A stretch of DNA of 63,803 nucleotides, the filler included, from an uncultured Methanosarcinales archaeon (GTDB taxonomy: Archaea > Nanobdellota > Nanobdellia > Woesearchaeales > GW2011-AR9), in NCBI GenBank assembly GCA_964434885.1. It is 4 parts of 4 records of this genome, joined end to end, with 100 filler letters (N's around TTAATTAATTAA, not from the genome) between each part and the next. Parts side by side here need not be neighbours in the genome. Positions count along the whole stretch, not along the records: positions 34,199 to 49,821 come from CAYSWQ010000018.1; 3 more parts are not named here. The stretch is one strand, 5' to 3'. Made by a program: the position numbers and the translations under genes. Within the stretch, counting starts at the first letter, position 1. Each line of letters opens with the position of its first letter. The notes under the pieces were generated by a model. The model saw only the letters and a program-made list of their open reading frames with translations, was not told where the DNA came from and searched no databases. Shown here piece after piece: positions 1 through 63,803 of this stretch.

Positions 1-448
1 CGCCATTGATCTTATCTCTTTCACTATTGGCAGATTTTAAAGTTAAAGTACCAATTATGTTTCTTAGTGTTGTTCTCGCTAAATTAACAATTTGACGCTG
101 ATATAAATTAACTTGATATTGTGAAGCTTTAACACTTTCTTCATCTGCTTTTACTCTAAAATAAACTTGAGCATCAACTCGCGCATTTAAATTATCATTA
201 GTAATAATTTCTTGTGGTTCAGCATCAACCATTTGTTCAGTAACATTAATTTTGTACATCTTTTCGATGATTGGAATAATCCAATGAAAACCTGGACCGC
301 AGAATTTCTTATATTTACCTAATCTTTCTTTCAATCCTCTTTCAGTTGGTCTAATGATTCTGATTCCTGAAAAGAAAATTATTAAAGCTAAGAAAAGAAC
401 AATCTTTACCCAAGCTGGTAACATAAATATTGTTAATAAAATTCCCAT
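1..448 (-). CDS. SPFH/band 7 (stomatin/prohibitin-like) membrane protein, 3' end beyond the window edge
   Basis: Not in the ORF track. Manual translation from ATG at 448: MGILLTIFMLPAWVKIVLFLALIIFFSGIRIIRPTERGLKERLGKY...PGFHWIIPIIE...QEIITNDNLNARVDAQVYFRV...LARTTLRNIIG, the typical SPFH N-terminus. Confidence 0.9.
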   Translation of the reverse strand, partial: MGILLTIFMLPAWVKIVLFLALIIFFSGIRIIRPTERGLKERLGKYKKFCGPGFHWIIPIIEKMYKINVTEQMVDAEPQEIITNDNLNARVDAQVYFRVKADEESVKASQYQVNLYQRQIVNLARTTLRNIIGTLTLKSANSERDKING

Positions 449-531
449 ACCTTATTTGTGAAGAAGTTGTTTATATTGTTTTTGGTTTATGGTTCTATTT
501 GTTTTTTAATTAGAAATATTTTTAACGAACT

Positions 532-1125
532 ATGAAAATAATTGAAGTTTTAGTTATATCAATATTATTATTTTATCTAGCTGGATGTGCAAATGAAAGA
601 ATATACTTGGTTCAAGAATCAGGTGGTTATAGTGGGACTGGTAGCAGTAATTCTTATGTTAATACTTATACAATACAAAATGGTAAAATCCTAAAGAGTG
701 AAATCAAAGAACAAAATAGTTATCCAGCACCAAGATCGACAAAGGATTGTGTCAGCCAGTTTAACCCCCAACACAGTGATCCAAGTAAAAGATGCTGGGA
801 AAAATGTAGATATTATGGTACAAAACAAGTAGGTAGTGAATTTATTAAATTTGATGACACAGAAACAAATAGTAGTTGTGTGAAAGGGGAATTTAATTGG
901 AACGCTAAAGAGAAATATATTCACGAAATATTTGATGGGTACATGGTGCACAGACATTCTTTGTATCATTACTGGTCTAATCAATCTGTTGGTGTTTATA
1001 AGAACAAAAAAGGTTGTACCAAAGATGTTTGTTACAAAAATGGAAAATTAGTGTTGTTCGATATGCCTGGGAAAGGATATTATAAATGGGAAGTTAAAAC
1101 TGCTGGGCTAGGTTTATTTGGATAA
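532..1125 (+). CDS. Hypothetical lipoprotein-like secreted protein
   Basis: Hydrophobic N-terminus ending LAGC (lipobox-like); several Cys. Confidence 0.65.
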   Translation: MKIIEVLVISILLFYLAGCANERIYLVQESGGYSGTGSSNSYVNTYTIQNGKILKSEIKEQNSYPAPRSTKDCVSQFNPQHSDPSKRCWEKCRYYGTKQVGSEFIKFDDTETNSSCVKGEFNWNAKEKYIHEIFDGYMVHRHSLYHYWSNQSVGVYKNKKGCTKDVCYKNGKLVLFDMPGKGYYKWEVKTAGLGLFG

Positions 1126-1136
1126 ACTCTTTATTC

Positions 1137-1169
1137 CATTACCTTTAAAAACGAATTAAGGAAAGCAAA
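1137..1169 (+). repeat. Orphan copy of the GT4 promoter region (direct repeat of 13150-13182)
   Basis: CATTACCTTTAAAAACGAATTAAGGAAAGCAAA vs CATTACCTTTAAAAACAAATTATCTAAAGCAAA, 29/33 identical. Confidence 0.65.
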
Positions 1170-1206
1170 CTTGTTGTTTCCAATATTAAAACCATGGTTT
1201 TTTTGT

Positions 1207-2892
1207 TCAGACTTTCTGTTTACACTCAAATATATAAACAAAAGTTCTTCCCTTGGATTTAAATTCATTTTTCAAATGGCAACCTTTTGTCCATTTCCAC
1301 AACTCACTGTCTCGAGGAATTGGGGTATGATCTAAAAGAAACAGGGTACCTCCTCTTTGTGCGCTCAATTTCTTGATTTTTTCCATATACTCCCCATAGA
1401 CTCCAGTATAATAATATTTCTCGTTTTTCCCTTTTAGATCCAAAAGATAATACCTATCTAAATAAAACAAGATTCCAATATTATTAACGTAAAATGGTTT
1501 GACAAATTCCCCCTTATTCTTTTCATAATAGTTTACAAAATCATGGATGGCCTCTCCTGGATCTGGATGGTTTACATGAAACAAGTATTCCTGAACAACA
1601 ACAACATTAAAAGCAAATGAAAACCCAATCAAGATAGTTAAAATATATTTTCTAGTTTTTATATTTTTGAAAACAAAAAACAAGATAATTATGATAAATG
1701 AAATGATATAGGCAACCATTATAGATTTAAAAGAAAGGAAAAATAATGGTCCGGCACTGCCAGTATAAGAAAATAAAAAATCCCAATTGAAACTTAGTAA
1801 TCTTGACAAGTAAACATCCATTAACCTTGGAACATATTCCAAAACCCCTTTGTTCAGCCAATTAAACAACATATAAGACAAAACAAAAACCAAACCCCCC
1901 ACTAACCAATAATCGGTTTTCCATTTTATTCTACTCAAAAAATAACCCCCAACTAAAGACATAGGAACAATTAAATTAATAAAGTATACACTGAAATCTC
2001 CCAATATAGGTATAACGACAATATAAAATAGGAAAACGGTGAAAAACCAAACTAAAGGAAGTTTATTGCCTTTTTCTTTATACCCTTCTATTACGCCAAT
2101 AGTAAATAAGCTTACCAGAAAAGGGGTTGACCAAAACAAAAACATACCAAAACCCATCAAAGAAAAACCAGGTGTTAGTCTTTTGCCAACATTTCCCACA
2201 ACATTATCAACGATGGGCAAATTAGCCAGATGATTCAGTAAAGGAAAAATACTAAAAATTGCCCCTCCAATTAGTAAAATGGGAAGAAATGTCTTAATTT
2301 TATCAAAAAATAATTTCCAATCTCTTTTCTTAAGGATATCTAAAAACTCATAAATTCCCAATACCACTAGCATCAACATCGCACTTTCTCGCAATAAGAG
2401 GGCAATTCCCCAGATTAGTCCAGTAGCTATTAAGAAGAATTTTTTCCCAGTAGCTTTGTAATGAAAATAAACCATAAAAAAAACTAAATAAAGGAAAGCT
2501 AATACCAATGTACTACCGATCTGAAGTGAACCCAAGATGTGGTAAAATGAAAAACCAACAAGGGTGGTTGAAATTATGGCTGCTTTATCATTATTAAATA
2601 ATTTCTTAGACAAAAAAAAGGTGAGAGTCAAATTTAACATTCCAAAAAAAACCATTAATCCCCTAAACTTCCAAATCTCTTCACCGAATGCAAAAGAAAA
2701 CAATAGATTCGTCCAAGAGATCAAAGGAGGTTTAGTGGTTTGTGGATTCAACCAAAAATCTTGAGGATTATACCTACTCAAAAGATGGTCAACTTCATCA
2801 TCATAAAGTGGGCTATTTAAACCTGCCATCCTAATAGTAAGAAAAGCAAAGAAAAGTAAGAAAAGCAAAACCACAATTTTTTTTTTATTCAT
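1207..2892 (-). CDS. GT-C fold membrane glycosyltransferase (ArnT/PMT_2, GT39/83-like)
   Basis: N-terminal TM helix, LYDDE acidic loop, KPPL motif, many TM helices, soluble C-terminal domain. Confidence 0.8.
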   Translation of the reverse strand: MNKKKIVVLLFLLFFAFLTIRMAGLNSPLYDDEVDHLLSRYNPQDFWLNPQTTKPPLISWTNLLFSFAFGEEIWKFRGLMVFFGMLNLTLTFFLSKKLFNNDKAAIISTTLVGFSFYHILGSLQIGSTLVLAFLYLVFFMVYFHYKATGKKFFLIATGLIWGIALLLRESAMLMLVVLGIYEFLDILKKRDWKLFFDKIKTFLPILLIGGAIFSIFPLLNHLANLPIVDNVVGNVGKRLTPGFSLMGFGMFLFWSTPFLVSLFTIGVIEGYKEKGNKLPLVWFFTVFLFYIVVIPILGDFSVYFINLIVPMSLVGGYFLSRIKWKTDYWLVGGLVFVLSYMLFNWLNKGVLEYVPRLMDVYLSRLLSFNWDFLFSYTGSAGPLFFLSFKSIMVAYIISFIIIILFFVFKNIKTRKYILTILIGFSFAFNVVVVQEYLFHVNHPDPGEAIHDFVNYYEKNKGEFVKPFYVNNIGILFYLDRYYLLDLKGKNEKYYYTGVYGEYMEKIKKLSAQRGGTLFLLDHTPIPRDSELWKWTKGCHLKNEFKSKGRTFVYIFECKQKV

Positions 2893-3035
2893 TTTCCATC
2901 TTTATGCTCTTTGTAAAATTAATCCGATCTTTTTTCTCGTAAACAAAACTGGAACTTAATTTTGACTAAGAAGACAAATAATCTATTTATAAATCTTATC
3001 AAACTTAAAGACCAATGATTTGTAGAAAAAATTGA

Positions 3036-3812
3036 TTATTTTTCAAAAACTACCATTATTTCAACACTCTTTTTGGAATTGCAAAATAATTTATAATCCC
3101 ATTTGATGATCAAATCTCTAATTTTAACTAATGTTTTTGGCAATTCATAAAACACAGATTTTTTTATTTTTTCGGCATCCAAGCTCACTTTGTCTTGGTT
3201 TTTAGGATCATTTTTTACAAACCGAGACAATAAACTAGCCAGATAACTGTTTTCAAAAAAGCTAACTAACAAAAAAGGGAAACGCTGTCTTTTGATAACT
3301 TTCAAGCCAATTCTTTTTTCTAACAAATTATAGGTGTAAAGTCTCTCATGACCCCAACCCCAAATACCTATCTTGATTTTTGTGCCCATCCGATTTAAAA
3401 CGTAATTAATTGGGTCGTAGAAAAATGGGAAATTCTTGATAGGAACTGTAACAATTAATTTCCCATTTTTCTTCAGAACTCTAGTTAATTCCTGAATTGC
3501 TAATTGATCACTTTTCAAATGTTCCAAAACCTCAGTACATAATATGCAATCAAAAAAGTTATCTGCAAAAGGTAACTTTTCAATGCTGCCCAAGTGGTAA
3601 GATACATTATCATCCGGATTGAGAATTTTGGCGATTTCAATGTCTCCTTTATTAATATCGATGGAGTGTAGTTGATTTGTTTTTTTCTTCAAATAGATAT
3701 CAAAAAAACCATCCCCACATCCAGCATTTAGTATCCTTTCACATTCTTCAACCTCGTGAGTAACTAAATTCAGTCTAACGAAATAAGTGGGGGCCAATTC
3801 TTTCAATGACAT
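3036..3812 (-). CDS. Class I SAM-dependent methyltransferase
   Basis: ILNAGCGDG motif I, LPFADNFFDCI, EVLEHL, RVLKKNGKL. Confidence 0.9.
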   Translation of the reverse strand: MSLKELAPTYFVRLNLVTHEVEECERILNAGCGDGFFDIYLKKKTNQLHSIDINKGDIEIAKILNPDDNVSYHLGSIEKLPFADNFFDCILCTEVLEHLKSDQLAIQELTRVLKKNGKLIVTVPIKNFPFFYDPINYVLNRMGTKIKIGIWGWGHERLYTYNLLEKRIGLKVIKRQRFPFLLVSFFENSYLASLLSRFVKNDPKNQDKVSLDAEKIKKSVFYELPKTLVKIRDLIIKWDYKLFCNSKKSVEIMVVFEK

Positions 3813-3840
3813 TTTCTATTTGGTATTTTGATAAGAGAGA

Positions 3841-5259
3841 TCATATTTTCAAAATGGTTTTAGCTCCAGCTAAAAGCCTCTTAATATCTTGAATGGAACG
3901 GATGGAAGTTACTTGTTGTAACAAAAACTTAGGTCTGAAATAAAACGAACTGTATGCTTTTTTATGTAATTCAACTAACTCACTTGAAGTCATTCCTTCA
4001 GGTACATAAAGAGGTGAATCCAAAAAATTGAACTCGGGAAACATACGATGCTTCCAGTATTCTTTGGTAAAATTATCTTGTTGACAAGCCCTGGCGTAAT
4101 CTAAGGTTTTAGGTAAAGGTACCATCATTGTAAAGGTAGCAATTTCTGGGTCGAGCTCCTTCGCGAATTTTATCGTATCTAAGATAGTGTTAGGGGTATC
4201 TCCCCATAAACCTACCATAAAATAACCCCTTATTGGAATCTTTGCTTTCTTGGTAACTGTAATTGCTTTTCTAACCAAGTCTTTCGTTATTCCTTTGTTC
4301 ATTTTCTTCAATACTTCATCATTACCAGATTCAATACCATAAGCAATAAAGTTGCAACCATTTGCTTTCATGGTTCTTAATAAGTCTAAATCTACCCGGT
4401 CAACTCGACTAGAACAAGACCAAGTGAGATTGAGGTTTTCCTGTTTGAGAAGGTGGCAAAATTCAATTACTCTTTCTCGAAATAAGGTAAAGGTCTCATC
4501 CCAAATAGATAGCTCTTCAATCCCATATTCTTTAATTAAATATTTAATCTCTGCCATGACTCGATCTAAACTGAAATTCCTGACTTTATGCCCCGTGATA
4601 TCTTTACTGCAGTAACTACATTGATAAGGGCATCCACGACTAGTTAAAATGGCCATGTCTTTTCTGGCACTGCTTTTCCTAGCTTCACTGCTTTTGTAAA
4701 GCTCCCAATTAAACAAGTGTCGGGCCGGGAAAGGTAAAAGATTAATATTTTCAATATTCTTTCTAGGACCATTGAACAGTACTTTTCCCGATTGATCACG
4801 ATAATAAATACCTAAGATTGTACTCATATCTGAGTCTTGATTGTCTAGCTTCTGACAAAGTTCTGCCGTAGTAATTTCTCCTTCCCCTACAACCACATAA
4901 TCAATAAATGGTTTTTCCATTGCTTCCAAAGGTAGAGCAGTGGCATGACAACCACCAAAAACGAGCGGCTTATCTGGAAGTTTTTGTTTCAAAAATTGAG
5001 CAAATTCGTAGGCTCTTAAAACAAAACTAGTAAGAGTGTGAATTCCTAACAAATCATATTCTTCAGCTAACTTGCTGATCTCTTCCCAACTGTCTTTTTC
5101 CACAAATCCGTCCCAAATCTTAACTTCGTGACCTTCCTGCTCTAAATAGGCAGCTAAATAACCCAAACCCAAAGGAGGAATTCTACTGGCAGTTTGTTTG
5201 GCACTGTCAGTAAAAAGTTCTTCTTCTTTCATTGGTGGATTCATCAAAAGGACTTTCAT
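3841..5259 (-). CDS. Cobalamin-binding radical SAM protein
   Basis: N-terminal B12-binding domain (PPLGLGYLAAYL, GGCHAT, GEGE) plus SRGCPYQCSYC CxxxCxxC motif, GIESG. Confidence 0.92.
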   Translation of the reverse strand: MKVLLMNPPMKEEELFTDSAKQTASRIPPLGLGYLAAYLEQEGHEVKIWDGFVEKDSWEEISKLAEEYDLLGIHTLTSFVLRAYEFAQFLKQKLPDKPLVFGGCHATALPLEAMEKPFIDYVVVGEGEITTAELCQKLDNQDSDMSTILGIYYRDQSGKVLFNGPRKNIENINLLPFPARHLFNWELYKSSEARKSSARKDMAILTSRGCPYQCSYCSKDITGHKVRNFSLDRVMAEIKYLIKEYGIEELSIWDETFTLFRERVIEFCHLLKQENLNLTWSCSSRVDRVDLDLLRTMKANGCNFIAYGIESGNDEVLKKMNKGITKDLVRKAITVTKKAKIPIRGYFMVGLWGDTPNTILDTIKFAKELDPEIATFTMMVPLPKTLDYARACQQDNFTKEYWKHRMFPEFNFLDSPLYVPEGMTSSELVELHKKAYSSFYFRPKFLLQQVTSIRSIQDIKRLLAGAKTILKI

Positions 5260-5283
5260 TTTTTGATCTCCGGTTTCATCGTA

Positions 5284-6006
5284 TTATCTAATCTTTCGGA
5301 GTTTGGTTTTAAGATTTAGTAAGTAAGGGATTATGCTTAACTCAGTTCGAAATCTTAAGGCAGATTTTGCTCCCTCACTCCAAATCACAGGTATTTCCTT
5401 GATTTTGTATTTTTTCTTCTGGGCAATTAATAACAATTCCGTATCCCAAGTCATTTTTCTCTTTAATTGATAATCGTAACCAAGATAGCGTAGTAAATCT
5501 ACTATCACATCTTTTCGAAATGCTTTGAAGCCGCACTCATGATCATTAATTTTGGAATTAAAGTATAATTTCACAAAATGTTTGTAACAAAAACTAATTA
5601 ATCTTCGAGATAGTAAGCGTTTGGCAACAGTACCATCTATATGTCGGCTACCAGTAGCAATATCGTATCCAGCCTCAACCATTTGGATCAAAGTTGGAAT
5701 GTTCTTCAAGTCGGTTGCTAAATCAGCATCCATAAACATAACAATATCACCATTTGCTTTTTTGAACGATTCTGCTAGGTTTTCCCTACGGCTCGGTCCG
5801 TTTTCATAACGTAAATGCGTCAAGTTTGGAAAACCTTCAACTACGTTGTTAACTAAATGGGGTGTCTGATCTGTGGAAGAATCATCAACAAAAAAAACTT
5901 CAAAGTCCCAATGCAAATCCCCAATAACATTCATGACTTTTGTTAAGTTTTCTTCAATAATTTTTTCCTCATTATAACCTGGAATAAACAAAGAAACTAA
6001 AGTCAT
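5284..6006 (-). CDS. GT2 glycosyltransferase (polyprenol-phosphate sugar synthase-like)
   Basis: IPGYNEE, VDDSSTD, MDADL DxD motif, GSR, DHECGFKAF. Confidence 0.88.
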   Translation of the reverse strand: MTLVSLFIPGYNEEKIIEENLTKVMNVIGDLHWDFEVFFVDDSSTDQTPHLVNNVVEGFPNLTHLRYENGPSRRENLAESFKKANGDIVMFMDADLATDLKNIPTLIQMVEAGYDIATGSRHIDGTVAKRLLSRRLISFCYKHFVKLYFNSKINDHECGFKAFRKDVIVDLLRYLGYDYQLKRKMTWDTELLLIAQKKKYKIKEIPVIWSEGAKSALRFRTELSIIPYLLNLKTKLRKIR

Positions 6007-6008
6007 TT

Positions 6009-6959
6009 TTAAATTGCCCCTTTAAAATAATCTATAGTTTTACTTAGACCTTCTTCTACTGAAACTAAAGGTGCCCAATTTAATTTTTCATTAGCTAAAC
6101 TAATGTCTGGTCTCCTTCTTGTTGGATCATCTTTTGGTAATTCCTTAAAAATTATTTGGCTAGAACTCCCGGTAGTCGCAAGAATTTTTTTTGCTAATTC
6201 TAACATGCTAATTTCATGGGGGTTGCCCAAATTAACAGGTCCAATAAAATTTTCTTGTTCCATCATTCTAATCATCCCTTCAATCAAATCTGAAACATAT
6301 TGGAAGCTCCTGGTTTGATTTCCACTCCCATATATTGTAATCGGCTCATTTCTTAATGCTTGGGTAATAAAATTAGATACAACCCGACCATCATCAAGAG
6401 CCATCCTAGGTCCATAAGTATTGAAAATTCTTACAATTCGGATATCCACTTTATTCTGTCGATGATAATCCATACATGACGCTTCTGCTACCCTCTTGCC
6501 TTCATCATAACAACTCCTTATCCCAATGGGATTGACATTCCCCCAGTGGTGTTCTTGTTGGGGGTGTTCCAAAGGATCACCATAAACTTCGGATGTTGAA
6601 GCTTGAAGAATTCTTGCTTTTGTTCTTTTAGCAAGACCAAGCATATTCAACATACCAAAAGTATTACATTTGATAGTTTTGATTGGATTATATTGGTAAT
6701 GTACTGGAGAAGCAGGACAAGCAAGATTATATATTTGATCAATTTCAATAAATAAAGGTCGAGTAATATCATGTCGAAGAATCTCAAAATTGGGGTTGTT
6801 TTTTAAATGTTTAATATTGTCTATTGCACCAGTAAAGAAATTATCTACGCAAATAACATGGTTTCCTCTGTTTAATAATTCTCCACATAAATGACTACCT
6901 ATAAAACCAGCCCCCCCTGTTACAAGGACATTCTTCCTACTTTTTTGCATAATCAACAA
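6009..6959 (-). CDS. uxs: UDP-glucuronate decarboxylase (UDP-xylose synthase)
   Basis: [63 protein letters not shown]. Confidence 0.93.
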
Positions 6960-6991
6960 ACCTCCTCACCCTTTTTAAATTTTAAGTAAAA

Positions 6992-8665
6992 TTAACTACT
7001 ATTTTTTTCTTGACTCTTCTTAAATAAGAAAATAACTGGCATTTTCCTTTTACCTTGTTGAGTATTAACTTCTCTTTCAACTACTTTGACTAATTGGAAA
7101 CCTAAACTCTGAAAATAATTTAAACTGTTCTGTGTGATTGGAAAATACCATTTTGGTTGGGTGTACTCCCAAATATCAATTTCTAAATAGACATCGCTTT
7201 TTTGTAATAATTTTTTTAAGTCCTCTTCGAAATACTTTTTTCCTTTTACTGGGTCTTCTGGATCATATCTGCAATCTCTCTTTGAACAATTATTATCTCT
7301 TCCTTGATATCTCAAAGCTCTTAAATACCATAAACTTCCCGTCTTATTAGCTATTGGGTAATCTGGTGGACCCCCATATTCTCTTTCAATAAAAGGTCTT
7401 TGCATTCTTGGAGAACCAACAAAAATAGGCGTTCCATCGGGAACATTTTCTTTTAACCATCTTCCTGCTTCGACATGTCCTGCATAACTATTTGACTTAG
7501 AACTAGTCAAAGAATCACCAATGGTGTAAAAATTCCAACAAACAAAAACTGCAAAAATAAGAACTGCTCCTTTCCCAACATAATTTCTTATTTTTTTCTG
7601 ACCAATAAACAAAATTAAATACTTACTAAATTCTATTAAACCAAATGTAGCCAATATAATTCCCATTGGAAGTAGAGGTAAAATATACCTATCTTCTGGC
7701 ATCCGAACTATCAATTCAAATGCAACCCAATAGAATATAAAAAAAACTAAATTTAGGTAGTACTCTTTTTTTTTATATACAATAATAAATAGTATTCCTA
7801 AAACTATTGGTATTAGTAGGTACCAAGAAAAAATCCAGACAAAATGATTAGTTGCATTTAAGCCAGGGTCATTTAAACCATCCAAACGTATCCATTCATT
7901 CAAATACTTTTTCAAAAAACGACCACCAAAAACCAAACTTCCTAAAACAATAGAAGAAACAGGAACTAACCAAGAAACCAAGATTGCTTTGCTTTTAATT
8001 ATCTCTTTTCTTTTAAAAATGACTAAATAAATTAAAAAAGCTGTAAAGAAAATTATACTTTGTCTCTTTGTTAAAAATAATCCCAAAAATACAAGTGCCG
8101 AACCAAATCCCCAAAATAAATTTTTTTTCTTTTCTAATTTGACTAAGCAATATAATACAATAACAACCATAGCAACTAAAGGCCCATCTGCTAGCAATCT
8201 TACACCATAAAACCAGAACAAATGATGGAAAGCAAGCAAAGCAGCTGCAATTAAACCAGTGAATTTATTTTTTAACTCATAACCAAGAAGATACATAAAA
8301 ATAATACTAGTTATTCCAAATAGAACTGCAGTGATTTTTCCAGCAACTAAAAAATCTCTAGTGAATGTATAAAATAATACCGTCAAAGTTTGAATAGTGG
8401 CATAATCTCCCATTAAATACTCACTAGTGAAAATATAAAATGGATCTTTGGTGGCTTTAATGGTAAACCATAAATGAACTGCTGCATCATTCCAAATACT
8501 TTCTTGACCAATATATTTTAAACGGATTAAAAAAGCTAAAAATAAAACCACTAGAAAAAGAATATTGTATTTATTTTTAAAAAAAGAAATGGTTTTCTCT
8601 TTGAAAGTATTATTCTTAGAACTTCTTTCTTTCTTTTCTTTCACTTCTTTTTCTTCTTCTTCCAA
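6992..8665 (-). CDS. GT-C fold membrane glycosyltransferase (ArnT/PMT_2-like)
   Basis: FLIRL...SIWNDAAVH loop, multiple TM helices, DRYILP motif, AGRWLKENVP C-terminal domain. Confidence 0.8.
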   Translation of the reverse strand: MEEEEKEVKEKKERSSKNNTFKEKTISFFKNKYNILFLVVLFLAFLIRLKYIGQESIWNDAAVHLWFTIKATKDPFYIFTSEYLMGDYATIQTLTVLFYTFTRDFLVAGKITAVLFGITSIIFMYLLGYELKNKFTGLIAAALLAFHHLFWFYGVRLLADGPLVAMVVIVLYCLVKLEKKKNLFWGFGSALVFLGLFLTKRQSIIFFTAFLIYLVIFKRKEIIKSKAILVSWLVPVSSIVLGSLVFGGRFLKKYLNEWIRLDGLNDPGLNATNHFVWIFSWYLLIPIVLGILFIIVYKKKEYYLNLVFFIFYWVAFELIVRMPEDRYILPLLPMGIILATFGLIEFSKYLILFIGQKKIRNYVGKGAVLIFAVFVCWNFYTIGDSLTSSKSNSYAGHVEAGRWLKENVPDGTPIFVGSPRMQRPFIEREYGGPPDYPIANKTGSLWYLRALRYQGRDNNCSKRDCRYDPEDPVKGKKYFEEDLKKLLQKSDVYLEIDIWEYTQPKWYFPITQNSLNYFQSLGFQLVKVVEREVNTQQGKRKMPVIFLFKKSQEKNSS

Positions 8666-8768
8666 TTAAACCACCAAACAATGATTTAATCCCCCATAAT
8701 CTTTATAAACTTTATCAAACTCGAATAAGCAAATACAAAATCTAACATAAGGATAAAAATTAGAAAAA

Positions 8769-9077
8769 ATGAAACCTAAAAAATCAATAAGTGTAATTTT
8801 CAGGTACTGGCTGGTTAAAAAATATCCAAAAGTAGCTATATGGATATGGAACAAACATAAAGGCGAGTGCAGGAATTGTGGTAGTTGTTGTTTTATTGCA
8901 GGGCAAAATTGTCCATATCGTAAAGACTCAAAATGTATGGTTCATATCAACAGACCATTATCTTGTAAAGTAACTCCTTTTCCCTTTGATTTATGGTTTG
9001 ACAAAAGATACAAAGATTGTGGAGTATACTACTTCAAGAAACCAAAAAGAAAAGATCTAAAAGGTGAATTAAAATGA
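8769..9077 (+). CDS. YkgJ/CxxCxxCC family Fe-S cluster protein
   Basis: CRNCGSCC...CPY...CMVH..RPLSC...PF. Confidence 0.75.
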   Translation: MKPKKSISVIFRYWLVKKYPKVAIWIWNKHKGECRNCGSCCFIAGQNCPYRKDSKCMVHINRPLSCKVTPFPFDLWFDKRYKDCGVYYFKKPKRKDLKGELK

Positions 9078-9286
9078 ATGTAGAAATAAAGGAAGAGATT
9101 GTAGAAAAATTGAAAGAAAGGGTTGAAAGAGATGATAAATTTGGAGATGTAGAAGAATATGTAAATTATATCTTAAACCAGATAGTTGAAAGACTAAAAA
9201 GGGAAACCAAGGAAGAACCTGCTTATTCCAAAGAAGATGCAGAAAAAATCAAGGAAAAACTAAAAGACTTGGGTTATTTGGATTAA
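9074..9286 (+). CDS. Small CopG/RHH-like protein with a C-terminal LKDLGYLD motif
   Basis: ATGA overlap with the upstream ORF, AAGGTGA RBS, VEEYVNYIL helix, ends EKIKEKLKDLGYLD. Confidence 0.75.
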   Translation: MNVEIKEEIVEKLKERVERDDKFGDVEEYVNYILNQIVERLKRETKEEPAYSKEDAEKIKEKLKDLGYLD

Positions 9287-9312
9287 AAGTAAAATTGAAA
9301 TTTTGAAGGAAA

Positions 9313-10437
9313 ATGAAGAATGTTATAATGATTCTACTTGATGGAACAAGACCAGATAGGATTAACTTGTCTAAAGAATTATCCTCAATTGTTAAACAAG
9401 GTGTATATTTTCCCAATATGATTACTGCTGCCCCCTACACCATCGCATCTAATCATGCCACCTTATCAGGAATTTATCCAAATAGAAATGGTGTTAATGC
9501 ATATCATTGCATGTTTAAATTTAAAAAAAACCTTTGCAAAACATTACCAGAGTATCTTAAAGAAAAAAATTACCAAACTATAGCAGATGTTGGAAATGAT
9601 TCTGTTATTCCCCATCAAGGATTCAATGAAATCTCAGTTTATGATGTGCATAAAGATGATTTGATCAAAAGGCATAAAAAAATAATCAAAAATATTTCTA
9701 AAAGAAAACCTTTCTTCATATTCTACCATTATGATAAAATAGTTGCTAACCTAATAATCGATGTGGCAAAAAAATACACTGATTTTTCGGAAGAATATTT
9801 TAATAACAAGGAGAAAAATATCCAAAGATACAATCGTTATTTTACAGAGGCAGGAATTTATGCAAAGGCCCTATTAGACTTTCTTAAATCTGAAGAACTT
9901 CTAGAAGATACCATCGTGATCTTTTTTTCAGACCACGGAATTAGTAATGGAGAGAGAAGAGGTGAGAAAATGTATGGTAGTTTTTTATATGACTACACAA
10001 TTAAAGTTTTTTCAATAATATTATCTCAGGAAGAAACTAGTAAAACTGTGATCCATCAAACCAGAACCATAGATCTCATGCCCACTATTTTGGATTTATT
10101 GAATATCCCTTTAGATCATAACTTTGAAAAAGTTCAAGGAGAAAGCTTAATCCCATTAATAAAAAATGAGGAAGAAAAAAGTAGAATTGCTTTTTGTGAA
10201 ACAGGGGGTTTGAAAGGGCCTTGGCCTTCCCCCAATAAACCCAATGTAAAGGCAATTAGAACAGAGAATTGGAAATTAATCTATAATCTTACCCCTAATA
10301 CTAAAGAATTATATAACTTAAAAAATGATCCTTCAGAAAAGAACAATCTTATAGGCAAAGGATTTACTAAAGAGCGAGAATTGTGGGACCTTTTAAAAAA
10401 GGAAGATGAAATAGAATGGATTCCTGAACAGATCTAA
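9313..10437 (+). CDS. Alkaline-phosphatase-superfamily (sulfatase-like) hydrolase/transferase with Thr nucleophile
   Basis: NVIMILLDGTRPD, PYTIASNHATLSG, FFSDHG, IDLMPTILDLL, WKLIY, ELYNLKNDPSE. Confidence 0.85.
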   Translation: MKNVIMILLDGTRPDRINLSKELSSIVKQGVYFPNMITAAPYTIASNHATLSGIYPNRNGVNAYHCMFKFKKNLCKTLPEYLKEKNYQTIADVGNDSVIPHQGFNEISVYDVHKDDLIKRHKKIIKNISKRKPFFIFYHYDKIVANLIIDVAKKYTDFSEEYFNNKEKNIQRYNRYFTEAGIYAKALLDFLKSEELLEDTIVIFFSDHGISNGERRGEKMYGSFLYDYTIKVFSIILSQEETSKTVIHQTRTIDLMPTILDLLNIPLDHNFEKVQGESLIPLIKNEEEKSRIAFCETGGLKGPWPSPNKPNVKAIRTENWKLIYNLTPNTKELYNLKNDPSEKNNLIGKGFTKERELWDLLKKEDEIEWIPEQI

Positions 10438-10492
10438 CTAATAATTAACTTTATAAAGCTAATAAAAAGTAATAAATTAATTGACAAGATAA

Positions 10493-11527
10493 GTGAAAGA
10501 AAGTTTGATAAAAAATATGAGATTATTTTCATTCATTAAAAAAAGAATTGAGAGAAGTTCTTTAAAAGAATTTTTGTTAAAAATAATTCAAATTAATGTA
10601 GTTTATGCGTTCTATTCAAAACTTTATTTTAATAAAGCAAAAAATGTTGTTCCTCCAACACTTAAGCCAAAAGCAATTTTTGTTGAAACTTTTAATGTTT
10701 GTAATGCCAGATGCACTATGTGCCCATATCTAAAAATGACAAGACAAAAGGTAAGGATGGATATAGATCTTTTTTGTAAAATTATAGATGATGCTGAAAG
10801 GGAAGGAATTAAAAGAGTAGGATTACACTTTTATAATGAACCTTTAATGGATTCGCATCTCTTCAAAAAAATAGCTTATGTTAAAAAGAAAGGTTTAGAC
10901 GTTTTGTTTTTTTCCAATGGCTCATTAATGGACAAAGAAATTGCTGGCAAAATTTTGTCATCTCAAGTTGATGAAATTTACTTTAGTGTGGATGGTGCGA
11001 GCAAGAAAACTTATGAAAAAATACGAGTTGGATTAAATTATGAGAAAACCAGGGAAAATATTAGGTATTTAAAAAAAGAGCGAGATAGAAAAAATCTAAA
11101 GAAACCAAAAATGTACATTAATTTCGTAATCCAAAAATCTAATCTTTCTGAACAGGTTTCTCTTCTGGAATCCTGGAATTCTTTTGTGGACAAAATAAAT
11201 TGGGGTTACATCGATAATAGAAACGACCATAAAAAATGGAGACAAAAGAAATTAAAGCCTTTCCCTTGTAGGAGATTGTGGGATGGATTACAAGTAATGA
11301 GTGATGGACGCGTTGCTCTTTGTTGTGTTGATTATAATGGTCAAGTAATTATTGGAGACTTAAAAAAACAAACAATTTCAGATATTTGGCAAGGACAAAT
11401 TTTTACTAAAATTAAAGAGTTACATTTAAATGGGCAAGGAGATAAAATTGGTTTGTGCAAAAATTGTTCTCAGTTATACGAAGAAAGTGCTTTTTCTTGG
11501 TGGTTTGAAAGAGATATAACTTTATGA
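10493..11527 (+). CDS. Radical SAM protein with SPASM/twitch domain
   Basis: CNARCTMCP motif; C-terminal PCRRLW...DGRVALCCVD...IGDL...CKNC. Confidence 0.9.
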   Translation: MKESLIKNMRLFSFIKKRIERSSLKEFLLKIIQINVVYAFYSKLYFNKAKNVVPPTLKPKAIFVETFNVCNARCTMCPYLKMTRQKVRMDIDLFCKIIDDAEREGIKRVGLHFYNEPLMDSHLFKKIAYVKKKGLDVLFFSNGSLMDKEIAGKILSSQVDEIYFSVDGASKKTYEKIRVGLNYEKTRENIRYLKKERDRKNLKKPKMYINFVIQKSNLSEQVSLLESWNSFVDKINWGYIDNRNDHKKWRQKKLKPFPCRRLWDGLQVMSDGRVALCCVDYNGQVIIGDLKKQTISDIWQGQIFTKIKELHLNGQGDKIGLCKNCSQLYEESAFSWWFERDITL

Positions 11528-11549
11528 ACTTGTCAAATTAAATCTGACA

Positions 11550-11571
11550 CCACTAGTGAACATACTAGTGG
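11550..11571. terminator. Inverted repeat between convergent radical SAM genes (possible terminator hairpin)
   Basis: CCACTAGT-gaacat-ACTAGTGG perfect 8-bp stem. Confidence 0.4.
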
Positions 11572-11583
11572 AAAAATAAGATT

Positions 11584-12996
11584 TTAATTACTTGGCTTCA
11601 TTTTTAATGCTTTGTAATATCCAGATTTAACAATCATCCATTTCTTTAAAAAGTTTTTTTTGTTATTACTAGACAAAAAATCACCAACAGTTTGTTTTAA
11701 TTTATTACTAGAATAAACTTTTCCAAACTCAAAATAATTATTTAGTTCTTTTGCAGTTAAATTCTTATTTGTAAAATAGGAGTGGAATTGGTCAAAGTTA
11801 TTCCAATCAACCTTTTCTTCATCAATAACTCCTTTTTCTACAGCTTCTTGCCACAATACTGAATGAGGATAAGGAGTCAACATAAAAAAAGAGGCCCGGT
11901 ATAAATTTAATCTTCTAGCTAGTTTTATTGTTTTGACAATAGTTTGTGGAGTATCATTAGGAAATCCAACAATAAAATTCCCCCTTACTTTGATTCCAGC
12001 CTCTTTGGCTAATTTAACTGCGTTTTCGATTTGAGGAATTGTAATTTGTTTTTTAATATCACGTAATATGCCCTCATCCCCGCTTTCAATACCAAAAGCT
12101 ATTAATTCACATCCTGCAGTTTTTAGTTTTTTATACATTTCAAGATTAGCTGAATCAACTCTCCCTTGAATTATGAATTTGAGTTTAAGATTTGTTTCTT
12201 TAAGAGCATCACAAAATTGAATAACCCTGTTAGCATTAATTGTAAAATTATCATCAATAAACTGAAAATATTTAACACCATACTTCTTGTTAACTAATTT
12301 TATTTCTTGAATAATGTTATCTATTGAACGGAAATTTATCTTTTTAAATGAATGATGGTTTTTACTATTGTAACAGTAAGTACAAGAAAAAGGACATCCC
12401 CTAGAACTAAGGATATTTGAAAATTTTTGTCCTGTCGAAAGTGAACGATAACGATTCAAAGAAAGTAATCCTCTTGCGGGAAAAGGTATATCATCTAAAT
12501 TCTTGATAGGCTGACGAGGAGGATTTAATTTAATTTCACCTGCTTCTCTATAAGCAATACCATTAATGCCCACATAAGGGCCTTTTTTCTGTATTGCATC
12601 AACAAGTTCTAAGATAGTTTCTTCTCCTTCCCCATAAACTAAAAAATCAGCAGGAGATTCTTTTAAAGCTCTTTTGGGCATAGAAGATGGATGTTTACCC
12701 CCAATAATTATTTTAAGATCTAATTCATTTTTTATATCTTTTATTATCCTATTTGCACCAGAGAAAGAAGGAGTAGTACAAGAGACTCCCACGATATCAC
12801 AATTAAATTTTTTACATAATTTAACAATCTTATTTTTACTATATCCCTCAACATCAAAATCTTTAATTATTACTTTGTGATCATGATTCATTAATATGGA
12901 GGCGAGATAAGCAATACTTAATGGTTCTTGACCAAACATTAAAGGATTTTTAAATCTCTGAAGATTTGTTGATGCATTAATTAAGATGATGTTCAT
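11584..12996 (-). CDS. Cobalamin-binding radical SAM protein
   Basis: PLSIAYLAS, GGKHPS, GEGE, SRGCPFSCTYC, GIESG; same family as 3841..5259. Confidence 0.92.
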   Translation of the reverse strand: MNIILINASTNLQRFKNPLMFGQEPLSIAYLASILMNHDHKVIIKDFDVEGYSKNKIVKLCKKFNCDIVGVSCTTPSFSGANRIIKDIKNELDLKIIIGGKHPSSMPKRALKESPADFLVYGEGEETILELVDAIQKKGPYVGINGIAYREAGEIKLNPPRQPIKNLDDIPFPARGLLSLNRYRSLSTGQKFSNILSSRGCPFSCTYCYNSKNHHSFKKINFRSIDNIIQEIKLVNKKYGVKYFQFIDDNFTINANRVIQFCDALKETNLKLKFIIQGRVDSANLEMYKKLKTAGCELIAFGIESGDEGILRDIKKQITIPQIENAVKLAKEAGIKVRGNFIVGFPNDTPQTIVKTIKLARRLNLYRASFFMLTPYPHSVLWQEAVEKGVIDEEKVDWNNFDQFHSYFTNKNLTAKELNNYFEFGKVYSSNKLKQTVGDFLSSNNKKNFLKKWMIVKSGYYKALKMKPSN

Positions 12997-13149
12997 ATGT
13001 TTACCATTAATTTTTTATTTTTCGTTGGTAGTGCAGTATTTATAAATCTTATTTAACATTGTACTTTCTCAGTATATTTAAATACTTCTAATATAACCGA
13101 ATACAAAATATGGTGGTTTAAGTTCATGATAATATTAAATCATTTGTTT

Positions 13150-13182
13150 CATTACCTTTAAAAACAAATTATCTAAAGCAAA
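13150..13182 (+). promoter_or_regulatory. TATA-box promoter of the GT4 gene (leaderless or short leader)
   Basis: CCTTTAAAAA ending about 23 nt upstream of the ATG at 13187. Confidence 0.6.
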
Positions 13183-13186
13183 GTAG

Positions 13187-14362
13187 ATGAATATATGTTA
13201 TGTTAATCCAACCAATAATATTCGGAGACCGATTGCAGAATTATCTAATATTTTAGCTAAAGAAGGACATAAAATTACAATCATGTATCCAGAAAGTAAA
13301 GCTTGTCCAACTAAAAACTGGGTGGCTAATGAAGCAATTAAAAATGGCTTGATTAAGTTAGTGCCAATCAAATCTTGGTATTTCGCACCATTAAGATATT
13401 CTTTTCCTAATTTATTGCAATTGATTAAAGAGACTAAGAAAATTTATCGGAGCAATCACAAAGTTCATATTTGGGAGTATTATTATCCTCTGTCAATAGT
13501 TCCAATCTTATTAAGTATGTTTAGCAAAAAAAAGAGAGGAAAAACCATCCTCACTACTGATGGTTTTGTTGGTTATTCTTATTTACCTAAAGAACCAAAA
13601 TGGTTAGTTCCAGCATTTAAGATTTATACTTGGTGTTTTGGTCGTTGGTTATTTAAAATTCCGAGAACACTTACAACTTATGGAAAAGCCATGGTTCCTT
13701 TTGCCAGAAAAACAAGATTCAGTTTAAATAAACTAAATGTTATTTCTACAGGAATTCATTTGGAAAGATTTCAAAATGTTGATTCCGATAAAGTTAATGA
13801 TTTGAAAAAGGAATTCAAAATTGATGAAGATGAGAAAGTAATTTTGTTTGTGGGAATGTTAACCGAAAGAAAAGGTATTAATCAAGTTATTGCAGTTAGT
13901 AAAAGATTATTACAAGAAGGACATCAGATTAAAACAATATTGGTTGGTGATGCTCATGGGGATAATATCTACCAAAAATTAGTTGATTCTAAATATAAAG
14001 AAAAAATTATCTTTGCTGGGGGAAGAAAAGAAATTCCAGAATTTATGAAATTGGGAGATATCTTGTTTTTGCCTTCAGAAGGGGAAGGTTTACCTGGGGT
14101 AGTAATGGAAGCAATGGCTTCTGGATTGCCAATAGTGGCAACTAAAGAAGGTTGTACTCCAGATTTGATTGAAGATGGGAAAGAAGGTTTTTTGATAGAA
14201 ATGAATAATCGAAAAGAAGGTTATTATTTTGCTTTGAAGACATTGTTGGAGGATATTGAATTGAGGAAAAGCTTCGCTAAGAAAGGGTTAGAAAAGATTA
14301 AGAATTTTGAATGGGGAAGAGTGAAAGAAAAATATACTAAATTATATACTAATTCAAAGTAA
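13187..14362 (+). CDS. GT4 family glycosyltransferase
   Basis: ILFVGMLTERKG, LPSEGEGLPGVVMEAMASGLPIVAT. Confidence 0.92.
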   Translation: MNICYVNPTNNIRRPIAELSNILAKEGHKITIMYPESKACPTKNWVANEAIKNGLIKLVPIKSWYFAPLRYSFPNLLQLIKETKKIYRSNHKVHIWEYYYPLSIVPILLSMFSKKKRGKTILTTDGFVGYSYLPKEPKWLVPAFKIYTWCFGRWLFKIPRTLTTYGKAMVPFARKTRFSLNKLNVISTGIHLERFQNVDSDKVNDLKKEFKIDEDEKVILFVGMLTERKGINQVIAVSKRLLQEGHQIKTILVGDAHGDNIYQKLVDSKYKEKIIFAGGRKEIPEFMKLGDILFLPSEGEGLPGVVMEAMASGLPIVATKEGCTPDLIEDGKEGFLIEMNNRKEGYYFALKTLLEDIELRKSFAKKGLEKIKNFEWGRVKEKYTKLYTNSK

Positions 14363-16232
14363 CGTCCATCTCTTGTAAAATATCTTTAAGATTATCCAAA
14401 AAAGAAATGATGTCTTTCTCATTAATATCTCCCATCACAGATAATCTAAATGAATTCATTTTTCCAATTTTTCCAGGATAAATAGTAAATCCTTTAGTAT
14501 AAAGTTTATTATGTAACTGATTAAAATCAAAGTTTGGTGATGTGGGATAAAGAATAGTGATCAAAATCTTAGATTCTTCTTCTCTTTTTGTCAGAATTTT
14601 TAGACCTATCTCTTTAATCCCTTCTCTTAAAATTTGCCAATTTTTTGTATAACGAACAACTCTATTTTGATACCCTTCTACTAAAAACTCTTCAATTGCT
14701 TTCTTTAAAGCATATAATGTTTGTACTGGTGGAGTAAATCTCATCTGGTTTTTATTAATAAAGTATTCATATTGGTCGTACAAACTTAAATAGAATGATC
14801 GACGCGGGTAATGTTGGATTTTCTCTAGTTCTGTTTTTTTACAGATAACAAAACAGACTCCAGCCATCCCTTGAATACATTTGTTAGAAGTAGACATCAT
14901 AAAATCAATATTAAAATCATTAATATTAAGAGGTACTCCAGCAAAACTTGAAATCGTGTCAACAATGAATAATTTATTGTAATTTTTTACTATTTTTCCA
15001 ACTTCTTTAATGGGATTAAGTAATCCAGTTGTGGTTTCATGATGAATCATGGCAACACAAACAATTTCTGAATCTAACTTTAATTGTTCTTCTATCAGAT
15101 GTAAATCAGGTAAGCTATCCCACTCAAACTTCAATTCAATACATTCAATTTGATAAGCACGAGCAATTTTAGCAATTCTTTCCCCATAGGCCCCATTATT
15201 AATCACTAGAATTTTCTTGCCAGATGGAACAACTGAATTAATGGTGGCATCCATTGCAGCAGTGCCAGATCCCCCAAATAAAACACAAGCATATTGTTCG
15301 TCTCCCCCTGCAATTTGGATTAAATCATTTGAAATAGAATGCATTAACTCCCCAAATTCTTTTTCTCGTGGACAGATATCAGGAACAACTTGAGCAAATT
15401 TTACTGTATCTGTAGTGGTTGCCGGTCCAGGATTTAAAAGAATATTTCTTTGGATACTAGGAAAATTTAATCTATCTGTCGCAGGACTTATTTTTTCTTT
15501 TTTAATCTTGGGATAAATTTCTTCTTTAGCACGTTTTAAATCGTCTTCATTGTCAATCTCAATCCAATTCAAATCATTGCAAAATTGAGTATGGACAACA
15601 TGTCCTAATTTAGTAGTTGAAAAAACACATTCTTCATAATGGTATTGTTTCTCATTCTGAGCATAATCTTGTTCTGCCTGAGCAAAAAGAATAGGTAAAT
15701 ACTCTTTTGAATATTTAGTTATTCCAACTAATGCTCCACATGCTTTTTGTTTTTCTTCCTCGGAAATATTTTTACCCAAATTGATTAATTTGTTATTTTC
15801 ATCAGCACAGATATAAACATCATCTCCAGAATTAAGTAAATCGGCAACTAAAATAACATTGGGGTAGGGAGATTCTAAAATAGTTTGGATGGCTTTTTTA
15901 TCATATAATAAATCTGATTCTAAAACAACAATATCATCATCAACAAGACCTTGAAGAAGAGACAAAGAATACATACTGCCTGTTGATTCGTATTCAGTGG
16001 AATGAACATATTTTAACTGAAGACCTTGGTAGTTATGGCCAAATTTATCTCGAATAGAACCAGCATAAAAACCAGTAACAATAATCACTTCTTTTATCCC
16101 ATTTTCTTTAAGATTTTCTAAAGATCTTTCTAAAAGAGTTTTGCCATTTACTTCAATTAAACCCTTTGGTAATGATTCGGTCATGGGACGTAATCTAATT
16201 CCCATGCCTGCGGCCAGAATAACTGCTTTCAT
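14349..16232 (-). CDS. Fusion of a phosphonyl/phosphocholine-type cytidylyltransferase (PntC/LicC-like) and 2-aminoethylphosphonate aminotransferase (PhnW/AepZ-like)
   Basis: N-terminal MKAVILAAGMGIRL..PKGL, ESDLLYD, WIEIDNEDDL; C-terminal ILLNPGPATT, HHETTTGLLNP, VDTISSFAG, STSNKCIQG (PLP Lys), MRFTPP, GFTIYPGK. Start placed at ATG 16232. Confidence 0.9.
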   Translation of the reverse strand: MKAVILAAGMGIRLRPMTESLPKGLIEVNGKTLLERSLENLKENGIKEVIIVTGFYAGSIRDKFGHNYQGLQLKYVHSTEYESTGSMYSLSLLQGLVDDDIVVLESDLLYDKKAIQTILESPYPNVILVADLLNSGDDVYICADENNKLINLGKNISEEEKQKACGALVGITKYSKEYLPILFAQAEQDYAQNEKQYHYEECVFSTTKLGHVVHTQFCNDLNWIEIDNEDDLKRAKEEIYPKIKKEKISPATDRLNFPSIQRNILLNPGPATTTDTVKFAQVVPDICPREKEFGELMHSISNDLIQIAGGDEQYACVLFGGSGTAAMDATINSVVPSGKKILVINNGAYGERIAKIARAYQIECIELKFEWDSLPDLHLIEEQLKLDSEIVCVAMIHHETTTGLLNPIKEVGKIVKNYNKLFIVDTISSFAGVPLNINDFNIDFMMSTSNKCIQGMAGVCFVICKKTELEKIQHYPRRSFYLSLYDQYEYFINKNQMRFTPPVQTLYALKKAIEEFLVEGYQNRVVRYTKNWQILREGIKEIGLKILTKREEESKILITILYPTSPNFDFNQLHNKLYTKGFTIYPGKIGKMNSFRLSVMGDINEKDIISFLDNLKDILQEMDVTLN

Positions 16233-16317
16233 GAAATCCAATCAACAAAATAATAGTTTATATAAATTATGGAATTGGGGGCTTCATCGGGAATTAAGAA
16301 ATAACAATTAAATGAAT

Positions 16318-17386
16318 TCATTTCAAATTGTTCATGAATGCTTTTTTGTTTTCTACAGGTGTAGTAGTTGGTCGACCTAAATCTGCTCGGGCACCTTTCT
16401 CTACTTTAACAATCAACATGTAAGGGCCCTCTTGGCTAGTTAAATCAGCCATGGCAGTTCTTAGATCTACACTAGTTTCAACTGTTCTTGAACCAGCATA
16501 ACCATTAGCAACAGCTAATTGTTCAAAGTTAACATTATCAGCAGTAGTTGGTTGACCCCCAGTCGATTCATAAGCACCATTATCAAAAACAACATGCATC
16601 AAATTCTTAGGTTTATAATGGCCAATAGTTGATAATGAACCCATCCCCATGATAATTGCCCCATCCCCATCTAAAGCATAAATTTTTCGATCTGGTTTCT
16701 GTAAGGCAATTTCTCCAGCCATTGAGCTAACACAACCCATTGAACCAACCATTAAAAAATCTTTTTCATGACCTTGACCTAACTTTTCTCGGTACTCAAA
16801 AATTTCTCTAGATGCTTTACCAGTAGTTGATACTACTACATCCATTGGTTGTAAGGCGTCAAGCACAATTTTAATAGCATCTTCACGTTTCATATCATAA
16901 CTTTGTTTAATATTGCTTTGTCCAGTATATTTTTCAAATAAACCTTTACGCACAACTAAAGCAAAAGATTCTCCAGTAGAATCAATATGTTCTCTAGCTT
17001 CAGCAATAACTTTTTCTATCTCGCCCATCTCTCCAGGTAAGAGTTTATACTTAATTCCCAGTACATCTAATTGAGGTAAAGTTATTTTACCCATCTGAAC
17101 GTGTTGGGGTTCGTCTTTCTTACCAGGTTCACCACGCCAACCAACCATTAAAAGTAAAGGAATATCATAGACTTCAGGTGAAGTCAATGAAGTTAATGGG
17201 TTAATGGTGTTACCTAATCCAGAATTTTGCATGTAAACCACTCCAGTGTTCCCGGTAGCTACATGATATCCAGCTGCCCAAGCGACTGCATCACGTTCAA
17301 TAGCAGCAATTCGGTGAGTTAATCCTTCTTCTCCTCGTTCATCTAAAAAACTCATCCATGCCTTAAATGTACTATCTGGGACACCA
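16318..17386 (-). CDS. aepY: Phosphonopyruvate decarboxylase, 5' end cut by the contig end
   Basis: Frame extends to the gap as GVPDSTFKAW; VYMQNSGLGNTINPLTSL, GWRGEPGKKDEPQH, STTGKASRE, VGSMG, DGDGA ThDP motif, ESTGGQPT, LGRPTTTP. Confidence 0.93.
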
Positions 17387-17486
17387 NNNNNNNNNNNNNN
17401 NNNNNNNNNNNNNNNNNNNNNNNNNNNNNNTTAATTAATTAANNNNNNNNNNNNNNNNNNNNNNNNNNNNNNNNNNNNNNNNNNNN
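17387..17486. other. Artificial contig spacer
   Basis: 44 N + TTAATTAATTAA (stops in all six frames) + 44 N. Confidence 0.97.
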
Positions 17487-17592
17487 GGACAAAAATGTGC
17501 CTCCATTGGCGGTAGTGCTCTTGCCAACACAGTTAATTTGAATTAGCCAATTTAGAGAAAAAAATTTAAATCATTAAATTTTGTTATAATTT

Positions 17593-18228
17593 ATGGTGTA
17601 TCGAGAACCAGAAGAAACTATGGAACAAATCTTCGCTAGTGATCTTGCTGGAACCCTAGGGAGAAAATGTAGTTCTAAATGGGATTCACTTTTTGATCAA
17701 CCCATTATTTTAATCCATCTTGATAGAATTAAAGAAACCTTGATTTTAAACAAATACAAAGTTGATGATTTAATATTACTAAAAACTGATTCCGAGAAAG
17801 GAAAATATGAAGTTAGTGGGGAAAGATGGGTATTAATAACCAACCAGAACATCTTATTTGCAATTAAAATAATTCCAAAAAAATCTCCTACTTCTTTTCA
17901 AAGTATCAACCCAATAACTATTAAAAAGAAAAAAGAAGAAGTTAAAGCAGAAATTATTGCTGGCTTAAAAAGTGGGAAAAAAGAATTGTGCCGAACTTAT
18001 GTTTTTTTTGTTTCCAATAATCAAAAATTAATAAAAAAAATAAGAAAAAGAGAAAAATTATTTAGTTATGATCGTTTATTGGATTTGAGATTTTTTAAAA
18101 AGAAAATTATTGATGGGGAAGAAAATCCAAATTATTATGATAGTTTATCAACCTTAACAAAAAAGATTGCAAGAAAAGCAGTAATGAAATCTTTTGAAAA
18201 AATATTCAAAGAGATGACTAACCTTTAA
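17593..18228 (+). CDS. Hypothetical basic protein
   Basis: 211-aa ORF preceded by a TTTAAAT TATA-like box; no recognised motif. Confidence 0.55.
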   Translation: MVYREPEETMEQIFASDLAGTLGRKCSSKWDSLFDQPIILIHLDRIKETLILNKYKVDDLILLKTDSEKGKYEVSGERWVLITNQNILFAIKIIPKKSPTSFQSINPITIKKKKEEVKAEIIAGLKSGKKELCRTYVFFVSNNQKLIKKIRKREKLFSYDRLLDLRFFKKKIIDGEENPNYYDSLSTLTKKIARKAVMKSFEKIFKEMTNL

Positions 18229-18326
18229 TGATTGAATACAATTATTTTTGAAGTGAACTAAACCAACAGCTTTATATATGAAAAAAGTTTACTTCTCTCT
18301 ATTATTAAAAAAGAAGGTGGATTAAG

Positions 18327-19121
18327 ATGAAACTTACTAAAGCTATATTGCTAATTATTTGTTTGATTATTGCTAGTTCTTTTGTATTTGGGGCATCTGA
18401 AATTTGTGCCAACTTACTTGATGATGATGGTGATAAAAAAACAGATTGTCAAGACCCAGATTGTGCTGGTTTTGTCTACAACAACCCCACTACTAACCCT
18501 CTGACTGTGGGTTCCGAAGTAATTTGTGATGGTAAAACAAGTCAAATTTGCGGAGTAGGTTCAAATCCGTTGGGAAGCATCAGAAATATTTTCTTTAAGT
18601 TTGACGCATTATGTATTAAAGAAGAAAATAAGATTAAATGGCTACAATGTAATCCATTTGAAGATGTTGAAGGGCCAGGAAACACAGCTATTGGTTTACC
18701 AAACAACACAATTATCAATAAAAAATACCTCTGTCAGGATTGGAATGGTTGGGAATCTTGGATTGAATGTGGAGATGGCAAAGATAAAAATAATGGTGGA
18801 TTATATCGGAAAAATGGAGCCATCATGGGAGATTACATTTGTAAAAATAATGAATGGAAAAAGAAGTGTGACAAATTTGTGTGGATTGATGATGGAGATT
18901 GTTGCATAGATAAAAAAGATAAAGGAACATTTGAGGGATTTATGACTAACACTTATGCTACTATTTTAAAGTTTTTGCAATTAAAAACTGATGAAGGAAA
19001 TGCTGCAGCTTTAATATCTTTAGCTTTAGCCAATAGTCAATTAAGATTGTTTCATGAATCTTATGGTAAGGATAACAAAGGGAATGTTTGCGGTATGAGC
19101 AAGACAGCATCGGCAAGGTGA
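18327..19121 (+). CDS. Secreted Cys-rich protein
   Basis: Signal peptide; EICANLLDDDGDKKTDCQDPDC Ca-binding-like Cys motif; repeated Y.C...W..C units; GAAGGTGG RBS. Confidence 0.75.
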   Translation: MKLTKAILLIICLIIASSFVFGASEICANLLDDDGDKKTDCQDPDCAGFVYNNPTTNPLTVGSEVICDGKTSQICGVGSNPLGSIRNIFFKFDALCIKEENKIKWLQCNPFEDVEGPGNTAIGLPNNTIINKKYLCQDWNGWESWIECGDGKDKNNGGLYRKNGAIMGDYICKNNEWKKKCDKFVWIDDGDCCIDKKDKGTFEGFMTNTYATILKFLQLKTDEGNAAALISLALANSQLRLFHESYGKDNKGNVCGMSKTASAR

Positions 19122-19128
19122 TTGGCAA

Positions 19129-20538
19129 ATGAGATCCAAAACAATCAAGCGGAAATCAGTACCAACTACAAATAACAAAATGGCAATGGAGAAAAAACCT
19201 TTAGTTATTGCCTTGATTAGTTTAGTTTCTATTGGAGTTCTAGCTTTGTTGTTAATCTTTGGATCAGGCATGTTTGCTGGTAAGGCTATTTTTGATGGTA
19301 CTACTCCTAATACTGTCGGTTTGACTTTTGATGATACAATTTATCCTGCAAAAGAATTTAATATTACTGTAAGTGCTAATTTCGGATCAAAAGAAGTAGC
19401 TTTGTATAGTTTTGCTTTAAACGAAAAAACATCAGATATTATTCATTGCTTACCACCTAAACCAATAATTAGTTCTGCTGATAAAGCGAAGGGATGTACA
19501 GAAGAAGATTATGTTTTTGCTCCAAGTATTGGTCCAGGTAAAACACCTCTTGCACATATTGCTTACATTTTACCACCTTGTAGTCCTTTAACTGGAAAAG
19601 TAGATATTGTTAATTTAAGTTGTGCTATTAAATCAACTAACCTTCCTCAGAAGTTTGACATTAAATTGGATTCATTCTTAACTTTGAATTTAAAAGATGA
19701 TTTACCAATTATTATGACTTTAGATTCCAAGAAAGAAATAACTATTGGAACTTCTTGCTCTCCTACACAATGTTTATCAAATGGTAATTGTTTTGCTGAT
19801 AAGGAGATAGACACTTCTAACTTAAACAAAATCTGTGAAGCAGGCACATGGAAAGAATGTAAACATGAAGGGTTTACTAGTGGAAATGCCTTGTGTTCTA
19901 ATGATGGAACAAAGTATGTTTGGTTAAAACCCACAATTACACCACAATTTGTGGATTATAAAGCTGAAAATGGAGAATTTATTTTTGATGGCTCAAAGTG
20001 GGAAACTTGTGATAAAGATAACTTGGAATCTATGGCATTATCTAAAAAATATATTTGTGCTAAGACAAAAGATCAGCCAAAGAATGTTTACGAATGGCTT
20101 GATTCGACTTTTTCACCAGTAACTATTAATGGAAAAACATTCAAGTTTGTTAATGGAGAATGGCAAGAACAATCTTCCAGCACTTGCACTGATTCAGATG
20201 ATGGCAAAGATTATGATAATAAAGGCACTGTTACTTTAGTTACTGCTGGTTTAACATCATCAAAAACTGATTCTTGTGATTCTCAAGGGAAGATAGTTGA
20301 ATATTTTTGTACTGCGGAAAATGCAAATCAAATAAGCCAAGAAACCCACACTTGTCCAAATGGTTGTAAAGATGGTGCTTGTGGTAATTTACAACAACAA
20401 CGAGATAAAAACATTCAAAACATATTGGATGAAATAAAAAAAGAACTTAATAAATTCCCATTAGGTAAAGATCCAACAACCTTAGAATTACAATCTGCTA
20501 TCGCTAAAGCATTGAAAAGTGTTTTAGGTTTAAAATAA
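19129..20538 (+). CDS. Membrane-anchored Cys-rich surface protein
   Basis: TM helix followed by GMFAGKAIF; Ig/cohesin-like beta region; CTDSDDGKDYDNKGTV...DSC...VEYFC...CPNGCKDGAC module. Confidence 0.75.
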   Translation: MRSKTIKRKSVPTTNNKMAMEKKPLVIALISLVSIGVLALLLIFGSGMFAGKAIFDGTTPNTVGLTFDDTIYPAKEFNITVSANFGSKEVALYSFALNEKTSDIIHCLPPKPIISSADKAKGCTEEDYVFAPSIGPGKTPLAHIAYILPPCSPLTGKVDIVNLSCAIKSTNLPQKFDIKLDSFLTLNLKDDLPIIMTLDSKKEITIGTSCSPTQCLSNGNCFADKEIDTSNLNKICEAGTWKECKHEGFTSGNALCSNDGTKYVWLKPTITPQFVDYKAENGEFIFDGSKWETCDKDNLESMALSKKYICAKTKDQPKNVYEWLDSTFSPVTINGKTFKFVNGEWQEQSSSTCTDSDDGKDYDNKGTVTLVTAGLTSSKTDSCDSQGKIVEYFCTAENANQISQETHTCPNGCKDGACGNLQQQRDKNIQNILDEIKKELNKFPLGKDPTTLELQSAIAKALKSVLGLK

Positions 20539-22194
20539 ATGAAAAAAGCAAAACCTTTTCCAAAACTGAAACTTAAAAGAGTACCCCGGTCTAAATTAGC
20601 TATGGAAAAGAAACCATTAATCATCGCCTTAATTTCATTAGGGGCAATAGCAGCATTAATTTTATTATTAATCTTTGGTCAAGGTATGTTTGTTGGTAAA
20701 GCATATTATTCTACAGGAAAAGAAATAAACATTGGTGTAGATAAACCAACTGGAAAAATTTATGCCAATAAAGAATTTGATATCACTATTAAAGCAAATA
20801 TTCTAGATAAAAATACCACTGCTTTACAATTTCAATTAAATTTAGGTTCTTTAAGTTGTAAAAAAGTTACTAGTTTATTGGGTTGGGAAAATAAAACTAG
20901 TGTATTACATGAAGCAAGATGTAGTACTGATTCTAAAAAACAACATGCTCATTTCAAATATGCTACATTGAATGGTTCTGCTTTTAAAACTGGTCAGTTC
21001 GAAATTGCTAAAATTACTATTGCGCCAGCTACAGCCAAAACACATAAAATTATCGGTTTTACCAAAAAAGGAGATTATGCATTACAAATTGTCGATGCCG
21101 ACACTTCTAAAAATCTTACTATAATTGCTAAACAAGATGCAATAATTACTGTTGAACCTGGTTGTACTTCTGGTCAAACTTCGTGCAGCGGTACTTGTAC
21201 AAACTTAAAAACAGATTCAAATAATTGTGGATCTTGCGGAAAAAAATGTTCAACTGGTCAATCTTGTGTTAGTGGATCTTGTAAAACTTCAACAAAATGC
21301 ACAGATGCCGACAAAGATAATTATTGTAAAGAAACCACTAATTTACCTACTGGTAAAAAGGGAGGAGATTGCAATGATACTAACTCTTCATTTTGGAAAA
21401 AAACAACTGCCTACAAAGATAATGATGACGATGGTTATGGTGCAGGTACAGCAGTAACTGTTTGTCAAGGTTCAAAATTACCAAAAGGTTATTCTTTAGT
21501 TAAAACTGATTGTAATGATACTTTTAAAACAGTAACTACTTGTCTTTCTACTCAAACCTGTACAGCAGGAATTTGTAAAAACAAAACCACCTACCAATGT
21601 ATCGGCACAACTCCAGGAAATGCAACTATTTGTTCAGGAACAAGCACTGGTTTAATTAAAAACACTAGTAAAAAATTAGTTGCTAAGTGTAGTACTACTA
21701 AGTGTACTTATCAATGTAAAACAGGATATACTTTTAACATTAGCAAATGTAGTCCAACTAAATCCCTAGGATTATCTGGAAGCACTTGTAAAACCAATGC
21801 TAATTGTAAATCACCTTTAGTTTGTACCAGTGGCAAATGTGCAACTAAATTAACTCCAGCTATCAAACTAACTATTGGTGGCTCATCTACACTCACATCT
21901 TTGTCCAAAACCAAAACCAACACAATTACTGCTACTTTAACTGCTGATAAAAACTTACCTAGTCATTTGTTTCTGGTTAAAATTCTAGATAGCAAAGGTT
22001 CCGATGCTGCTGTTCATTACCAACCAAAAAAGGCTTTAACTAAAGGCAGTTCTGAAACAATTAGCTTCAATTTTAAACCAGATTCTACTGGAAACCACAC
22101 TATTAAAGCTTATGCTTGGACTAAATGGGTAAGTCAGAAAGGACAATCACTTGGAAATAATTATAAGGCAACTGGCAACTATGAAATCAAATAA
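20539..22194 (+). CDS. Membrane-anchored Cys/Thr-rich surface protein with Stig1-like and DxDxDGYG/DCND motifs
   Basis: Leader paralogous to the previous gene; CSGTCTNLKTDSNNCGSCGKKC; YKDNDDDGYG...DCND; C-terminal Ig-like domain. Confidence 0.75.
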   Translation: MKKAKPFPKLKLKRVPRSKLAMEKKPLIIALISLGAIAALILLLIFGQGMFVGKAYYSTGKEINIGVDKPTGKIYANKEFDITIKANILDKNTTALQFQLNLGSLSCKKVTSLLGWENKTSVLHEARCSTDSKKQHAHFKYATLNGSAFKTGQFEIAKITIAPATAKTHKIIGFTKKGDYALQIVDADTSKNLTIIAKQDAIITVEPGCTSGQTSCSGTCTNLKTDSNNCGSCGKKCSTGQSCVSGSCKTSTKCTDADKDNYCKETTNLPTGKKGGDCNDTNSSFWKKTTAYKDNDDDGYGAGTAVTVCQGSKLPKGYSLVKTDCNDTFKTVTTCLSTQTCTAGICKNKTTYQCIGTTPGNATICSGTSTGLIKNTSKKLVAKCSTTKCTYQCKTGYTFNISKCSPTKSLGLSGSTCKTNANCKSPLVCTSGKCATKLTPAIKLTIGGSSTLTSLSKTKTNTITATLTADKNLPSHLFLVKILDSKGSDAAVHYQPKKALTKGSSETISFNFKPDSTGNHTIKAYAWTKWVSQKGQSLGNNYKATGNYEIK

Positions 22195-23224
22195 ACTTTT
22201 TATCTTACTTTTATTTGCAATTCCTTTAGCTATTGCCTTACCAACAGTTAGTTTTAGTTCTTATTATTCTCCCAATAGTCAAATGACTGTTACTGGTACT
22301 TGCAATGCTGCCAATATCCCAGTTATACTCCAAATTAATTTTGGTGGAACTAATATTTGGTTTGATCAAGTTTCAACCGACTCCAATAAAAAATACACTT
22401 TCAAATATACTCCTACAACAGCTGGAACTTATACTCTTTATGTTGGATGTGGTGGAGAAAATACAAATAAAAATTTTTGTGTGGGAACTGCTTCTTCTTG
22501 TAAGGCTCAAACTAAATCTTCATCTGGGGGAGGAGGATATGGTCAGAAATGTACTTCTAACTGGACTTGTTCTAATTGGGGATATTGTAATTCTTCATTA
22601 CAACAAGGCCGAACTTGCACAGATCAAAATCTTTGCCAAAAATCAACTTCAGAAACTAGATCTTGTACTTCTTGCTTAGAATCTTGGGTTTGCTCTCAAT
22701 GGTCTTCTTGCTCATTGGGCTCTCAAAGTAGAACTTGCTATGATGAACACAAATGCCTCACCACCTATCAAAAACCAACTTTATCAAAAGTTTGTCAAGC
22801 TCCAGCAACAGGATACAAACCAGCTAAAATTGATTACAAACTTCCAACTCCTGTAACTACCACCACTAAAACTATTACTCCAGTAAAGAAAACTCCTAAA
22901 TCTTTATGGAAATCTTTATGGGATAATTACAAATGGTGGATTATAATAAGTCTAATTACAATCCTACTCATCATAGTGATCTTAATTATTTATCTCCATT
23001 TCTCTAAAACAACAGTAGAAATAGAAAATATTGACGAACTTAAAACTTGGGTCAAAGCAGAATTAGCACGAGGAACACCAAAAGAAAACATCAAAGCTTT
23101 AATCACCCACCACACTGGTTGGACTGAAGAACAATTACATGAAGCTTTCGAGGAATTGAAACATGAAACTGGACCAAGTAACTCCTCTCCTCAACCAACT
23201 GGAAATCAACCCATTCAAAAATGA
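22151..23224 (+). CDS. Surface protein with TSP1-like WxCxxWxxC repeats and a C-terminal TM anchor
   Basis: Signal peptide (probable true start MKSNK near 22181); WTCSNWGYC..Q.RTC and WVCSQWSSC..QSRTC; Thr/Pro linker; TM; short cytoplasmic domain. Confidence 0.75.
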   Translation: MEIIIRQLATMKSNKLFILLLFAIPLAIALPTVSFSSYYSPNSQMTVTGTCNAANIPVILQINFGGTNIWFDQVSTDSNKKYTFKYTPTTAGTYTLYVGCGGENTNKNFCVGTASSCKAQTKSSSGGGGYGQKCTSNWTCSNWGYCNSSLQQGRTCTDQNLCQKSTSETRSCTSCLESWVCSQWSSCSLGSQSRTCYDEHKCLTTYQKPTLSKVCQAPATGYKPAKIDYKLPTPVTTTTKTITPVKKTPKSLWKSLWDNYKWWIIISLITILLIIVILIIYLHFSKTTVEIENIDELKTWVKAELARGTPKENIKALITHHTGWTEEQLHEAFEELKHETGPSNSSPQPTGNQPIQK

Positions 23225-23922
23225 TTCAAAAAATAAAAAAAATTCTAGCTATTATAAAACAAAAATCCCCAATGTATATGGAGTTAAAAGAAAAAGTTAT
23301 TGAAGCAGAAAATGCAAAAGGGGCCGATCTAATAAAGTTATGTGGGAGAATTTCTCGAGAAATTATTGAAACCAGTGACCTAAAGAAAATTCTGGAAAAA
23401 GAAGCAATCAATCTAACTTTATTAAAAGACGACTTAGCAAAAATTACTTTCCGTCCAATACTTAATGAACTAGCTGCTGAAGCCAAACAGGCAGAAAATT
23501 CTCCTTTTGAATTAATTGTAGTAATCAAAAAATCATTAAAACAATTTGAGATGTTTAAGCTTACTGAAACCGAGACTTCATTTTATCTTAAAGCATTAAA
23601 TGATAAAATTGAAGAATTTATTCCAGAATTAGAAAAATCAGCTACTTATTTTCAACAAACCAATCAAAAAAAACCTGAAGCATTAGCTCATTTTGCTAAT
23701 CTTTCTAAAAAAATATTACAAATCAACCATAATTTTGGAGATATTTGTCATCACGCAGAATATTTGGAAAAGTGGGTCAATCATCTAAGAAGAATTGCTA
23801 TTGGTAGCTGGAATCAGTTACTTAAATTATTTAAACAATCTTTAAGAAGTTTAGCAAAACAACAAAAACAAAAAATAAGATTCTCCAGAGATTCAGGTTT
23901 AGATCATTTGGAAGTTGATTAA
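23221..23922 (+). CDS. Hypothetical helical protein
   Basis: ATGA overlap with the upstream gene; 233 aa. Confidence 0.6.
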   Translation: MIQKIKKILAIIKQKSPMYMELKEKVIEAENAKGADLIKLCGRISREIIETSDLKKILEKEAINLTLLKDDLAKITFRPILNELAAEAKQAENSPFELIVVIKKSLKQFEMFKLTETETSFYLKALNDKIEEFIPELEKSATYFQQTNQKKPEALAHFANLSKKILQINHNFGDICHHAEYLEKWVNHLRRIAIGSWNQLLKLFKQSLRSLAKQQKQKIRFSRDSGLDHLEVD

Positions 23923-24380
23923 TTAATATCAAGGGGAATTAACATAGAATCAACTGCACCCATTATGTCTTCTACATTACCAACCAAGTACAAAACTCCT
24001 CCTTTATAATGTGGTTGATTTAATTCAGGGTTAAAAAGAGCATGGTTTTCATTAACTTCTTCTTTTAGAAAGTCCGGTAATCTTAATTTCCCTTTACTGC
24101 CTTTTTGCTTTAAATGAAACAAAACTCCATCCAAAACACCAGGGTAATGATTTTGCTCATAATTATTATATACTTCTACAATTGTTTTTCCCAATCCACA
24201 ACCAGGACAAACCAAACTATATTCTGTTTTATTATCCAAAGAAATCATTCCTAATTCAAGATCTGGTGAATTCATTCGAGTTGGAATATATTGGATTTCT
24301 GCTCCTGGAAAATACAAACCTCCTTCAAAAACAATTTCCCATCCAAAATCTTTGGCTTTTTCAACTAATAATTCATCCAT
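23919..24380 (-). CDS. Hypothetical protein
   Basis: 153 aa, CPGC motif, TTTATAAA box upstream. Confidence 0.6.
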   Translation of the reverse strand: MDELLVEKAKDFGWEIVFEGGLYFPGAEIQYIPTRMNSPDLELGMISLDNKTEYSLVCPGCGLGKTIVEVYNNYEQNHYPGVLDGVLFHLKQKGSKGKLRLPDFLKEEVNENHALFNPELNQPHYKGGVLYLVGNVEDIMGAVDSMLIPLDIN

Positions 24381-24427
24381 TTTAACTACTCAGAAATAAC
24401 TATTTATAAAACTTCTTAACTCAAGTT

Positions 24428-24775
24428 CTATTTCTTCACCACTTTATTCCCAATTATCTCTTTTTTCCCTTGATAATCTTCAACCGTTCCAGTTATTTCC
24501 ACATAATCTCCTTTCCGTAAACTAATATTATTGTCTTTAAACAATACCACTGGTATTTTCTCAATTTTTTCTCTCCAAAGTTCTAAAAAAGCAACTTCGT
24601 CTTTTTCCACAACTCTCCCTAATTTACCAATCACTTTAATTTCTTGGTTCTCTGGAATTTCCTCAATACCTTTAACTGCATCAAAATCAATTCCTGAACT
24701 CAAATAATACAATAACAAAATCCCTCCTAAACTAACAAATAATGCTAATTTCAAGATGGTTTTCTCTTCCATCAA
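24428..24775 (-). CDS. Membrane-anchored OB-fold protein
   Basis: N-terminal TM; IKVIG...LRKGDYVEITGTVEDYQGKKEII OB-fold pattern. Confidence 0.75.
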   Translation of the reverse strand: MMEEKTILKLALFVSLGGILLLYYLSSGIDFDAVKGIEEIPENQEIKVIGKLGRVVEKDEVAFLELWREKIEKIPVVLFKDNNISLRKGDYVEITGTVEDYQGKKEIIGNKVVKK

Positions 24776-24806
24776 AATTAAGATTGAGTTAAATTTATAA
24801 TTATTA

Positions 24807-25151
24807 TTGCCTTACAACAATCAAATGAAACCAACTCCTTGCAAAAATTGCCAATGTGAATATTTCTGCTGTACTTACAAAGTTAAATTGTCTTGGTGGG
24901 ATATCATAAAAATTAAATTAACTGGCCACAATAATTTCTGGGAAAGAGATGATAATTACAAAATAATCAAACAAGTAAACAACTATTGCTACTTTCTAAA
25001 CAAAAATAAGAAATGCAAGATCCACAAAATAAGACCAAAACCTTGCAGAACTTTCCCTTTTCTCTATCCAGAAATAAAAAATTGTCAAGATTTCTACAAA
25101 CCTTGGAAAAAACATCAAAAACTACTTCAGTCATCTAAAAAATACCAGTAA
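24807..25151 (+). CDS. YkgJ/CxxCxxCC family protein
   Basis: CKNCQ..FCC...CYFL....CKIH..RPKPCRTFPF. Confidence 0.8.
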   Translation: MPYNNQMKPTPCKNCQCEYFCCTYKVKLSWWDIIKIKLTGHNNFWERDDNYKIIKQVNNYCYFLNKNKKCKIHKIRPKPCRTFPFLYPEIKNCQDFYKPWKKHQKLLQSSKKYQ

Positions 25152-25234
25152 TTTTAAGTATTAACAAAATTGCAGCTACAATAACAAAAACCAATGCAAT
25201 ATACCCAACAATATTTTCATATTATTCATCTCTT

Positions 25235-25405
25235 TTAAAACAAAAATAAACTAACAATAATCAAAATCCCGCCTAAGGCAATACAACCATATGCAATTTG
25301 TTCACCCAAAGTCATAGTTTTAAATTTGGATGGGAAATTCTTGATAGCTGGACCCAAATGATTAAAAAAATCATTTATTTTACGATTAATCTGATTCATA
25401 TCCAT
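25235..25405 (-). CDS. Small membrane protein (56 aa) directly downstream of rps6e
   Basis: Below the ORF-track cutoff; MDMNQINRKINDFFNHLGPAIKNFPSKFKTMTLGEQIAYGCIALGGILIIVSLFLF; starts 2 nt after the rps6e stop with a GAGGGTGA SD. Confidence 0.65.
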   Translation of the reverse strand: MDMNQINRKINDFFNHLGPAIKNFPSKFKTMTLGEQIAYGCIALGGILIIVSLFLF

Positions 25406-25407
25406 CT

Positions 25408-25857
25408 TTACTCACCCTCTTTTTTCTCTTCTGGAGCTTCTTTAGCAGCTTCCTCTCCTAATTTTTCAGTACCTTCTTTTAAAATCTTCAAATTAATTTG
25501 AACAATTTTGCTAGTAATTCTCTCCCCACAAACAGTTCTTTTCTTTTTTAATCCCTTTTGATTTTTCTTATTTCTGTTTTTTCCAGAATAACCAACAGTA
25601 TCTCCTTCTAATGTAATTTTCTGTCTACTTTGTAAAATACCTTTTCTCATTGGAAATCCACATTTGTCAGAACCACCAGTAATTTCAAATTCATAACCTT
25701 CCATTCCAACATCTTTACCAGTAATTTTATCTTTAAGATTTTTCTTCAAGAAAATATCTGCTTGAGCATCTTTCACAACTTTCTGAAAACTCTTCCCATC
25801 TTTCCGGGACAACACTAACTTAAATTCTGCCATTTTATTTATCTCCCCGAGACTCAT
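25408..25857 (-). CDS. rps6e: 30S ribosomal protein S6e (eS6)
   Basis: MAEFKLV...GYEFEITGGSDKCGFPMRKG...KKRTVCG..I...IVQINLK; probable true start 25833. Confidence 0.95.
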   Translation of the reverse strand: MSLGEINKMAEFKLVLSRKDGKSFQKVVKDAQADIFLKKNLKDKITGKDVGMEGYEFEITGGSDKCGFPMRKGILQSRQKITLEGDTVGYSGKNRNKKNQKGLKKKRTVCGERITSKIVQINLKILKEGTEKLGEEAAKEAPEEKKEGE

Positions 25858-25940
25858 TTCCTGTTGGAATCCACCTAAATAAGGTTGTCTCAGCTATTAG
25901 TACATAAAATTCTAATTCATTTATAAATTTAATGGGGAAT

Positions 25941-26699
25941 TCAAAGATATCTAGCCATATCTTGCAACACTTCGTAAGCTGCTTGTCGCATATCTTCAGC
26001 TTTAGTTATTGCTCCACCCACAACTAAAATTGAATTATTACAATCTTGGACTGCTCTGCCAGGGGTATAAACTCTCTTCTGTCCTTCTCGAACTATTCCT
26101 GAAATCGGTGCTTTTATTCCCGGAGTAACATAAAGAAAATCTTCAGGAAGGCTATTTTTTATTCCAGCAACATCTTTAGCTGCACAAACAATTCCATCTA
26201 ACCCCCATTCAGCTGCTTTTTCTGCTCTTCTGAGTACCAAATCACTTACGGGGCCAACTAAACCCACTGCTTCACAATCATCATCATCCAAACTAGTCAA
26301 AACTGTTACCCCAATTACTTTAGGTTTTTCAATCCCAGAATACCTAGCTCCATCAACTGCCCCCTCCATTGCCTTTTTACACATCATCTCTCCGCCAGCT
26401 ATATGAACATTAAAAATGGAAACGCCTGGTGCTGCCGCAGCTTTTGCTGCCCCATAAACTGTATTGGGAGTATCATGAAACTTCAAGTCTAGAAAAGAAC
26501 CAATCTCATAAGTACGAGCCAAACCAATAATATCTTGACCTTCATTCCCTACATTTGTGTGCAATTCCTTACCTATCTTTGTCATCCCTATTAAGCCATA
26601 CAATTCATCCATTAAATCCATTGCTTCTTTTGCATTAGGGACATCAATTGCCAAACAAACCCTCTTTCTTGCTTCCTTTTCTGTAGAAGTTAGATTCAT
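25941..26699 (-). CDS. pyrF: Orotidine-5'-phosphate decarboxylase
   Basis: CLAID, FLDLKFHDTPNTV (DxKxxD), VTVLTS, VTPGI, QKRVYTP. Confidence 0.93.
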   Translation of the reverse strand: MNLTSTEKEARKRVCLAIDVPNAKEAMDLMDELYGLIGMTKIGKELHTNVGNEGQDIIGLARTYEIGSFLDLKFHDTPNTVYGAAKAAAAPGVSIFNVHIAGGEMMCKKAMEGAVDGARYSGIEKPKVIGVTVLTSLDDDDCEAVGLVGPVSDLVLRRAEKAAEWGLDGIVCAAKDVAGIKNSLPEDFLYVTPGIKAPISGIVREGQKRVYTPGRAVQDCNNSILVVGGAITKAEDMRQAAYEVLQDMARYL

Positions 26700-26702
26700 T
26701 TT

Positions 26703-27485
26703 TCACCTCAGTAGTCCCTTTTCAGCCATCATTCCCATTAATTCTTCTTTTAAATGAGGATAACCTTTTCTTAATATTTTTTCAGCATTTAACAAAGTTG
26801 ATCTATTGTTCAACATATCTGCCAATTTATCCAAACCAGCATCACTTTTTAACATATTTTCTGCCCAACTATCTTTATCTTCCATTCTTTCTTGCAAAGA
26901 AGTATAAACTTCTTTTCCTATAACTCCTAAATGTTTTAAATAATCCCAAGCATGACTATCCAAAGGAACAACTGCATGAGATTGTAAACCTAAATCATCC
27001 ATTACTTGAACACCATCTTCCATCCTATCTACATAAAAGAAAATGTGATCTATTTCTCCCCCTTCACTATTTATTGCTGGAACCCACAAATCTCTAGGAG
27101 AAGACCCTTGATTATTTAGATCTGCAACATGGATTCCTTTCTTCCCATTCATTTCTGCCCCAATAACTTTGCCAGTTTTGTATATTTTGGCATGAGGTTT
27201 TGCTAAAGCAACGGCAACAGGATTAGAAAAATCCCAATCCCTAGATTCACCACCAGCAACAAATTCAAAATCACCACTTACTTCTTGAACAAGTTTGACC
27301 ATTGAATCTATGGCTGTAGCATAATCTTCACCATTTTTCTCAACCGCCACACTTTGAATATAATAAGGACCTATTTGGCCAGAAGTATATGGGAAAAAAA
27401 CATCAGTAAACTGAAAACCCCTATTTCTACTAAGAATTTCTAAATTTCTGTTTTGATGAACAATAGCATTGTATTCTTCTTTCAT
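26703..27485 (-). CDS. pyrE: Divergent orotate phosphoribosyltransferase-like protein
   Basis: FPYTSGQIGPYYI, VAGGESRD, variant PRPP loop HVADLNNQGSS, VDR; 3 nt upstream of pyrF. Confidence 0.65.
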   Translation of the reverse strand: MKEEYNAIVHQNRNLEILSRNRGFQFTDVFFPYTSGQIGPYYIQSVAVEKNGEDYATAIDSMVKLVQEVSGDFEFVAGGESRDWDFSNPVAVALAKPHAKIYKTGKVIGAEMNGKKGIHVADLNNQGSSPRDLWVPAINSEGGEIDHIFFYVDRMEDGVQVMDDLGLQSHAVVPLDSHAWDYLKHLGVIGKEVYTSLQERMEDKDSWAENMLKSDAGLDKLADMLNNRSTLLNAEKILRKGYPHLKEELMGMMAEKGLLR

Positions 27486-27572
27486 TTAAATTCGCCCCCA
27501 TTGAAAACAATCAACAAACTTAGAAAAATTCTCAAACTTAAAAGTAAATCTATACTACAACCAATATATCAA

Positions 27573-27610
27573 ACCAAAACCTTCTTCTCGCCACCATACA
27601 CGCCCATTTT
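27573..27610 (-). repeat. Displaced copy of the 3' end of the wHTH gene (direct repeat of 29241-29278)
   Basis: 35/38 nt identical; both encode KMGVYGGEKKVLV followed by a stop. Confidence 0.85.
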
Positions 27611-27806
27611 TACGAGACAACCCTACTTAAATCCTGTCATTTTTATTCCTCCGGTTCCGAGACTAAATGGCTTGATATTCAATCTTTATGAAATATCTCA
27701 ATCATATTAATTTACAAATTTGTTCATTAATTATATTAAATAGAATATTTACTAATTTATAAAAAAAGATAAACTTTATAAAAAAGTCCTATTCCAAAGT
27801 AGTAAA

Positions 27807-29225
27807 ATGAAAAATTTACATAAATACATGGAAGATAGATTAAGTCATGGTCAAGGTTACCGATTATTACAGGGTTTCCCAGCCCCTAAATTAATGAATG
27901 TAGTTGGATGTAATGAGCCAGATTATTTGAAACCAGATAAAGATTTAATTGTGGGAGTTATTCCTCACCCTTATTGTGATCCTAAAGTCAAAGGTTGTGG
28001 TTTTTGCACATTTCCTCACCAACAATATGATTCTGAATTGGCCTCCCGGGTTGAATCCATGGTTGTGAATGAAATCCATATTAAGTCACAAAAACTAGGT
28101 ATTAAGGGGAAAAAAGTCCCAGCTATTTATTTTGGGGGAGGTACAGCCAACTTAACTAACCCAAATCATTTTCAAGAAATGGTTGAGACATTAGATGATA
28201 ATTTTGATATTCAAGACGCTGAACTTTCTTTGGAAGGTGTCCCTTCTTATTTTTTGAAGCAAAGAGGAGAAATTTTAAAACGATTATCCAGTGCTCCAGT
28301 AAATAAAAAAAGATTAAGCTTGGGAATTCAAACTTTTGATAAAGATTGGATTAAAGAAATGGGTCGAACTCATTTTGGAGATATTAGAACAGTACAAAAA
28401 GTCATTGACCAAGCTCGAAAATATGAAATGGGGGTTTCTGGAGATTTCTTAATAAATTTACCTGGACAAGATTTATCAGATATGGCACAAGATGTACAAA
28501 CAGCCATGGATCTAGATTTAGATCAAATTTGTATCTATAATTTGGTTTTGTATCCTGGAGTTGGGTCAGAATGGTCAAAAAATCCAGAGATGATGGCGAA
28601 GGTACCAGGAGTTGATCAAATTTTTGATAATTGGGAAAAGATCAGGGACATACTATTAGAAAATGGATATGTTCAATCAACATTAACTAATTTTGAAAAA
28701 AGACCTGAATTTGCTTACGAAAAACTTAGTTATTGGCCTCAAGGAGTAGATGGTATTGGTTTTGGACCTTCAGGAATTTCAATAGTCAGCGATCAGAAAT
28801 GGGGAGAAGGTTACAAAAGCATTAATCATGAATCTGCAAAAAGCTATTTGGCTTTGGGGAATTACAAAGAGTTTGTTGGTTTATATCACTCTTATAATTC
28901 AAAAGGAATCATGTTGTTGAATTTGAGTCGTAATTTGTCTAGAGGTTTTGCTGATTTGGCTGAGTTTAAAGATAATCCTTTAGAAGTATTTAGCAGCGAA
29001 TTCAAAGTATTGAGTGATTTTGAATTGGTTAAGTGGGATAATCAAAGCATTAGACTAACCAAAAAAGGAATGTTTAATTGCGATTCAGTAATTGCTTTGT
29101 TAGCAAAAAGTGAATATGATTCTCATAGAAAAAGAATAGAATCAATACGAAGACCACCTAAACAAGAAAATAATAACGAACCAGGTGGTTTTTTTGGTGA
29201 TGGTGATTTCAGTGGAGGAATGTAA
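27807..29225 (+). CDS. HemN/HemW-like radical SAM protein with an atypical CX6CX2C motif
   Basis: IPHPYCDPKVKGCGFCTF, IYFGGGTA, RLSLGIQTF, DFLINLPGQ, IGFGPSGIS, C-terminal IRLTKKG (HemN_C-like). Confidence 0.85.
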   Translation: MKNLHKYMEDRLSHGQGYRLLQGFPAPKLMNVVGCNEPDYLKPDKDLIVGVIPHPYCDPKVKGCGFCTFPHQQYDSELASRVESMVVNEIHIKSQKLGIKGKKVPAIYFGGGTANLTNPNHFQEMVETLDDNFDIQDAELSLEGVPSYFLKQRGEILKRLSSAPVNKKRLSLGIQTFDKDWIKEMGRTHFGDIRTVQKVIDQARKYEMGVSGDFLINLPGQDLSDMAQDVQTAMDLDLDQICIYNLVLYPGVGSEWSKNPEMMAKVPGVDQIFDNWEKIRDILLENGYVQSTLTNFEKRPEFAYEKLSYWPQGVDGIGFGPSGISIVSDQKWGEGYKSINHESAKSYLALGNYKEFVGLYHSYNSKGIMLLNLSRNLSRGFADLAEFKDNPLEVFSSEFKVLSDFELVKWDNQSIRLTKKGMFNCDSVIALLAKSEYDSHRKRIESIRRPPKQENNNEPGGFFGDGDFSGGM

Positions 29226-29236
29226 TCTTCTTTTTT

Positions 29237-29761
29237 TTACACCAAAACCTTCTTCTCACCACCATACACCCCCATCTTATCCAATTTTTCAAATTGTTCT
29301 TCATTCAAAACTACATTACTCAAATCTAACCCTTTTTCCTTAATTTGATTACAAAGTTCATCAACTTTCAATCCATCAATTCTAGAACCAATAATAATCA
29401 CATTTGCTTGATTATTAACAACTTTCCCTTGCAACAACACTTTCTTAATCCCTTCGATCTCACGAATTCGATCAACAAATACTTCCATCACATTTTCTTC
29501 CTTAAACCATTCATTCAAAAAACTACTTTTTTCATTTTGCACTAAGCTATAAAATTTCATCATCCGGATTGTTTTAACCCTAACCAATCCAGCTTGCGCC
29601 AATTCTGGAATTATACGAAATACTGAACTTACTGCCACTCCACTTTTTTTAGCAATTTCTCGCAAGTATAATTCTTCCTTTGCAAAGTAAAGAACTTTCA
29701 AGATCGCAAATTTTTTGTGATCTAGTAAACTGTGCAACACCCCTTTATCAATCATAATCAA
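29237..29761 (-). CDS. Winged-helix regulator with a degenerate nucleotidyltransferase-like C-terminal domain
   Basis: LYLREIAKKSGVAVSSVFRIIPEL...GLV wHTH; IEGIKKVLLQG...ANVIIIG MNT-like fold lacking the catalytic DxD. Confidence 0.75.
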   Translation of the reverse strand: MIMIDKGVLHSLLDHKKFAILKVLYFAKEELYLREIAKKSGVAVSSVFRIIPELAQAGLVRVKTIRMMKFYSLVQNEKSSFLNEWFKEENVMEVFVDRIREIEGIKKVLLQGKVVNNQANVIIIGSRIDGLKVDELCNQIKEKGLDLSNVVLNEEQFEKLDKMGVYGGEKKVLV

Positions 29762-29794
29762 AGTAAAATTAAGTTATTTATAAGGATTTCGTTA

Positions 29795-29840
29795 ATGAAA
29801 CATACAACCATACATGAAACAGCGTTCCAAATATGAAACG
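29795..29840. promoter_or_regulatory. Candidate operator in the divergent wHTH/nitroreductase promoter
   Basis: ATGAAAC at 29795, 29814 and 29833 (19-bp period); near-palindrome CGTTCC-AAATAT-GAAACG at 29823-29840 next to a TATA box. Confidence 0.5.
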
Positions 29841-29874
29841 TTAAATATAAATACTCGAATAAAATACTATAAAT

Positions 29875-30534
29875 ATGGATATTTTAGATACAATCAAAAC
29901 CAGAAGAAATGTTAAGGAATTTCTTCCTAAATTTGTAGCTTGGGATGATATATCTAAGATTTTAGAAGCAGCTCGGCATGCTCCCAGTTCAGGAAATCTT
30001 CAAAATTGGCGTTTTATAGTGGCAATTGATCCTGGTTTAAAGCAAAAATTAGCTGAAGCGGCATTACAACAATATGAGATTATTAATGCCGGAGCATTGA
30101 TTGTTGTTTGTGCTGATCCAGAGAAAGCTGAGCGTTATTATGGCTTGCGTGGAGAGAGACTTTATACAGTCCAGAATTGTGCATGTGCAATTCAAAATAT
30201 GCTCTTAGAAGCTCATTCTTTAGGTTTAGCGACTAGGTGGATAGGTGCTTTTGAAGAAGAAATGGTTAAGAGAGAATTGAGTATTCCTGATCAAATTCGT
30301 CCTCAAGCTATTATTGCTGTAGGTTATCCTAAAGAAATACCTCAAAAACCACCCAAGTTACCTTTAGAAACAGTCGTCTATTTTAATGCTTGGAGAAACA
30401 GAATTAGAGACCCTTCTAAGTATATGCAAGAGTATTCAGTAATCCTAAAAAGAAAATTAGGATTGATAAAAGACACTGCCCAGAAAGCAGCTGGTCACGT
30501 CGTAGAAAAGGTTAAAGAACACATTAAAATCTAG
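29875..30534 (+). CDS. Nitroreductase family protein
   Basis: IKTRRNVKEF, ARHAPSSGNLQNWRFIV, QNMLLEAHSLGLATRWIGAF, IIAVGYP. Confidence 0.92.
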   Translation: MDILDTIKTRRNVKEFLPKFVAWDDISKILEAARHAPSSGNLQNWRFIVAIDPGLKQKLAEAALQQYEIINAGALIVVCADPEKAERYYGLRGERLYTVQNCACAIQNMLLEAHSLGLATRWIGAFEEEMVKRELSIPDQIRPQAIIAVGYPKEIPQKPPKLPLETVVYFNAWRNRIRDPSKYMQEYSVILKRKLGLIKDTAQKAAGHVVEKVKEHIKI

Positions 30535-30606
30535 AAACTATATTCTACAAAATATATTTTAAAAGAAAGAAACCTTTAAATAGCAGTTTAGTTATTCTAA
30601 AAAATA

Positions 30607-30702
30607 GGTTAGTTCATTATTTGGTGGTTAAGTTCAGTACAAAAATAAGGTTAGTTAGTTTTGTTCTTGTTAAATCAAATGGTTAGTTTGATTAGGTTAG
30701 TT
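30607..30702 (+). repeat. Clustered GGTTAGTT motifs upstream of ftsZ
   Basis: Exact copies at 30607, 30649, 30681 and 30695; variant GGTTAAGTT at 30626. Confidence 0.7.
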
Positions 30703-30829
30703 TTAGTTCAAGTAGTAGAAATACAAAACCAATATATAAGTCTTTATATAGTGTAAACTATATATTAAAACATCATATTCAAGTAAATCTTGGAATCAAA
30801 AAAAATAACCAAACGAGAGGTGGTATAAA

Positions 30830-31891
30830 ATGGATTTCCTGGTGGAAAAAGCCCTTGATGGGGTAGAAGACATAGGTGGAGAAGTACTACAAGCCAATAT
30901 TAAAGTTATTGGTGTAGGGGGAGCTGGTAACAACGCAGTTGGATGGCTCTATAAGAAAGGAATAAAAGGCGCTGAGATCATCGCAACAAATACTGATCAA
31001 CAGCACTTAAGCATCACTGGTGCTGACCGAAAGTTCTTGATGGGTAAAGATTGCACTCGCGGTTTAGGATGTGGTGGATTCCCAAACAAAGGAGCAGAAG
31101 CAGCTCAAGAATCTTTAACTGAAATTAAAGAATGCTTAAAAGAATCAGATATGGTTTTTGTCTGTGCTGGAATGGGAGGAGGAACCGGAACTGGTGCTTC
31201 CGCAGTTATCGCTCAAGTTGCTAAAGATGCAGGAGCAATTGTTATCGGAACAGTAACTATGCCTTTTAATATAGAAAGGGCAAGAGTTGATAAGGCTGAA
31301 TTCGGATTACAGCAATTAAGACAAGTTTCTGATACAGTTATTGTAATTGATAACAATAGATTAGTTCAAATTGCAGGAAATTTACCTGTTCAGCAAGCTT
31401 TTGCTGTAGCTAATGAATTAATCGCAACTATGATCAAAGGAATTGTTGAAACTATCGCAGTACCTAGTTTAGTTAACTTGGACTATGCTGATGTTAAGGC
31501 AATTATGACCAATGGAGGAGTAGCTGCTATTGGTGTAGGTTCCAGTGATACTAACAGCAGAGTAGAAGAAGCTGTAAAAGGTGCATTAAGCAATCCTTTG
31601 CTAGACATCAATTATGAAGGTGCAACTGGTGCTTTGATTCATGTAACTGGAGGACCAGATATGACTTTGGATGAAATTTCCAGAGTAGGAGATTTAGTTA
31701 CCGAAACTTTGGATGCTGAAGCTAACGTAATCTGGGGAGCTAGAGTTGACAACGACATGAAGGGAAAAATGACTATTATGACAATTATAACAGGAGTCAA
31801 CTCCCCATGGATATTGGGAAAAGCCAGTGGAAAAGTAGCTAGTTCAGAAGCGCAAAACCTTAGTAAAGAATTAGGAATAGAATTAATTTAA
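30830..31891 (+). CDS. ftsZ: Cell division protein FtsZ (archaeal, FtsZ2-like)
   Basis: GVGGAGNN, NTD, GMGGGTGTG tubulin signature, IDNNRL, NLDYADV; GAGGTGG RBS. Confidence 0.97.
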   Translation: MDFLVEKALDGVEDIGGEVLQANIKVIGVGGAGNNAVGWLYKKGIKGAEIIATNTDQQHLSITGADRKFLMGKDCTRGLGCGGFPNKGAEAAQESLTEIKECLKESDMVFVCAGMGGGTGTGASAVIAQVAKDAGAIVIGTVTMPFNIERARVDKAEFGLQQLRQVSDTVIVIDNNRLVQIAGNLPVQQAFAVANELIATMIKGIVETIAVPSLVNLDYADVKAIMTNGGVAAIGVGSSDTNSRVEEAVKGALSNPLLDINYEGATGALIHVTGGPDMTLDEISRVGDLVTETLDAEANVIWGARVDNDMKGKMTIMTIITGVNSPWILGKASGKVASSEAQNLSKELGIELI

Positions 31892-31907
31892 GCTGGGGAA
31901 AAGAGGT

Positions 31908-31949
31908 ACCGCTTGTAAGGAAGATTCGCAAGCGGTTTTATTTTTTTTA
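31908..31949 (+). terminator. Hairpin plus T-tract terminator after ftsZ
   Basis: ACCGCTTG (31908-15) pairs with CAAGCGGT (31929-36), followed by TTTATTTTTTTT. Confidence 0.7.
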
Positions 31950-32086
31950 TTTAATTTCAAATAATCATAATCAAAAATCACGCTGAAAAACTTGCCTTGG
32001 TAACCCCCTTTCTATACCACCCCACCGGGGCAAGCTTTTTCTTTTTTTCCATTAATTTTTTAAATAAACACAATTCTTTCAAAATA

Positions 32087-32368
32087 ATGGTTGTTTACGA
32101 TGTTGAATTAAATGAAGAAGAGATTAGGGCATTGAAAGGTTTATTTAATCGACCCCCTTATTTAGTTCAATCTAGAGAATTTTATCAAACCACTTCAGTT
32201 TGTATCGGTTCTCCTAGTTTTAATATACCTATTTTATCTTATACTGCAGAAACAATTAATTTGCATCATGGTATTTTATCTGATTTGAGTCCTTCTCAAG
32301 TTAAAGACATCAAAGAAAGACTTGGAAAAATAGATTCTTTAACTCAATTAGTCCAAGATGAATTGTAA
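32087..32368 (+). CDS. Small hypothetical protein (93 aa)
   Basis: ATG at 32087 (MVVYDVELNEEE) follows a TTTTTAAATA box; the track's upstream TTG start runs through a hairpin and is unlikely. Confidence 0.55.
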   Translation: MVVYDVELNEEEIRALKGLFNRPPYLVQSREFYQTTSVCIGSPSFNIPILSYTAETINLHHGILSDLSPSQVKDIKERLGKIDSLTQLVQDEL

Positions 32369-32537
32369 TTAGCAAGTTAAATTCTTTGTATTAAAAAACT
32401 GTCCTTGCCAAAGGAGGCCCATTTTTTGGTTTTTTCCAAAAAATCCCTGGGCCGTGCAGGGCAGTTTTGTTATACTTCCTTAATTTAACCAATAAACACA
32501 AGAAATCTATTTAAACTTCAATTGTTTCTAAAAATCA

Positions 32538-33359
32538 ATGAGAATTAACAAACTCAACGATTTAGAAGCTAAAGATTGGATGAAATTTACCAAAACTTGG
32601 TTCATCCATAACCCCCCTCCCAGAAAAAAAGACGAAGTTCTCCACCCAGCTAAATATCCAGAAGGGATGATTGAAGATTTTATCAGATTTTTTACTAAAG
32701 AAAATCAAGTAGTTTTTGATCCTTTTTTAGGTACTGGCTCTACATTAGTGGCTTGTCATAATTCCGGAAGAAAAGGAATTGGGATTGAATTACAGGAAAA
32801 ATATGGTAAAATAGCAAAAGATCGGATAAAAAAAATAGCTGAAAATGATCAAAACCCTACCCAAAAAGTAATCATTGGAGATTCTTTTAAAGTTAAAGAT
32901 ATCTGGAATAAGCACAAATTAAAAAAAATTGATTTCTTAATCTGTTCTCCCCCTTACGGACCAATGTTGAAAAAGAAAGGTTTGGTTCAAAAAAATAGAA
33001 AAGAACAAGGCCTAGATACCAAATATTCTGAAGATGAAAAAGACCTTGGAAATATAGATAATTACGATCAATTTGTAGACAAATTAGTTGATTTATTCAA
33101 AGAAATGAAAGAATTCATCAACGAAGGAGCTTACTTAGTAATAATCTTACAAAATTATCGGGAAGGTCCAGAATTTAAGACTTTAGCCTGGGATTTTTCA
33201 ACAAAAATGAAACAACACTACTTAATGTCTGGTTGCAAAATCTGGTGTCAAGACAACAAAACAATCTATCCTTATGGTTATAGATACTGCTTTGTACCTA
33301 ATGTCCATCACCATTATTGTTTAATATTTAGAAAGGAGGCTGAAAATGGGGATATTTAG
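32538..33359 (+). CDS. Amino (N4-C/N6-A) DNA methyltransferase
   Basis: HPAKYP, VFDPFLGTGST (FxGxG) followed by catalytic SPPY. Confidence 0.85.
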   Translation: MRINKLNDLEAKDWMKFTKTWFIHNPPPRKKDEVLHPAKYPEGMIEDFIRFFTKENQVVFDPFLGTGSTLVACHNSGRKGIGIELQEKYGKIAKDRIKKIAENDQNPTQKVIIGDSFKVKDIWNKHKLKKIDFLICSPPYGPMLKKKGLVQKNRKEQGLDTKYSEDEKDLGNIDNYDQFVDKLVDLFKEMKEFINEGAYLVIILQNYREGPEFKTLAWDFSTKMKQHYLMSGCKIWCQDNKTIYPYGYRYCFVPNVHHHYCLIFRKEAENGDI

Positions 33360-33948
33360 CTGGCTATTTGGAAAAAAAGAAGAAAACAAACTAGTTATCA
33401 AAGTACCACAAACAGATATCAATTTCTTCAAAAAGAAAGCAGAAGAAAAAATAAATACTGAAAGATGGGTTGGTAGAAGGAAAGATATCAAAATAAATAA
33501 TTTTGTTAATTGTTGGATTACTGAAGAAGCTTTCAAGAATATTTTGATGAAAAAGGGAATTTGGTTCCGCCATCGAGGAATGTATGTTGGAGATGCTTCT
33601 GGTTCAGTAATGGATTTTGAAGTTAAATTAAATGGAAAAATAAAATCAATTTGTATTAGATCGATTAATGAAGATTCATTAAAAAAATGGAAATCAGTAG
33701 CTTATCCTGATGATCGGTTCAGAGATGAAAAAGAAAAAATTGCAGATTATACTGTTGCGTGTCACAACAGTAATGGAAATGTAATGTTTTTAGGTATGAT
33801 TGAGAAAAGAAGACTTCTAGAAGAACTAAGTAACTCAAGAAGAATTTACAGCAAAATGAACCAAGAATACTTCCGAACTACTGGTTTAGATAAATTTAGA
33901 TTTGATCGGATGATGAATTGGATTAGTGATTTAGAAAAAGTTGAATAA
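33346..33948 (+). CDS. Hypothetical protein, possible PD-(D/E)XK-like restriction endonuclease
   Basis: Overlaps the MTase stop, GGAGG RBS; E-helix (TEEAF), MDFEV, ICIRS pattern. Confidence 0.4.
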   Translation: MGIFSWLFGKKEENKLVIKVPQTDINFFKKKAEEKINTERWVGRRKDIKINNFVNCWITEEAFKNILMKKGIWFRHRGMYVGDASGSVMDFEVKLNGKIKSICIRSINEDSLKKWKSVAYPDDRFRDEKEKIADYTVACHNSNGNVMFLGMIEKRRLLEELSNSRRIYSKMNQEYFRTTGLDKFRFDRMMNWISDLEKVE

Positions 33949-34033
33949 TTCTTAACGAAAAGTTTATATATTATAACAACTATAGTAGTTATAGAAGTAT
34001 AGATTAGTATATTTTGATACACATTGTTTTGCC

Positions 34034-34077
34034 GCTCTTTTCACGTTTTGTTTATTTCTGCTCTTTTCACGTTTTGT
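34034..34077 (+). repeat. Two 18-bp direct repeats near the contig end
   Basis: GCTCTTTTCACGTTTTGT at 34034 and 34060. Confidence 0.7.
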
Positions 34078-34098
34078 ATTTATATGGCCTTTCTGTTG

Positions 34099-34198
34099 NN
34101 NNNNNNNNNNNNNNNNNNNNNNNNNNNNNNNNNNNNNNNNNNTTAATTAATTAANNNNNNNNNNNNNNNNNNNNNNNNNNNNNNNNNNNNNNNNNNNN
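34099..34198. other. Artificial contig spacer
   Basis: 44N-TTAATTAATTAA-44N. Confidence 0.97.
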
Positions 34199-34710
34199 TA
34201 AATACCTAATGCTTGTAATCTATATACACTAATATCAATAGAAATTAATAATCCTTCATTTTTCAGCAATGCTGCCATCTTTGTAGTTTTGCTTCCTGGA
34301 GCAGCACACATATCTAAAACTAATTCTCCTGGTTTTGGTCTTAAAACCAATGGTGGAATCATACTAGCTGCCTCTTGAACATAAATCTGTCCTAAATGAT
34401 GCTCCAATAGATTACCTACATCTCTTCGATTACGAAGTTCAACTTTACTTCCTTTCTTATATTCTACTTTTGGACCTTTAACCCAAAATCCTTCTTTACA
34501 CCAAGGAATTGGTTTCAGTTCCCAACCTTTATTTTCAATTCTTTTTTTAATCTCACTAATTTTCCCCTTTAATGTATTAATTCGTATAGAACGATTCAAA
34601 AAACTAAGAGAATGTTTTCTAAATTCTTCCCACTCTGTCAAATTAGTATATCTTTCAACAAATTTATCTTTAAATTTAATTTGTTCTGCATTAGGTAATT
34701 GTTCCAACAT
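34199..34710 (-). CDS. RsmB/NOP2/NSUN family RNA m5C methyltransferase, 3' end cut by the contig end
   Basis: SIRINTLK, GQIYVQEAASMIPPLVL, VLDMCAAPGSKTT; start placed at ATG 34710. Confidence 0.9.
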
Positions 34711-34821
34711 ATTCAAACAAAACTTAATGAGTTTAAAAAAGTTTATCTTAATTATCTTCAGCCATATCAAAACCTATATAAACTCAAATTACTTTCTAAA
34801 CCTATCAAAGAGGTGAATTTA

Positions 34822-35817
34822 ATGGTTAATGTCGCAATCAATGGCTTTGGTAGAATTGGTCGAATGGTTTTCCGAGCTGGTTATCAAGATAAAAAAATAA
34901 ATTTTGTTGCTGTAAATGATTTAACAAGTACTGAAAATTTAGCTTACTTATTAAAATATGATTCTGCTCACAGAAAATTAAAAGATCAAGTAAAACATAC
35001 TAACGACTCTTTAACCATCGGCAAACAAAAAATTAAAGTTTTTGCTGAAAAAGACCCCTCTCAACTTCCTTGGAAAGAACTAAACATAGACATAGTAATA
35101 GAAAGCACGGGTTTCTTCCTAACTAAAGAATTAGCTAGTCAACATCTTAAAGCTGGAGCAAAAAAAGTTTTACTTTCTGCTCCTGCGAAAAGTGAAAACA
35201 TCAAAACTTTTGCCTATGGAATAAATCATCAAAAATATAATAAAAAAACAGATCACATTATTTCTAATGCTTCTTGCACTACAAATTGTTTATCTCCTAT
35301 AGCTTATATTCTAGATAAAAAATTTGGAATCATTTCTGGATTTTTAACTACTACTCATGGATATACTTCCTCACAAAAATTAGTTGATGGACCACATAAA
35401 AAAATGAGACGTGGTCGAGCAGCTGCTCAAAACTTAGTCCCCACTACCACTGGAGCAACATCTGCCACTAGCAAAGTTCTACCTCAATTAAGAGGTAAGA
35501 TGGATGGGATGGCTATGCGTGTTCCATTAATCAGTGGTTCAATTATTGATTTTACCTGTCAATTAAAAAAATCAACAACTATAGAAAAAGTTAATCGGGC
35601 CTTCAAAGAATCTGCTCAAAAAGAATTAAAAAACATCTTAAAATATTCTGAAGAAGAATTAGTTTCTACTGATATTTTAACAGATCCACATTCTGCCATT
35701 TTTGACAGCAAACTAACTCAAGTATTAAACAAAAACACTGTTAAAGTTTTTGCCTGGTATGATAATGAATGGGGCTATTCTTGTCGAATGATCGATATGA
35801 TAAAGTATATGTTTTAA
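34822..35817 (+). CDS. gap: Class I (bacterial-type) glyceraldehyde-3-phosphate dehydrogenase
   Basis: VAINGFGRIGR, SNASCTTNCL active site, WYDNEWGYS; GAGGTGA RBS before ATG 34822. Confidence 0.95.
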   Translation: MVNVAINGFGRIGRMVFRAGYQDKKINFVAVNDLTSTENLAYLLKYDSAHRKLKDQVKHTNDSLTIGKQKIKVFAEKDPSQLPWKELNIDIVIESTGFFLTKELASQHLKAGAKKVLLSAPAKSENIKTFAYGINHQKYNKKTDHIISNASCTTNCLSPIAYILDKKFGIISGFLTTTHGYTSSQKLVDGPHKKMRRGRAAAQNLVPTTTGATSATSKVLPQLRGKMDGMAMRVPLISGSIIDFTCQLKKSTTIEKVNRAFKESAQKELKNILKYSEEELVSTDILTDPHSAIFDSKLTQVLNKNTVKVFAWYDNEWGYSCRMIDMIKYMF

Positions 35818-35819
35818 AT

Positions 35820-37055
35820 TCACCCCAACATCTCTTCAATTCTTAACAATTGATTATACTTGGCAGTTCTTTCTCCCCGACAAGGAGCACCAGCTTTAAT
35901 CATTCCACAACCCAACCCCACAGATAAATCAGAAATAAAAACATCTTCTGTCTCTCCAGAACGATGTGAAACCATCACTTTCCAACCAGCAGCCAAAGCC
36001 AATTTAGCAGCGTCCAAAGATTCTGTTAATGTACCAATCTGATTTACTTTCAACAACAAACAATTACAACTTTTCTCTTTAATTGCTACTTCAATCAATT
36101 CCGAATTAGTTACTGTTAAATCATCTCCTACAATTTGGATTCCACTTTTCTCCCTCAATTTAGCAAAACTTTCAAAATCATTTTCATCAAAAGGATCTTC
36201 CATCGAATAAATCTTATATTTTTTTATTAATTGTAAATAATAATCTAACAATCCTTTTTTACTAAATTTCTTATGTAACTGATAAAAACCTTCTTTTCCC
36301 CTTTTTTCAACATAAAATTCTGAAGCTGCACAGTCCATTGCCAAATCAACTTTTCCAAAATAACCTGCTCTTCTAATCGCCAACCTGATAAGTTCCAATG
36401 CTTCTTCTGCTTTTTTTATTGGTGGAGCAAAACCACCTTCATCTCCCACATTTACTGCATTTTTACCATATTTTTTCTCAATCATTTTCTTCAAAATATG
36501 GTAAACTTCACTTCCAACTCTTACTGCTTCTTTAACTTTTTTCGTCTTAGGAGAAATCATAAATTCTTGAATCGCCAATTTATTTCCGGCGTGTTTTCCA
36601 CCATTAAGTACATTAAAAAAAATCCGTGGTAAACAAACTTCTCTTCCAGATTCCTTAGCCAAATAATCAAATAAGAACTTTTTCTGACAAAAAGATCCTG
36701 CCCTAGCTACAGCCAATGAAACACCTAGAATTGCATTTGCTCCCAATTTCTTTTTATTTTCAGTTCCATCTAAATTAATCATTAACTCATCAATTTTCCT
36801 TTGTTTAGTACAATCTAAACCGATTAATTTAGGAGCAATTTTCTTCTCAACATTTCTAATCGCTTTCTTTACTCCTTTCCCAAAATATTTTTTAGTTCCA
36901 TCTCTCAATTCTAACGCTTCATTAGTTCCAGTAGAAGCACCAGAAGGAACTGCTGCAGAAAAAATTAACCCCTTAACCAAAACATCTACTTCAATCGTGG
37001 GATTACCCCTAGAATCTAAAATTTCTCTAGCTTTAATCTTTCTTATTCTATTCAT
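35820..37055 (-). CDS. eno: Enolase
   Basis: [60 protein letters not shown]. Confidence 0.97.
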
Positions 37056-37109
37056 TTTACCTCTTTTTTAGAAAGATTAACTTTAAAGATTAAATAGTTT
37101 TCTAAAATA

Positions 37110-37760
37110 TTAATCTTTAGGTGGTTTCCATCCAGGTGGTGGATCCCATCCTCCTTCATCTTCAGGTTTCTCAAACAATTCAAAAGTTTTCACTAATTTG
37201 TACCTACACTGGCTTTTTTCCGCTAATAAATCCACCACTAGTTCGTATTTTCCTGGTTTAGATGTAAAACCCATATCAAATTCTCCAATGAAATTATATC
37301 CTTTGTCATTCAAGAATTTTTTGGTTCTATTAGTCTTGGTATGAAATCGCTTGTCATCTTTAAGTACCTTATGAATCAAATATACTTCACCAAAAAGTTG
37401 ATCTATTCCAATGTAAAATGTAAAAAAAACATCAGCCCCCACATCAAATTCGGGCCCTTCTCCCCCACAACCTTTTTCTTTACTCATATTACCACAAAAT
37501 TTAAATTCTTGAGGTTTTAAATTGCAAATGGATTTACTATCTGAATCAGATTCTTGTTTTACTTTCACTGTTTCATCTTTAATCGAAGGAGCATATGGTT
37601 TTCTTCCCGAATATCCAGTTACATTATTTGCCTGGCCTAATTTTCTCTCCAAATTACTACTCGGTATCTTTACAATATTTAATTCTTCTTTACACCCAGA
37701 ATAAGTTAGTATCAACCCCATCAATCCTGCAGCCACAGTTTTTTTAAATTTCGAAAACAT
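37110..37760 (-). CDS. Lipoprotein-like Ig-fold protein, paralog of 42788..43363
   Basis: LILTYSGC lipobox-like; FKFCG...GPEFDVGADV...PGKYELVVDL...FELFEKPEDEGGW. Confidence 0.7.
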   Translation of the reverse strand: MFSKFKKTVAAGLMGLILTYSGCKEELNIVKIPSSNLERKLGQANNVTGYSGRKPYAPSIKDETVKVKQESDSDSKSICNLKPQEFKFCGNMSKEKGCGGEGPEFDVGADVFFTFYIGIDQLFGEVYLIHKVLKDDKRFHTKTNRTKKFLNDKGYNFIGEFDMGFTSKPGKYELVVDLLAEKSQCRYKLVKTFELFEKPEDEGGWDPPPGWKPPKD

Positions 37761-37802
37761 TTACTCTTTAGAAATAACAATTATTTATAAAATTTATCAA
37801 TT

Positions 37803-40127
37803 CTACTTCATTGCCAATCTTATTCTGGCCTCATCTTTTCTAATTTTCGCCAATAGATTTCTTGAAGCTTCCAAATTATATAAATTTGGAGTCAATTTAC
37901 CAGTGATCACATAATCTTTTTTTCTACTTATAATTTTGTTTAAATTAGTCTCACAAGCACTAAAAACCCCTTCTGCATGCTTTTTGCAGGAATCACTAGT
38001 CTGGTAAGCAATATGTTCTCCTTTCTCATTCTTACCCCCATAAATCATTGTATGGCCTAATCTTCTTCGATTCTCATCTCGGTACGGTGCTCCTAATTTA
38101 GTAATCATATCTCCTTTCTTAAATTTATGATCAGAAAAAAACTTATCTAATTGTTTCTTATTAAACTTGCCCACATTAGTCCCACTTTCCTTCATCTCAG
38201 GAATTCTCCCTATCCGAGTATAAGTGTAAGATCCAGGAACATAATGTTTCCCTAAATCTTTAGTATTCCGCAACAAATTATCTTCCCATTTACCAAAACT
38301 TCTTGATGTTCCTTTTACCAAAACCACTTTTGGACCCAAATCAACATCTCCCATTGCTAAACCAATCGCTTCAGAAATATCTGTGCAAACAAAATTAATC
38401 CCCGTTAACCAACCTTCTTTTGGATGATTAGGCCTACTTAATTTACTTCGATGTTCCCCACTATCATAAGGATAACCTTCTAATAATTTAGCATACCACA
38501 CAATATATTCTCTAAACTCTTCTTGATTTTGTGGTCGATCACCATTACTAATCCCAGTATAACCAAAAGGTACTTTTATTAAATCTGCTCTTGCTTTACG
38601 ATCTAAAATAGTAATTGGACCTTTTTCTTTATTTTTCCAGTCCCCTGTCACTTCCATTTGAATTGTATCATAACCACGATAATTCCAAGCCCTTTTATCT
38701 TTCGTACTACCTGTAACTAATGAACCGTCAATCCCTTGGAATAATTTATCATTTTTTAATTCAACTGCCCAATAACCATTATGTATTCTTGCTCTTCCTT
38801 TCAAATCTACAGTCAACTTATCTTTTTTAATATCAATTTTAGCTCGACTATCAGATGATTTTGATGGTTTTACCATCACTTCAAATCTATCATATTGATC
38901 TGTGTTTAGTAAATAAGGTTGGGCGGGAATTCTTGTACCTACAAAAAATTTATTAGCATATGATTTCTTATAATCTTTACCTATTTTTTTATACAAATAT
39001 CTTAACTCATATTTATCAAATAATACTTTCCCTTTCCCTTTCAATTCCAAACCTTCTTTTTTTAACACCAATTGATTTTTCTCCTTTCCAACCTTATCAT
39101 AATTTACTTTCAAATCTCCTTTTACACCAATTCCTCTTAAATAAACCATTCCTTTTTTCTGAGTTTTAATATGGGTAACCTTTCCTTTCTTTAATGTCAC
39201 TATTGCTTTATTTATTTGGTCTAATTCTCCTTTTTTCACTTGCACAGTATATTTTCCAGAATCAATTTTCAGAGTAGTATCTGAAGCTACACTTTCAATA
39301 ACTAATTGTTTCGTCAAAGTCAATTTATCAAAATCAAATGATAAAGAATTAAATACTGGTTTTTCAAAGCAAACTCCACCAATGCATTTTGCTTCCCCTT
39401 TAATTTTACCATTAGAAAAAGTAAAAAATCCCTCGTCAACCAAAAAACTTTTTCCCATTCCTTTTGTGGCTTCTGCTCCAAATTCACTTGTAATCGTTCC
39501 AGAAGACAAATAAAATTTTCTATTCTTCTTCTCCACCTTTCCTTCAAAACTATAATATCGAGTTTGTCCTTTCGGTTGCAAAATTATTTTTCCTTTAGCA
39601 TCAACTTGGAAATTAAATTTATCTTTCCAATCCAATAAATTTATTTTTTGTTTTAATGTAGAAAGATCTCCTTGTTTATAATTCCCAATATCTCCTTTAA
39701 GTTTCAAAGTTACTCCTTGCGCAGCCAAATATTTTACAAAAACTCCTTTGTTATCATTAATATTATTTTTTTTACCTTCGAAAAATTCTTTAGCAATTTT
39801 TTGATCTGCAGTATTCTTAAAAGTCCCTTGATAATAAGAAAAATAAATTGTAGCTAACTCATCATTTGGTTTTTTCAACAAATATGTTCTTCGATTATGT
39901 TGATCTAATCTCAAGAAATTTATAGGAGTAGGTTTACTAACTCTAGCTAAATCAGTTGCAGTTGGATTTGTCAAAAAATTAAAATTATTTGAAGTTGGTT
40001 TCAATTCAAATTGTTTAGCACATTCATATTCACTTTGACAATCAGCATAAACTAAACCGACCACTAACAAGAACACAATTAACCAAAGTTTATATTTCAT
40101 CTTCCCATTCTTTCCAAGTACTTTCAT
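37803..40127 (-). CDS. Large secreted protein with a C-terminal NlpC/P60-like (DUF1287-like) papain-fold domain
   Basis: Signal peptide (probable start MKYKL at 40100); YAKLLEGYPY, FVCTD (catalytic Cys), KKGDMI, GHTMIYGG (His). Confidence 0.65.
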   Translation of the reverse strand: MKVLGKNGKMKYKLWLIVFLLVVGLVYADCQSEYECAKQFELKPTSNNFNFLTNPTATDLARVSKPTPINFLRLDQHNRRTYLLKKPNDELATIYFSYYQGTFKNTADQKIAKEFFEGKKNNINDNKGVFVKYLAAQGVTLKLKGDIGNYKQGDLSTLKQKINLLDWKDKFNFQVDAKGKIILQPKGQTRYYSFEGKVEKKNRKFYLSSGTITSEFGAEATKGMGKSFLVDEGFFTFSNGKIKGEAKCIGGVCFEKPVFNSLSFDFDKLTLTKQLVIESVASDTTLKIDSGKYTVQVKKGELDQINKAIVTLKKGKVTHIKTQKKGMVYLRGIGVKGDLKVNYDKVGKEKNQLVLKKEGLELKGKGKVLFDKYELRYLYKKIGKDYKKSYANKFFVGTRIPAQPYLLNTDQYDRFEVMVKPSKSSDSRAKIDIKKDKLTVDLKGRARIHNGYWAVELKNDKLFQGIDGSLVTGSTKDKRAWNYRGYDTIQMEVTGDWKNKEKGPITILDRKARADLIKVPFGYTGISNGDRPQNQEEFREYIVWYAKLLEGYPYDSGEHRSKLSRPNHPKEGWLTGINFVCTDISEAIGLAMGDVDLGPKVVLVKGTSRSFGKWEDNLLRNTKDLGKHYVPGSYTYTRIGRIPEMKESGTNVGKFNKKQLDKFFSDHKFKKGDMITKLGAPYRDENRRRLGHTMIYGGKNEKGEHIAYQTSDSCKKHAEGVFSACETNLNKIISRKKDYVITGKLTPNLYNLEASRNLLAKIRKDEARIRLAMK

Positions 40128-40875
40128 TCGCTTTATCTAAAGCAAAAGTGAATTTATAATCTTTATCAAAAATAGTCATATAAGAATATCCTTCTCGATT
40201 ATCATAAAATTCTTGGTATTTCAAATCTTCTAAGCAATTCAAACATAACAAACCATTATTTTTTCTATCTTCTACAATTTTTTTTGCTGCTCTATGTATC
40301 TTCTTTAATTTAACTGGATAATTTACTTCTACCTCTCCAGTTTCCCAATAACTATTACCTAAATTAGTTTCTAGTGGATAACTCAAACTCATCACAAAAC
40401 CCAAATCCGTTAATTTGGTTTTTGTTTTAATAGGCCCTTTTTGTTTAATAGAAAAACCTTGTTCCAAAAAAATAGTAAAATTACAACTTTTCTTTAAATT
40501 TTCATTCACATATTTATTAGTCTCTTTTTCAAACACAAATAAATCTGGCACATAATTCTTGTTTTGATAATAATACAAAGGAACTTGGTAAACATTAGAA
40601 AACCAAAAGATACTGTTATTCGGAGCGTTATAATAACCTCCTTGGTTACCATTCCATTCCACTGCATCTTTCAAAACCTTTCGACCACAATTATCCAAAT
40701 ATAATTGAATTGAATTGAATTGCACTGGTTCAACTGGTTGATATTTAGCAGGTGTACTAAACACATACAATCCAAAAGCCATCAAAATAAATATCCCAAT
40801 GATTATGAAAATAGTTACTTGTCCTTTTTTATTTTGTTTTGAGAAAAACAATGCAAATATTTTACTTTTATTCAT
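40090..40875 (-). CDS. Class III (prepilin-type) signal peptide protein
   Basis: NKKG/QVTIFIIIGIFILM; IQLYLDNC...GNQGGYY...VPLYY. Confidence 0.8.
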   Translation of the reverse strand: MNKSKIFALFFSKQNKKGQVTIFIIIGIFILMAFGLYVFSTPAKYQPVEPVQFNSIQLYLDNCGRKVLKDAVEWNGNQGGYYNAPNNSIFWFSNVYQVPLYYYQNKNYVPDLFVFEKETNKYVNENLKKSCNFTIFLEQGFSIKQKGPIKTKTKLTDLGFVMSLSYPLETNLGNSYWETGEVEVNYPVKLKKIHRAAKKIVEDRKNNGLLCLNCLEDLKYQEFYDNREGYSYMTIFDKDYKFTFALDKANESTWKEWEDEI

Positions 40876-40892
40876 TTTACATTAGTTAAAAA

Positions 40893-42800
40893 CTATCTAT
40901 ATTTTCTCGATTCACAAGTTCTAGTTTTAGTATCTGCTCCAGAAAAATGAGCTGGACAAGCCTTATATGTCAAACAATCTTTAGGATTATTTGTCAAAGC
41001 ACATTTATTAGTCCATAAATTCGGTAAAACCATTTTCGGATTTGCATTATTCCACCCAGGAATTTCATTTCCACCAGCTCTCTGCATACAACGATGGACA
41101 AAATGAGTCCGACCCCCTATTTCTGTGGCCCCTTTGTCCTCTTCTCCCACACACATGAAAAATTTAAGCGCCGATTTAACACAAGCTCGATGAGTAGATG
41201 TTCCATCTATCCCTCGCTCTTTTTCTAATATTTTAGGGCTTCCCTTTCCCCCAAACCAACTTTTCCCTTTTCCTCCAGCTACAACTGTCTTAACTGTTTT
41301 TTTCCCATTATCCAAATATTGTAACCACCCTTTTGAATGTTGAACTCGATTAATAACTGCCTGAGCAATAGCTCCTCTTTCTTTAGCTAAATAATCTTGA
41401 CAATCTCTTTCAATTGATAATATCCGAGCCATGTATTCGACATCTTCTAAATAAGCAGCCCCGATATTTTTTTTAATATAATCTTTTATCTGACCAGAAG
41501 TAGATAGTTTATTGATATCTTTTTCAATTTTATCCGGTAAAAGAGCAGTAATCACAACTCCAGGATCTACGTAATGTACTGGAGATGTACTACTTAACTT
41601 CCCATCAAAACTAACTTTCCCAATCGCATATACATTCTTAGGATTCAAATCATCAATCTTAACTTCAGTTGAAGAGTGTAATCTTTTAATGGCCCTACCA
41701 GTATCACTATAAATAAAACCAACATGAGGTAAACCTCTCCATTTTCCCTTACTGAAATATATTGGGTTTTCTGTCCCATCATCCAAAAAAGGTTGCATTT
41801 TACCATTCTTTATTGTGCTAGTAAAAAACAAATCCCCTGGTTTTACAATATCTTTTAATTTTTCATAAGTTCTTTCTTCTGGTTTTAATACCCTGATTTG
41901 ACACCATTTCACGTTTGGATCTTTACATTTTGCATATATTCCACCAACAACATAACCAATTGTTCCTGGCTTAATTCCCCATTTAGTACTTACTACGTGT
42001 CTTACAAATCCCTGACAATCAAAACCACTATCTCGGCAATTAGGTTTTGAACGGGCAGACCCTGGATTTTTTTGACAATTTTTACAATCATCAAAACTAG
42101 TACAAGATGACAATTTATCTGTTGTAAGAATTAAAGAACAAGCCCACCTACAAGTATGTTCTAAAGGCCTAGAAGGATCTGGAGTATTATAATCTGAACC
42201 GCCAGTATAATAATTACATTCTGTTTTACAAGAATTTACAAATTTAGATTTAGGATTCCTATCTAAAATCCCACCTTTACACAAATCACACTTAGCTGAA
42301 TTTTCTGTACATTCACTAGCGCAAGCTTTTTGCATACAATAAAAACATTTAGTCCATCTATTGTTAAAATCTCGAGGATAATCTTGTCCCCCATAAACAT
42401 AAGGTGCCCCTAAAAAGGTTTTCCCATAATTAAGCAACGCTTGATTATTTTTTCCTGAAACTGCACCTCCAGTGATTGGAGTTGTAGTCGAAGTACCTGC
42501 ACCACCACTTTGACCAGCAGCAGCATTCTGACCTGCACCATCTCGACTAGTCGTTCCAGTAGGCTTAACATATTTCTTCCAACTTGGAGGTGTAGTTGTT
42601 GGATCATAATATTGTCCAATATATTTTCCAATACGACTAGCAATTTTCAACCACACTTCATCAATTTCACTCAATGTTACTTGGGTAGAACTACCTGCCA
42701 CACTAGTTGCACCGGGATTGGCTGGAGCATAAACAAAAGGTACAATTAAAACTAAGAAAATTACCAACACCAACAACTGGTAAGTTTTCATGTAGGCCAA
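40893..42800 (-). CDS. Secreted two-domain putative cell-wall hydrolase: NlpC/P60 endopeptidase plus SleB/Hydrolase_2-like lytic transglycosylase
   Basis: GKTFLGAPYVYGG...GFDCQGFVRHV...VKPGDLFF...HVGFI; EDVEYMARILSIE...ERGAIAQAVINRV...TVKTVV. Confidence 0.75.
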   Translation of the reverse strand: MAYMKTYQLLVLVIFLVLIVPFVYAPANPGATSVAGSSTQVTLSEIDEVWLKIASRIGKYIGQYYDPTTTPPSWKKYVKPTGTTSRDGAGQNAAAGQSGGAGTSTTTPITGGAVSGKNNQALLNYGKTFLGAPYVYGGQDYPRDFNNRWTKCFYCMQKACASECTENSAKCDLCKGGILDRNPKSKFVNSCKTECNYYTGGSDYNTPDPSRPLEHTCRWACSLILTTDKLSSCTSFDDCKNCQKNPGSARSKPNCRDSGFDCQGFVRHVVSTKWGIKPGTIGYVVGGIYAKCKDPNVKWCQIRVLKPEERTYEKLKDIVKPGDLFFTSTIKNGKMQPFLDDGTENPIYFSKGKWRGLPHVGFIYSDTGRAIKRLHSSTEVKIDDLNPKNVYAIGKVSFDGKLSSTSPVHYVDPGVVITALLPDKIEKDINKLSTSGQIKDYIKKNIGAAYLEDVEYMARILSIERDCQDYLAKERGAIAQAVINRVQHSKGWLQYLDNGKKTVKTVVAGGKGKSWFGGKGSPKILEKERGIDGTSTHRACVKSALKFFMCVGEEDKGATEIGGRTHFVHRCMQRAGGNEIPGWNNANPKMVLPNLWTNKCALTNNPKDCLTYKACPAHFSGADTKTRTCESRKYR

Positions 42801-43363
42801 CCCCCTTCATCTTCAGGCAACTCAAACAATTTAAACTTCTTCACCAAGGTAGATTTCTTATTCAAAACTGCATTAGAAATCAATAATTCTAAAGTATATT
42901 CTCCTGCTGGATCAGACAAATCCATTGAAACATAATCTTTAAATAATATCTTTTCAGTTTTTGCATTGCTTAATTTATCAAAATAAAAATTATCTGTATT
43001 ATCAGCTTCTAACAAAACTTTTCCTTTAGCATCCTTAATTCTATAATTCTCAACTAGTTTAACCTTTCCTTCATAAACTGTACTTTCCACCACAAACATA
43101 AAATGAACATCTGCCCCTACATCAAATTCGGGTCCTTGTCCCAAACAAGAGAAATTAGAAGAGATAGATCCACAAAATTTGAAATCTTTAATGGCTAAAC
43201 TACCTTCTCTTTGATAAGGAATAAATTCTGTATTCAATACTGATTCAGTACTTTCTTTAACACTCAATATTCCTGTTTTAATTAACAACAACATTCCTGC
43301 ACTAGTTAAAAGAATTACTCCTAAGATAACCAATACACTAACCGCAATTCCTCCTTTTTTCAT
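42788..43363 (-). CDS. Membrane-anchored Ig-fold protein with a class III-like leader, paralog of 37110..37760
   Basis: MKKG/GIAVSVLVILGVILL; FKFCG...GPEFDVGADV...PAGEYTLEL...FKLFELPEDEGGW. Confidence 0.7.
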   Translation of the reverse strand: MKKGGIAVSVLVILGVILLTSAGMLLLIKTGILSVKESTESVLNTEFIPYQREGSLAIKDFKFCGSISSNFSCLGQGPEFDVGADVHFMFVVESTVYEGKVKLVENYRIKDAKGKVLLEADNTDNFYFDKLSNAKTEKILFKDYVSMDLSDPAGEYTLELLISNAVLNKKSTLVKKFKLFELPEDEGGWPT

Positions 43364-43365
43364 TT

Positions 43366-46300
43366 TTATTTACACGAAATAAAACCAAACCATTTGTTAC
43401 TATTTAGATTGATACTACGTTTCCAAACAGTATTATCATAATTTCCACTTATTCCTTTAGCACTGTTCCCATTAATTTCAGTTATAAAATCACAATGGGC
43501 TTTTTTCCAATTTGGTGGAACTGGCAAATTGTTATAATCTATTGGACATCCATCAGATCTACATTCACAAACCAAATCCCCAACTTTAATTTTATTTTTC
43601 TCAGACATCGGATAAGTAGTACAACTACTAGATTCACCTTGTTGAACTCTTTGAAAATATCTTGTATGGGAACAATTGAATGGAAAATCAGAAACTCCTG
43701 CTTCTTGATAAATAAATGAAATGAATGCTGCTGACCAAGCATCCTTGGTGGGGCTTGCGGTTGGTGCTCCACAAGCAGTATAATACTCTTTAATCCGGTT
43801 CTGCATTACATTTTCTTTTTTACTCCCTTTTCCAAATAACACCCATTCTTTATTCACTTTTTCAATAATCTTTTTGGACAATGTTTGCGTAGTTGAAGAA
43901 GTTGATGAAGTGACTGGACCACCAATAGGAGTAGGAGTAGCTATTGGACCAGAAGAACCACTTCCTGATCCAGAAGATGTAGTTCCTTTATTCTTTCCAA
44001 ATTTCTCACTTACCAAACTTAAATACATATGAATCTTTTTATACTCATTCGAATTCTTAACTCTCGAATTATAATTAATACTTCGCGTTGTCAAAAATAA
44101 ATCTGCAAAGGCACCTGCTTCTTTATTATTACCTTGCATAATTTTAGCAGCAATATAATAATACACAGCTAAAGCATCAACAACACCATAATTTTTATCA
44201 GTATTACTTTTCGCCATTACTGTTTGAGCACTCCTAATCAAACTAGTATAATCATTAGCTTTCCACAAGGAGTAAAAACTACTTGTAATTCCCCCTGTCC
44301 CAGGAATCGCTTGGAAATTATGTTGAATTCTTATTTCCGCCGTATGACTTGGTTTCCCAAAAGTAGTAGTCAAAGGAGTAGTTGTTCCAGAACAACTATC
44401 TTTAATTGGGTGTCTTACTTCTACTTGTAATTGTAATTTTTTAATGTTACTACTTATACTAGTCGCTGTAGATTTAGCATTGTAAGTACAAATATTAATA
44501 CTCTTACCACTAGCAATACTAGTTTTAATTGGACTAGTAATCCTCTGACCATTAAACTTAAACTTAAATTCTTCAATATCTTTAGAACTCAATCGATAAT
44601 TATTATTTTTAGTAATTCTTCTATTGGTATCCACATTATAAGTATTCTTGTCGTCTATTGTCATTGCACTCGGATTATCTACCGACAAAATATATTTAGT
44701 ACTATCTTGAGTATCTTTCTTCAAATCAAATTTAACACTAGAATATCCAGTAACTCCCCAGATGTTCTCAGTTTTATAAGTTCCACAATCCCCAGTAGAA
44801 CTTACTTGTAAATTACTAGTAGTGCCCCCCAATAAAAGATCGGTAACAGTCATCAAATTAATTTCTGGAGTAGTTGTCCTAGATAATGTTGATGCTGCAA
44901 TAGGAATAATCATCGGAGTTCCCATCCCAGTTAATTGAATTTTCAAACATTGTTTTTTACCATCACTAAAAATATGTGGGCGAATAGTAATTTGGTCTCC
45001 CTTCTTCAAATAGTTGTAAGAAGCATCTCCATCACATTGAATCCATTTCCCAGTGTATTTATTCAAACATTCTACATAAGGTGCCTGTAAATGAGTATTA
45101 CCCATCTTATTAAAAAAGTTAGATAATTGTGGACAACTAAACCTACCTGTTTTACTATCTGCTTGACAAGAAACTAAAGGCTTACCTGAAACATCAGTGA
45201 TTGGAGCATAATAAACTCCTTTGTTTCCTTCAATATGAGAAGCTTCAAAACAATTTTTTGGTTCTTCAAAACGATCTAATTCAATTTCCAATACCACATG
45301 ATCATAAACATAAGGTTTAGGTACAATATGGGGTGATTTCAAAGGCACACTGACATAACTACCAGTCTCAACTCCTCGAACACTAGTAAACAAAGAATGT
45401 TCCATTTCTGGATATTTCTGATTAATTCCTAAACATGGACAAGAGCCAGGAGTAGCACAATCAATATTTTCTTTACCTAAATCTGCTGCCGTAACACATT
45501 TTAATTTAACTTCATACTTCCTTATCTTACATCCAGGGAAAATACTTGCCCCAATACGATAACTATATGTTGGCGCTCCTTTAATTGGATCATAAGAAAC
45601 TAATTCTCTTTCTGCCGGTACAATCAACGCACTAGTTTTCATCGGAGTGCGATAAGCTGCATCAGTTAAAAAATCTAAACCATAAGGCCAATCATAACCA
45701 AATGCTGCCAAACAAACATTTCTAATTATTCCTTGTGAACCTGCTTTAAACATCTCATTCAATTTAGCATTACCATATTCTTGACTTAAATCACTCATTG
45801 AAGTATCTAAAGCGTCTTTAACTGCACTCAATCCAAATCCAACTCCTGCTTCAACAGCAGTTTGATCTTCTCCCCTTCCAATATCTAAAAAAGGTAAAGG
45901 TGAACATCCCTTGGAAGCATAAGCAAATAACTTATACAATAAACCACAAACTGCTTGACTAAATAATTCTTTACAAGTCCCAGCATTTTTGATTCCTGTA
46001 TATTTAGCTTCAATCAAACAATTTCTTACTCCCTTTAGTACACTATTTAACATCCTCAATCGGTTATAGATTCCACTTAAACATAAAGTTTGGAACGCTG
46101 CTAAATGAGAAGTAAAAGGATTTATTTCTGCAATTGTTTTTTTAGTTTTAGTCATATCTAAAACATGGTCTAATCCAAACGCTGCCGATAAATCACGGCC
46201 TTTATAATATCTCCACGTTGGATAACATAAACCAGAACTTCCACCATTACAAGTACTAGGATCTCCTCCAGTTTCTCGAAACAACTGTGCCTGTCGATAA

Positions 46301-49300
46301 CTCCATTCTTGTTTCACTGAAGTTTGTTTCTCTCCTTTCTTTCTTTCTTCTCCCTTACAAACACAAACACTAACTTCTTTCGTCGGATTACTTGTTCCTG
46401 TCGTAGTTCCTCCAGTTTTTTCAACAACGGTCTTTGTACTACCATCTGGATTTGTAATTTTAGTAGTTGTTTCAATTACTTTTCCCCCTGCTGTTCCTTC
46501 TGCTTGTGGAAAACAATCCTTTGTATAACCAGCCACATAATGATTCTCTTCTTTAATCTCTTTTTTAGGCTTTTCAGTATTCATATCAATAGGAGCACAT
46601 CTAGCTTTTGTAAATCCTTTTCTTTGTTGACATAAATCAGTACAAGTAATATCTCTACTAACAATATAATTCTTAGCTCCTTTTGGTTGATAAGCTAACA
46701 AAGTATCAGAAGTGAAATCATTATTCCCTATTGATCCTCCTGCTGTATTACCAATTCGAGACAATTTCCAAATTCTAGTCTTCGTGTAAGCCTCAGTCCT
46801 CTCAGCAGCAGTCATTTTGATATAATAAATATTCTCTTTACCATCAATATAACAAGTATTTTTCCCAATCTCTTGCAAAGTAGTTTTGAAACTAGCTACG
46901 TCAGTAAGTCTAGTAAATTTACTTGGATTCTTTTCCCAATAACCTTGACAATTCTTCAATTCCCTTAAAGGAACTCCCATTCCAGTAAATGCCCCACAAG
47001 CTTGTTCAGCTAATTTGGCTTGCATCACTTTATCCTCATCAGCATCTTCAGTCCATTTCGCCGGAGCTTTATGACAATAAAAACGATCACAAGACCATCT
47101 TAATGCCGTATTTAACACTGATTCTGCTTTCCAAGCCCCTGCCGTCATACTACATTTCTTTTCTAATTCTAAATCTTCACGTTTACCTTTTACATATGCT
47201 TCTGGTAAATTAGCATTTGACTTTCCTTTAACTTTGTCAAAACTATCTAATGTTTTTTTCAAAAATAATTCCTCTGGCTTAACACACTTCTTAGCATCAT
47301 CATTTTCTGCCTTATCTAAAAAAGGTTCTAATTTAGAAATAAATTTTCGATATATTTGAGTAACCAATCGTAAAGCCATAGATACTCCACAACCAACCCC
47401 CACTACCAACATTGCCTTTTCAATATAAGGTAAAATAGTATCAATTGCATGGGTTGTTTTATTCAATGCATCTGTTAACCCATCAACCAAAGGTCCAGGC
47501 ATCAAATCTTTACTTTCTAAAGGAATATCTACAAAATATCCTAAATTAATACAACTAGTTTGAGTTTTAGTTTCACCCCAACCACCTTTAGCATTTCTTT
47601 CTTGAAAAGCTAATTTAATTTGTAATGGAAATTTTAATTGTCTTTTCTGAAAATCTTGCCATAAATTAGGATCTTTTTTTGTTAATTCACTAGTTCTACC
47701 CAATGTTGCTTGTAGATAATATGCAGTTTTATCTGGACTACCAACGGGCACAATATTTCTCGGAAAAATTTTACAACTAATATTAAAATCTCCTTGCTTA
47801 AGCATACCTGGAGTACAAGCTCGATCCACAGTCATAGACATAATCCGATAAGGTTGTTCTCCTTGTTTAGCTGCCACTGCCGAACCAGAATATTTTAATT
47901 TCAACATTGAACTAATAGTTTGTCTTCCATCATCCAACAAAGTAGGTTGTAATCGATAAGGTAATTGATACTCAATCATCGGATCAACATTAAATGCATA
48001 ATCAGCAGAATAACAATTATAAATTAAAATCGTTTTTCTCGCGGCAAAATTAGTCACTCTTCCTAATTGATCTTCTGCTAAAATATAAATTTCAAAAGAT
48101 TTTTGAGTTTGTCCCCTGATAATATCTGCTGCTGGCAAAACTACATCTACTAAACTAGATGGAATATGTCTTGGACTTAAATCTTTCAAAGAAATTGGAG
48201 TTCTTTCAAAATTAACATTAGAAAAAATAAACTTTCCTTGTTTATCTGCTGTCACTACTGCTCGCGCCTTCTTAAAATCTGGAGCCCGACTATAAACTTC
48301 CCGCGAAAAAACATAAAGATATACTTTCGCTCCTGGTTTAGTCAACCCAGTAATATCTGATTTTGCTCGACCTTCATAAAAAGTTGTTCCTCCCACTACT
48401 GTTGCTGTGACAGTTGGAACTTTGGTATCGGAAAATACTTGTAAAGATAAAATATTCTTTCTACCACCAATATCTTTAGCACTAATGTCAATATCGTTTT
48501 GTCCATCTCTTAAACTTACTTCCTTGGAAAAGTTATTAGTTTGTACTTTGTAAGCACTTCGATTATTAACAAAAATTTCCAATGAAACATTTTTATTAAC
48601 TGTTCCTTCTAATTTAACTTTAGTTTGATTAACTCTAGCTAATACTGGTTTCAATGTAATTTTTGGTTTCTTTAAATCCGCATAAACACTAAATTTCTTA
48701 CTACTTTTTTGACCTAATTTATCTTTCACTTCCAATTCAATCCGATTAACTACATCACTACTCAAACTTACTTTTGAAAACAAAAACGATTTATTCACTA
48801 CTGCTTTTGTCGAAGTAGTAGCACCATTAACTTTCAATTTAACTTGTACTCCTGTATCTGTAGTTCCAGAAATATTAATCTCGGAAGAAGCCACACTACT
48901 TGGTAAACTAACAACTATTTTTGGCAAAGTTTGTGTTTTATTCCCTCCCAATACTACACTTTTTTTGGCCAATGTTGTAAATGAATAAAAACTACCTGAA
49001 TTATTATCACTTTCATTCCCACTTTTAACTTCATAAAAATATTTAGTGGAATTTAATAAACCACTCAAAGAAAGGCTATGGTTTTCAACTTTTGTAAAAT
49101 CGCTTTGAATACTTAATTTACTCAAATTTGTTCCATAATGAACATAACTATCTGCACTTTCATTGGTTTTCCAGTTAATCACTGCACCACTTCCAGTAAC
49201 ATTAACAGCTTGGATATCCGAAAAAGAAATTGCTTGAACTAGTGGCCAATTCAAAAAAAGCATAATCACTAACCAAACCTGAAAATTTCTATTCCAATGC

Positions 49301-49314
49301 TTTTTTTCATTCAT
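43366..49314 (-). CDS. Giant (1982 aa) secreted protein: FN3/Ig-like domains, Cys-rich core, Ser/Thr/Gly linker, C-terminal DUF2272 (CHAP-like) domain
   Basis: Signal peptide; AVINWKTNE...VHYG...LSGL..STKYFYEV FN3; Ig-like repeats; tip AWSAAFISFIYQEAG..FP...SHTRY...KVGDLVCECR...AHCDFIT...GISGNYDNTV. Confidence 0.75.
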   Translation of the reverse strand: MNEKKHWNRNFQVWLVIMLFLNWPLVQAISFSDIQAVNVTGSGAVINWKTNESADSYVHYGTNLSKLSIQSDFTKVENHSLSLSGLLNSTKYFYEVKSGNESDNNSGSFYSFTTLAKKSVVLGGNKTQTLPKIVVSLPSSVASSEINISGTTDTGVQVKLKVNGATTSTKAVVNKSFLFSKVSLSSDVVNRIELEVKDKLGQKSSKKFSVYADLKKPKITLKPVLARVNQTKVKLEGTVNKNVSLEIFVNNRSAYKVQTNNFSKEVSLRDGQNDIDISAKDIGGRKNILSLQVFSDTKVPTVTATVVGGTTFYEGRAKSDITGLTKPGAKVYLYVFSREVYSRAPDFKKARAVVTADKQGKFIFSNVNFERTPISLKDLSPRHIPSSLVDVVLPAADIIRGQTQKSFEIYILAEDQLGRVTNFAARKTILIYNCYSADYAFNVDPMIEYQLPYRLQPTLLDDGRQTISSMLKLKYSGSAVAAKQGEQPYRIMSMTVDRACTPGMLKQGDFNISCKIFPRNIVPVGSPDKTAYYLQATLGRTSELTKKDPNLWQDFQKRQLKFPLQIKLAFQERNAKGGWGETKTQTSCINLGYFVDIPLESKDLMPGPLVDGLTDALNKTTHAIDTILPYIEKAMLVVGVGCGVSMALRLVTQIYRKFISKLEPFLDKAENDDAKKCVKPEELFLKKTLDSFDKVKGKSNANLPEAYVKGKREDLELEKKCSMTAGAWKAESVLNTALRWSCDRFYCHKAPAKWTEDADEDKVMQAKLAEQACGAFTGMGVPLRELKNCQGYWEKNPSKFTRLTDVASFKTTLQEIGKNTCYIDGKENIYYIKMTAAERTEAYTKTRIWKLSRIGNTAGGSIGNNDFTSDTLLAYQPKGAKNYIVSRDITCTDLCQQRKGFTKARCAPIDMNTEKPKKEIKEENHYVAGYTKDCFPQAEGTAGGKVIETTTKITNPDGSTKTVVEKTGGTTTGTSNPTKEVSVCVCKGEERKKGEKQTSVKQEWSYRQAQLFRETGGDPSTCNGGSSGLCYPTWRYYKGRDLSAAFGLDHVLDMTKTKKTIAEINPFTSHLAAFQTLCLSGIYNRLRMLNSVLKGVRNCLIEAKYTGIKNAGTCKELFSQAVCGLLYKLFAYASKGCSPLPFLDIGRGEDQTAVEAGVGFGLSAVKDALDTSMSDLSQEYGNAKLNEMFKAGSQGIIRNVCLAAFGYDWPYGLDFLTDAAYRTPMKTSALIVPAERELVSYDPIKGAPTYSYRIGASIFPGCKIRKYEVKLKCVTAADLGKENIDCATPGSCPCLGINQKYPEMEHSLFTSVRGVETGSYVSVPLKSPHIVPKPYVYDHVVLEIELDRFEEPKNCFEASHIEGNKGVYYAPITDVSGKPLVSCQADSKTGRFSCPQLSNFFNKMGNTHLQAPYVECLNKYTGKWIQCDGDASYNYLKKGDQITIRPHIFSDGKKQCLKIQLTGMGTPMIIPIAASTLSRTTTPEINLMTVTDLLLGGTTSNLQVSSTGDCGTYKTENIWGVTGYSSVKFDLKKDTQDSTKYILSVDNPSAMTIDDKNTYNVDTNRRITKNNNYRLSSKDIEEFKFKFNGQRITSPIKTSIASGKSINICTYNAKSTATSISSNIKKLQLQVEVRHPIKDSCSGTTTPLTTTFGKPSHTAEIRIQHNFQAIPGTGGITSSFYSLWKANDYTSLIRSAQTVMAKSNTDKNYGVVDALAVYYYIAAKIMQGNNKEAGAFADLFLTTRSINYNSRVKNSNEYKKIHMYLSLVSEKFGKNKGTTSSGSGSGSSGPIATPTPIGGPVTSSTSSTTQTLSKKIIEKVNKEWVLFGKGSKKENVMQNRIKEYYTACGAPTASPTKDAWSAAFISFIYQEAGVSDFPFNCSHTRYFQRVQQGESSSCTTYPMSEKNKIKVGDLVCECRSDGCPIDYNNLPVPPNWKKAHCDFITEINGNSAKGISGNYDNTVWKRSINLNSNKWFGFISCK

Positions 49315-49821
49315 TTAATCTTCGGCCCCAATACTGCTGCATTTATTCTAGAATACTTTTCTAATCCACCAATAAAACTATATAATTCCATATTGTCTTT
49401 GAAATTATCTTTAGTTAATACATTAAATGTAATCTCTTCCGCTGATTTCAATTTATCCCAATCCACAGTCCAATTACCTTGATATCCACCCAAAATAGTT
49501 TTATCATCCATCAAATAAATTTCTAATTGATATTCATAATCAGTACCTGCTAAAAAATTCAAAGCACTTTGATCTAAAACACTTTTACTTAATCCTGGAG
49601 ATATAACTAATGTTTCTTGATGTTTACCCCAAGATTCTTTACTACGAGTGATTTTAATTGATACTGTTTCCTTATTACTCATTTGTTCTGTAGAACCAAG
49701 ACTTTTAGCTTCTAAACCAACTAATGTATTGAATTTATTTTTCACCACTTTAATTTTCTTAGCTGGAAATTTTAATAGTTGAATCAATTCTAAATCTACA
49801 CTTTTAGAATCATTGGCAACT
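49311..49821 (-). CDS. C-terminal part of a surface protein, 5' end cut by the contig end
   Basis: Frame is open to the gap; LNFLAG..YEYQLEIYL....ILGGYQGNWTV; ATGA overlap with the giant gene. Confidence 0.65.
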
Positions 49822-49921
49822 NNNNNNNNNNNNNNNNNNNNNNNNNNNNNNNNNNNNNNNNNNNNTTAATTAATTAANNNNNNNNNNNNNNNNNNNNNNN
49901 NNNNNNNNNNNNNNNNNNNNN
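49822..49921. other. Artificial contig spacer
   Basis: 44N-TTAATTAATTAA-44N. Confidence 0.97.
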
Positions 49922-50163
49922 TGTCCATCAGACTGAGTAATTACATTGATAACATGAGGAGTTCTTTGGTTTTGAAACAAGTAACAAGAACCAGGCTCTA
50001 GTAAATTCTTGCGACATTTTTTTTTATAATCTTGAAACATTTCTGGAAAATACATTTTAAATTGCTGTGCTATGCCTGCATTCATTTTTCCTTGATTATT
50101 ACAACCTTGAACTAAGTGGTTTGAAGAAGTAGAAAATAAATCTCCATTTTTATATATGATCAT
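49922..50163 (-). CDS. Macrodomain protein (DarG/TARG1-like ADP-ribosyl glycohydrolase), 3' end cut by the contig end
   Basis: MIIYKNGDLF...LVQGCNNQGKMNAGIAQQFKMYFPEMFQDYKKKC...LEPG...VINVITQ. Confidence 0.85.
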
Positions 50164-50900
50164 TTGATCAGACCTCCCAATGCTTTGCTAATGCGATATC
50201 TATCTGGGTTTTCTGGATGCTCAAAACAATGATATTGGACTGCTTTTTTAAATTCTGGACAATCTAAGTAGGGGAGAATATCTTTAACTTTTTTCTCTAT
50301 GGTTTCATCATTTTCCAAAATTAAAAGTAATCTAAGTTCTTCTCCATTAATCGGTTTTGTTCGCTGATTGTGGATTTGTAAATTTAAGTACGTGGCCAAA
50401 ACAGATGCATGTGCCAAGGGTTCGGGTTTATTGATGTTTCCATTTTCTTCTACATCATAAAGAAAAACATTTTTGCCTATTCTTTGCTGTTCTAATATTT
50501 CATCTAATGCCTCAGTTGGAGCAAAATTATCTAAGTAATAGTGGTAAGAAGGAACATAAATCTTCCATCTGGCATCTACTAGATTTAGACGCTCTCTTCC
50601 AAATTGATGTCCTTCGACATTTCCTTTTCTTTTGCGTGGTTTTTCTTGAAACATCGCATCATCAATGACCCCATCAATAATTTTAAGTCCTTGCCAAATA
50701 GATTCAACAGAATGAGCATAAACATTTTCCATTCCAGGAACAGGGATTTCAAATTTTCTAGAAAAAGTGAATGGACTTAAGTGTTTAAATGGTTTTTTAC
50801 TATATGAGGAAACATCAAAGGCACAGAAACTTGATTTGGGATTTTGATTATTACTGTAAAGTTTCCCTTTTTCTTTAGAGACAAAAATTATATTACTCAT
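50160..50900 (-). CDS. DUF6939-like protein (NADAR-like motifs)
   Basis: DVSS....FKHLSPF...IPVPG...AHSVESIWQGLK...GHQFG...ARWKIYVPSY...PLAHASVL. Confidence 0.65.
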   Translation of the reverse strand: MSNIIFVSKEKGKLYSNNQNPKSSFCAFDVSSYSKKPFKHLSPFTFSRKFEIPVPGMENVYAHSVESIWQGLKIIDGVIDDAMFQEKPRKRKGNVEGHQFGRERLNLVDARWKIYVPSYHYYLDNFAPTEALDEILEQQRIGKNVFLYDVEENGNINKPEPLAHASVLATYLNLQIHNQRTKPINGEELRLLLILENDETIEKKVKDILPYLDCPEFKKAVQYHCFEHPENPDRYRISKALGGLIK

Positions 50901-50945
50901 ATTTTATTGAAAAATCATTGTTTTATAAAGTTTTCGTAAAATTAA

Positions 50946-52136
50946 CTACTTTAAAGTACTAATCAAGTAAACTTTATCGTTTTCTCTAACTTTAGAATTA
51001 ACTTTAACAGAGATGATTTCTCCTTTTTTGGCTTGGTTTATTTTACCGGAATTATTATGAATTTCTTTTACAATAACTTCTTCGCAACCAGTTGTTGGTC
51101 CAATAAACATTAAGTTATCTCCAATTTTTAAATCAGAACTTTCAATTTTAAATTCGGCGACTTGTTTGTGGTTATAGAAATTACTAACTTTCCCTAACAA
51201 CATTTTTCTTGTGGTTGATTTATTTCCATAAAGATTACATCTTTGGTGATGGGGATAATCTACTAAAAAACCTTGGGAAAAATCTTTGTTGTAAACTTTT
51301 TTTAGTTGGTTTGTAAGTTGATTTGTTTTTTCTTCAGTAAATTGATTGTTTTTGATTAATTCAAGTGCTTTTCGATAGATACTAACAACTTTACTAACAT
51401 AATCTGCTCCTCGATTTCGTCCTTCAATTTTTATACAACTAACTCCTGTTTCTAATATTTTAGGTAATAATGGTAAAGCACAGAGATCTTTAGCACTCAT
51501 GATAAAATTATTATTCATAATCATTTCTTTACCTTCTTCATCAATAACTTTGTATTCTCTGCGGCAAGGTTGTAAACATTCTCCTCGATTGGCAGATTTG
51601 TTAAATAATTCTTGAGACATAAAACATCTGCCAGAATAAGAAATACATCTTGCGCCATGAACAAACACTTCGATCTCTAAATTTGTTTTATTTTTAATTT
51701 TGTTAATATTTTCTAAACTACATTCCCTGGCAAGAATTATTCTAGTTATTCCTTGTTCTTCCCATAATTTTGCAGCTTCAGAATTGCTAACAGATGCCTG
51801 GGTGCTAAGATGGGTTTCTAAACCCAACTCTTTGCATTTTTTAATAACAGCTAGATCCCAACAGATAACTGCATCAACATTATTTTCTTTTAGTTTTACT
51901 AGAATTTTATTTAATTTTTTTAATTCTTGTTCATAAACAATCACGTTAACTGTACAATATGCTTTTATATCATTTTCATGACAATAAGAAATTACTTTAT
52001 TTATTTCTGTTAAATCAAAGTTAGCTGCTCCAGCCCGCATATTAATTCCTTTAATTCCAAAGTAGATTGCATTGGCTCCAGCTTTGACTGCAGCAGTTAA
52101 CATACTCCAATTTCCTACTGGGGCGAGAATTTCCAT
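50946..52136 (-). CDS. U32 family protein (TrhP/RlhA-like Fe-S RNA hydroxylation)
   Basis: MEILAPVG, AGANAIYFG, HLSTQ, ILARE, EVFVHGARCISYSGRC, NRGECLQPCR, KIEGR. Confidence 0.9.
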   Translation of the reverse strand: MEILAPVGNWSMLTAAVKAGANAIYFGIKGINMRAGAANFDLTEINKVISYCHENDIKAYCTVNVIVYEQELKKLNKILVKLKENNVDAVICWDLAVIKKCKELGLETHLSTQASVSNSEAAKLWEEQGITRIILARECSLENINKIKNKTNLEIEVFVHGARCISYSGRCFMSQELFNKSANRGECLQPCRREYKVIDEEGKEMIMNNNFIMSAKDLCALPLLPKILETGVSCIKIEGRNRGADYVSKVVSIYRKALELIKNNQFTEEKTNQLTNQLKKVYNKDFSQGFLVDYPHHQRCNLYGNKSTTRKMLLGKVSNFYNHKQVAEFKIESSDLKIGDNLMFIGPTTGCEEVIVKEIHNNSGKINQAKKGEIISVKVNSKVRENDKVYLISTLK

Positions 52137-52143
52137 TTTAGAA

Positions 52144-52740
52144 TTAAACTTCAATAATTTTCCCTTTCTTTCCAACATTGATAACTTTAGTATTGCCAAT
52201 TACTTCTTCAATACCTTCGGATTCGTGAACATGACCACAGAGATGAAAATCCGGATTTAATTCTTCAATTGCTTTTCTAACTCCAGAACTACCTGGCCAT
52301 AAACCTAACCCAATCATACTGTCACTTGGTTGAACATGAGTAACCATTATTTTCTTTTTAACATCTCCCATATTATCGTGGGCTTTTTTTAGAGTTTGAA
52401 AGAAGTCTTTTTCAGTTAATTGATGTAAACCAACATCTCCATAACCACAACCAAATAAACCAACATCTCCTTTCTTAAATACATAACCATGCATGTTTTT
52501 GATCCCATATTTTTCTACTAAAAAACCAACTTCTGGCATTCCTTCGTGATTTCCAGGCATGATGCCCACTTCTAAGTTTTTTTCTTTAAAAGGGCCGATT
52601 AAACCTTCCATTGATCCATCAAAGCCAACAAAATCTCCAGCTAAGAGGACTAAGTCTACTTTTTCTTCAGCTCCTTTCTCGGCCATCTTTTTGATAAGAT
52701 TTTTATCGCCGTGTACATCACTTAAAGCTAGGATTTTCAT
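52144..52740 (-). CDS. Calcineurin-like metallophosphoesterase
   Basis: SDVHG, AGDF, PGNHE, THVQP, CGHVHE. Confidence 0.9.
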   Translation of the reverse strand: MKILALSDVHGDKNLIKKMAEKGAEEKVDLVLLAGDFVGFDGSMEGLIGPFKEKNLEVGIMPGNHEGMPEVGFLVEKYGIKNMHGYVFKKGDVGLFGCGYGDVGLHQLTEKDFFQTLKKAHDNMGDVKKKIMVTHVQPSDSMIGLGLWPGSSGVRKAIEELNPDFHLCGHVHESEGIEEVIGNTKVINVGKKGKIIEV

Positions 52741-52803
52741 CTAATTAAAATAAGAATTTACATTTATAAATCTTTCGGTTTTTTAACTTAAAAGTAATAA
52801 AAA

Positions 52804-53382
52804 TTAACGTCCTTTCAATTTCAAATCCAAGACTAAATCTTCTAACTTTCTAAGATCATACTTGATAGAATCAAATTTTCTTCTAATTCCTGGTTCGCGG
52901 AAGTCAAATTTAAGTAATTCGCCATAGATTTCGTCAACTAAATCTTTGATGATTCCAACTTCGTCAACTTTACCTTTACCTGCTAAGAAAACTGCTTTCC
53001 GAACTAATTCACCAGTTAAATCGCATAGTCCCAATATATAATGGTCAGCAGTAACTTTTAATTTTTTCTTTTCAATTAAAATTCCATCTTTGACAAAGTG
53101 ATAATAAAGTAATGCTTCAACATATTCTTGAATTGATACTCGATAACTACCTTCAAAAGCTAAAGCTTTGCTGTGTTTAACAATCTCTTCTGCTTTTTCT
53201 TTTTCTTTTTCGATAGATTTTATTAAACTGACAGCTTCTTCTAAATCATCGCGATGGACAGCATAAATTATTTGTTTGCTTAATTTTAAGACGTCTCTGC
53301 TTTTTTTGATTAATCTTTCTCTTTCAGCATCATAATCATGCATTTCTTTTCTTATTTCATTGAATTCTTTTTCATTTAACAT
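52804..53382 (-). CDS. Translin/TRAX (archaeal C3PO-like) RNase
   Basis: RERLIKKSRDVLKLSKQIIYAVHR, QEYVEA, YILGLCDLTGELVR, RRKFD; start placed at ATG 53382. Confidence 0.88.
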   Translation of the reverse strand: MLNEKEFNEIRKEMHDYDAERERLIKKSRDVLKLSKQIIYAVHRDDLEEAVSLIKSIEKEKEKAEEIVKHSKALAFEGSYRVSIQEYVEALLYYHFVKDGILIEKKKLKVTADHYILGLCDLTGELVRKAVFLAGKGKVDEVGIIKDLVDEIYGELLKFDFREPGIRRKFDSIKYDLRKLEDLVLDLKLKGR

Positions 53383-53439
53383 TTTTTTCACTTTAATAAT
53401 AAAAATAAGGTTATTTATAATGCTTTCCCGAAAAAACAA

Positions 53440-53541
53440 CTCTTGTAAACAAGAGCATTTACAAAACATTTATACAACAAAAATAAAATTTTTGAGCATA
53501 AATGTTTTGCTGATAAATCTAACATTTACAAAACATTTATA
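53440..53541. promoter_or_regulatory. Repeat-rich divergent promoter region
   Basis: Palindrome CTCTTGT-AA-ACAAGAG (53440-55); identical 19-mer CATTTACAAAACATTTATA at 53456 and 53523; inverted 12-mer at 53498-53509. Confidence 0.6.
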
Positions 53542-53587
53542 TACTTAAATTAATTAATTAGAGATTAAATTAAACAGAGGCATATAG

Positions 53588-54148
53588 ATGGTTGAACAAT
53601 CAATATTTAGGGGAGTAATAACTTTTCTTGGTAAAGTAGGAGTATATGATGTAATTTTGCCTTTTCTGTTAGTTTTTACAATAGTGTTTGCAATTTTGGA
53701 TAAAACTAAAGTATTGGGGACAGAAAAAGTTGAAGGAAGGGAAGTTACTAAGAAGAATATTAATTCAATAGTTGCTTTTGTAATTGGTTTTTTAGTAATT
53801 GCTTCAACCAAATTAGTTGCAGTTATTAATGAAGTAATGGCAAATATTGTATTGTTATTGATTTTAGTCGTTTCATTTTTGCTTTTAGTGGGGGTTTTTT
53901 TTGGTAGTAAGGAAGTTACTTTGGAAAATTTTCCAGGATGGACTAAATTTTTTATGATACTTTTATTTATTGGAATTGTTTTAATTTTCCTGAATGCTTT
54001 AAATTGGTTAAGTTTTTTAATTTCCTTGTTAGAATTTGGAGATTCGCAATGGTCTTCAGCGATAGCGATGATGATAATTATTTTGCTTTTCATAATATAT
54101 ATCACTAAAGATCCAGGATCAAAAAAAAATGAAAAAAAATCAGATTAA
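53588..54148 (+). CDS. Polytopic membrane protein, paralog 1
   Basis: ILPFLLVFTIVFAILDKTKVLG...NINSIVAFVIG; about 5 TM. Confidence 0.8.
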   Translation: MVEQSIFRGVITFLGKVGVYDVILPFLLVFTIVFAILDKTKVLGTEKVEGREVTKKNINSIVAFVIGFLVIASTKLVAVINEVMANIVLLLILVVSFLLLVGVFFGSKEVTLENFPGWTKFFMILLFIGIVLIFLNALNWLSFLISLLEFGDSQWSSAIAMMIIILLFIIYITKDPGSKKNEKKSD

Positions 54149-54171
54149 AAAAATAAAGAGGTAATAAAAAA

Positions 54172-54759
54172 ATGGCATATACGTTTTCCAGTCTATCAAC
54201 ATATTTTCAAACATACGGGTTATTGGATTTTTTACTTCCATTCTTGTTAGTTTTTACAATAATTTTTGCAGTTTTACAAAAAATTAAATTGTTTGGCGAC
54301 GACAAGAAAAATTTTAATGTAGTTATTGCATTAGTTTTAGGTTTGTTGTTTATTGCCCCACATATTACAGGAACTTATCCAGGAGGATATGATCCAGTAC
54401 AAGTATTAAATGAAGCATTACCTAGTGTTTCTTTGGTTGCAGTAGCAGCAATAATGTTATTGTTATTGTTGGGTATTTTTGGTCGAGATTTGGGAGAATC
54501 ATTGATGCCAGTAATTGCTGTTGTGGCAATAGGGTTTGTGATATATATTTTTGGAGCAACTTCTGCTTTAAGTTTGTGGGCATCACCTTCTTCAACATTT
54601 GGGAGTTGGTGGACGGATGAATTAACTGAATTATTAGTTATTATTTTGGTCTTTGGGTTATTAGTCTGGTTTATTACTAGAGATACTAGCAAAGACAAAG
54701 GAACTGGATTAGGAGTAGTAAAAGATTTCCTAAAGGGGTTAACTGAAAAGAGAAATTAA
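54172..54759 (+). CDS. Polytopic membrane protein, paralog 2
   Basis: LLPFLLVFTIIFAVLQKIKLFG...NFNVVIALVLG; GAGGT RBS. Confidence 0.8.
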   Translation: MAYTFSSLSTYFQTYGLLDFLLPFLLVFTIIFAVLQKIKLFGDDKKNFNVVIALVLGLLFIAPHITGTYPGGYDPVQVLNEALPSVSLVAVAAIMLLLLLGIFGRDLGESLMPVIAVVAIGFVIYIFGATSALSLWASPSSTFGSWWTDELTELLVIILVFGLLVWFITRDTSKDKGTGLGVVKDFLKGLTEKRN

Positions 54760-54760
54760 A

Positions 54761-55318
54761 ATGGCAACTTTCCTAGATGTTGGATTATTACAGTACTTTA
54801 ATGTAATTTTTCCAGTCTTGTTGATTTTTGCTTTATTTTTTGCTTTATTACAAAAAACAAAAATTTTAGGAAATAATGTTACTATTAATGCTATTATTGC
54901 AGTAGCAATTTCATTTATGTCTTTAATGTCAAAAACATTAATTCAATTAATTGGTTTTATGGCTCCTTGGTTTGTTTTAGTTTTAGTTTTTGTAATTTTG
55001 CTACTATTGATTTTTCAAACATTAGGGGCAACTGAAAAGGATATCTCTAGTGTTTTGAAAAAAGAAAAAATTGTTCATTGGAGTATTATTGGTGTGGGGC
55101 TATTAATTTTAATGGCAGGTTTAGGAACTATTTGGGGTCAACAGTTAACTACTATGGCTGGAGGAGTACCAACTACTACTAATATATCTGCTTCATCAGG
55201 AACTGCTAGTTTAGAACAGAATTTATATGCTACTTTTTATAATCCAAAAGTTCTAGGTTTAATATTTATCTTTTTGATTGCAGTGTTTGCAATAGCTTTT
55301 TTAGCAGGAAGTGGTTAG
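54761..55318 (+). CDS. Polytopic membrane protein, paralog 3
   Basis: IFPVLLIFALFFALLQKTKILG...INAIIAVAIS. Confidence 0.8.
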   Translation: MATFLDVGLLQYFNVIFPVLLIFALFFALLQKTKILGNNVTINAIIAVAISFMSLMSKTLIQLIGFMAPWFVLVLVFVILLLLIFQTLGATEKDISSVLKKEKIVHWSIIGVGLLILMAGLGTIWGQQLTTMAGGVPTTTNISASSGTASLEQNLYATFYNPKVLGLIFIFLIAVFAIAFLAGSG

Positions 55319-55326
55319 AAATAAAA

Positions 55327-55947
55327 TTATTTCTTTTTAACTTTTTTAGTAATTCCTTTTAATTCTTTGACATTTTCAACGAATTCTGGAACTACATCTT
55401 TGAAAACTTTGCCTACGGCTTTTAATTCAGTACCAACTTCACTCATACGAGAATCATAATCTTCTAGTTTTCCAAGAACTCCTTGGTGTAATTCACTAAA
55501 ATCACTTTTTAATTTATCAACATCATTATGTAATTTATTGATTGTACCTTCAACGTTTTCTTTCCAATCAATAATTTTTTTAACTTCTTCGATTAAAGAA
55601 TCCCATTTTTCGTCAATTATTCCTTCCGCAATCTCTTCAATACGCCCATACATATCTTCGCCCATCTTTTCTGTTTGAGAAGGATCTTGGGTTTCTTCAG
55701 GTTGAGATTCCATTCCAGGAGGAGCCATTTCTGTACTTGACATCCCAGGATCAGCAACTGGACCGGGACCAGGCATATCTGGACTTGCAATGGCACTTTG
55801 AGCTAAAGCGTCATTAATTTGAGTTAGAGAAAATTTTTTTGCTTTTAATTCATCAATAATTTGATTATCACTCATTCCTTGAGTGCGTAATTGTTTAACT
55901 TCATCAACTGGAACATTTCCTTTTGTAAAAAGACCCATTACTATCAC
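55327..55947 (-). CDS. Coiled-coil protein with a Pro-rich linker (pilus-locus associated)
   Basis: N-terminal helical domain, Pro/Met-rich linker, IEEIAEGIIDEKW then coiled coil; AGGTGA RBS. Confidence 0.7.
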   Translation of the reverse strand: MIVMGLFTKGNVPVDEVKQLRTQGMSDNQIIDELKAKKFSLTQINDALAQSAIASPDMPGPGPVADPGMSSTEMAPPGMESQPEETQDPSQTEKMGEDMYGRIEEIAEGIIDEKWDSLIEEVKKIIDWKENVEGTINKLHNDVDKLKSDFSELHQGVLGKLEDYDSRMSEVGTELKAVGKVFKDVVPEFVENVKELKGITKKVKKK

Positions 55948-55981
55948 CTATTTTTACTATTTTTTGTTTCTTTTTAAATTT

Positions 55982-56401
55982 TTACAATTTTTTAATTGTT
56001 TTTGAACTAATTTTTTCTTCTACTACTCTTTCGACATCTCGTTGAGTAACAAAATTCATTGGATTCCAATAATCAATGTATTTTTTGAGAGTTTGTAATT
56101 CTTCTTTACCTGCTGTAATTTTTAATTCCTTGACAATTAAATCCATTTTTTGATTTGTTTTTTCACGATCTCTTTTTAATTCCATTAAATCGTCGTGGAG
56201 GGTTTTAAGTTCTTTGCTAATTTTTTCCTGTTTGTTACTAGTATCTTGTTTGATAATATCTAGTTCTCTGCGAATGTTATTGACTTTGCTTTCAATTCCC
56301 CTAATCCAAACATAAATTTTACTTTGGTCAAACCCACTATTGGCTTGAGAATCTGTTGCTTTCTTTTCTTCTTTTTTTCCTCCAAATAAATTTGTGTCCA
56401 T
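55982..56401 (-). CDS. Coiled-coil protein (pilus-locus associated)
   Basis: Heptad-rich; KEELQTLKKYIDYWNPMNFVT motif. Confidence 0.7.
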   Translation of the reverse strand: MDTNLFGGKKEEKKATDSQANSGFDQSKIYVWIRGIESKVNNIRRELDIIKQDTSNKQEKISKELKTLHDDLMELKRDREKTNQKMDLIVKELKITAGKEELQTLKKYIDYWNPMNFVTQRDVERVVEEKISSKTIKKL

Positions 56402-56513
56402 TATTCAATAAAAAAGAGAATAGTTATAATAAAGTTATGTGAGTATTTTTGAGTAGTATACTATTAGATTAGGGAAAAGTTTAAATGATGATTAACATTA
56501 AACATTAAAAAAG

Positions 56514-58817
56514 ATGGTAGGTCCAAAAGAAAAAAAGTGTTTTGAATATGATGTATATCATGAAGGAGAGAATAAAGTTTTGAAGGTTTATTGTGAAAAA
56601 TGTACTTTTCCTCCTTCGATTGAAGATAGTTCCTTGTGTTTATCAAAAACCATTGATCTATTACAACAAGTTTCTGGAGTAACAATTATAATTATTTCTC
56701 AGCGTCGTGAATATGAATATGATTATTCTCAAGTTTCTTTATTGGTTGAGTTAGCTCAGTTTTATAGAGCAGTAAACAAAGAACAGAGATATTCACATTC
56801 GGCTTTAGTTACTGATCCTTTGCATGAAAGATATTTGAAATCTAGTTATGCTGTATTTCAGAGAATAATTTCTCATAAATTAAAAGAAGACCCAATTCGT
56901 GCTTATGTTGAGTTAAAAAGGTTGTTGAGGAGAGAAAAGATTAAACTTAATAATTTGATCGATGAAAGACATCAAACCAGTCAAAATAGATTTATTGGAG
57001 TTGTACATGAAGTTATTGATACTTTAGAAAAAACTAAATTTATTACTTTAATAACTCCACACTTACATAATTATGAAGTAGGTACTCGAGAAATTTATAA
57101 GAACGTATTCCATCCTTCCACTAGACCAGATTTCATGTATACAAAGTTAATTGCTGAGTATCCAGAGGGAGAAATCGCTGAAAGTTATAATTTTGGAGAT
57201 GGAGTAGAAAAAGCAGATGTAACTTTGTTTAATTTTCCAGATAATATTAAAACATTATATCATCTTAATCCTCCAGAATTTAAATTTACAGAAGATGAAT
57301 ATGGTTTGTTGGATGATGCTAAAAGAATTATGGCGGAGCATAAACCTACACAAGAAGAGTTTGTTAATCCACAAAGAATGAGGGAAGTTTTTTTTAGTAT
57401 TGGACAAGATTTGATAAGAGATTTAGCTAAACAAAAAAGTATTCCTTTAGAAGATCAACAAGTAGAACAATTGGCACAATCTCTATTAAGATACACAGTT
57501 GGTTTTGGTTTGATTGAGGTTTTGTTGGCAGATCCAAAAGTACAAGATGTAAATATCAATTCACCAAATGGAGAATTACCTATTTTTTTAGTTCATCAAG
57601 ATTATGGTGATTGTTATACTAATATTTACCCAACTAAACAAGAAGTTGATTCTTGGGCAACTAAATTAAGATTGATTTCAGGTAGGCCGCTCGATGAAGC
57701 AAACCCTATTTTAGATACTGAGTTAGAAATAACTAGTTTTACTTCAAGGGTTTCAGCAGTAACTGCCCCTTTGAATCCGATGGGTTTGGCTTTTTCTTTT
57801 AGAAGACATAGAGATCATCCTTGGACATTTCCATTGTATATGCAACCTAAAGTAAAGATGATGAATGCTTTAACAGCCGGATTATTGTCTTTTTTGATTG
57901 ATAATAATGCAACGATGTTGATTGCAGGAACAAGAAGTTCTGGAAAGTCTAGTTTACTTGGTTCTGTATTAGTGGAGATAATGCGTCGTTCTAGGATTTT
58001 GACAATTGAAGATACTTTTGAACTGCCAGGTAATTCATTACGAGAATTGGGTTTTAATATTGAGAGTTTGAAAGTTGGTTCGGCTTTATCAACAAAAGAA
58101 GCAGGTTCAGAAGTAGATGCTTCAACAGGAATTAGATCTACCTTGCGTTTAGGAGATTCGGCTTTGTTTGTGGGTGAAGTGAGAAGTAAAGAAGCCATTT
58201 CACTTTTTGAAGCCATGCGAGTAGGAGCTGCGGCCAACGTGGTAGCAGGAACGATTCACGCTGCTTCTCCTTATGGCGTATATGACCGGGTAGTTAATGA
58301 TATTGGGGTTCCGAAAACTTCATTTAAGGCAGTAGATGTTATTATTCAGTGTAATCCAGTTAAATCTGCTTCTGGATTGAAGAAAGTGAAAAGAGTATTA
58401 GGAATCTCTGAAGTGAGAAAACAATGGGAAGAAGATCCATTGAAAGAAGGGGCTTTTGTTGATTTGATGAAATATAACTCCAAAACAGATGAAATGGAAA
58501 TTACTGATGATTTAATTAATGGTAATTCTGAGATTTTGAAAAGAATGGCAGGGAACATTAGAGAATTTGCAGGAGATTGGGATGCAGTTTGGAATAATAT
58601 TCAGTTAAGGGCAGATTGTAAACAAGCAATTGTAGATATTCATGAACAAGTAAAAGATGATTCTTTATTGGAGGCAGAATTTGTAATTAAGTGTAATGAT
58701 AGGTTTCATTTGTTAACAGACAAAGTACAAGAAGAAGTTGGAAGTATGGATGCAGAAAGGATTTTGTTTGAGTATAAAGAATGGTTGAAAGGAGAAGTGA
58801 AGAAGAGGAAGATGTGA
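56514..58817 (+). CDS. Type II/IV secretion (type IV filament) assembly ATPase, TadA/FlaI/VirB11-like
   Basis: Walker A GTRSSGKS, TIEDTFEL Asp box, LRLGD..LFVGEVR Walker B, GTIHA His box. Confidence 0.92.
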   Translation: MVGPKEKKCFEYDVYHEGENKVLKVYCEKCTFPPSIEDSSLCLSKTIDLLQQVSGVTIIIISQRREYEYDYSQVSLLVELAQFYRAVNKEQRYSHSALVTDPLHERYLKSSYAVFQRIISHKLKEDPIRAYVELKRLLRREKIKLNNLIDERHQTSQNRFIGVVHEVIDTLEKTKFITLITPHLHNYEVGTREIYKNVFHPSTRPDFMYTKLIAEYPEGEIAESYNFGDGVEKADVTLFNFPDNIKTLYHLNPPEFKFTEDEYGLLDDAKRIMAEHKPTQEEFVNPQRMREVFFSIGQDLIRDLAKQKSIPLEDQQVEQLAQSLLRYTVGFGLIEVLLADPKVQDVNINSPNGELPIFLVHQDYGDCYTNIYPTKQEVDSWATKLRLISGRPLDEANPILDTELEITSFTSRVSAVTAPLNPMGLAFSFRRHRDHPWTFPLYMQPKVKMMNALTAGLLSFLIDNNATMLIAGTRSSGKSSLLGSVLVEIMRRSRILTIEDTFELPGNSLRELGFNIESLKVGSALSTKEAGSEVDASTGIRSTLRLGDSALFVGEVRSKEAISLFEAMRVGAAANVVAGTIHAASPYGVYDRVVNDIGVPKTSFKAVDVIIQCNPVKSASGLKKVKRVLGISEVRKQWEEDPLKEGAFVDLMKYNSKTDEMEITDDLINGNSEILKRMAGNIREFAGDWDAVWNNIQLRADCKQAIVDIHEQVKDDSLLEAEFVIKCNDRFHLLTDKVQEEVGSMDAERILFEYKEWLKGEVKKRKM

Positions 58818-58874
58818 TATTTCTCGTAATCTTTTTAAACACTTGAATTACTCTTTAATAAAAGAGGCAATTAG

Positions 58875-61052
58875 ATGGGTGAAGAACAAGAATATCAGGA
58901 ATTGTTAGATAAGTATAAAGCTAAGATTAAATCTGAATTGGGGCAAGAGGTTAAGGCTGCTCCCAGTATGGAATCAAGAGAGTATTTGCAATTTAAGAAT
59001 GAGATTTATCCTCAAACATATTCTTTGTATGAAAAAGCCTGTAATTTTTCTGAGAATTTATTGAAATTAAAAGCAGATCCAAAGAAAGCACCAGCGATGC
59101 AGGAAGATATTGATTTATGTCATTTACAAATAACCCCTTCTGGGGTAATGTCCTTGGCAATTTTGTTGCCTTTAGTAGTTATTGTGTTTGGTTCTTTGAT
59201 TGCTTTTGCAGTTTTTAATATGATGTTCTTTGTTTTTTTCTTTGTCTTTGCAGGGGCAGTTATGATTCCTGCTTTGCAGAAAGTTCCTTCTTTTATGGCT
59301 AATTCTTGGCGAATGAAGGCTTCGAATCAAATGGTACAATGTATTTTTTATTTGGTTACATACATGAAACATACTTCTAACTTAGAACGAGCAATTGAAT
59401 TTGCTTCTAATCACTTAACTGCACCTTTATCATTAGATATGAAGAAAGTATTGTGGAATGTGGAAACACAAAAATTTCCATCGATTAAAGAATCTTTTGA
59501 GGATTTTTTAGCGAAATGGCAAAAGTGGGATAAAGAATTTGTTGAAGCGGCACATTTGGTTGAGTCATCATTGTATGAAGGTTCAGAAGATCGTCGTTTG
59601 ACTTTATTGGATAAATCTTTAGATGTTGTATTAACTGGAACTTATGAAAATATGTTGCATTATGCCCATAACTTAAAAGGTCCGATGACAATGTTGAATA
59701 TGTTGGGAATTATCTTGCCGATTTTGGGTTTGGTAATTTTGCCATTAGTAGTTTCTTTTATGTCCGGAGATAGTGCTTCTCCTTTGACTATGGTAATTTA
59801 TATTGCGATGTTGTATAATGTTACGATTCCAATTGCAGTTTTTTATTTAGGAAAAGTAATTTTATCTAAGAGACCAACTGGTTATGGAGACACTGATGTT
59901 TCAGAAGGTAATCCTTCAGTTAGTAAATTTAAAAATGTAATTATACCTTTGGGAAAAGGTTTGGAAATTAAGTTGAATCCTCTTTATTTTTCAGTAGTTG
60001 TTTTTGTGGTTTTATTTATTATTGGTTTCAGTCCAATTATTTTGCATACCATGAATAATGATTTTGAAATTAAGATTGGAGATACTTTTAAGATGTTAGG
60101 TTATATTTGTCCACCAGATATTGCCAAATGTAAAGCTTCAGAAAAACTTGGACCTTATGGTTTAGGGGCCTCTTTATTATCTCTAGTTGCTTTAGCAGGG
60201 ATAGGATTATCGATAGGATTGTTTTTTAAATTGCGTTCTAAGAATGTTTACAAAATCAGACAAGAGACTAAAAAGTTGGAAGATGAGTTTGCTTCGGCTT
60301 TGTTTCAGTTAGGTAATCGGTTAGGAGATGGTTTACCAGCAGAAATTGCGTTTGCTAAAGTTGCAGATGGGATGCAAGGAACAACGTCGGGTAATTTTTT
60401 TAATTTGATTGAAAAGAATATTACTAAATTGGGAATGGGAGTACAGGAAGCTATTTTTGATCCGAAAGTAGGGGCGTTAGTTTATTTTCCTTCTAAGGTA
60501 ATTGAATCTTCAATGAAAGTAATGATTGAATCGGTTAAAAAAGGCCCTCAAATTGCAGCTCAAGCATTATTATCAATGTCTAGATATATTAAAGAGATTC
60601 ATCGAGTTAATGAGAGGTTAAAAGATTTAATGGCAGATACGATTAGTTCAATGAAATCACAAGTTAAGTTTTTAACACCAGCAATTGCAGGAATTGTTAT
60701 TGGTATTACTTCTATGATTTCTACTATTTTAACCAGATTGGCATCTAAATTAACAGAATTTTCTTCTCAAGGACAAGGGGCAGGCCCAATGGGAAATATG
60801 TTTGATATTTTTGGAATTGGAATCCCTACTTTTTATTTCCAAATGACAGTTGGTATTTATGTAGTACAGATTGTTTATATTTTGACTTTGCTTTCTAATG
60901 GAATAGAGAATGGATCAGATAAGTTAGGTGAGAAGTATGCAATTGGAAATAATATGATTAGGAGTGTGTTGATGTATTGTGCTTTGGCAGGAATTGTGAT
61001 GTTGTTGTTTAATTTGTTTGCGTCTACGATAATGGGAAATACCTTGGGTTAG
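58875..61052 (+). CDS. Type IV filament platform membrane protein (TadB/TadC/FlaJ-like, duplicated T2SSF)
   Basis: Follows the ATPase; two TM clusters, each after a cytoplasmic helical domain (NLERAIEFAS; EFASALFQLGNRLGDGLPAEIAF). Confidence 0.85.
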   Translation: MGEEQEYQELLDKYKAKIKSELGQEVKAAPSMESREYLQFKNEIYPQTYSLYEKACNFSENLLKLKADPKKAPAMQEDIDLCHLQITPSGVMSLAILLPLVVIVFGSLIAFAVFNMMFFVFFFVFAGAVMIPALQKVPSFMANSWRMKASNQMVQCIFYLVTYMKHTSNLERAIEFASNHLTAPLSLDMKKVLWNVETQKFPSIKESFEDFLAKWQKWDKEFVEAAHLVESSLYEGSEDRRLTLLDKSLDVVLTGTYENMLHYAHNLKGPMTMLNMLGIILPILGLVILPLVVSFMSGDSASPLTMVIYIAMLYNVTIPIAVFYLGKVILSKRPTGYGDTDVSEGNPSVSKFKNVIIPLGKGLEIKLNPLYFSVVVFVVLFIIGFSPIILHTMNNDFEIKIGDTFKMLGYICPPDIAKCKASEKLGPYGLGASLLSLVALAGIGLSIGLFFKLRSKNVYKIRQETKKLEDEFASALFQLGNRLGDGLPAEIAFAKVADGMQGTTSGNFFNLIEKNITKLGMGVQEAIFDPKVGALVYFPSKVIESSMKVMIESVKKGPQIAAQALLSMSRYIKEIHRVNERLKDLMADTISSMKSQVKFLTPAIAGIVIGITSMISTILTRLASKLTEFSSQGQGAGPMGNMFDIFGIGIPTFYFQMTVGIYVVQIVYILTLLSNGIENGSDKLGEKYAIGNNMIRSVLMYCALAGIVMLLFNLFASTIMGNTLG

Positions 61053-61077
61053 GTTTTTTTTTAAGAAATTTAAAAAG

Positions 61078-61151
61078 TGGGAACGGTGGGATTTGAACCC
61101 ACAACATCCAGATCTTCAGTCTGGTGTTCTCCCAGATTGAACTACGTTCCC
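61078..61151 (-). tRNA. trnF: tRNA-Phe(GAA), no intron, CCA not encoded
   Basis: GGGAACG acceptor stem, anticodon arm CCAGA-CTGAAGA-TCTGG, T arm GTGGG-TTCAAAT-CCCAC. Confidence 0.95.
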
Positions 61152-61236
61152 GATGAGATTACAAATTAACCTTTCATTTATAAGATTTTCTTTTGAATTA
61201 TGGTTAAATTTATATACCCTAAAGTTTTACTTTTAG

Positions 61237-61917
61237 ATGATGGAAGAAAAAAAGAGTGTAGGTTTATTAGAAGATAAGGCGTTTTGGTTGGCTTTAGCTT
61301 GTGTAGTTGTTATTTTGTCATCAATCTGGTTATTCGATTACGAAGGGATTGTAGGTAATGTAGTGCAAAGTGTTTCTTATTTGAAGGAAGATAGTGAATT
61401 GAGAATAGGTGTTAATGATGTTGAGGGATTATATGTTGCTAATTTTAAATTTTTGGGAGCAGTTAGTGATTCTACAATTAAAATTGAAGAAGATTCAAGT
61501 ATTCCTTTTGATGGGATTGTTTATTCTAAATTTAAAATGTCTTTTAGTAATGGGGAGAAATTAGAGAAAGTTACTTTTACATTAAAATTAAAAGAAGATA
61601 AATTAAAAAAATTGGGTTTGTCTAAGGAAGATGTTAAAGTTTATGTGGAAAATGATGAATTAGGATTGTTTACAACCACTGATCCAAGTTTGGAATCTTC
61701 ACAAAATTATCTTTATTACAATGTTGTTAGTTCTAAAAAAGGAAATTTCGTAATTGGTAAAAAAACAAAAGTTGCTCAAGCAGCTGAAGTTAAACCCGTT
61801 GTTGAAAAGAAGGTTGAAGTTAAGAAACCAGTTGTAAAGAAACCAACACCAAAACCAGCTCCAGTTGAGAAAGGATTTTTTTCTAAAATTATTGATTTCT
61901 TTAAGAATTTATTTTGA
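61237..61917 (+). CDS. Membrane-anchored surface protein (PGF-pre-PGF-like domain)
   Basis: TM followed by GIVGNVV; VYSKF...VTFTLK...L.K.GLSKEDV; Lys/Pro tail ending FFSKIIDFFKNLF. Confidence 0.6.
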   Translation: MMEEKKSVGLLEDKAFWLALACVVVILSSIWLFDYEGIVGNVVQSVSYLKEDSELRIGVNDVEGLYVANFKFLGAVSDSTIKIEEDSSIPFDGIVYSKFKMSFSNGEKLEKVTFTLKLKEDKLKKLGLSKEDVKVYVENDELGLFTTTDPSLESSQNYLYYNVVSSKKGNFVIGKKTKVAQAAEVKPVVEKKVEVKKPVVKKPTPKPAPVEKGFFSKIIDFFKNLF

Positions 61918-61965
61918 TTGATTGGTAAGACATAACTAAATCAAGAAAAAAAATAAAAAAAAGAA

Positions 61966-62091
61966 CTAGTACCCACGGCACTTATCACAGTAATATCTGT
62001 TTGCGTTGGTTACTACAATGCGTCTTCCGCATCCTTTGCAGCGCCTTTGGATTTTAAACTTTTTAACTTCCTGGAAGATATGCTGCTTCAA
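61966..62091 (-). CDS. Small basic Zn-ribbon protein (41 aa)
   Basis: Not in the track. TTG start with a GAAGGTGG SD: MKQHIFQEVKKFKIQRRCKGCGRRIVVTNANRYYCDKCRGY. Confidence 0.7.
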   Translation of the reverse strand: MKQHIFQEVKKFKIQRRCKGCGRRIVVTNANRYYCDKCRGY

Positions 62092-62229
62092 ATTTTACCA
62101 CCTTCTTTTTTGGAAAGTGCTGAGAACACACCTATACTCTCACCACCTTCTTTTTTTTTACAATTTGTAGAGGTAAACAAAACTAATATATAAATGTTTG
62201 TGGGTTTTCGTCTATTTTTTTGCAAAAAA

Positions 62230-62856
62230 TTACAAAAATTTAGGCAATCCGAATAATAAGAAAAGCCCTAAAACTACCATTCCAAACCAAACATAACGAT
62301 CCCATTCTAATATTTTTCTTCCATCAAAGTTGCCAAAAGGAATCAAATTAAAAATTCCTAGCCAGGCATTAATCATAAAACCAATTTGCAAAATAGGTAA
62401 TGTGAAACTTAATGCTAAAAAGACTAAAGCTAGAACGAAGTTAGTTAATGGTCCTGCTAAACTGATTTTTCCATTTTCTCTTAAGGTTACTCGACCGGCA
62501 ATCATTACTGCACCAGGAGCTGCAAAAATAAATCCAGTAACAGCTGCTAAACCTAAGGCAAGGTAAAGCATTTGATTGAAAGCTCTAAATTCAGCAGTAC
62601 AACCATAATGTTGAGCTAGAAATTTATGGGCTAATTCATGAAAAAGAAAACCCACTCCTGCAGTCATTAATGAGATAATAAATAAGACAATGAAAGAAGA
62701 GGAAAAGATTTGAGTGAGATTACCTTTAAATAAAGTAATTCCTCCAAAGACTAACGCAAAAGCTAAACTTAGTACAATCCATGCTTTTAAAATATCAATT
62801 AATTCAGTCTTAGAAGTTTTAATCTTTCCGATCTTCAGAGTTTTGTAGGTTTCCAT
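62230..62856 (-). CDS. Site-2 (M50) intramembrane metalloprotease
   Basis: HELAH HExxH, AGPLTN, FNLIPFGNFDG. Confidence 0.92.
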   Translation of the reverse strand: METYKTLKIGKIKTSKTELIDILKAWIVLSLAFALVFGGITLFKGNLTQIFSSSFIVLFIISLMTAGVGFLFHELAHKFLAQHYGCTAEFRAFNQMLYLALGLAAVTGFIFAAPGAVMIAGRVTLRENGKISLAGPLTNFVLALVFLALSFTLPILQIGFMINAWLGIFNLIPFGNFDGRKILEWDRYVWFGMVVLGLFLLFGLPKFL

Positions 62857-63025
62857 TGAGTTTGTTTTTAATAACTTGTTTTAAAATTTGAGCTGCTTCT
62901 TCAACACTTTGCAAAACAGTTAAGTCTGCAAAACTTTCTTCTGCACATTCTTGACAGTAATAATCAGGAGTGTCTTTAATTTTGAATTTTGCTTCCTCAT
63001 CACAAATGATACATTTCTTTGGCAT
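62819..63025 (-). CDS. Small Zn-finger protein
   Basis: CIIC...YCQECA. Confidence 0.7.
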   Translation of the reverse strand: MPKKCIICDEEAKFKIKDTPDYYCQECAEESFADLTVLQSVEEAAQILKQVIKNKLNGNLQNSEDRKD

Positions 63026-63068
63026 CTTTATTTTAGAAAGAATAATGATTTAAAAATATTTTGTAATT

Positions 63069-63758
63069 TTACTTTAACAAAAATCTTTCTAATTCTTCTA
63101 TTTCGTGAGTAGTTACGGCACAACCATTGTATTTTGTAGTCCAGAGAATTGAGTTTACTAACATTTGTTTTCCTGTTTTTAATCTAGGAATATAGTTGTC
63201 TAGGATTCCTAGTTTGTAGGCAGTTCCTACCAATTCTATAGATCTAACAATTTTAATTGCTTTTAATTGGTCGGAGAATTTTTTCATATTGGTTGGGTTG
63301 CCAGTTACATCTCGTTTAAATCTAATTTCTAAAAGTTTCTCCATTTCTTTGTAATTTTCAATGAATAATCTTAATGTTCTTTCGTCCATGACAACCCCTT
63401 CTGATTGTAATTGTAATGCAGAAGCAACGGATTCCATTTCTCCAGCTTGAATAATATCCATAGTTTTGTTTTTGATTTTAAAAGAACTGTTAGCTAATTT
63501 TTTTAATTCTAAAACTCTTTTTTGAGGGACTTCTTTGTAAATTTCTAAAGTCCCTTCACGAATGTGTTTCATTACTTGTAAGGCTTCGAAACCAAATCTT
63601 TTAATTTTTAGTGGTCGATCAATTAATTCAATTTTGACAGCAGGGGTGATGTAAAATTTACCGTTGAAATGTTTTTTCAATTCTGGTAGGATCCAATCTA
63701 ACCTAGACATGACTAAAGAGATGATTGGTCCAGCATCGAAAAAAAGACATTTTACCAT
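63069..63758 (-). CDS. PIN-domain-like protein
   Basis: FFDAGPIISL, TPAVKIEL, AGEMES, VMDERT acidic residues; GGAGG RBS. Confidence 0.7.
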   Translation of the reverse strand: MVKCLFFDAGPIISLVMSRLDWILPELKKHFNGKFYITPAVKIELIDRPLKIKRFGFEALQVMKHIREGTLEIYKEVPQKRVLELKKLANSSFKIKNKTMDIIQAGEMESVASALQLQSEGVVMDERTLRLFIENYKEMEKLLEIRFKRDVTGNPTNMKKFSDQLKAIKIVRSIELVGTAYKLGILDNYIPRLKTGKQMLVNSILWTTKYNGCAVTTHEIEELERFLLK

Positions 63759-63803
63759 TTTCTATCCTCCTTTTTTTCGGGCTTGTCATTCGGCCAAACA
63801 TCT

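Follow-up and report, generated by a model that had tools for sequence, protein, structure and literature searches.

Fusions of PepM to a nucleotidyltransferase and of PntC to a 2-aminoethylphosphonate (AEP) transaminase are both common in bacteria (Rice 2019, PMC6697681; Li and Horsman 2022, PMC8942020), and 33% of Ppm proteins are fused to a PF12804 nucleotidyltransferase (Rice 2019, PMC6697681). The motif EDKxxxxxNS serves as the criterion for PepM and GxG(T/S)Rx4-8PK as the signature of PntC, and in the Treponema denticola enzyme Tde1415, Glu104 and Glu196 touch the AEP amine, where LicC has Asp (Rice 2019, PMC6697681). Among archaea, Lockwood et al. 2022 (PMC9381506) describe methylphosphonate/phosphonate clusters in marine Thaumarchaeota (Nitrosopumilus maritimus), and a published supplementary table already includes Woesearchaeota carrying pepM and ppd (aepY).

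This study analyzed a window of 63,803 nucleotides, filler included, in which four contigs of one genome bin are joined by artificial linkers. The initial annotation had proposed a phosphonopyruvate decarboxylase gene (ppd) followed by a cytidylyltransferase/AEP-transaminase fusion (pntC-aepT), and both genes were located on the minus strand at the coordinates it gave. The features of their contig, C16, and of the linker that follows are listed below.

2-448, minus strand: Band_7/SPFH gene at the C16 end opposite ppd, taken to mark the contig's lineage
1207-8665, minus strand: glycan module on the same contig (Pfam), with the following six genes
1207-2892 and 6992-8665, minus strand: two PMT_2 (GT-C) transferases (Pfam)
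3036-3812, minus strand: methyltransferase (Pfam)
3841-5259, minus strand: second B12 radical SAM enzyme (Pfam)
5284-6006, minus strand: GT2 (Pfam)
6009-6959, minus strand: NDP-sugar epimerase/dehydratase (Pfam)
9313-10437, plus strand: alkaline-phosphatase-superfamily enzyme, sulfatase/NPP-like (Sulfatase 88.1, Phosphodiest 42.7 bits)
10493-11527, plus strand: radical SAM/SPASM protein (Radical_SAM 61.4, SPASM 52.6 bits)
11584-12996, minus strand: B12-binding radical SAM enzyme (B12-binding 75.3, Radical_SAM 102.9 bits)
13187-14362, plus strand: GT4 glycosyltransferase (Glycos_transf_1 110.9 bits)
14349-16241, minus strand: pntC-aepT fusion, 630 aa (TIGR03301, NTP_transferase, PDB 6PD1/6PD2)
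16318-17386, minus strand: ppd, a TPP enzyme whose 5' end is cut by the C16 contig end (TIGR03297, Pfam TPP domains)
17387-17486, no strand: artificial contig linker, N44-TTAATTAATTAA-N44

Position 17386, which had been read as a gene end, is wrong as such: contig C16 stops there and the artificial linker follows, and the DNA of contig C17 to the right of the linker is not genomically adjacent to C16. Because 17386 is a contig end, the Ppd of the window lacks approximately 20 N-terminal codons. Despite this missing N-terminus, the ppd reading frame (16318-17355/17386) scored 443.7 bits on the NCBIfam equivalog TIGR03297 (cut-off 312.5), which bears out the proposed identity. The Pfam domains TPP_enzyme_N (34.6 bits) and TPP_enzyme_C (58.6 bits) were both identified in the product, and a GDG-x25-DN stretch is readable in its translation; we take the consensus GDG...N(N) to be the thiamine-diphosphate motif of TPP enzymes.

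The fusion comprises an AEP cytidylyltransferase at approximately residues 1-250 and an AEP:pyruvate transaminase at approximately residues 265-630. An NTP_transferase domain was detected at residues 5-122 (55.6 bits), and the C-terminal class-V aminotransferase scored 431.7 bits on TIGR03301 (AEP aminotransferase; cut-off 360.8) over residues 267-622. The whole protein aligned end to end with Tde1415 (PDB 6PD1/6PD2) at 487.8 bits, query residues 5-624 against chain residues 4-611; within this alignment, the PntC domain (residues 5-250) matched Tde1415 residues 4-245. Both results agree with the fusion as originally described. E108 and E203 are the counterparts of Glu104 and Glu196, and the signature reads G-M-G-I-R-x8-P-K, in which Gly, Arg, and Pro-Lys are kept and Ile replaces Thr/Ser. 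An S-N-K stretch is the same in both proteins, and its lysine, in the transaminase domain, is presumably the PLP lysine. The end-to-end alignment supports the assignment of the fusion to the Tde1415 PntC-AEPT type, so that its PntC domain would be predicted to prefer AEP to phosphocholine; the Ile in the signature is a point against. Translation more likely begins at the ATG at 16232 (residue 4) than at the listed TTG start at 16241.

The pepM gene was predicted in the initial annotation to lie past the contig break. A search of the genome located it on contig C43, where PepM is fused to a nucleotidyltransferase (pepM-NT). Translationally, this gene is coupled to ppd, with 8 bases of overlap between its stop and the ppd ATG. 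The Ppd start that C16 lacks is encoded by the final 82 bases of C43; the first 27 ppd codons lie at C43:7538-7618, and the peptide encoded by this tail aligns with the N-termini of the Ppd proteins of relatives. The C43 tail matched the head of reverse-complemented C16 at 22 of 23 bases, whereas the next best of the 132 contig ends had 12 mismatches. In run X1, a 1748-base contig extends 1322 bases beyond the C16 end.

A genome of the same family, G462, carries on one contig and in the same order PepM-NT (80%/61% identity), Ppd (52%), NT-AEPT (60%/78%), GT4 (67%), and an EamA pair. The genes are on a 428 kb contig in another relative, G368, and the order pepM-then-ppd is common to G462, G174, and many bacterial loci. 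The C43 and C16 ends overlap, and G462 has these genes collinear on a single contig; the AEP operon therefore consists of pepM-NT, ppd, and pntC-aepT, in this order.

The C43 protein scored 187.5 bits on PF13714 (PEP_mutase/isocitrate lyase fold; cut-off 31.5) over residues 10-256. Its score on the curated model TIGR02320 was 318.3 bits in a six-frame search and 315.9 bits for the ORF, just missing the cut-off of 319.55, and its PepM domain scored 324.8 bits on the phosphonopyruvate hydrolase (PPH) model TIGR02321, also below the cut-off (374.4). Because the curated cut-off was missed and the PPH model scored slightly higher, the assignment as a mutase rests on the motif and the gene context. 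The motif reads EDKKFPKQNS and is invariant in the eight aligned relatives; its N-S is shared with the solved PepM structures 5UNC and 1M1B, whereas the PPH 2DUA has T-S.

The nucleotidyltransferase fused to PepM was considered as a PntC by signature and rejected, because the GxG(T/S)R...PK residues and the amine-binding Glu are absent. No Gly-x-Arg follows its first Gly, no Pro-Lys is present, and Tyr occupies the Glu104 position; all 10 aligned members of its clade lack both the signature and this Glu.

On the basis of these findings, we consider it highly probable that the genes form a complete CMP-AEP biosynthetic operon, split by an assembly break, within a surface-glycan locus on the chromosome of a small marine archaeon, putatively of the Woesearchaeota type (DPANN). 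Close homology to characterized enzymes predicts the following activities. The PepM domain of the C43 fusion would convert PEP into phosphonopyruvate; enolase is present in the genome, so the cell can make its own PEP. Ppd would decarboxylate phosphonopyruvate to phosphonoacetaldehyde, drawing the unfavorable equilibrium forward. The C-terminal PLP domain of the 630-aa fusion would transaminate phosphonoacetaldehyde to AEP, and the N-terminal PntC domain would join AEP to CMP, from CTP. The CMP-AEP is probably used to decorate the cell surface, where a candidate transferase may move AEP to an envelope sugar, lipid, or protein acceptor. This last step and its acceptor are suggested by the neighboring GT4, GT2, two GT-C/PMT_2 proteins, alkaline-phosphatase-superfamily enzyme, and pair of small membrane proteins that are weakly ArnE/F-like. 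A point against is that the genome yielded no LicD-type phosphotransferase.

The glycosyltransferases said to adjoin these genes are present: the GT4 gene is convergent with pntC-aepT, with a 14-base overlap, and its counterpart in G462 occupies the same position beside NT-AEPT, and further glycan genes lie in 1207-8665. This module gave weak ArnC, dolichyl-phosphate hexose transferase, and ArnA-like NCBIfam matches, all below cut-offs. Apart from the enzyme at 9313-10437, the genome gave no PF00884 match; a homologue that is 46% identical lies beside pepM in G167. The translation of the 9313-10437 enzyme contains a T-I-A-S-N motif, with Thr where sulfatases have Cys or Ser; it may be a phosphonyl transferase or a CMP-phosphonate esterase. 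A gene similar to the radical SAM/SPASM gene is present in the phosphonate cluster of G174. The best NCBIfam matches of the B12 radical SAM enzyme at 11584-12996 were all below cut-off (BchE 203.9, HpnJ 188.3, PhpK family 141.1 bits); it falls in no curated subfamily and is a possible tailoring enzyme.

The presence of such enzymes bears on whether AEP is further modified before or after CMP activation, to yield an undescribed surface AEP derivative. The B12 radical SAM enzymes nearby could carry out C- or P-methylation, and class-I methyltransferases N-methylation. We regard such modification as a tentative possibility. C16 and C43 together carry two B12 radical SAM genes, one SPASM radical SAM gene, and several SAM methyltransferase genes, and a B12 radical SAM gene lies less than 10 kb from pepM in 8 of the 15 related loci examined (L027, L028, L030, L032, L034, L035, and L037 of 12, and L136 of 3). 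In G238, a single 1059-aa protein combines B12 radical SAM, AEPT (TIGR03301, 417.8 bits), and methyltransferase domains. Fom3, which methylates CMP-hydroxyethylphosphonate, provides a precedent. Nevertheless, the radical SAM genes of the window lie outside the operon, separated from it by the opposite-strand GT4 gene, and their products are just 27-35% identical to the copies in relatives. Within the 10.5 kb examined of the closest syntenic cluster, that of G462, B12 radical SAM genes are absent, and the scores of the window's enzymes on curated phosphonate methylase models did not reach the cut-offs (PhpK family, 141-148 versus 600 bits; Sden_1168 family, 134-148 versus 575 bits). Such modification would extend the CMP-AEP operon reading rather than compete with it.

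It is somewhat more doubtful that CMP-AEP supplies a phosphonolipid head group for archaeal lipids instead of decorating a glycan or glycoprotein. CDP-alcohol phosphotransferase genes occur within the phosphonate clusters of the relatives G238 and G174, and in the large bacterial 'Burkholderiales_CDP-OH' group phospholipid genes accompany a pair of PntCs (Li and Horsman 2022, PMC8942020). The genome under study does encode one CDP-alcohol phosphotransferase; however, this sole copy is on contig C7, unlinked to the locus, which is itself full of sugar-modifying genes (GT4, GT2, PMT_2, and epimerase). The G462 counterpart is also sugar-modifying and contains a DegT aminotransferase, a deacetylase, and an AsnB-like gene. 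Whether glycan or lipid, the destination of the AEP product is one that we infer.

The bin holding these contigs comprises 1.07 Mb in 66 contigs at 92% completeness. It includes an archaeal SSU fragment (838 bits), and relatives carry related clusters on 392-780 kb contigs, in keeping with the small-genome archaeon first proposed; the PepM genes of same-family genomes pair with Nanoarchaeia, Nanoarchaeota, or Woesearchaeota records. The host appears to be a small marine uncultured archaeon, putatively of the Woesearchaeota type within DPANN. That C16 and C43 are instead bacterial DNA mis-binned into an archaeal genome is unlikely, indeed very improbable. The suspicion draws on a PepM lineage that falls in a clade of 23 rows, 18 of them bacterial, on the fragmentation of the bin and its approximately 5-6 fold coverage in the runs holding it, and on a hypothetical gene (532-1125) without a match in 40 relatives. 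Against it, the Band_7 gene of C16 is 80%, 78%, and 76% identical to those of the same-family genomes G011, G010, and G013, and the nearest relatives of the PepM are order or family mates (G174, 74%; G368 and G462, 80%), with the G368 contig belonging to a 1.2 Mb genome of eight contigs. Composition, which the initial annotation had named as a check on the binning, revealed C16 and C43 to be typical of the bin (ranks 14 and 27 of 57 contigs by tetranucleotide distance from the genome mean), though binning itself uses composition.

We find it equally hard to credit that the genes are catabolic, the transaminase being a PhnW-type enzyme that degrades environmental AEP and the supposed mutase a PPH. 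The PepM domain scores higher on the PPH model than on the PepM model, both times below the cut-off, which would fit this reading, as would a match to the PPH 2DUA nearly as strong as that to the PepM 5UNC (298 versus 302 bits), but the discriminating residue is the Asn of PepM, not the Thr of PPH. Moreover, pepM is translationally coupled to ppd, whose enzyme makes the mutase reaction productive; the phosphonatase PhnX was not found in the genome (92% complete); and the transaminase is fused to an AEP-activating cytidylyltransferase, which would be senseless for degradation. Virtually untenable is a sulfopyruvate decarboxylase (ComDE) of coenzyme M synthesis, an identity that the initial annotation had itself raised against Ppd: the TPP enzyme family is common to both and the ComE and ComD models match partially, but their scores of 132.7 and 65.2 bits do not reach the respective cut-offs of 221.5 and 147.95. 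The cut-off of the Ppd equivalog, in contrast, is exceeded (443.7 versus 312.5 bits), and the gene is flanked by pepM and aepT.

The CMP-AEP operon is best placed among systems already described. Of the sampled genomes, 14 of 301 from the order and 26 of 401 from the phylum have PepM (approximately 5-6%), in three gene lineages intermixed with bacteria. Because of this frequency, the commonness of both fusions in bacteria, and the published Woesearchaeota pepM/aepY genes, the novelty was initially overstated; it is limited, with a chemistry known from bacteria, an ordinary gene set, and only the host unusual.

The fosfomycin pathway shares a nucleotidyltransferase-PepM fusion, a cytidylylated phosphonate intermediate, and a nearby B12 radical SAM enzyme; unlike in the window, however, the transferase domain of Fom1 is N-terminal and belongs to PF01467 (Rice 2019, PMC6697681). 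The window system has no reductase, epoxidase, or FomD, and its radical SAM enzymes are at most candidate phosphonate methylases. Clusters of the Nitrosopumilus maritimus type, described in PMC9381506, likewise combine archaeal pepM-ppd with nucleotidyltransferase, glycosyltransferase, and arylsulfatase-like neighbors and are read as surface-polymer decoration. They belong to a different archaeal phylum and follow a route through hydroxyethylphosphonate to methylphosphonate (MpnS), whereas that of the window would lead through AEPT to AEP.

The C43/C16 operon also resembles clusters with a PF12804-fused Ppm and a second PntC, such as the 'Burkholderiales_CDP-OH' group (PMC6697681; PMC8942020), although the window locus has no phospholipid genes or oxygenase, and the fused domain here, with its whole clade, lacks the GxG(T/S)R...PK residues. 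Locus L047 of an uncultured Nannocystaceae MAG (Myxococcota) combines the same two fusions, with PepM-NT, Ppd, and a 622-aa NT-AEPT in one 12.9 kb locus; its host is bacterial, its NT-AEPT is on the opposite strand, and the identities are just 55%/36%, 37%, and 32%/41%. In comparison with T. denticola, the host of the window is archaeal, with no LicD-like transferase detected in its 1.07 Mb genome, and its predicted enzyme has Ile for Thr/Ser in the signature. The Tde1415 phosphonyl tailoring (Pnt) pathway (Rice 2019, PMC6697681; PDB 6PD1/6PD2) nevertheless has the same two-domain architecture (624 aa, versus 630 aa in the window) and the same logic of Ppm, Ppd, and AEPT, then CMP-AEP.

The window consists of four contigs of one bin (C16, C17, C18 and C23, 63.8 kb in total), and genes flanking an artificial linker are not genomic neighbours. 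C16 spans window 1-17386 and carries the phosphonate genes at its right-hand end; a further contig of the bin, C43, carries a gene that belongs with them. The features concerned are as follows.

Features of the phosphonate locus and linkers of the window
13187-14362: GT4 glycosyltransferase
14349-16241, minus strand: pntC-aepT fusion, 630 aa, with a nucleotidyltransferase (NT) domain at residues 5-122 and a class-V aminotransferase
16318-17355, minus strand: ppd ORF (TIGR03297), open on to 17386, the contig end
17387-17486, 34099-34198 and 49822-49921: artificial linkers, each 44 N + TTAATTAATTAA + 44 N
C43:5872-7545: pepM-NT, 557 aa, PepM domain (PF13714, 187.5 bits) then a MobA-like NT domain

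The initial annotation had proposed a phosphonopyruvate decarboxylase (Ppd) and a cytidylyltransferase/2-aminoethylphosphonate (AEP) transaminase fusion near glycosyltransferases. Both genes were present on the minus strand, and their identities held. The ppd ORF scored 443.7 bits on the phosphonopyruvate decarboxylase equivalog TIGR03297 (NCBIfam; cut-off 312.5), and both thiamine-diphosphate domains were found in it. Against two sulfopyruvate decarboxylase subunit models it reached 132.7 and 65.2 bits, below their cut-offs, and these model scores ruled out a ComDE reading. The aminotransferase part of the fusion scored 431.7 bits on the AEP aminotransferase (AEPT) equivalog TIGR03301 (cut-off 360.8). 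In a PDB search, residues 5-624 of the fusion aligned to residues 4-611 of 6PD1/6PD2 (487.8 bits, E 4e-145), the entries for Tde1415, the fusion of AEP cytidylyltransferase (PntC) and AEPT of Treponema denticola.

The gene for PEP mutase (PepM), predicted to lie beyond the contig break, was found on C43 by a model search of the bin; the C43 gene was the single one matched by the PEP mutase model in the whole bin. On the curated equivalog model for PepM it reached 315.9-318.3 bits, just below the cut-off of 319.55, and the phosphonopyruvate hydrolase model reached 324.8 bits on the PepM domain, likewise under that model's cut-off. The motif of the protein is EDKKFPKQNS; it ends in N-S in 5UNC and 1M1B, both solved mutases, and in T-S in the solved hydrolase 2DUA, and EDKxxxxxNS is given as the PepM criterion by Rice et al. 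2019 (PMC6697681). A hydrolase reading, despite its slightly higher model score, was ruled out by the Asn/Thr motif residue and the coupling to ppd, and the discriminating motif settles the predicted identity of the protein as a mutase.

The contig ends were compared. The pepM-NT stop codon and an ATG at C43:7538 share 8 bases, and C43 runs on for 27 codons from this ATG, which align with the Ppd N-termini of relatives. No exact overlap was found between contig ends. When mismatches were allowed, 22 of 23 positions agreed between the last 23 bases of C43 and the first 23 of the reverse-complemented C16, and the runner-up among the remaining 131 contig ends had 12 mismatches. The sole mismatch in the C43/C16 overlap changes Leu to Val and may represent strain variation; both the assembly break and this mismatch fall within the conserved GVPDSTFK region of Ppd. 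In contigs from the four sequencing runs containing the stretch, coverage was approximately 5-6 fold, and a 1748-base contig of run X1 extended 1322 bases beyond the C16 end. Short high-depth pieces and apparent joints at 16067-16090, 16917-16937 and 16199-16232, with 21-34 matching letters, were taken as conserved motifs of other organisms.

A single contig of G462, a genome of the same family, carries a PepM-NT protein (80% and 61% identity in the two domains), then a Ppd (52%), a 637-aa NT-AEPT fusion (60% and 78%) and a divergent GT4 (67% to window 13187-14362), with a pair of small EamA proteins nearby (43-49% identity). This gene order is the one predicted for C43 joined to C16 and therefore supports the join independently. 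On these sequence comparisons, pepM-NT, ppd and pntC-aepT form a predicted operon that is split by the assembly. The Ppd (16318-17386) is only 51-52% identical to the copies of G462 (L137:7639-8766) and of the family mate G368 (L136:11682-12809), whereas PepM and AEPT are 75-80% identical across the same operons (PepM 80%, AEPT 75-78%), which suggests that ppd is a replaced middle gene in an otherwise conserved operon.

Close homology points to the following pathway. PepM would convert PEP into phosphonopyruvate, Ppd would decarboxylate this to phosphonoacetaldehyde, and the fusion would transaminate phosphonoacetaldehyde to AEP and cytidylylate AEP to CMP-AEP. An enolase, as a source of PEP, is present on C18 within the window; its match at approximately 35820-37046 (C18:1622-2848, minus strand; 525 bits) has one TGA inside the matched stretch. 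Transfer of AEP to an envelope acceptor may follow, as the gene context suggests: the locus neighbours are the GT4, a GT2, two PMT_2/GT-C proteins, an NDP-sugar epimerase/dehydratase, methyltransferases and an AsnB-like amidotransferase. An AsnB-like gene of the bin is at C43:845-2641. Two 120-aa EamA proteins also lie in the locus, one of which weakly matches ArnE (33.6 bits) and ArnF (30.1 bits), far under the cut-offs. Neither LicD nor PhnX had a match in the genome, which is rated 92% complete, and its sole CDP-alcohol phosphotransferase is on a contig other than the locus contigs. The sole alkaline-phosphatase-superfamily gene of the genome lies in the locus (9313-10437); in translation, this sulfatase-family protein has Thr at the nucleophile position, where sulfatases have Cys or Ser, and an NPP-like motif, and its product is a candidate transferase or esterase. 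The radical SAM/SPASM gene after it (to 11527) is maturase-like, yet there is no Cys/Ser to mature. Taken together, the results support the AEP reading of the initial annotation, and CMP-AEP is probably used on the surface.

The AEP could in principle be modified further: in kin, pepM repeatedly has B12 radical SAM genes as neighbours. The two such genes of the window sit outside the operon, none of the window's B12 radical SAM enzymes reached the cut-off of the curated phosphonate methylase models, and a PDB search with the one at 11584-12996 returned distant matches only (AprD4 at 84 bits, OxsB, TokK and CysS) and no phosphonate methylase. The closest cluster, that of G462, contains no B12 radical SAM gene within the 10.5 kb examined. 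A modified AEP is thus possible but rather doubtful, and is not indicated for this genome in particular.

Two fusions in kin may bear on tailoring. In G238, a genome of the same order, a 1059-aa protein (L027:3795-6974) combines a B12 radical SAM domain, an AEPT (417.8 bits, TIGR03301) and a class-I methyltransferase, which hints at a methylated AEP derivative, and its gene adjoins a CDP-alcohol phosphotransferase gene. In G368, a 1164-aa protein (L136:15739-19233) joins an iron alcohol dehydrogenase, a PF01467 cytidylyltransferase, a PntC and an AEPT, the last two 58% and 75% identical to the window fusion; such a protein would act in the hydroxyethylphosphonate branch as well as in that of AEP. 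The closest PepM relative outside the family, in G174 of the same order (L028:12330-17115), is in a cluster without AEPT. A gene resembling phosphonoacetaldehyde dehydrogenase, at 498.5 bits against a cut-off of 635.65, is there instead, together with genes for an AsnB-like amidotransferase, a nucleotidyltransferase and a CDP-alcohol phosphotransferase, and the product of the cluster may be a phosphonoacetate-derived head group. Elsewhere in the window, at 18327-23224 on C17, four cysteine-rich proteins of 264, 469, 551 and 357 aa stand in a row; Pfam matches nothing in them beyond a Stig1-like stretch of the third protein. A signal peptide or membrane anchor is present in at least three of the four, and they are probably surface proteins.

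The assignment of both contigs to an archaeal, putatively DPANN host was examined. The bin (1,069,348 bases in 66 contigs, 0% contamination) contains an archaeal SSU rRNA fragment that scored 838 bits, the top of the SSU clan. At its opposite end C16 has a Band_7 gene with 80%, 78% and 76% identity to its counterparts in three same-family genomes, which ties C16 to the lineage; this gene was taken in place of the hypothetical gene 532-1125, which had no match in 40 relatives and was uninformative. By tetranucleotide distance from the genome mean, C16 and C43 ranked 14 and 27 of 57 contigs of at least 5 kb, although this evidence is weak because binning itself uses composition. Kin carry related clusters on long contigs (428 kb in G368, 392 kb in G238, and 413 to 780 kb in G012, G052 and G009), and in the PepM tree the same-family genomes pair with Nanoarchaeia, Nanoarchaeota or Woesearchaeota records. 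Mis-binning of C16 and C43 into an archaeal genome is very improbable.

We examined the distribution of the pathway in sampled genomes. The PepM model at E<=1e-30 matched 14 of 301 genomes of the order (11 above cut-off) and 8 of 41 family genomes other than that of the window. In the phylum 26 of 401 genomes matched, of which 20 were above cut-off, three scored 314-318 bits and three were weak. An AEPT above cut-off was rarer, being found in three of the 301 order genomes (that of the window, G025 and G238); two more scored 316-333 bits, one of which, G216, has a 621-aa NT-AEPT-like fusion. A broader AEPT tally (31 of 301, E<=1e-40) takes in generic aminotransferases and three unpublished genomes and supports no claim, and whole-protein tallies of 26 and 34 of 41 genomes were mostly generic NT matches and were excluded as pathway counts. 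For pathway counts, only the 6 of 24 family genomes that matched in the PepM part, and the family-model searches, were used.

When one genome from each prokaryote species was scanned, 589 of 600 pattern matches were relatives, and the best 80 of the 589 were kept. In a quick IQ-TREE analysis of 95 PepM domains, the gene grouped beside that of G174 (SH-aLRT 99), with "archaeon UBA543" next, in a clade of 23 rows, 18 of them bacterial (Chloroflexota, Planctomycetota, Myxococcota and others). A different PepM type, of 432 aa and placed in the opposite half of the tree, is carried by most family mates, and a third type by two kin. PepM would therefore have entered this group of archaea at least twice, or have been traded between it and bacteria. 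Related cassettes occur in about 5-6% of the sampled order and phylum genomes, in three gene lineages common to bacteria, and are no one-off.

The NT domain fused to PepM (C43:6750-7545, locus L121) lacks the signature Gly-x-Arg and Pro-Lys of GxG(T/S)R...PK and has Tyr at the position of Glu104, an AEP-binding residue of Tde1415. Signature loss and Tyr are common to all 10 aligned clade members, and the domain is nonetheless conserved. The Pro-Lys was kept in three of four fusions of the other PepM lineage, in two of three stand-alone or AEPT-fused copies aligned alongside, and in the PntC domain of the window. The PepM-fused domain may be non-catalytic or differently acting.

These findings can be combined into a broader reading, which we regard as unlikely as a whole: a Woesearchaeota-type DPANN lineage, about 1 in 17 sampled genomes of which carries a phosphonate cluster, decorates its envelopes with CMP-activated phosphonates, the head group possibly undescribed, by a LicD-free attachment route. 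The head group may be AEP in the genome of the window, kin may have derivatives of hydroxyethylphosphonate or of phosphonoacetate, and methylation by radical SAM enzymes is possible. A transferase of the alkaline-phosphatase superfamily or of CDP-alcohol type would carry out the attachment, onto Arn-like polyprenol-linked sugars. If true, the FeADH-CyTase-PntC-AEPT protein of G368 and the B12 radical SAM-AEPT-methyltransferase of G238 would count as Rosetta-stone evidence of new steps in tailoring.

Since the core chemistry was established earlier, what the finding adds is its confirmation in a new host, and no new question is raised; the operon belongs to a pathway type already known, in a host group that has been little described. 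An archaeon with a reduced genome, probably dependent on a host, would devote at least 5 kb to a surface C-P compound, DPANN archaea would join the possible sources of marine phosphonates, and the three genes are a defined, clonable set for testing archaeal AEP/CMP-AEP synthesis. Li and Horsman 2022 (PMC8942020) reported 12 archaeal Ppm neighbourhoods from RefSeq, with Ppm in 1.6% of archaeal genomes. The text of Lockwood et al. 2022 (PMC9381506) treats archaeal producers as Thaumarchaeota or Crenarchaeota; among its supplementary files 1-12, file 11 records pepM and aepY for three genomes of Woesearchaeota and one of Pacearchaeota. Literature searches turned up no main-text account of DPANN phosphonate synthesis.

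The arrangement itself has known counterparts. According to Rice et al. 2019 (PMC6697681), nucleotidyltransferases occur in two thirds of phosphonate clusters and 33% of Ppm proteins are fused to PF12804, and clusters with two PntCs, one of them Ppm-fused, were described by Li and Horsman 2022 (PMC8942020). Rice et al. 2019 also present 6PD1/6PD2 as Tde1415 in apo form and with CMP-AEP, where Glu104 and Glu196 contact the AEP amine and LicC has Asp. These two residues align with E108 and E203 of the window fusion, which reads G-M-G-I-R-x8-P-K against the published NT consensus, with one departure, Ile for Thr/Ser.

Follow-up and report, generated by a model that had tools for sequence, protein, structure and literature searches.

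We propose that the giant protein described here is a conserved part of a Woesearchaeota surface apparatus with an optional C-terminal display site, and that its DUF2272 tip, captured from a pool of wall enzymes, acts on the bacterial wall, a reading that we consider probable, if well short of certain. The first-pass annotation saw in the same protein an arrangement typical of polymorphic toxins, with an exchangeable effector at the end of a long stalk. Taken as a whole, the locus looks like a surface device by which bacteria are gripped or opened, and not like a classic toxin system; antagonism is still conceivable, though it would be directed across domains.

The window, that is, the whole stretch of 63,803 nucleotides that was analysed (filler included), consists of four contigs (C16, C17, C18, and C23), artificially joined by runs of N with a 12-nt spacer, and the open reading frames at 34147-34770 and 49870-50163 extend into these joins. 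The gene for the giant protein is found on contig C18 (window positions 34199-49821). The source genome, of 1.07 Mb and 92% complete, is that of a Woesearchaeota-like organism, and the homologs are labelled Woesearchaeota or Nanoarchaeota by their sources. An assembly chimera at the tip junction was considered and is ruled out, as contigs of two runs, from two studies, span the linker junction with zero differences (X2, 43597-44193; X6, 43762-44072), X2 originating from the same study as the possible source run; thus the fusion of tip and core is not chimeric. Base composition is also similar between the two, with GC of 0.333 and GC3 of 0.212 for the tip versus 0.331 and 0.181 for the core. 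Elsewhere in the window (18327-23224), a run of genes for proteins with Cys-rich or CARDB-like domains (Stig1/MXAN_6577-like, acidic double-disulfide repeat) likely represents another surface-protein cluster.

Table 1. Positions of the features discussed, in window coordinates.
Feature	Position	Strand	Evidence or remark
Giant protein, predicted secreted surface protein, 1982 aa	43366..49314	-	ORF, Pfam, homologs
End domain of core, aa ~1669-1776	43987..44310	-	Conserved in alignment of relatives
Ser/Thr/Gly/Pro linker (GTTSS...SSTT), aa 1777-1809	43888..43986	-
DUF2272 tip, aa 1810-1982, CHAP/NlpC-P60-like	43366..43887	-	Pfam, CHAP alignment, AF2 model
Ser1861 codon	43732-43734	-
His1940 codon	43495-43497	-
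Asn1958 codon	43441-43443	-
c1, 3' end, truncated by contig end (~650 aa in relatives)	49311..49821	-	c1 HMM, E 2e-39
c0, 191 aa, pilin-like leader (KKGG) and hydrophobic helix, beta-sandwich	42788..43363	-
Cargo gene, 635 aa, two places downstream of giant	40893..42800	-
EIDxVW module in cargo, ~45 aa	42558..42701	-
Short c1 paralog, 261 aa, KKGQ leader	40090..40875	-	c1 HMM, E 4e-14
Secreted protein, 774 aa, C-terminal NlpC/P60-like Cys...His motifs	37803..40127	-	Motifs read by eye
c0 paralog, 216 aa, lipoprotein-like leader	37110..37760	-	39% identity over 137 aa, E 3e-22
FlaI/TadA-like secretion ATPase (T2SSE), on another contig	56514-58817		Pfam
Gene after the ATPase, 725 aa, no family match	58875-61052
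N joins	17387-17486, 34099-34198, 49822-49921		Neighbourhood across joins artificial

The giant protein begins with a signal-peptide-like N-terminus and continues through FN3-like (aa 40-114) and Ig-like (aa 226-296) domains, a Cys-rich core, an end domain and a linker to the DUF2272 tip. Of the long Ig- and Cys-rich stalk envisaged in the first-pass annotation, the richness in cysteines stands (40 Cys in the core) and the repetitive stalk does not: Pfam recognizes one FN3-like and one Ig-like domain, and the core beyond the latter is non-repetitive. Most of this core carries no annotation; neither a HINT domain nor a release protease was found in it in Pfam and NCBIfam scans, it has no usable match in the ESM Atlas, and the genes of the locus have no match in NCBIfam. 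The end domain of the core is probably helical, judging by its sequence, and it is after this domain that every type of tip is appended.

As to the tip, its assignment as DUF2272/CHAP-like is now well supported. Pfam DUF2272 (PF10030) matches aa 1818-1971 with an E value of 6.4e-19 and 68.9 bits, far above the cut-off of 27, covering profile positions 8-166 of 191, and the tip searched alone scores E 7e-21. The motifs on which the assignment was originally based are all present (WSAAFIS, GDLVCECR, HCD, and GNYDNTV) and align with those of CHAP in order. The tip has no match to Pfam CHAP (PF05257), a profile matched weakly by 9 of the 23 aligned DUF2272 rows. An AF2 model of the tip is of high confidence (pLDDT 95.6, pTM 0.91), and the order of the elements in it would fit the NlpC/P60 fold. 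Searches of PDB sequences with the tip and with its alignment returned nothing meaningful, the comparison by hhalign of the DUF2272 alignment with a canonical NlpC/P60 tip was not significant, and PHROGs returned one weak endolysin match (E 0.005). DUF2272 is described in PMC10318531 as a mostly proteobacterial, papain-like family of the NlpC/P60-CHAP-amidase cluster, in which Ser replaces Cys and His is kept; the Ser-for-Cys substitution is thus already published, with the activity termed speculative there. The tip resembles this family in Pfam score, in the substitution and in the retained His, and it differs in being archaeal, in being fused to a surface protein of 1.8 kaa, and in having six extra Cys (eight in total, versus two in the bacterial-type rows). 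It is 35-42% identical to the DUF2272 domains of cargo proteins (see below; E down to 5e-38), and in a DUF2272 tree it is placed among archaeal-type rows (89/89), with neither a sister nor the exact donor resolved. The fusion itself is known from one lineage only: no second one was present among 18 matches (longer tip-bearing proteins, 301-2000 aa), and DUF2272 is found on no other giant among 114 family or 301 order genomes.

An alignment with two phage CHAP lysins (Pfam CHAP E values of 7e-9 and 4e-9) pairs WSAAFIS with WCATF, HCDFI with HVGIV, and ISGN with IEGN, so that Ser1861, as anticipated from the motif, aligns with the catalytic Cys, His1940 with the catalytic His, and Asn1958 with the conserved Asn. 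In a CHAP-type fold, the nucleophile is expected at the start of a helix and the His at the start of a strand, and in the AF2 model Ser1861 opens a helix and His1940 opens a strand. The tip is thus like the CHAP endolysins in its ordered W-[C/S]-A-x-F, GD, H, and G-N motifs and, as modelled, in the placement of these two residues. It differs from them in the replacement of Cys by Ser, in the lack of the His-orienting Glu before G-N (ExN or EGN in CHAP, ISGN in the tip, IGGN in the DUF2272 family), and in the Cys-Asp that follows the His, where CHAP has Val-Gly. The Ser, the His and the Asn are invariant in all 23 DUF2272 rows, archaeal and bacterial-type alike. The Cys of HCD had been considered as a relocated nucleophile and is rejected: Cys1941 occupies the position of the structural Val in the CHAP HVG and is not conserved, with Thr taking its place in P0054 and Ser in a homolog from a Caulobacter phage, and therefore such a relocation is unlikely. 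The activity of Ser variants has been tied to an acidic pocket (PMC10318531); the tip is net basic (23 K+R versus 16 D+E), which speaks against catalysis, if weakly, whole-domain charge being a crude proxy for the pocket.

The core is distributed in the way expected of a structural gene and unlike a patchy toxin. Its C-terminal half is encoded in 104 of 114 family genomes (64 of 67 of those of good quality), by one gene per genome, barring split genes and one genome with two. Weaker matches are found in other families of the order (17/24), and outside the order nothing was matched in a sample of 251 genomes of the class, all matches of the core profile being to same-order genomes. In three assemblies (L086, L153, and L134) the gene is in two frames, through a frameshift or a stop.

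The tips, on the other hand, vary. A census was made of 100 loci fetched from 99 relatives (four of the 103 matching relatives, G030, G094, G084, and G088, are not part of it); four of these loci are incomplete, and 96 giants have a complete end. Sixty-three of the latter end within 40 aa past the core, 27 carry small Cys-rich modules, three carry binding tips (SH3-like or lectin-like domains), and three carry enzyme-like tips, and as many of the loci are congeneric (14 from one clade), these counts overstate independence. The enzyme-like tips are an M74 murein endopeptidase (L105), an endolysin-type lysozyme (L073, PHROG E 1e-25), and an alpha/beta-hydrolase-like domain recognized from motif only (L111), as is that of P0077. 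One database homolog, P0023, ends in a phage-tail lysozyme (E 1.5e-5, below cut-off). Among distant giants, tips of the GH73, SLT (with a peptidoglycan-binding domain), VanY and trypsin (P0149) types are found, in a set of 24 hand-picked for long tails, so that four enzyme matches in 24 are not a rate. Of 20 loci from other families, two have enzyme tips, M15 and a canonical, Cys-containing NlpC/P60. Across the order, at least eight unrelated enzyme families thus occur at the tips of giants, and not every captured enzyme is wall-specific, considering the alpha/beta-hydrolase-like and trypsin tips. On a core tree, built without L086, whose giant is frameshifted, and without loci having <560 aa of core, six enzyme-tipped giants are scattered and require six separate changes; since shuffled tip labels also give six, this number speaks of scatter and independent origins, not of selection. 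The nearest relative (L031, identical to P0002), 77% identical to the giant studied, shares the linker until about aa 1800, where the sequences diverge, and ends in a 45-aa Cys module. The genome of this relative, G077, has two giants, of which one (L052) groups with its genus and the other is L031, whose contig may reflect mis-binning or transfer. Overall, the tip is exchangeable, as was originally suggested, and tabulating the C-terminal domains of the homologs revealed different tips instead of a common one, but it is optional and rare, as 90 of the 96 complete relatives have neither an enzyme nor a recognizable binding domain.

The gene order around the giant is conserved. The gene immediately upstream is c1 in 82 loci of the family, and the same holds for 18 of 21 loci outside it; in the source genome, the 5' part of c1 is probably on contig C31 (HMM match E 1e-191). 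Its product has a class-III-like (pilin-type) leader, KKGQ, and class III leaders of the KKG[Q/G/A]-hydrophobic type were read by eye on proteins of the locus. The c0 protein is modelled as a helix (residues 3-29) and nine strands (pLDDT 88), and its matches in the ESM Atlas are unnamed clusters only, mostly from Nanobdellota. Farther downstream, the 774-aa protein has no family match and no homolog in 100 family loci, and its end returned nothing meaningful from PDB sequences; flanked by the c1 paralog and the c0 paralog, its gene looks like part of a second, partly duplicated module. We infer that the proteins of the locus are secreted and assembled as one apparatus. Of 40 genomes of the family, 39 encode a prepilin peptidase and only four encode T2SSF; neither was found in the source genome (92% complete), so a true pilus would be no more than a possibility. 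The 725-aa gene that follows the secretion ATPase could encode a divergent assembly platform.

The hypervariable element of the locus is the cargo gene. In the source genome, it encodes a signal peptide, an EIDxVW module, a split NlpC/P60-like domain with Cys and His (E 1e-4, below cut-off), and a SleB/Hydrolase_2-like domain, its C-terminal part matching four cargos that have Hydrolase_2 matches (E 1e-25 to 1e-47). Scanning of 85 of 91 candidate cargos, from 78 loci, at Pfam thresholds of E 1e-4 and 1e-3 (some matches being below curated cut-off), revealed a peptidoglycan-cleaving match in 60 of the 85 cargos and 57 of the 78 loci, in 40 domain combinations. The most frequent domains are SLT (22), Amidase_2 (11), DUF2272 (11), M15 (9), M23 (5) and phage lysozyme (5), followed by Hydrolase_2 (4), VanY (3), M74 (3), GH73 (1), and GH25 (1), and the cargos also have GDSL esterases, deacetylases, DUF218 and phosphoesterases. 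In some, such as those of L071 and L095, DUF2272 is the sole Pfam wall-enzyme family. An FGE-sulfatase-like domain is found in 14 cargos, often next to DUF2272 or lysozyme (loci L041-L048, L058, L064, L065, L080, L082, L089, L091, and L099). One cargo, of 3116 aa (L124:865-10215), has SLT, M15/VanY, amidase, and EF-hand matches along with the EIDxVW tag, and resembles the transglycosylase proteins of ‘up to 3,000 aa’ described in PMC8204110.

Tips and cargos draw on a common pool of domains. The lysozyme and M74 tips of giants have close cargo homologs (E 1e-45 and 1e-49), and close homologs of the DUF2272 tip and of one type of Cys module are found in the cargos of other genomes; judging from these similarities, the enzyme tips look like repeated captures from the cargo pool. 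DUF2272 is encoded in 16 of 114 family genomes, in 11 of them in the cargo slot, in one on a tagged cargo on a split contig, and in one on the giant, the remaining ones being on a pilin-like or a small stand-alone protein; in two other genomes of the order (of 301), it is on pilin-like proteins. Fusions of DUF2272 to pilin-like proteins with KKG leaders, in pilin-like operons, are seen in other Woesearchaeota (L159:799-1884, L160:856-2025, and L175:2547-3542), and a bacterial-like DUF2272 is found on a short contig with viral- or foreign-looking genes (L174, contig C6 of G014). As a control, SLT is found at the locus in 26 of 60 SLT-bearing family genomes; the locus is therefore one of the main places for wall enzymes, but not the only one. 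Another wall enzyme of the source genome, of 550 aa, starts with a region resembling a coiled coil and also has an internal twin-Arg-like segment and an Amidase_2 domain (E 3e-18; L167:769-2421, contig C27 of G000).

According to the model that we favor, the giant would be a conserved structural component of the surface apparatus, encoded behind the pilin-like c1, with the locus continuing into the pilin-like c0 and then into a secreted cargo with a shifting set of bacterial-wall enzymes. Past the end domain and the flexible linker, the C-terminus of the giant would be an optional display site, mostly empty or carrying small disulfide modules, and occasionally receiving a domain of the cargo pool through recombination. 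The DUF2272 tip would be a CHAP-fold peptidase, most likely cleaving the stem peptides of peptidoglycan via the Ser1861-His1940 pair, and at the point of contact with a bacterium, be it host or prey, it may loosen the wall locally or serve as an anchor in it. Tip and core taken together are likely to act as a hydrolase or binder of peptidoglycan that is tethered to a conserved apparatus on the cell surface.

Alternatively, the tip may have kept the CHAP fold but lost all or nearly all catalysis, and bind stem peptides instead; it would then serve as an adhesin, as would the SH3, lectin and Cys-module tips of relatives, and the cutting would be left to the cargos. The loss of both the Cys and the Glu would agree with this, as would the prevalence of Cys or binding tips among the relatives (30 of 96, versus three enzyme-like), the Cys-His NlpC/P60 already present in the adjacent cargo, and the existence of a related, inactive peptidoglycan-binding family, DUF1175 (PMC10318531). 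We nevertheless consider it rather unlikely, as the invariance of Ser, His and Asn suits catalysis better than decay, DUF2272 is in some cargos the only wall-enzyme family recognized, and papain-like enzymes with a Cys-to-Ser change retain some activity (PMC10318531). It is also conceivable that the wall enzymes scavenge peptidoglycan from dead cells, or that shuffling in a recombination-prone locus gave rise to the fusion, which is tolerated although the tip has no special role. Restriction of the fusion to one lineage fits here, the esterases, deacetylases and phosphoesterases of the cargos would suit full digestion, and use of necromass has been proposed for DPANN (PMC11537232). However, the tip is intact, with all the invariant residues kept and a confident model, wall-enzyme tips arose repeatedly on the giant across the order, and an enzyme tethered to a conserved protein linked with pilins is better suited to contact than to diffusion, and we regard this explanation as improbable.

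Polymorphic toxins combine a conserved N-terminal carrier and unrelated C-terminal effectors with immunity proteins and cassettes. The giant is like these systems, which are touched on in PMC6393860, in the first two traits: it has a long secreted N-terminal part and a flexible linker, its relatives carry unrelated tip folds, exchanged even between proteins 77% identical, and DUF2272 itself clusters with the T6SS amidase Tse1 (PMC10318531). It differs in the remaining traits and in a presumably cross-domain target. Most homologs have no toxic tip (enzyme tips being rare, as counted above), the gene is near-universal and single-copy, and the gene that follows belongs to the c0 family in 88 of the 94 loci that have a following gene, under all tip classes, which excludes c0 as an immunity protein. 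No orphan toxin-immunity cassettes were detected, the core and the tip having a single tblastn match each in the 92%-complete genome, no cassette-type repeats of the core end are present on contig C18, and the scans for a release protease were negative in a core that, as mentioned, is mostly unannotated. The archaeon has no peptidoglycan, and a wall enzyme in such a cell requires no immunity protein, so the missing immunity gene alone is a weak counterpoint. With cassettes missing as well, this is not a classic polymorphic toxin, and the census largely refutes the strict version of that proposal, in which a stalk delivers one of several interchangeable toxic tips in competition, backed by immunity and spare cassettes; we find it very improbable.

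One further element may connect the giant with its cargos. The EIDxVW module is the only element common to the mosaic cargos, found in 82 neighbour proteins of 76 loci by a profile built from the same proteins, and in the source genome it occurs once, in the cargo. In two distant giants, L147 (E 3e-6) and P0117, it is placed directly behind the end domain; the end domain could be recognized in four of 80 distant giants, and the two giants with EIDxVW are among those four. In the L147 genome, c0 is not adjacent, a weak score being obtained for the c0 leader region only. These fusions, small in number, suggest that the tag binds the end domain of the giant. We tentatively entertain, as a possibility somewhat on the doubtful side, a cellulosome-like anti-wall machine, with the giant as a scaffold, the end domain as a dock, and EIDxVW as the tag loading interchangeable multi-enzyme cargos. 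If so, an enzyme fused straight to the dock end, as in the giant studied, would be a shortcut, its tip would be the first functional CHAP-fold enzyme with a serine nucleophile, and the bacterial host of each lineage could be read from the enzyme set of its cargo.

Genes for wall degradation in Woesearchaeota and large secreted transglycosylase proteins, with bacterial hosts proposed, are already published. One example is fam00969 (PMC8204110), a lineage-specific family of large extracellular murein transglycosylase proteins of Woesearchaeota and Pacearchaeota, with a median length of 1947 aa, a signal peptide in 79% and GH23 in 53% of members (81% of those from Pacearchaeota), proposed to attach to and degrade bacterial walls. 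Compared by family summary only, the giant is like fam00969 in large size, signal peptide and lineage restriction, and the giants differ in that SLT is found on 1 of ~70 scanned with Pfam, versus a mostly GH23 family, and in that the core profile, in the sample of 251 genomes of the class, matches the same order only. Another example is the secreted, shuffled, bacteria-derived archaeal peptidoglycan hydrolases that kill bacteria and are prominent in Nanoarchaeota (PMC12352652), as described in a survey that required a catalytic and a known wall-binding domain. The cargo and tip enzymes are likewise secreted, shuffled and bacteria-derived; however, the surveyed genes are patchy and plasmid-biased, and those of the locus have a constant place in the chromosome, next to conserved surface genes. 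A search of the literature, with few subscription papers covered, returned nothing on the locus, on tip exchange or on the EIDxVW tag.

Single enzyme families have raised the question of whether Woesearchaeota live on bacteria (PMC8204110, PMC9723730). The tip alone is a rare decoration, and the surrounding locus matters more: fixed and family-wide, it combines a conserved scaffold with a slot sampling nearly every wall-cleaving class. It also offers small, soluble domains for assays that require no culture of the archaeon, among them the 170-aa tip, on which it can be tested directly whether CHAP domains with Ser in place of Cys are enzymes. As circumstantial evidence for life on bacteria, such a fixed locus is stronger than single enzyme families.
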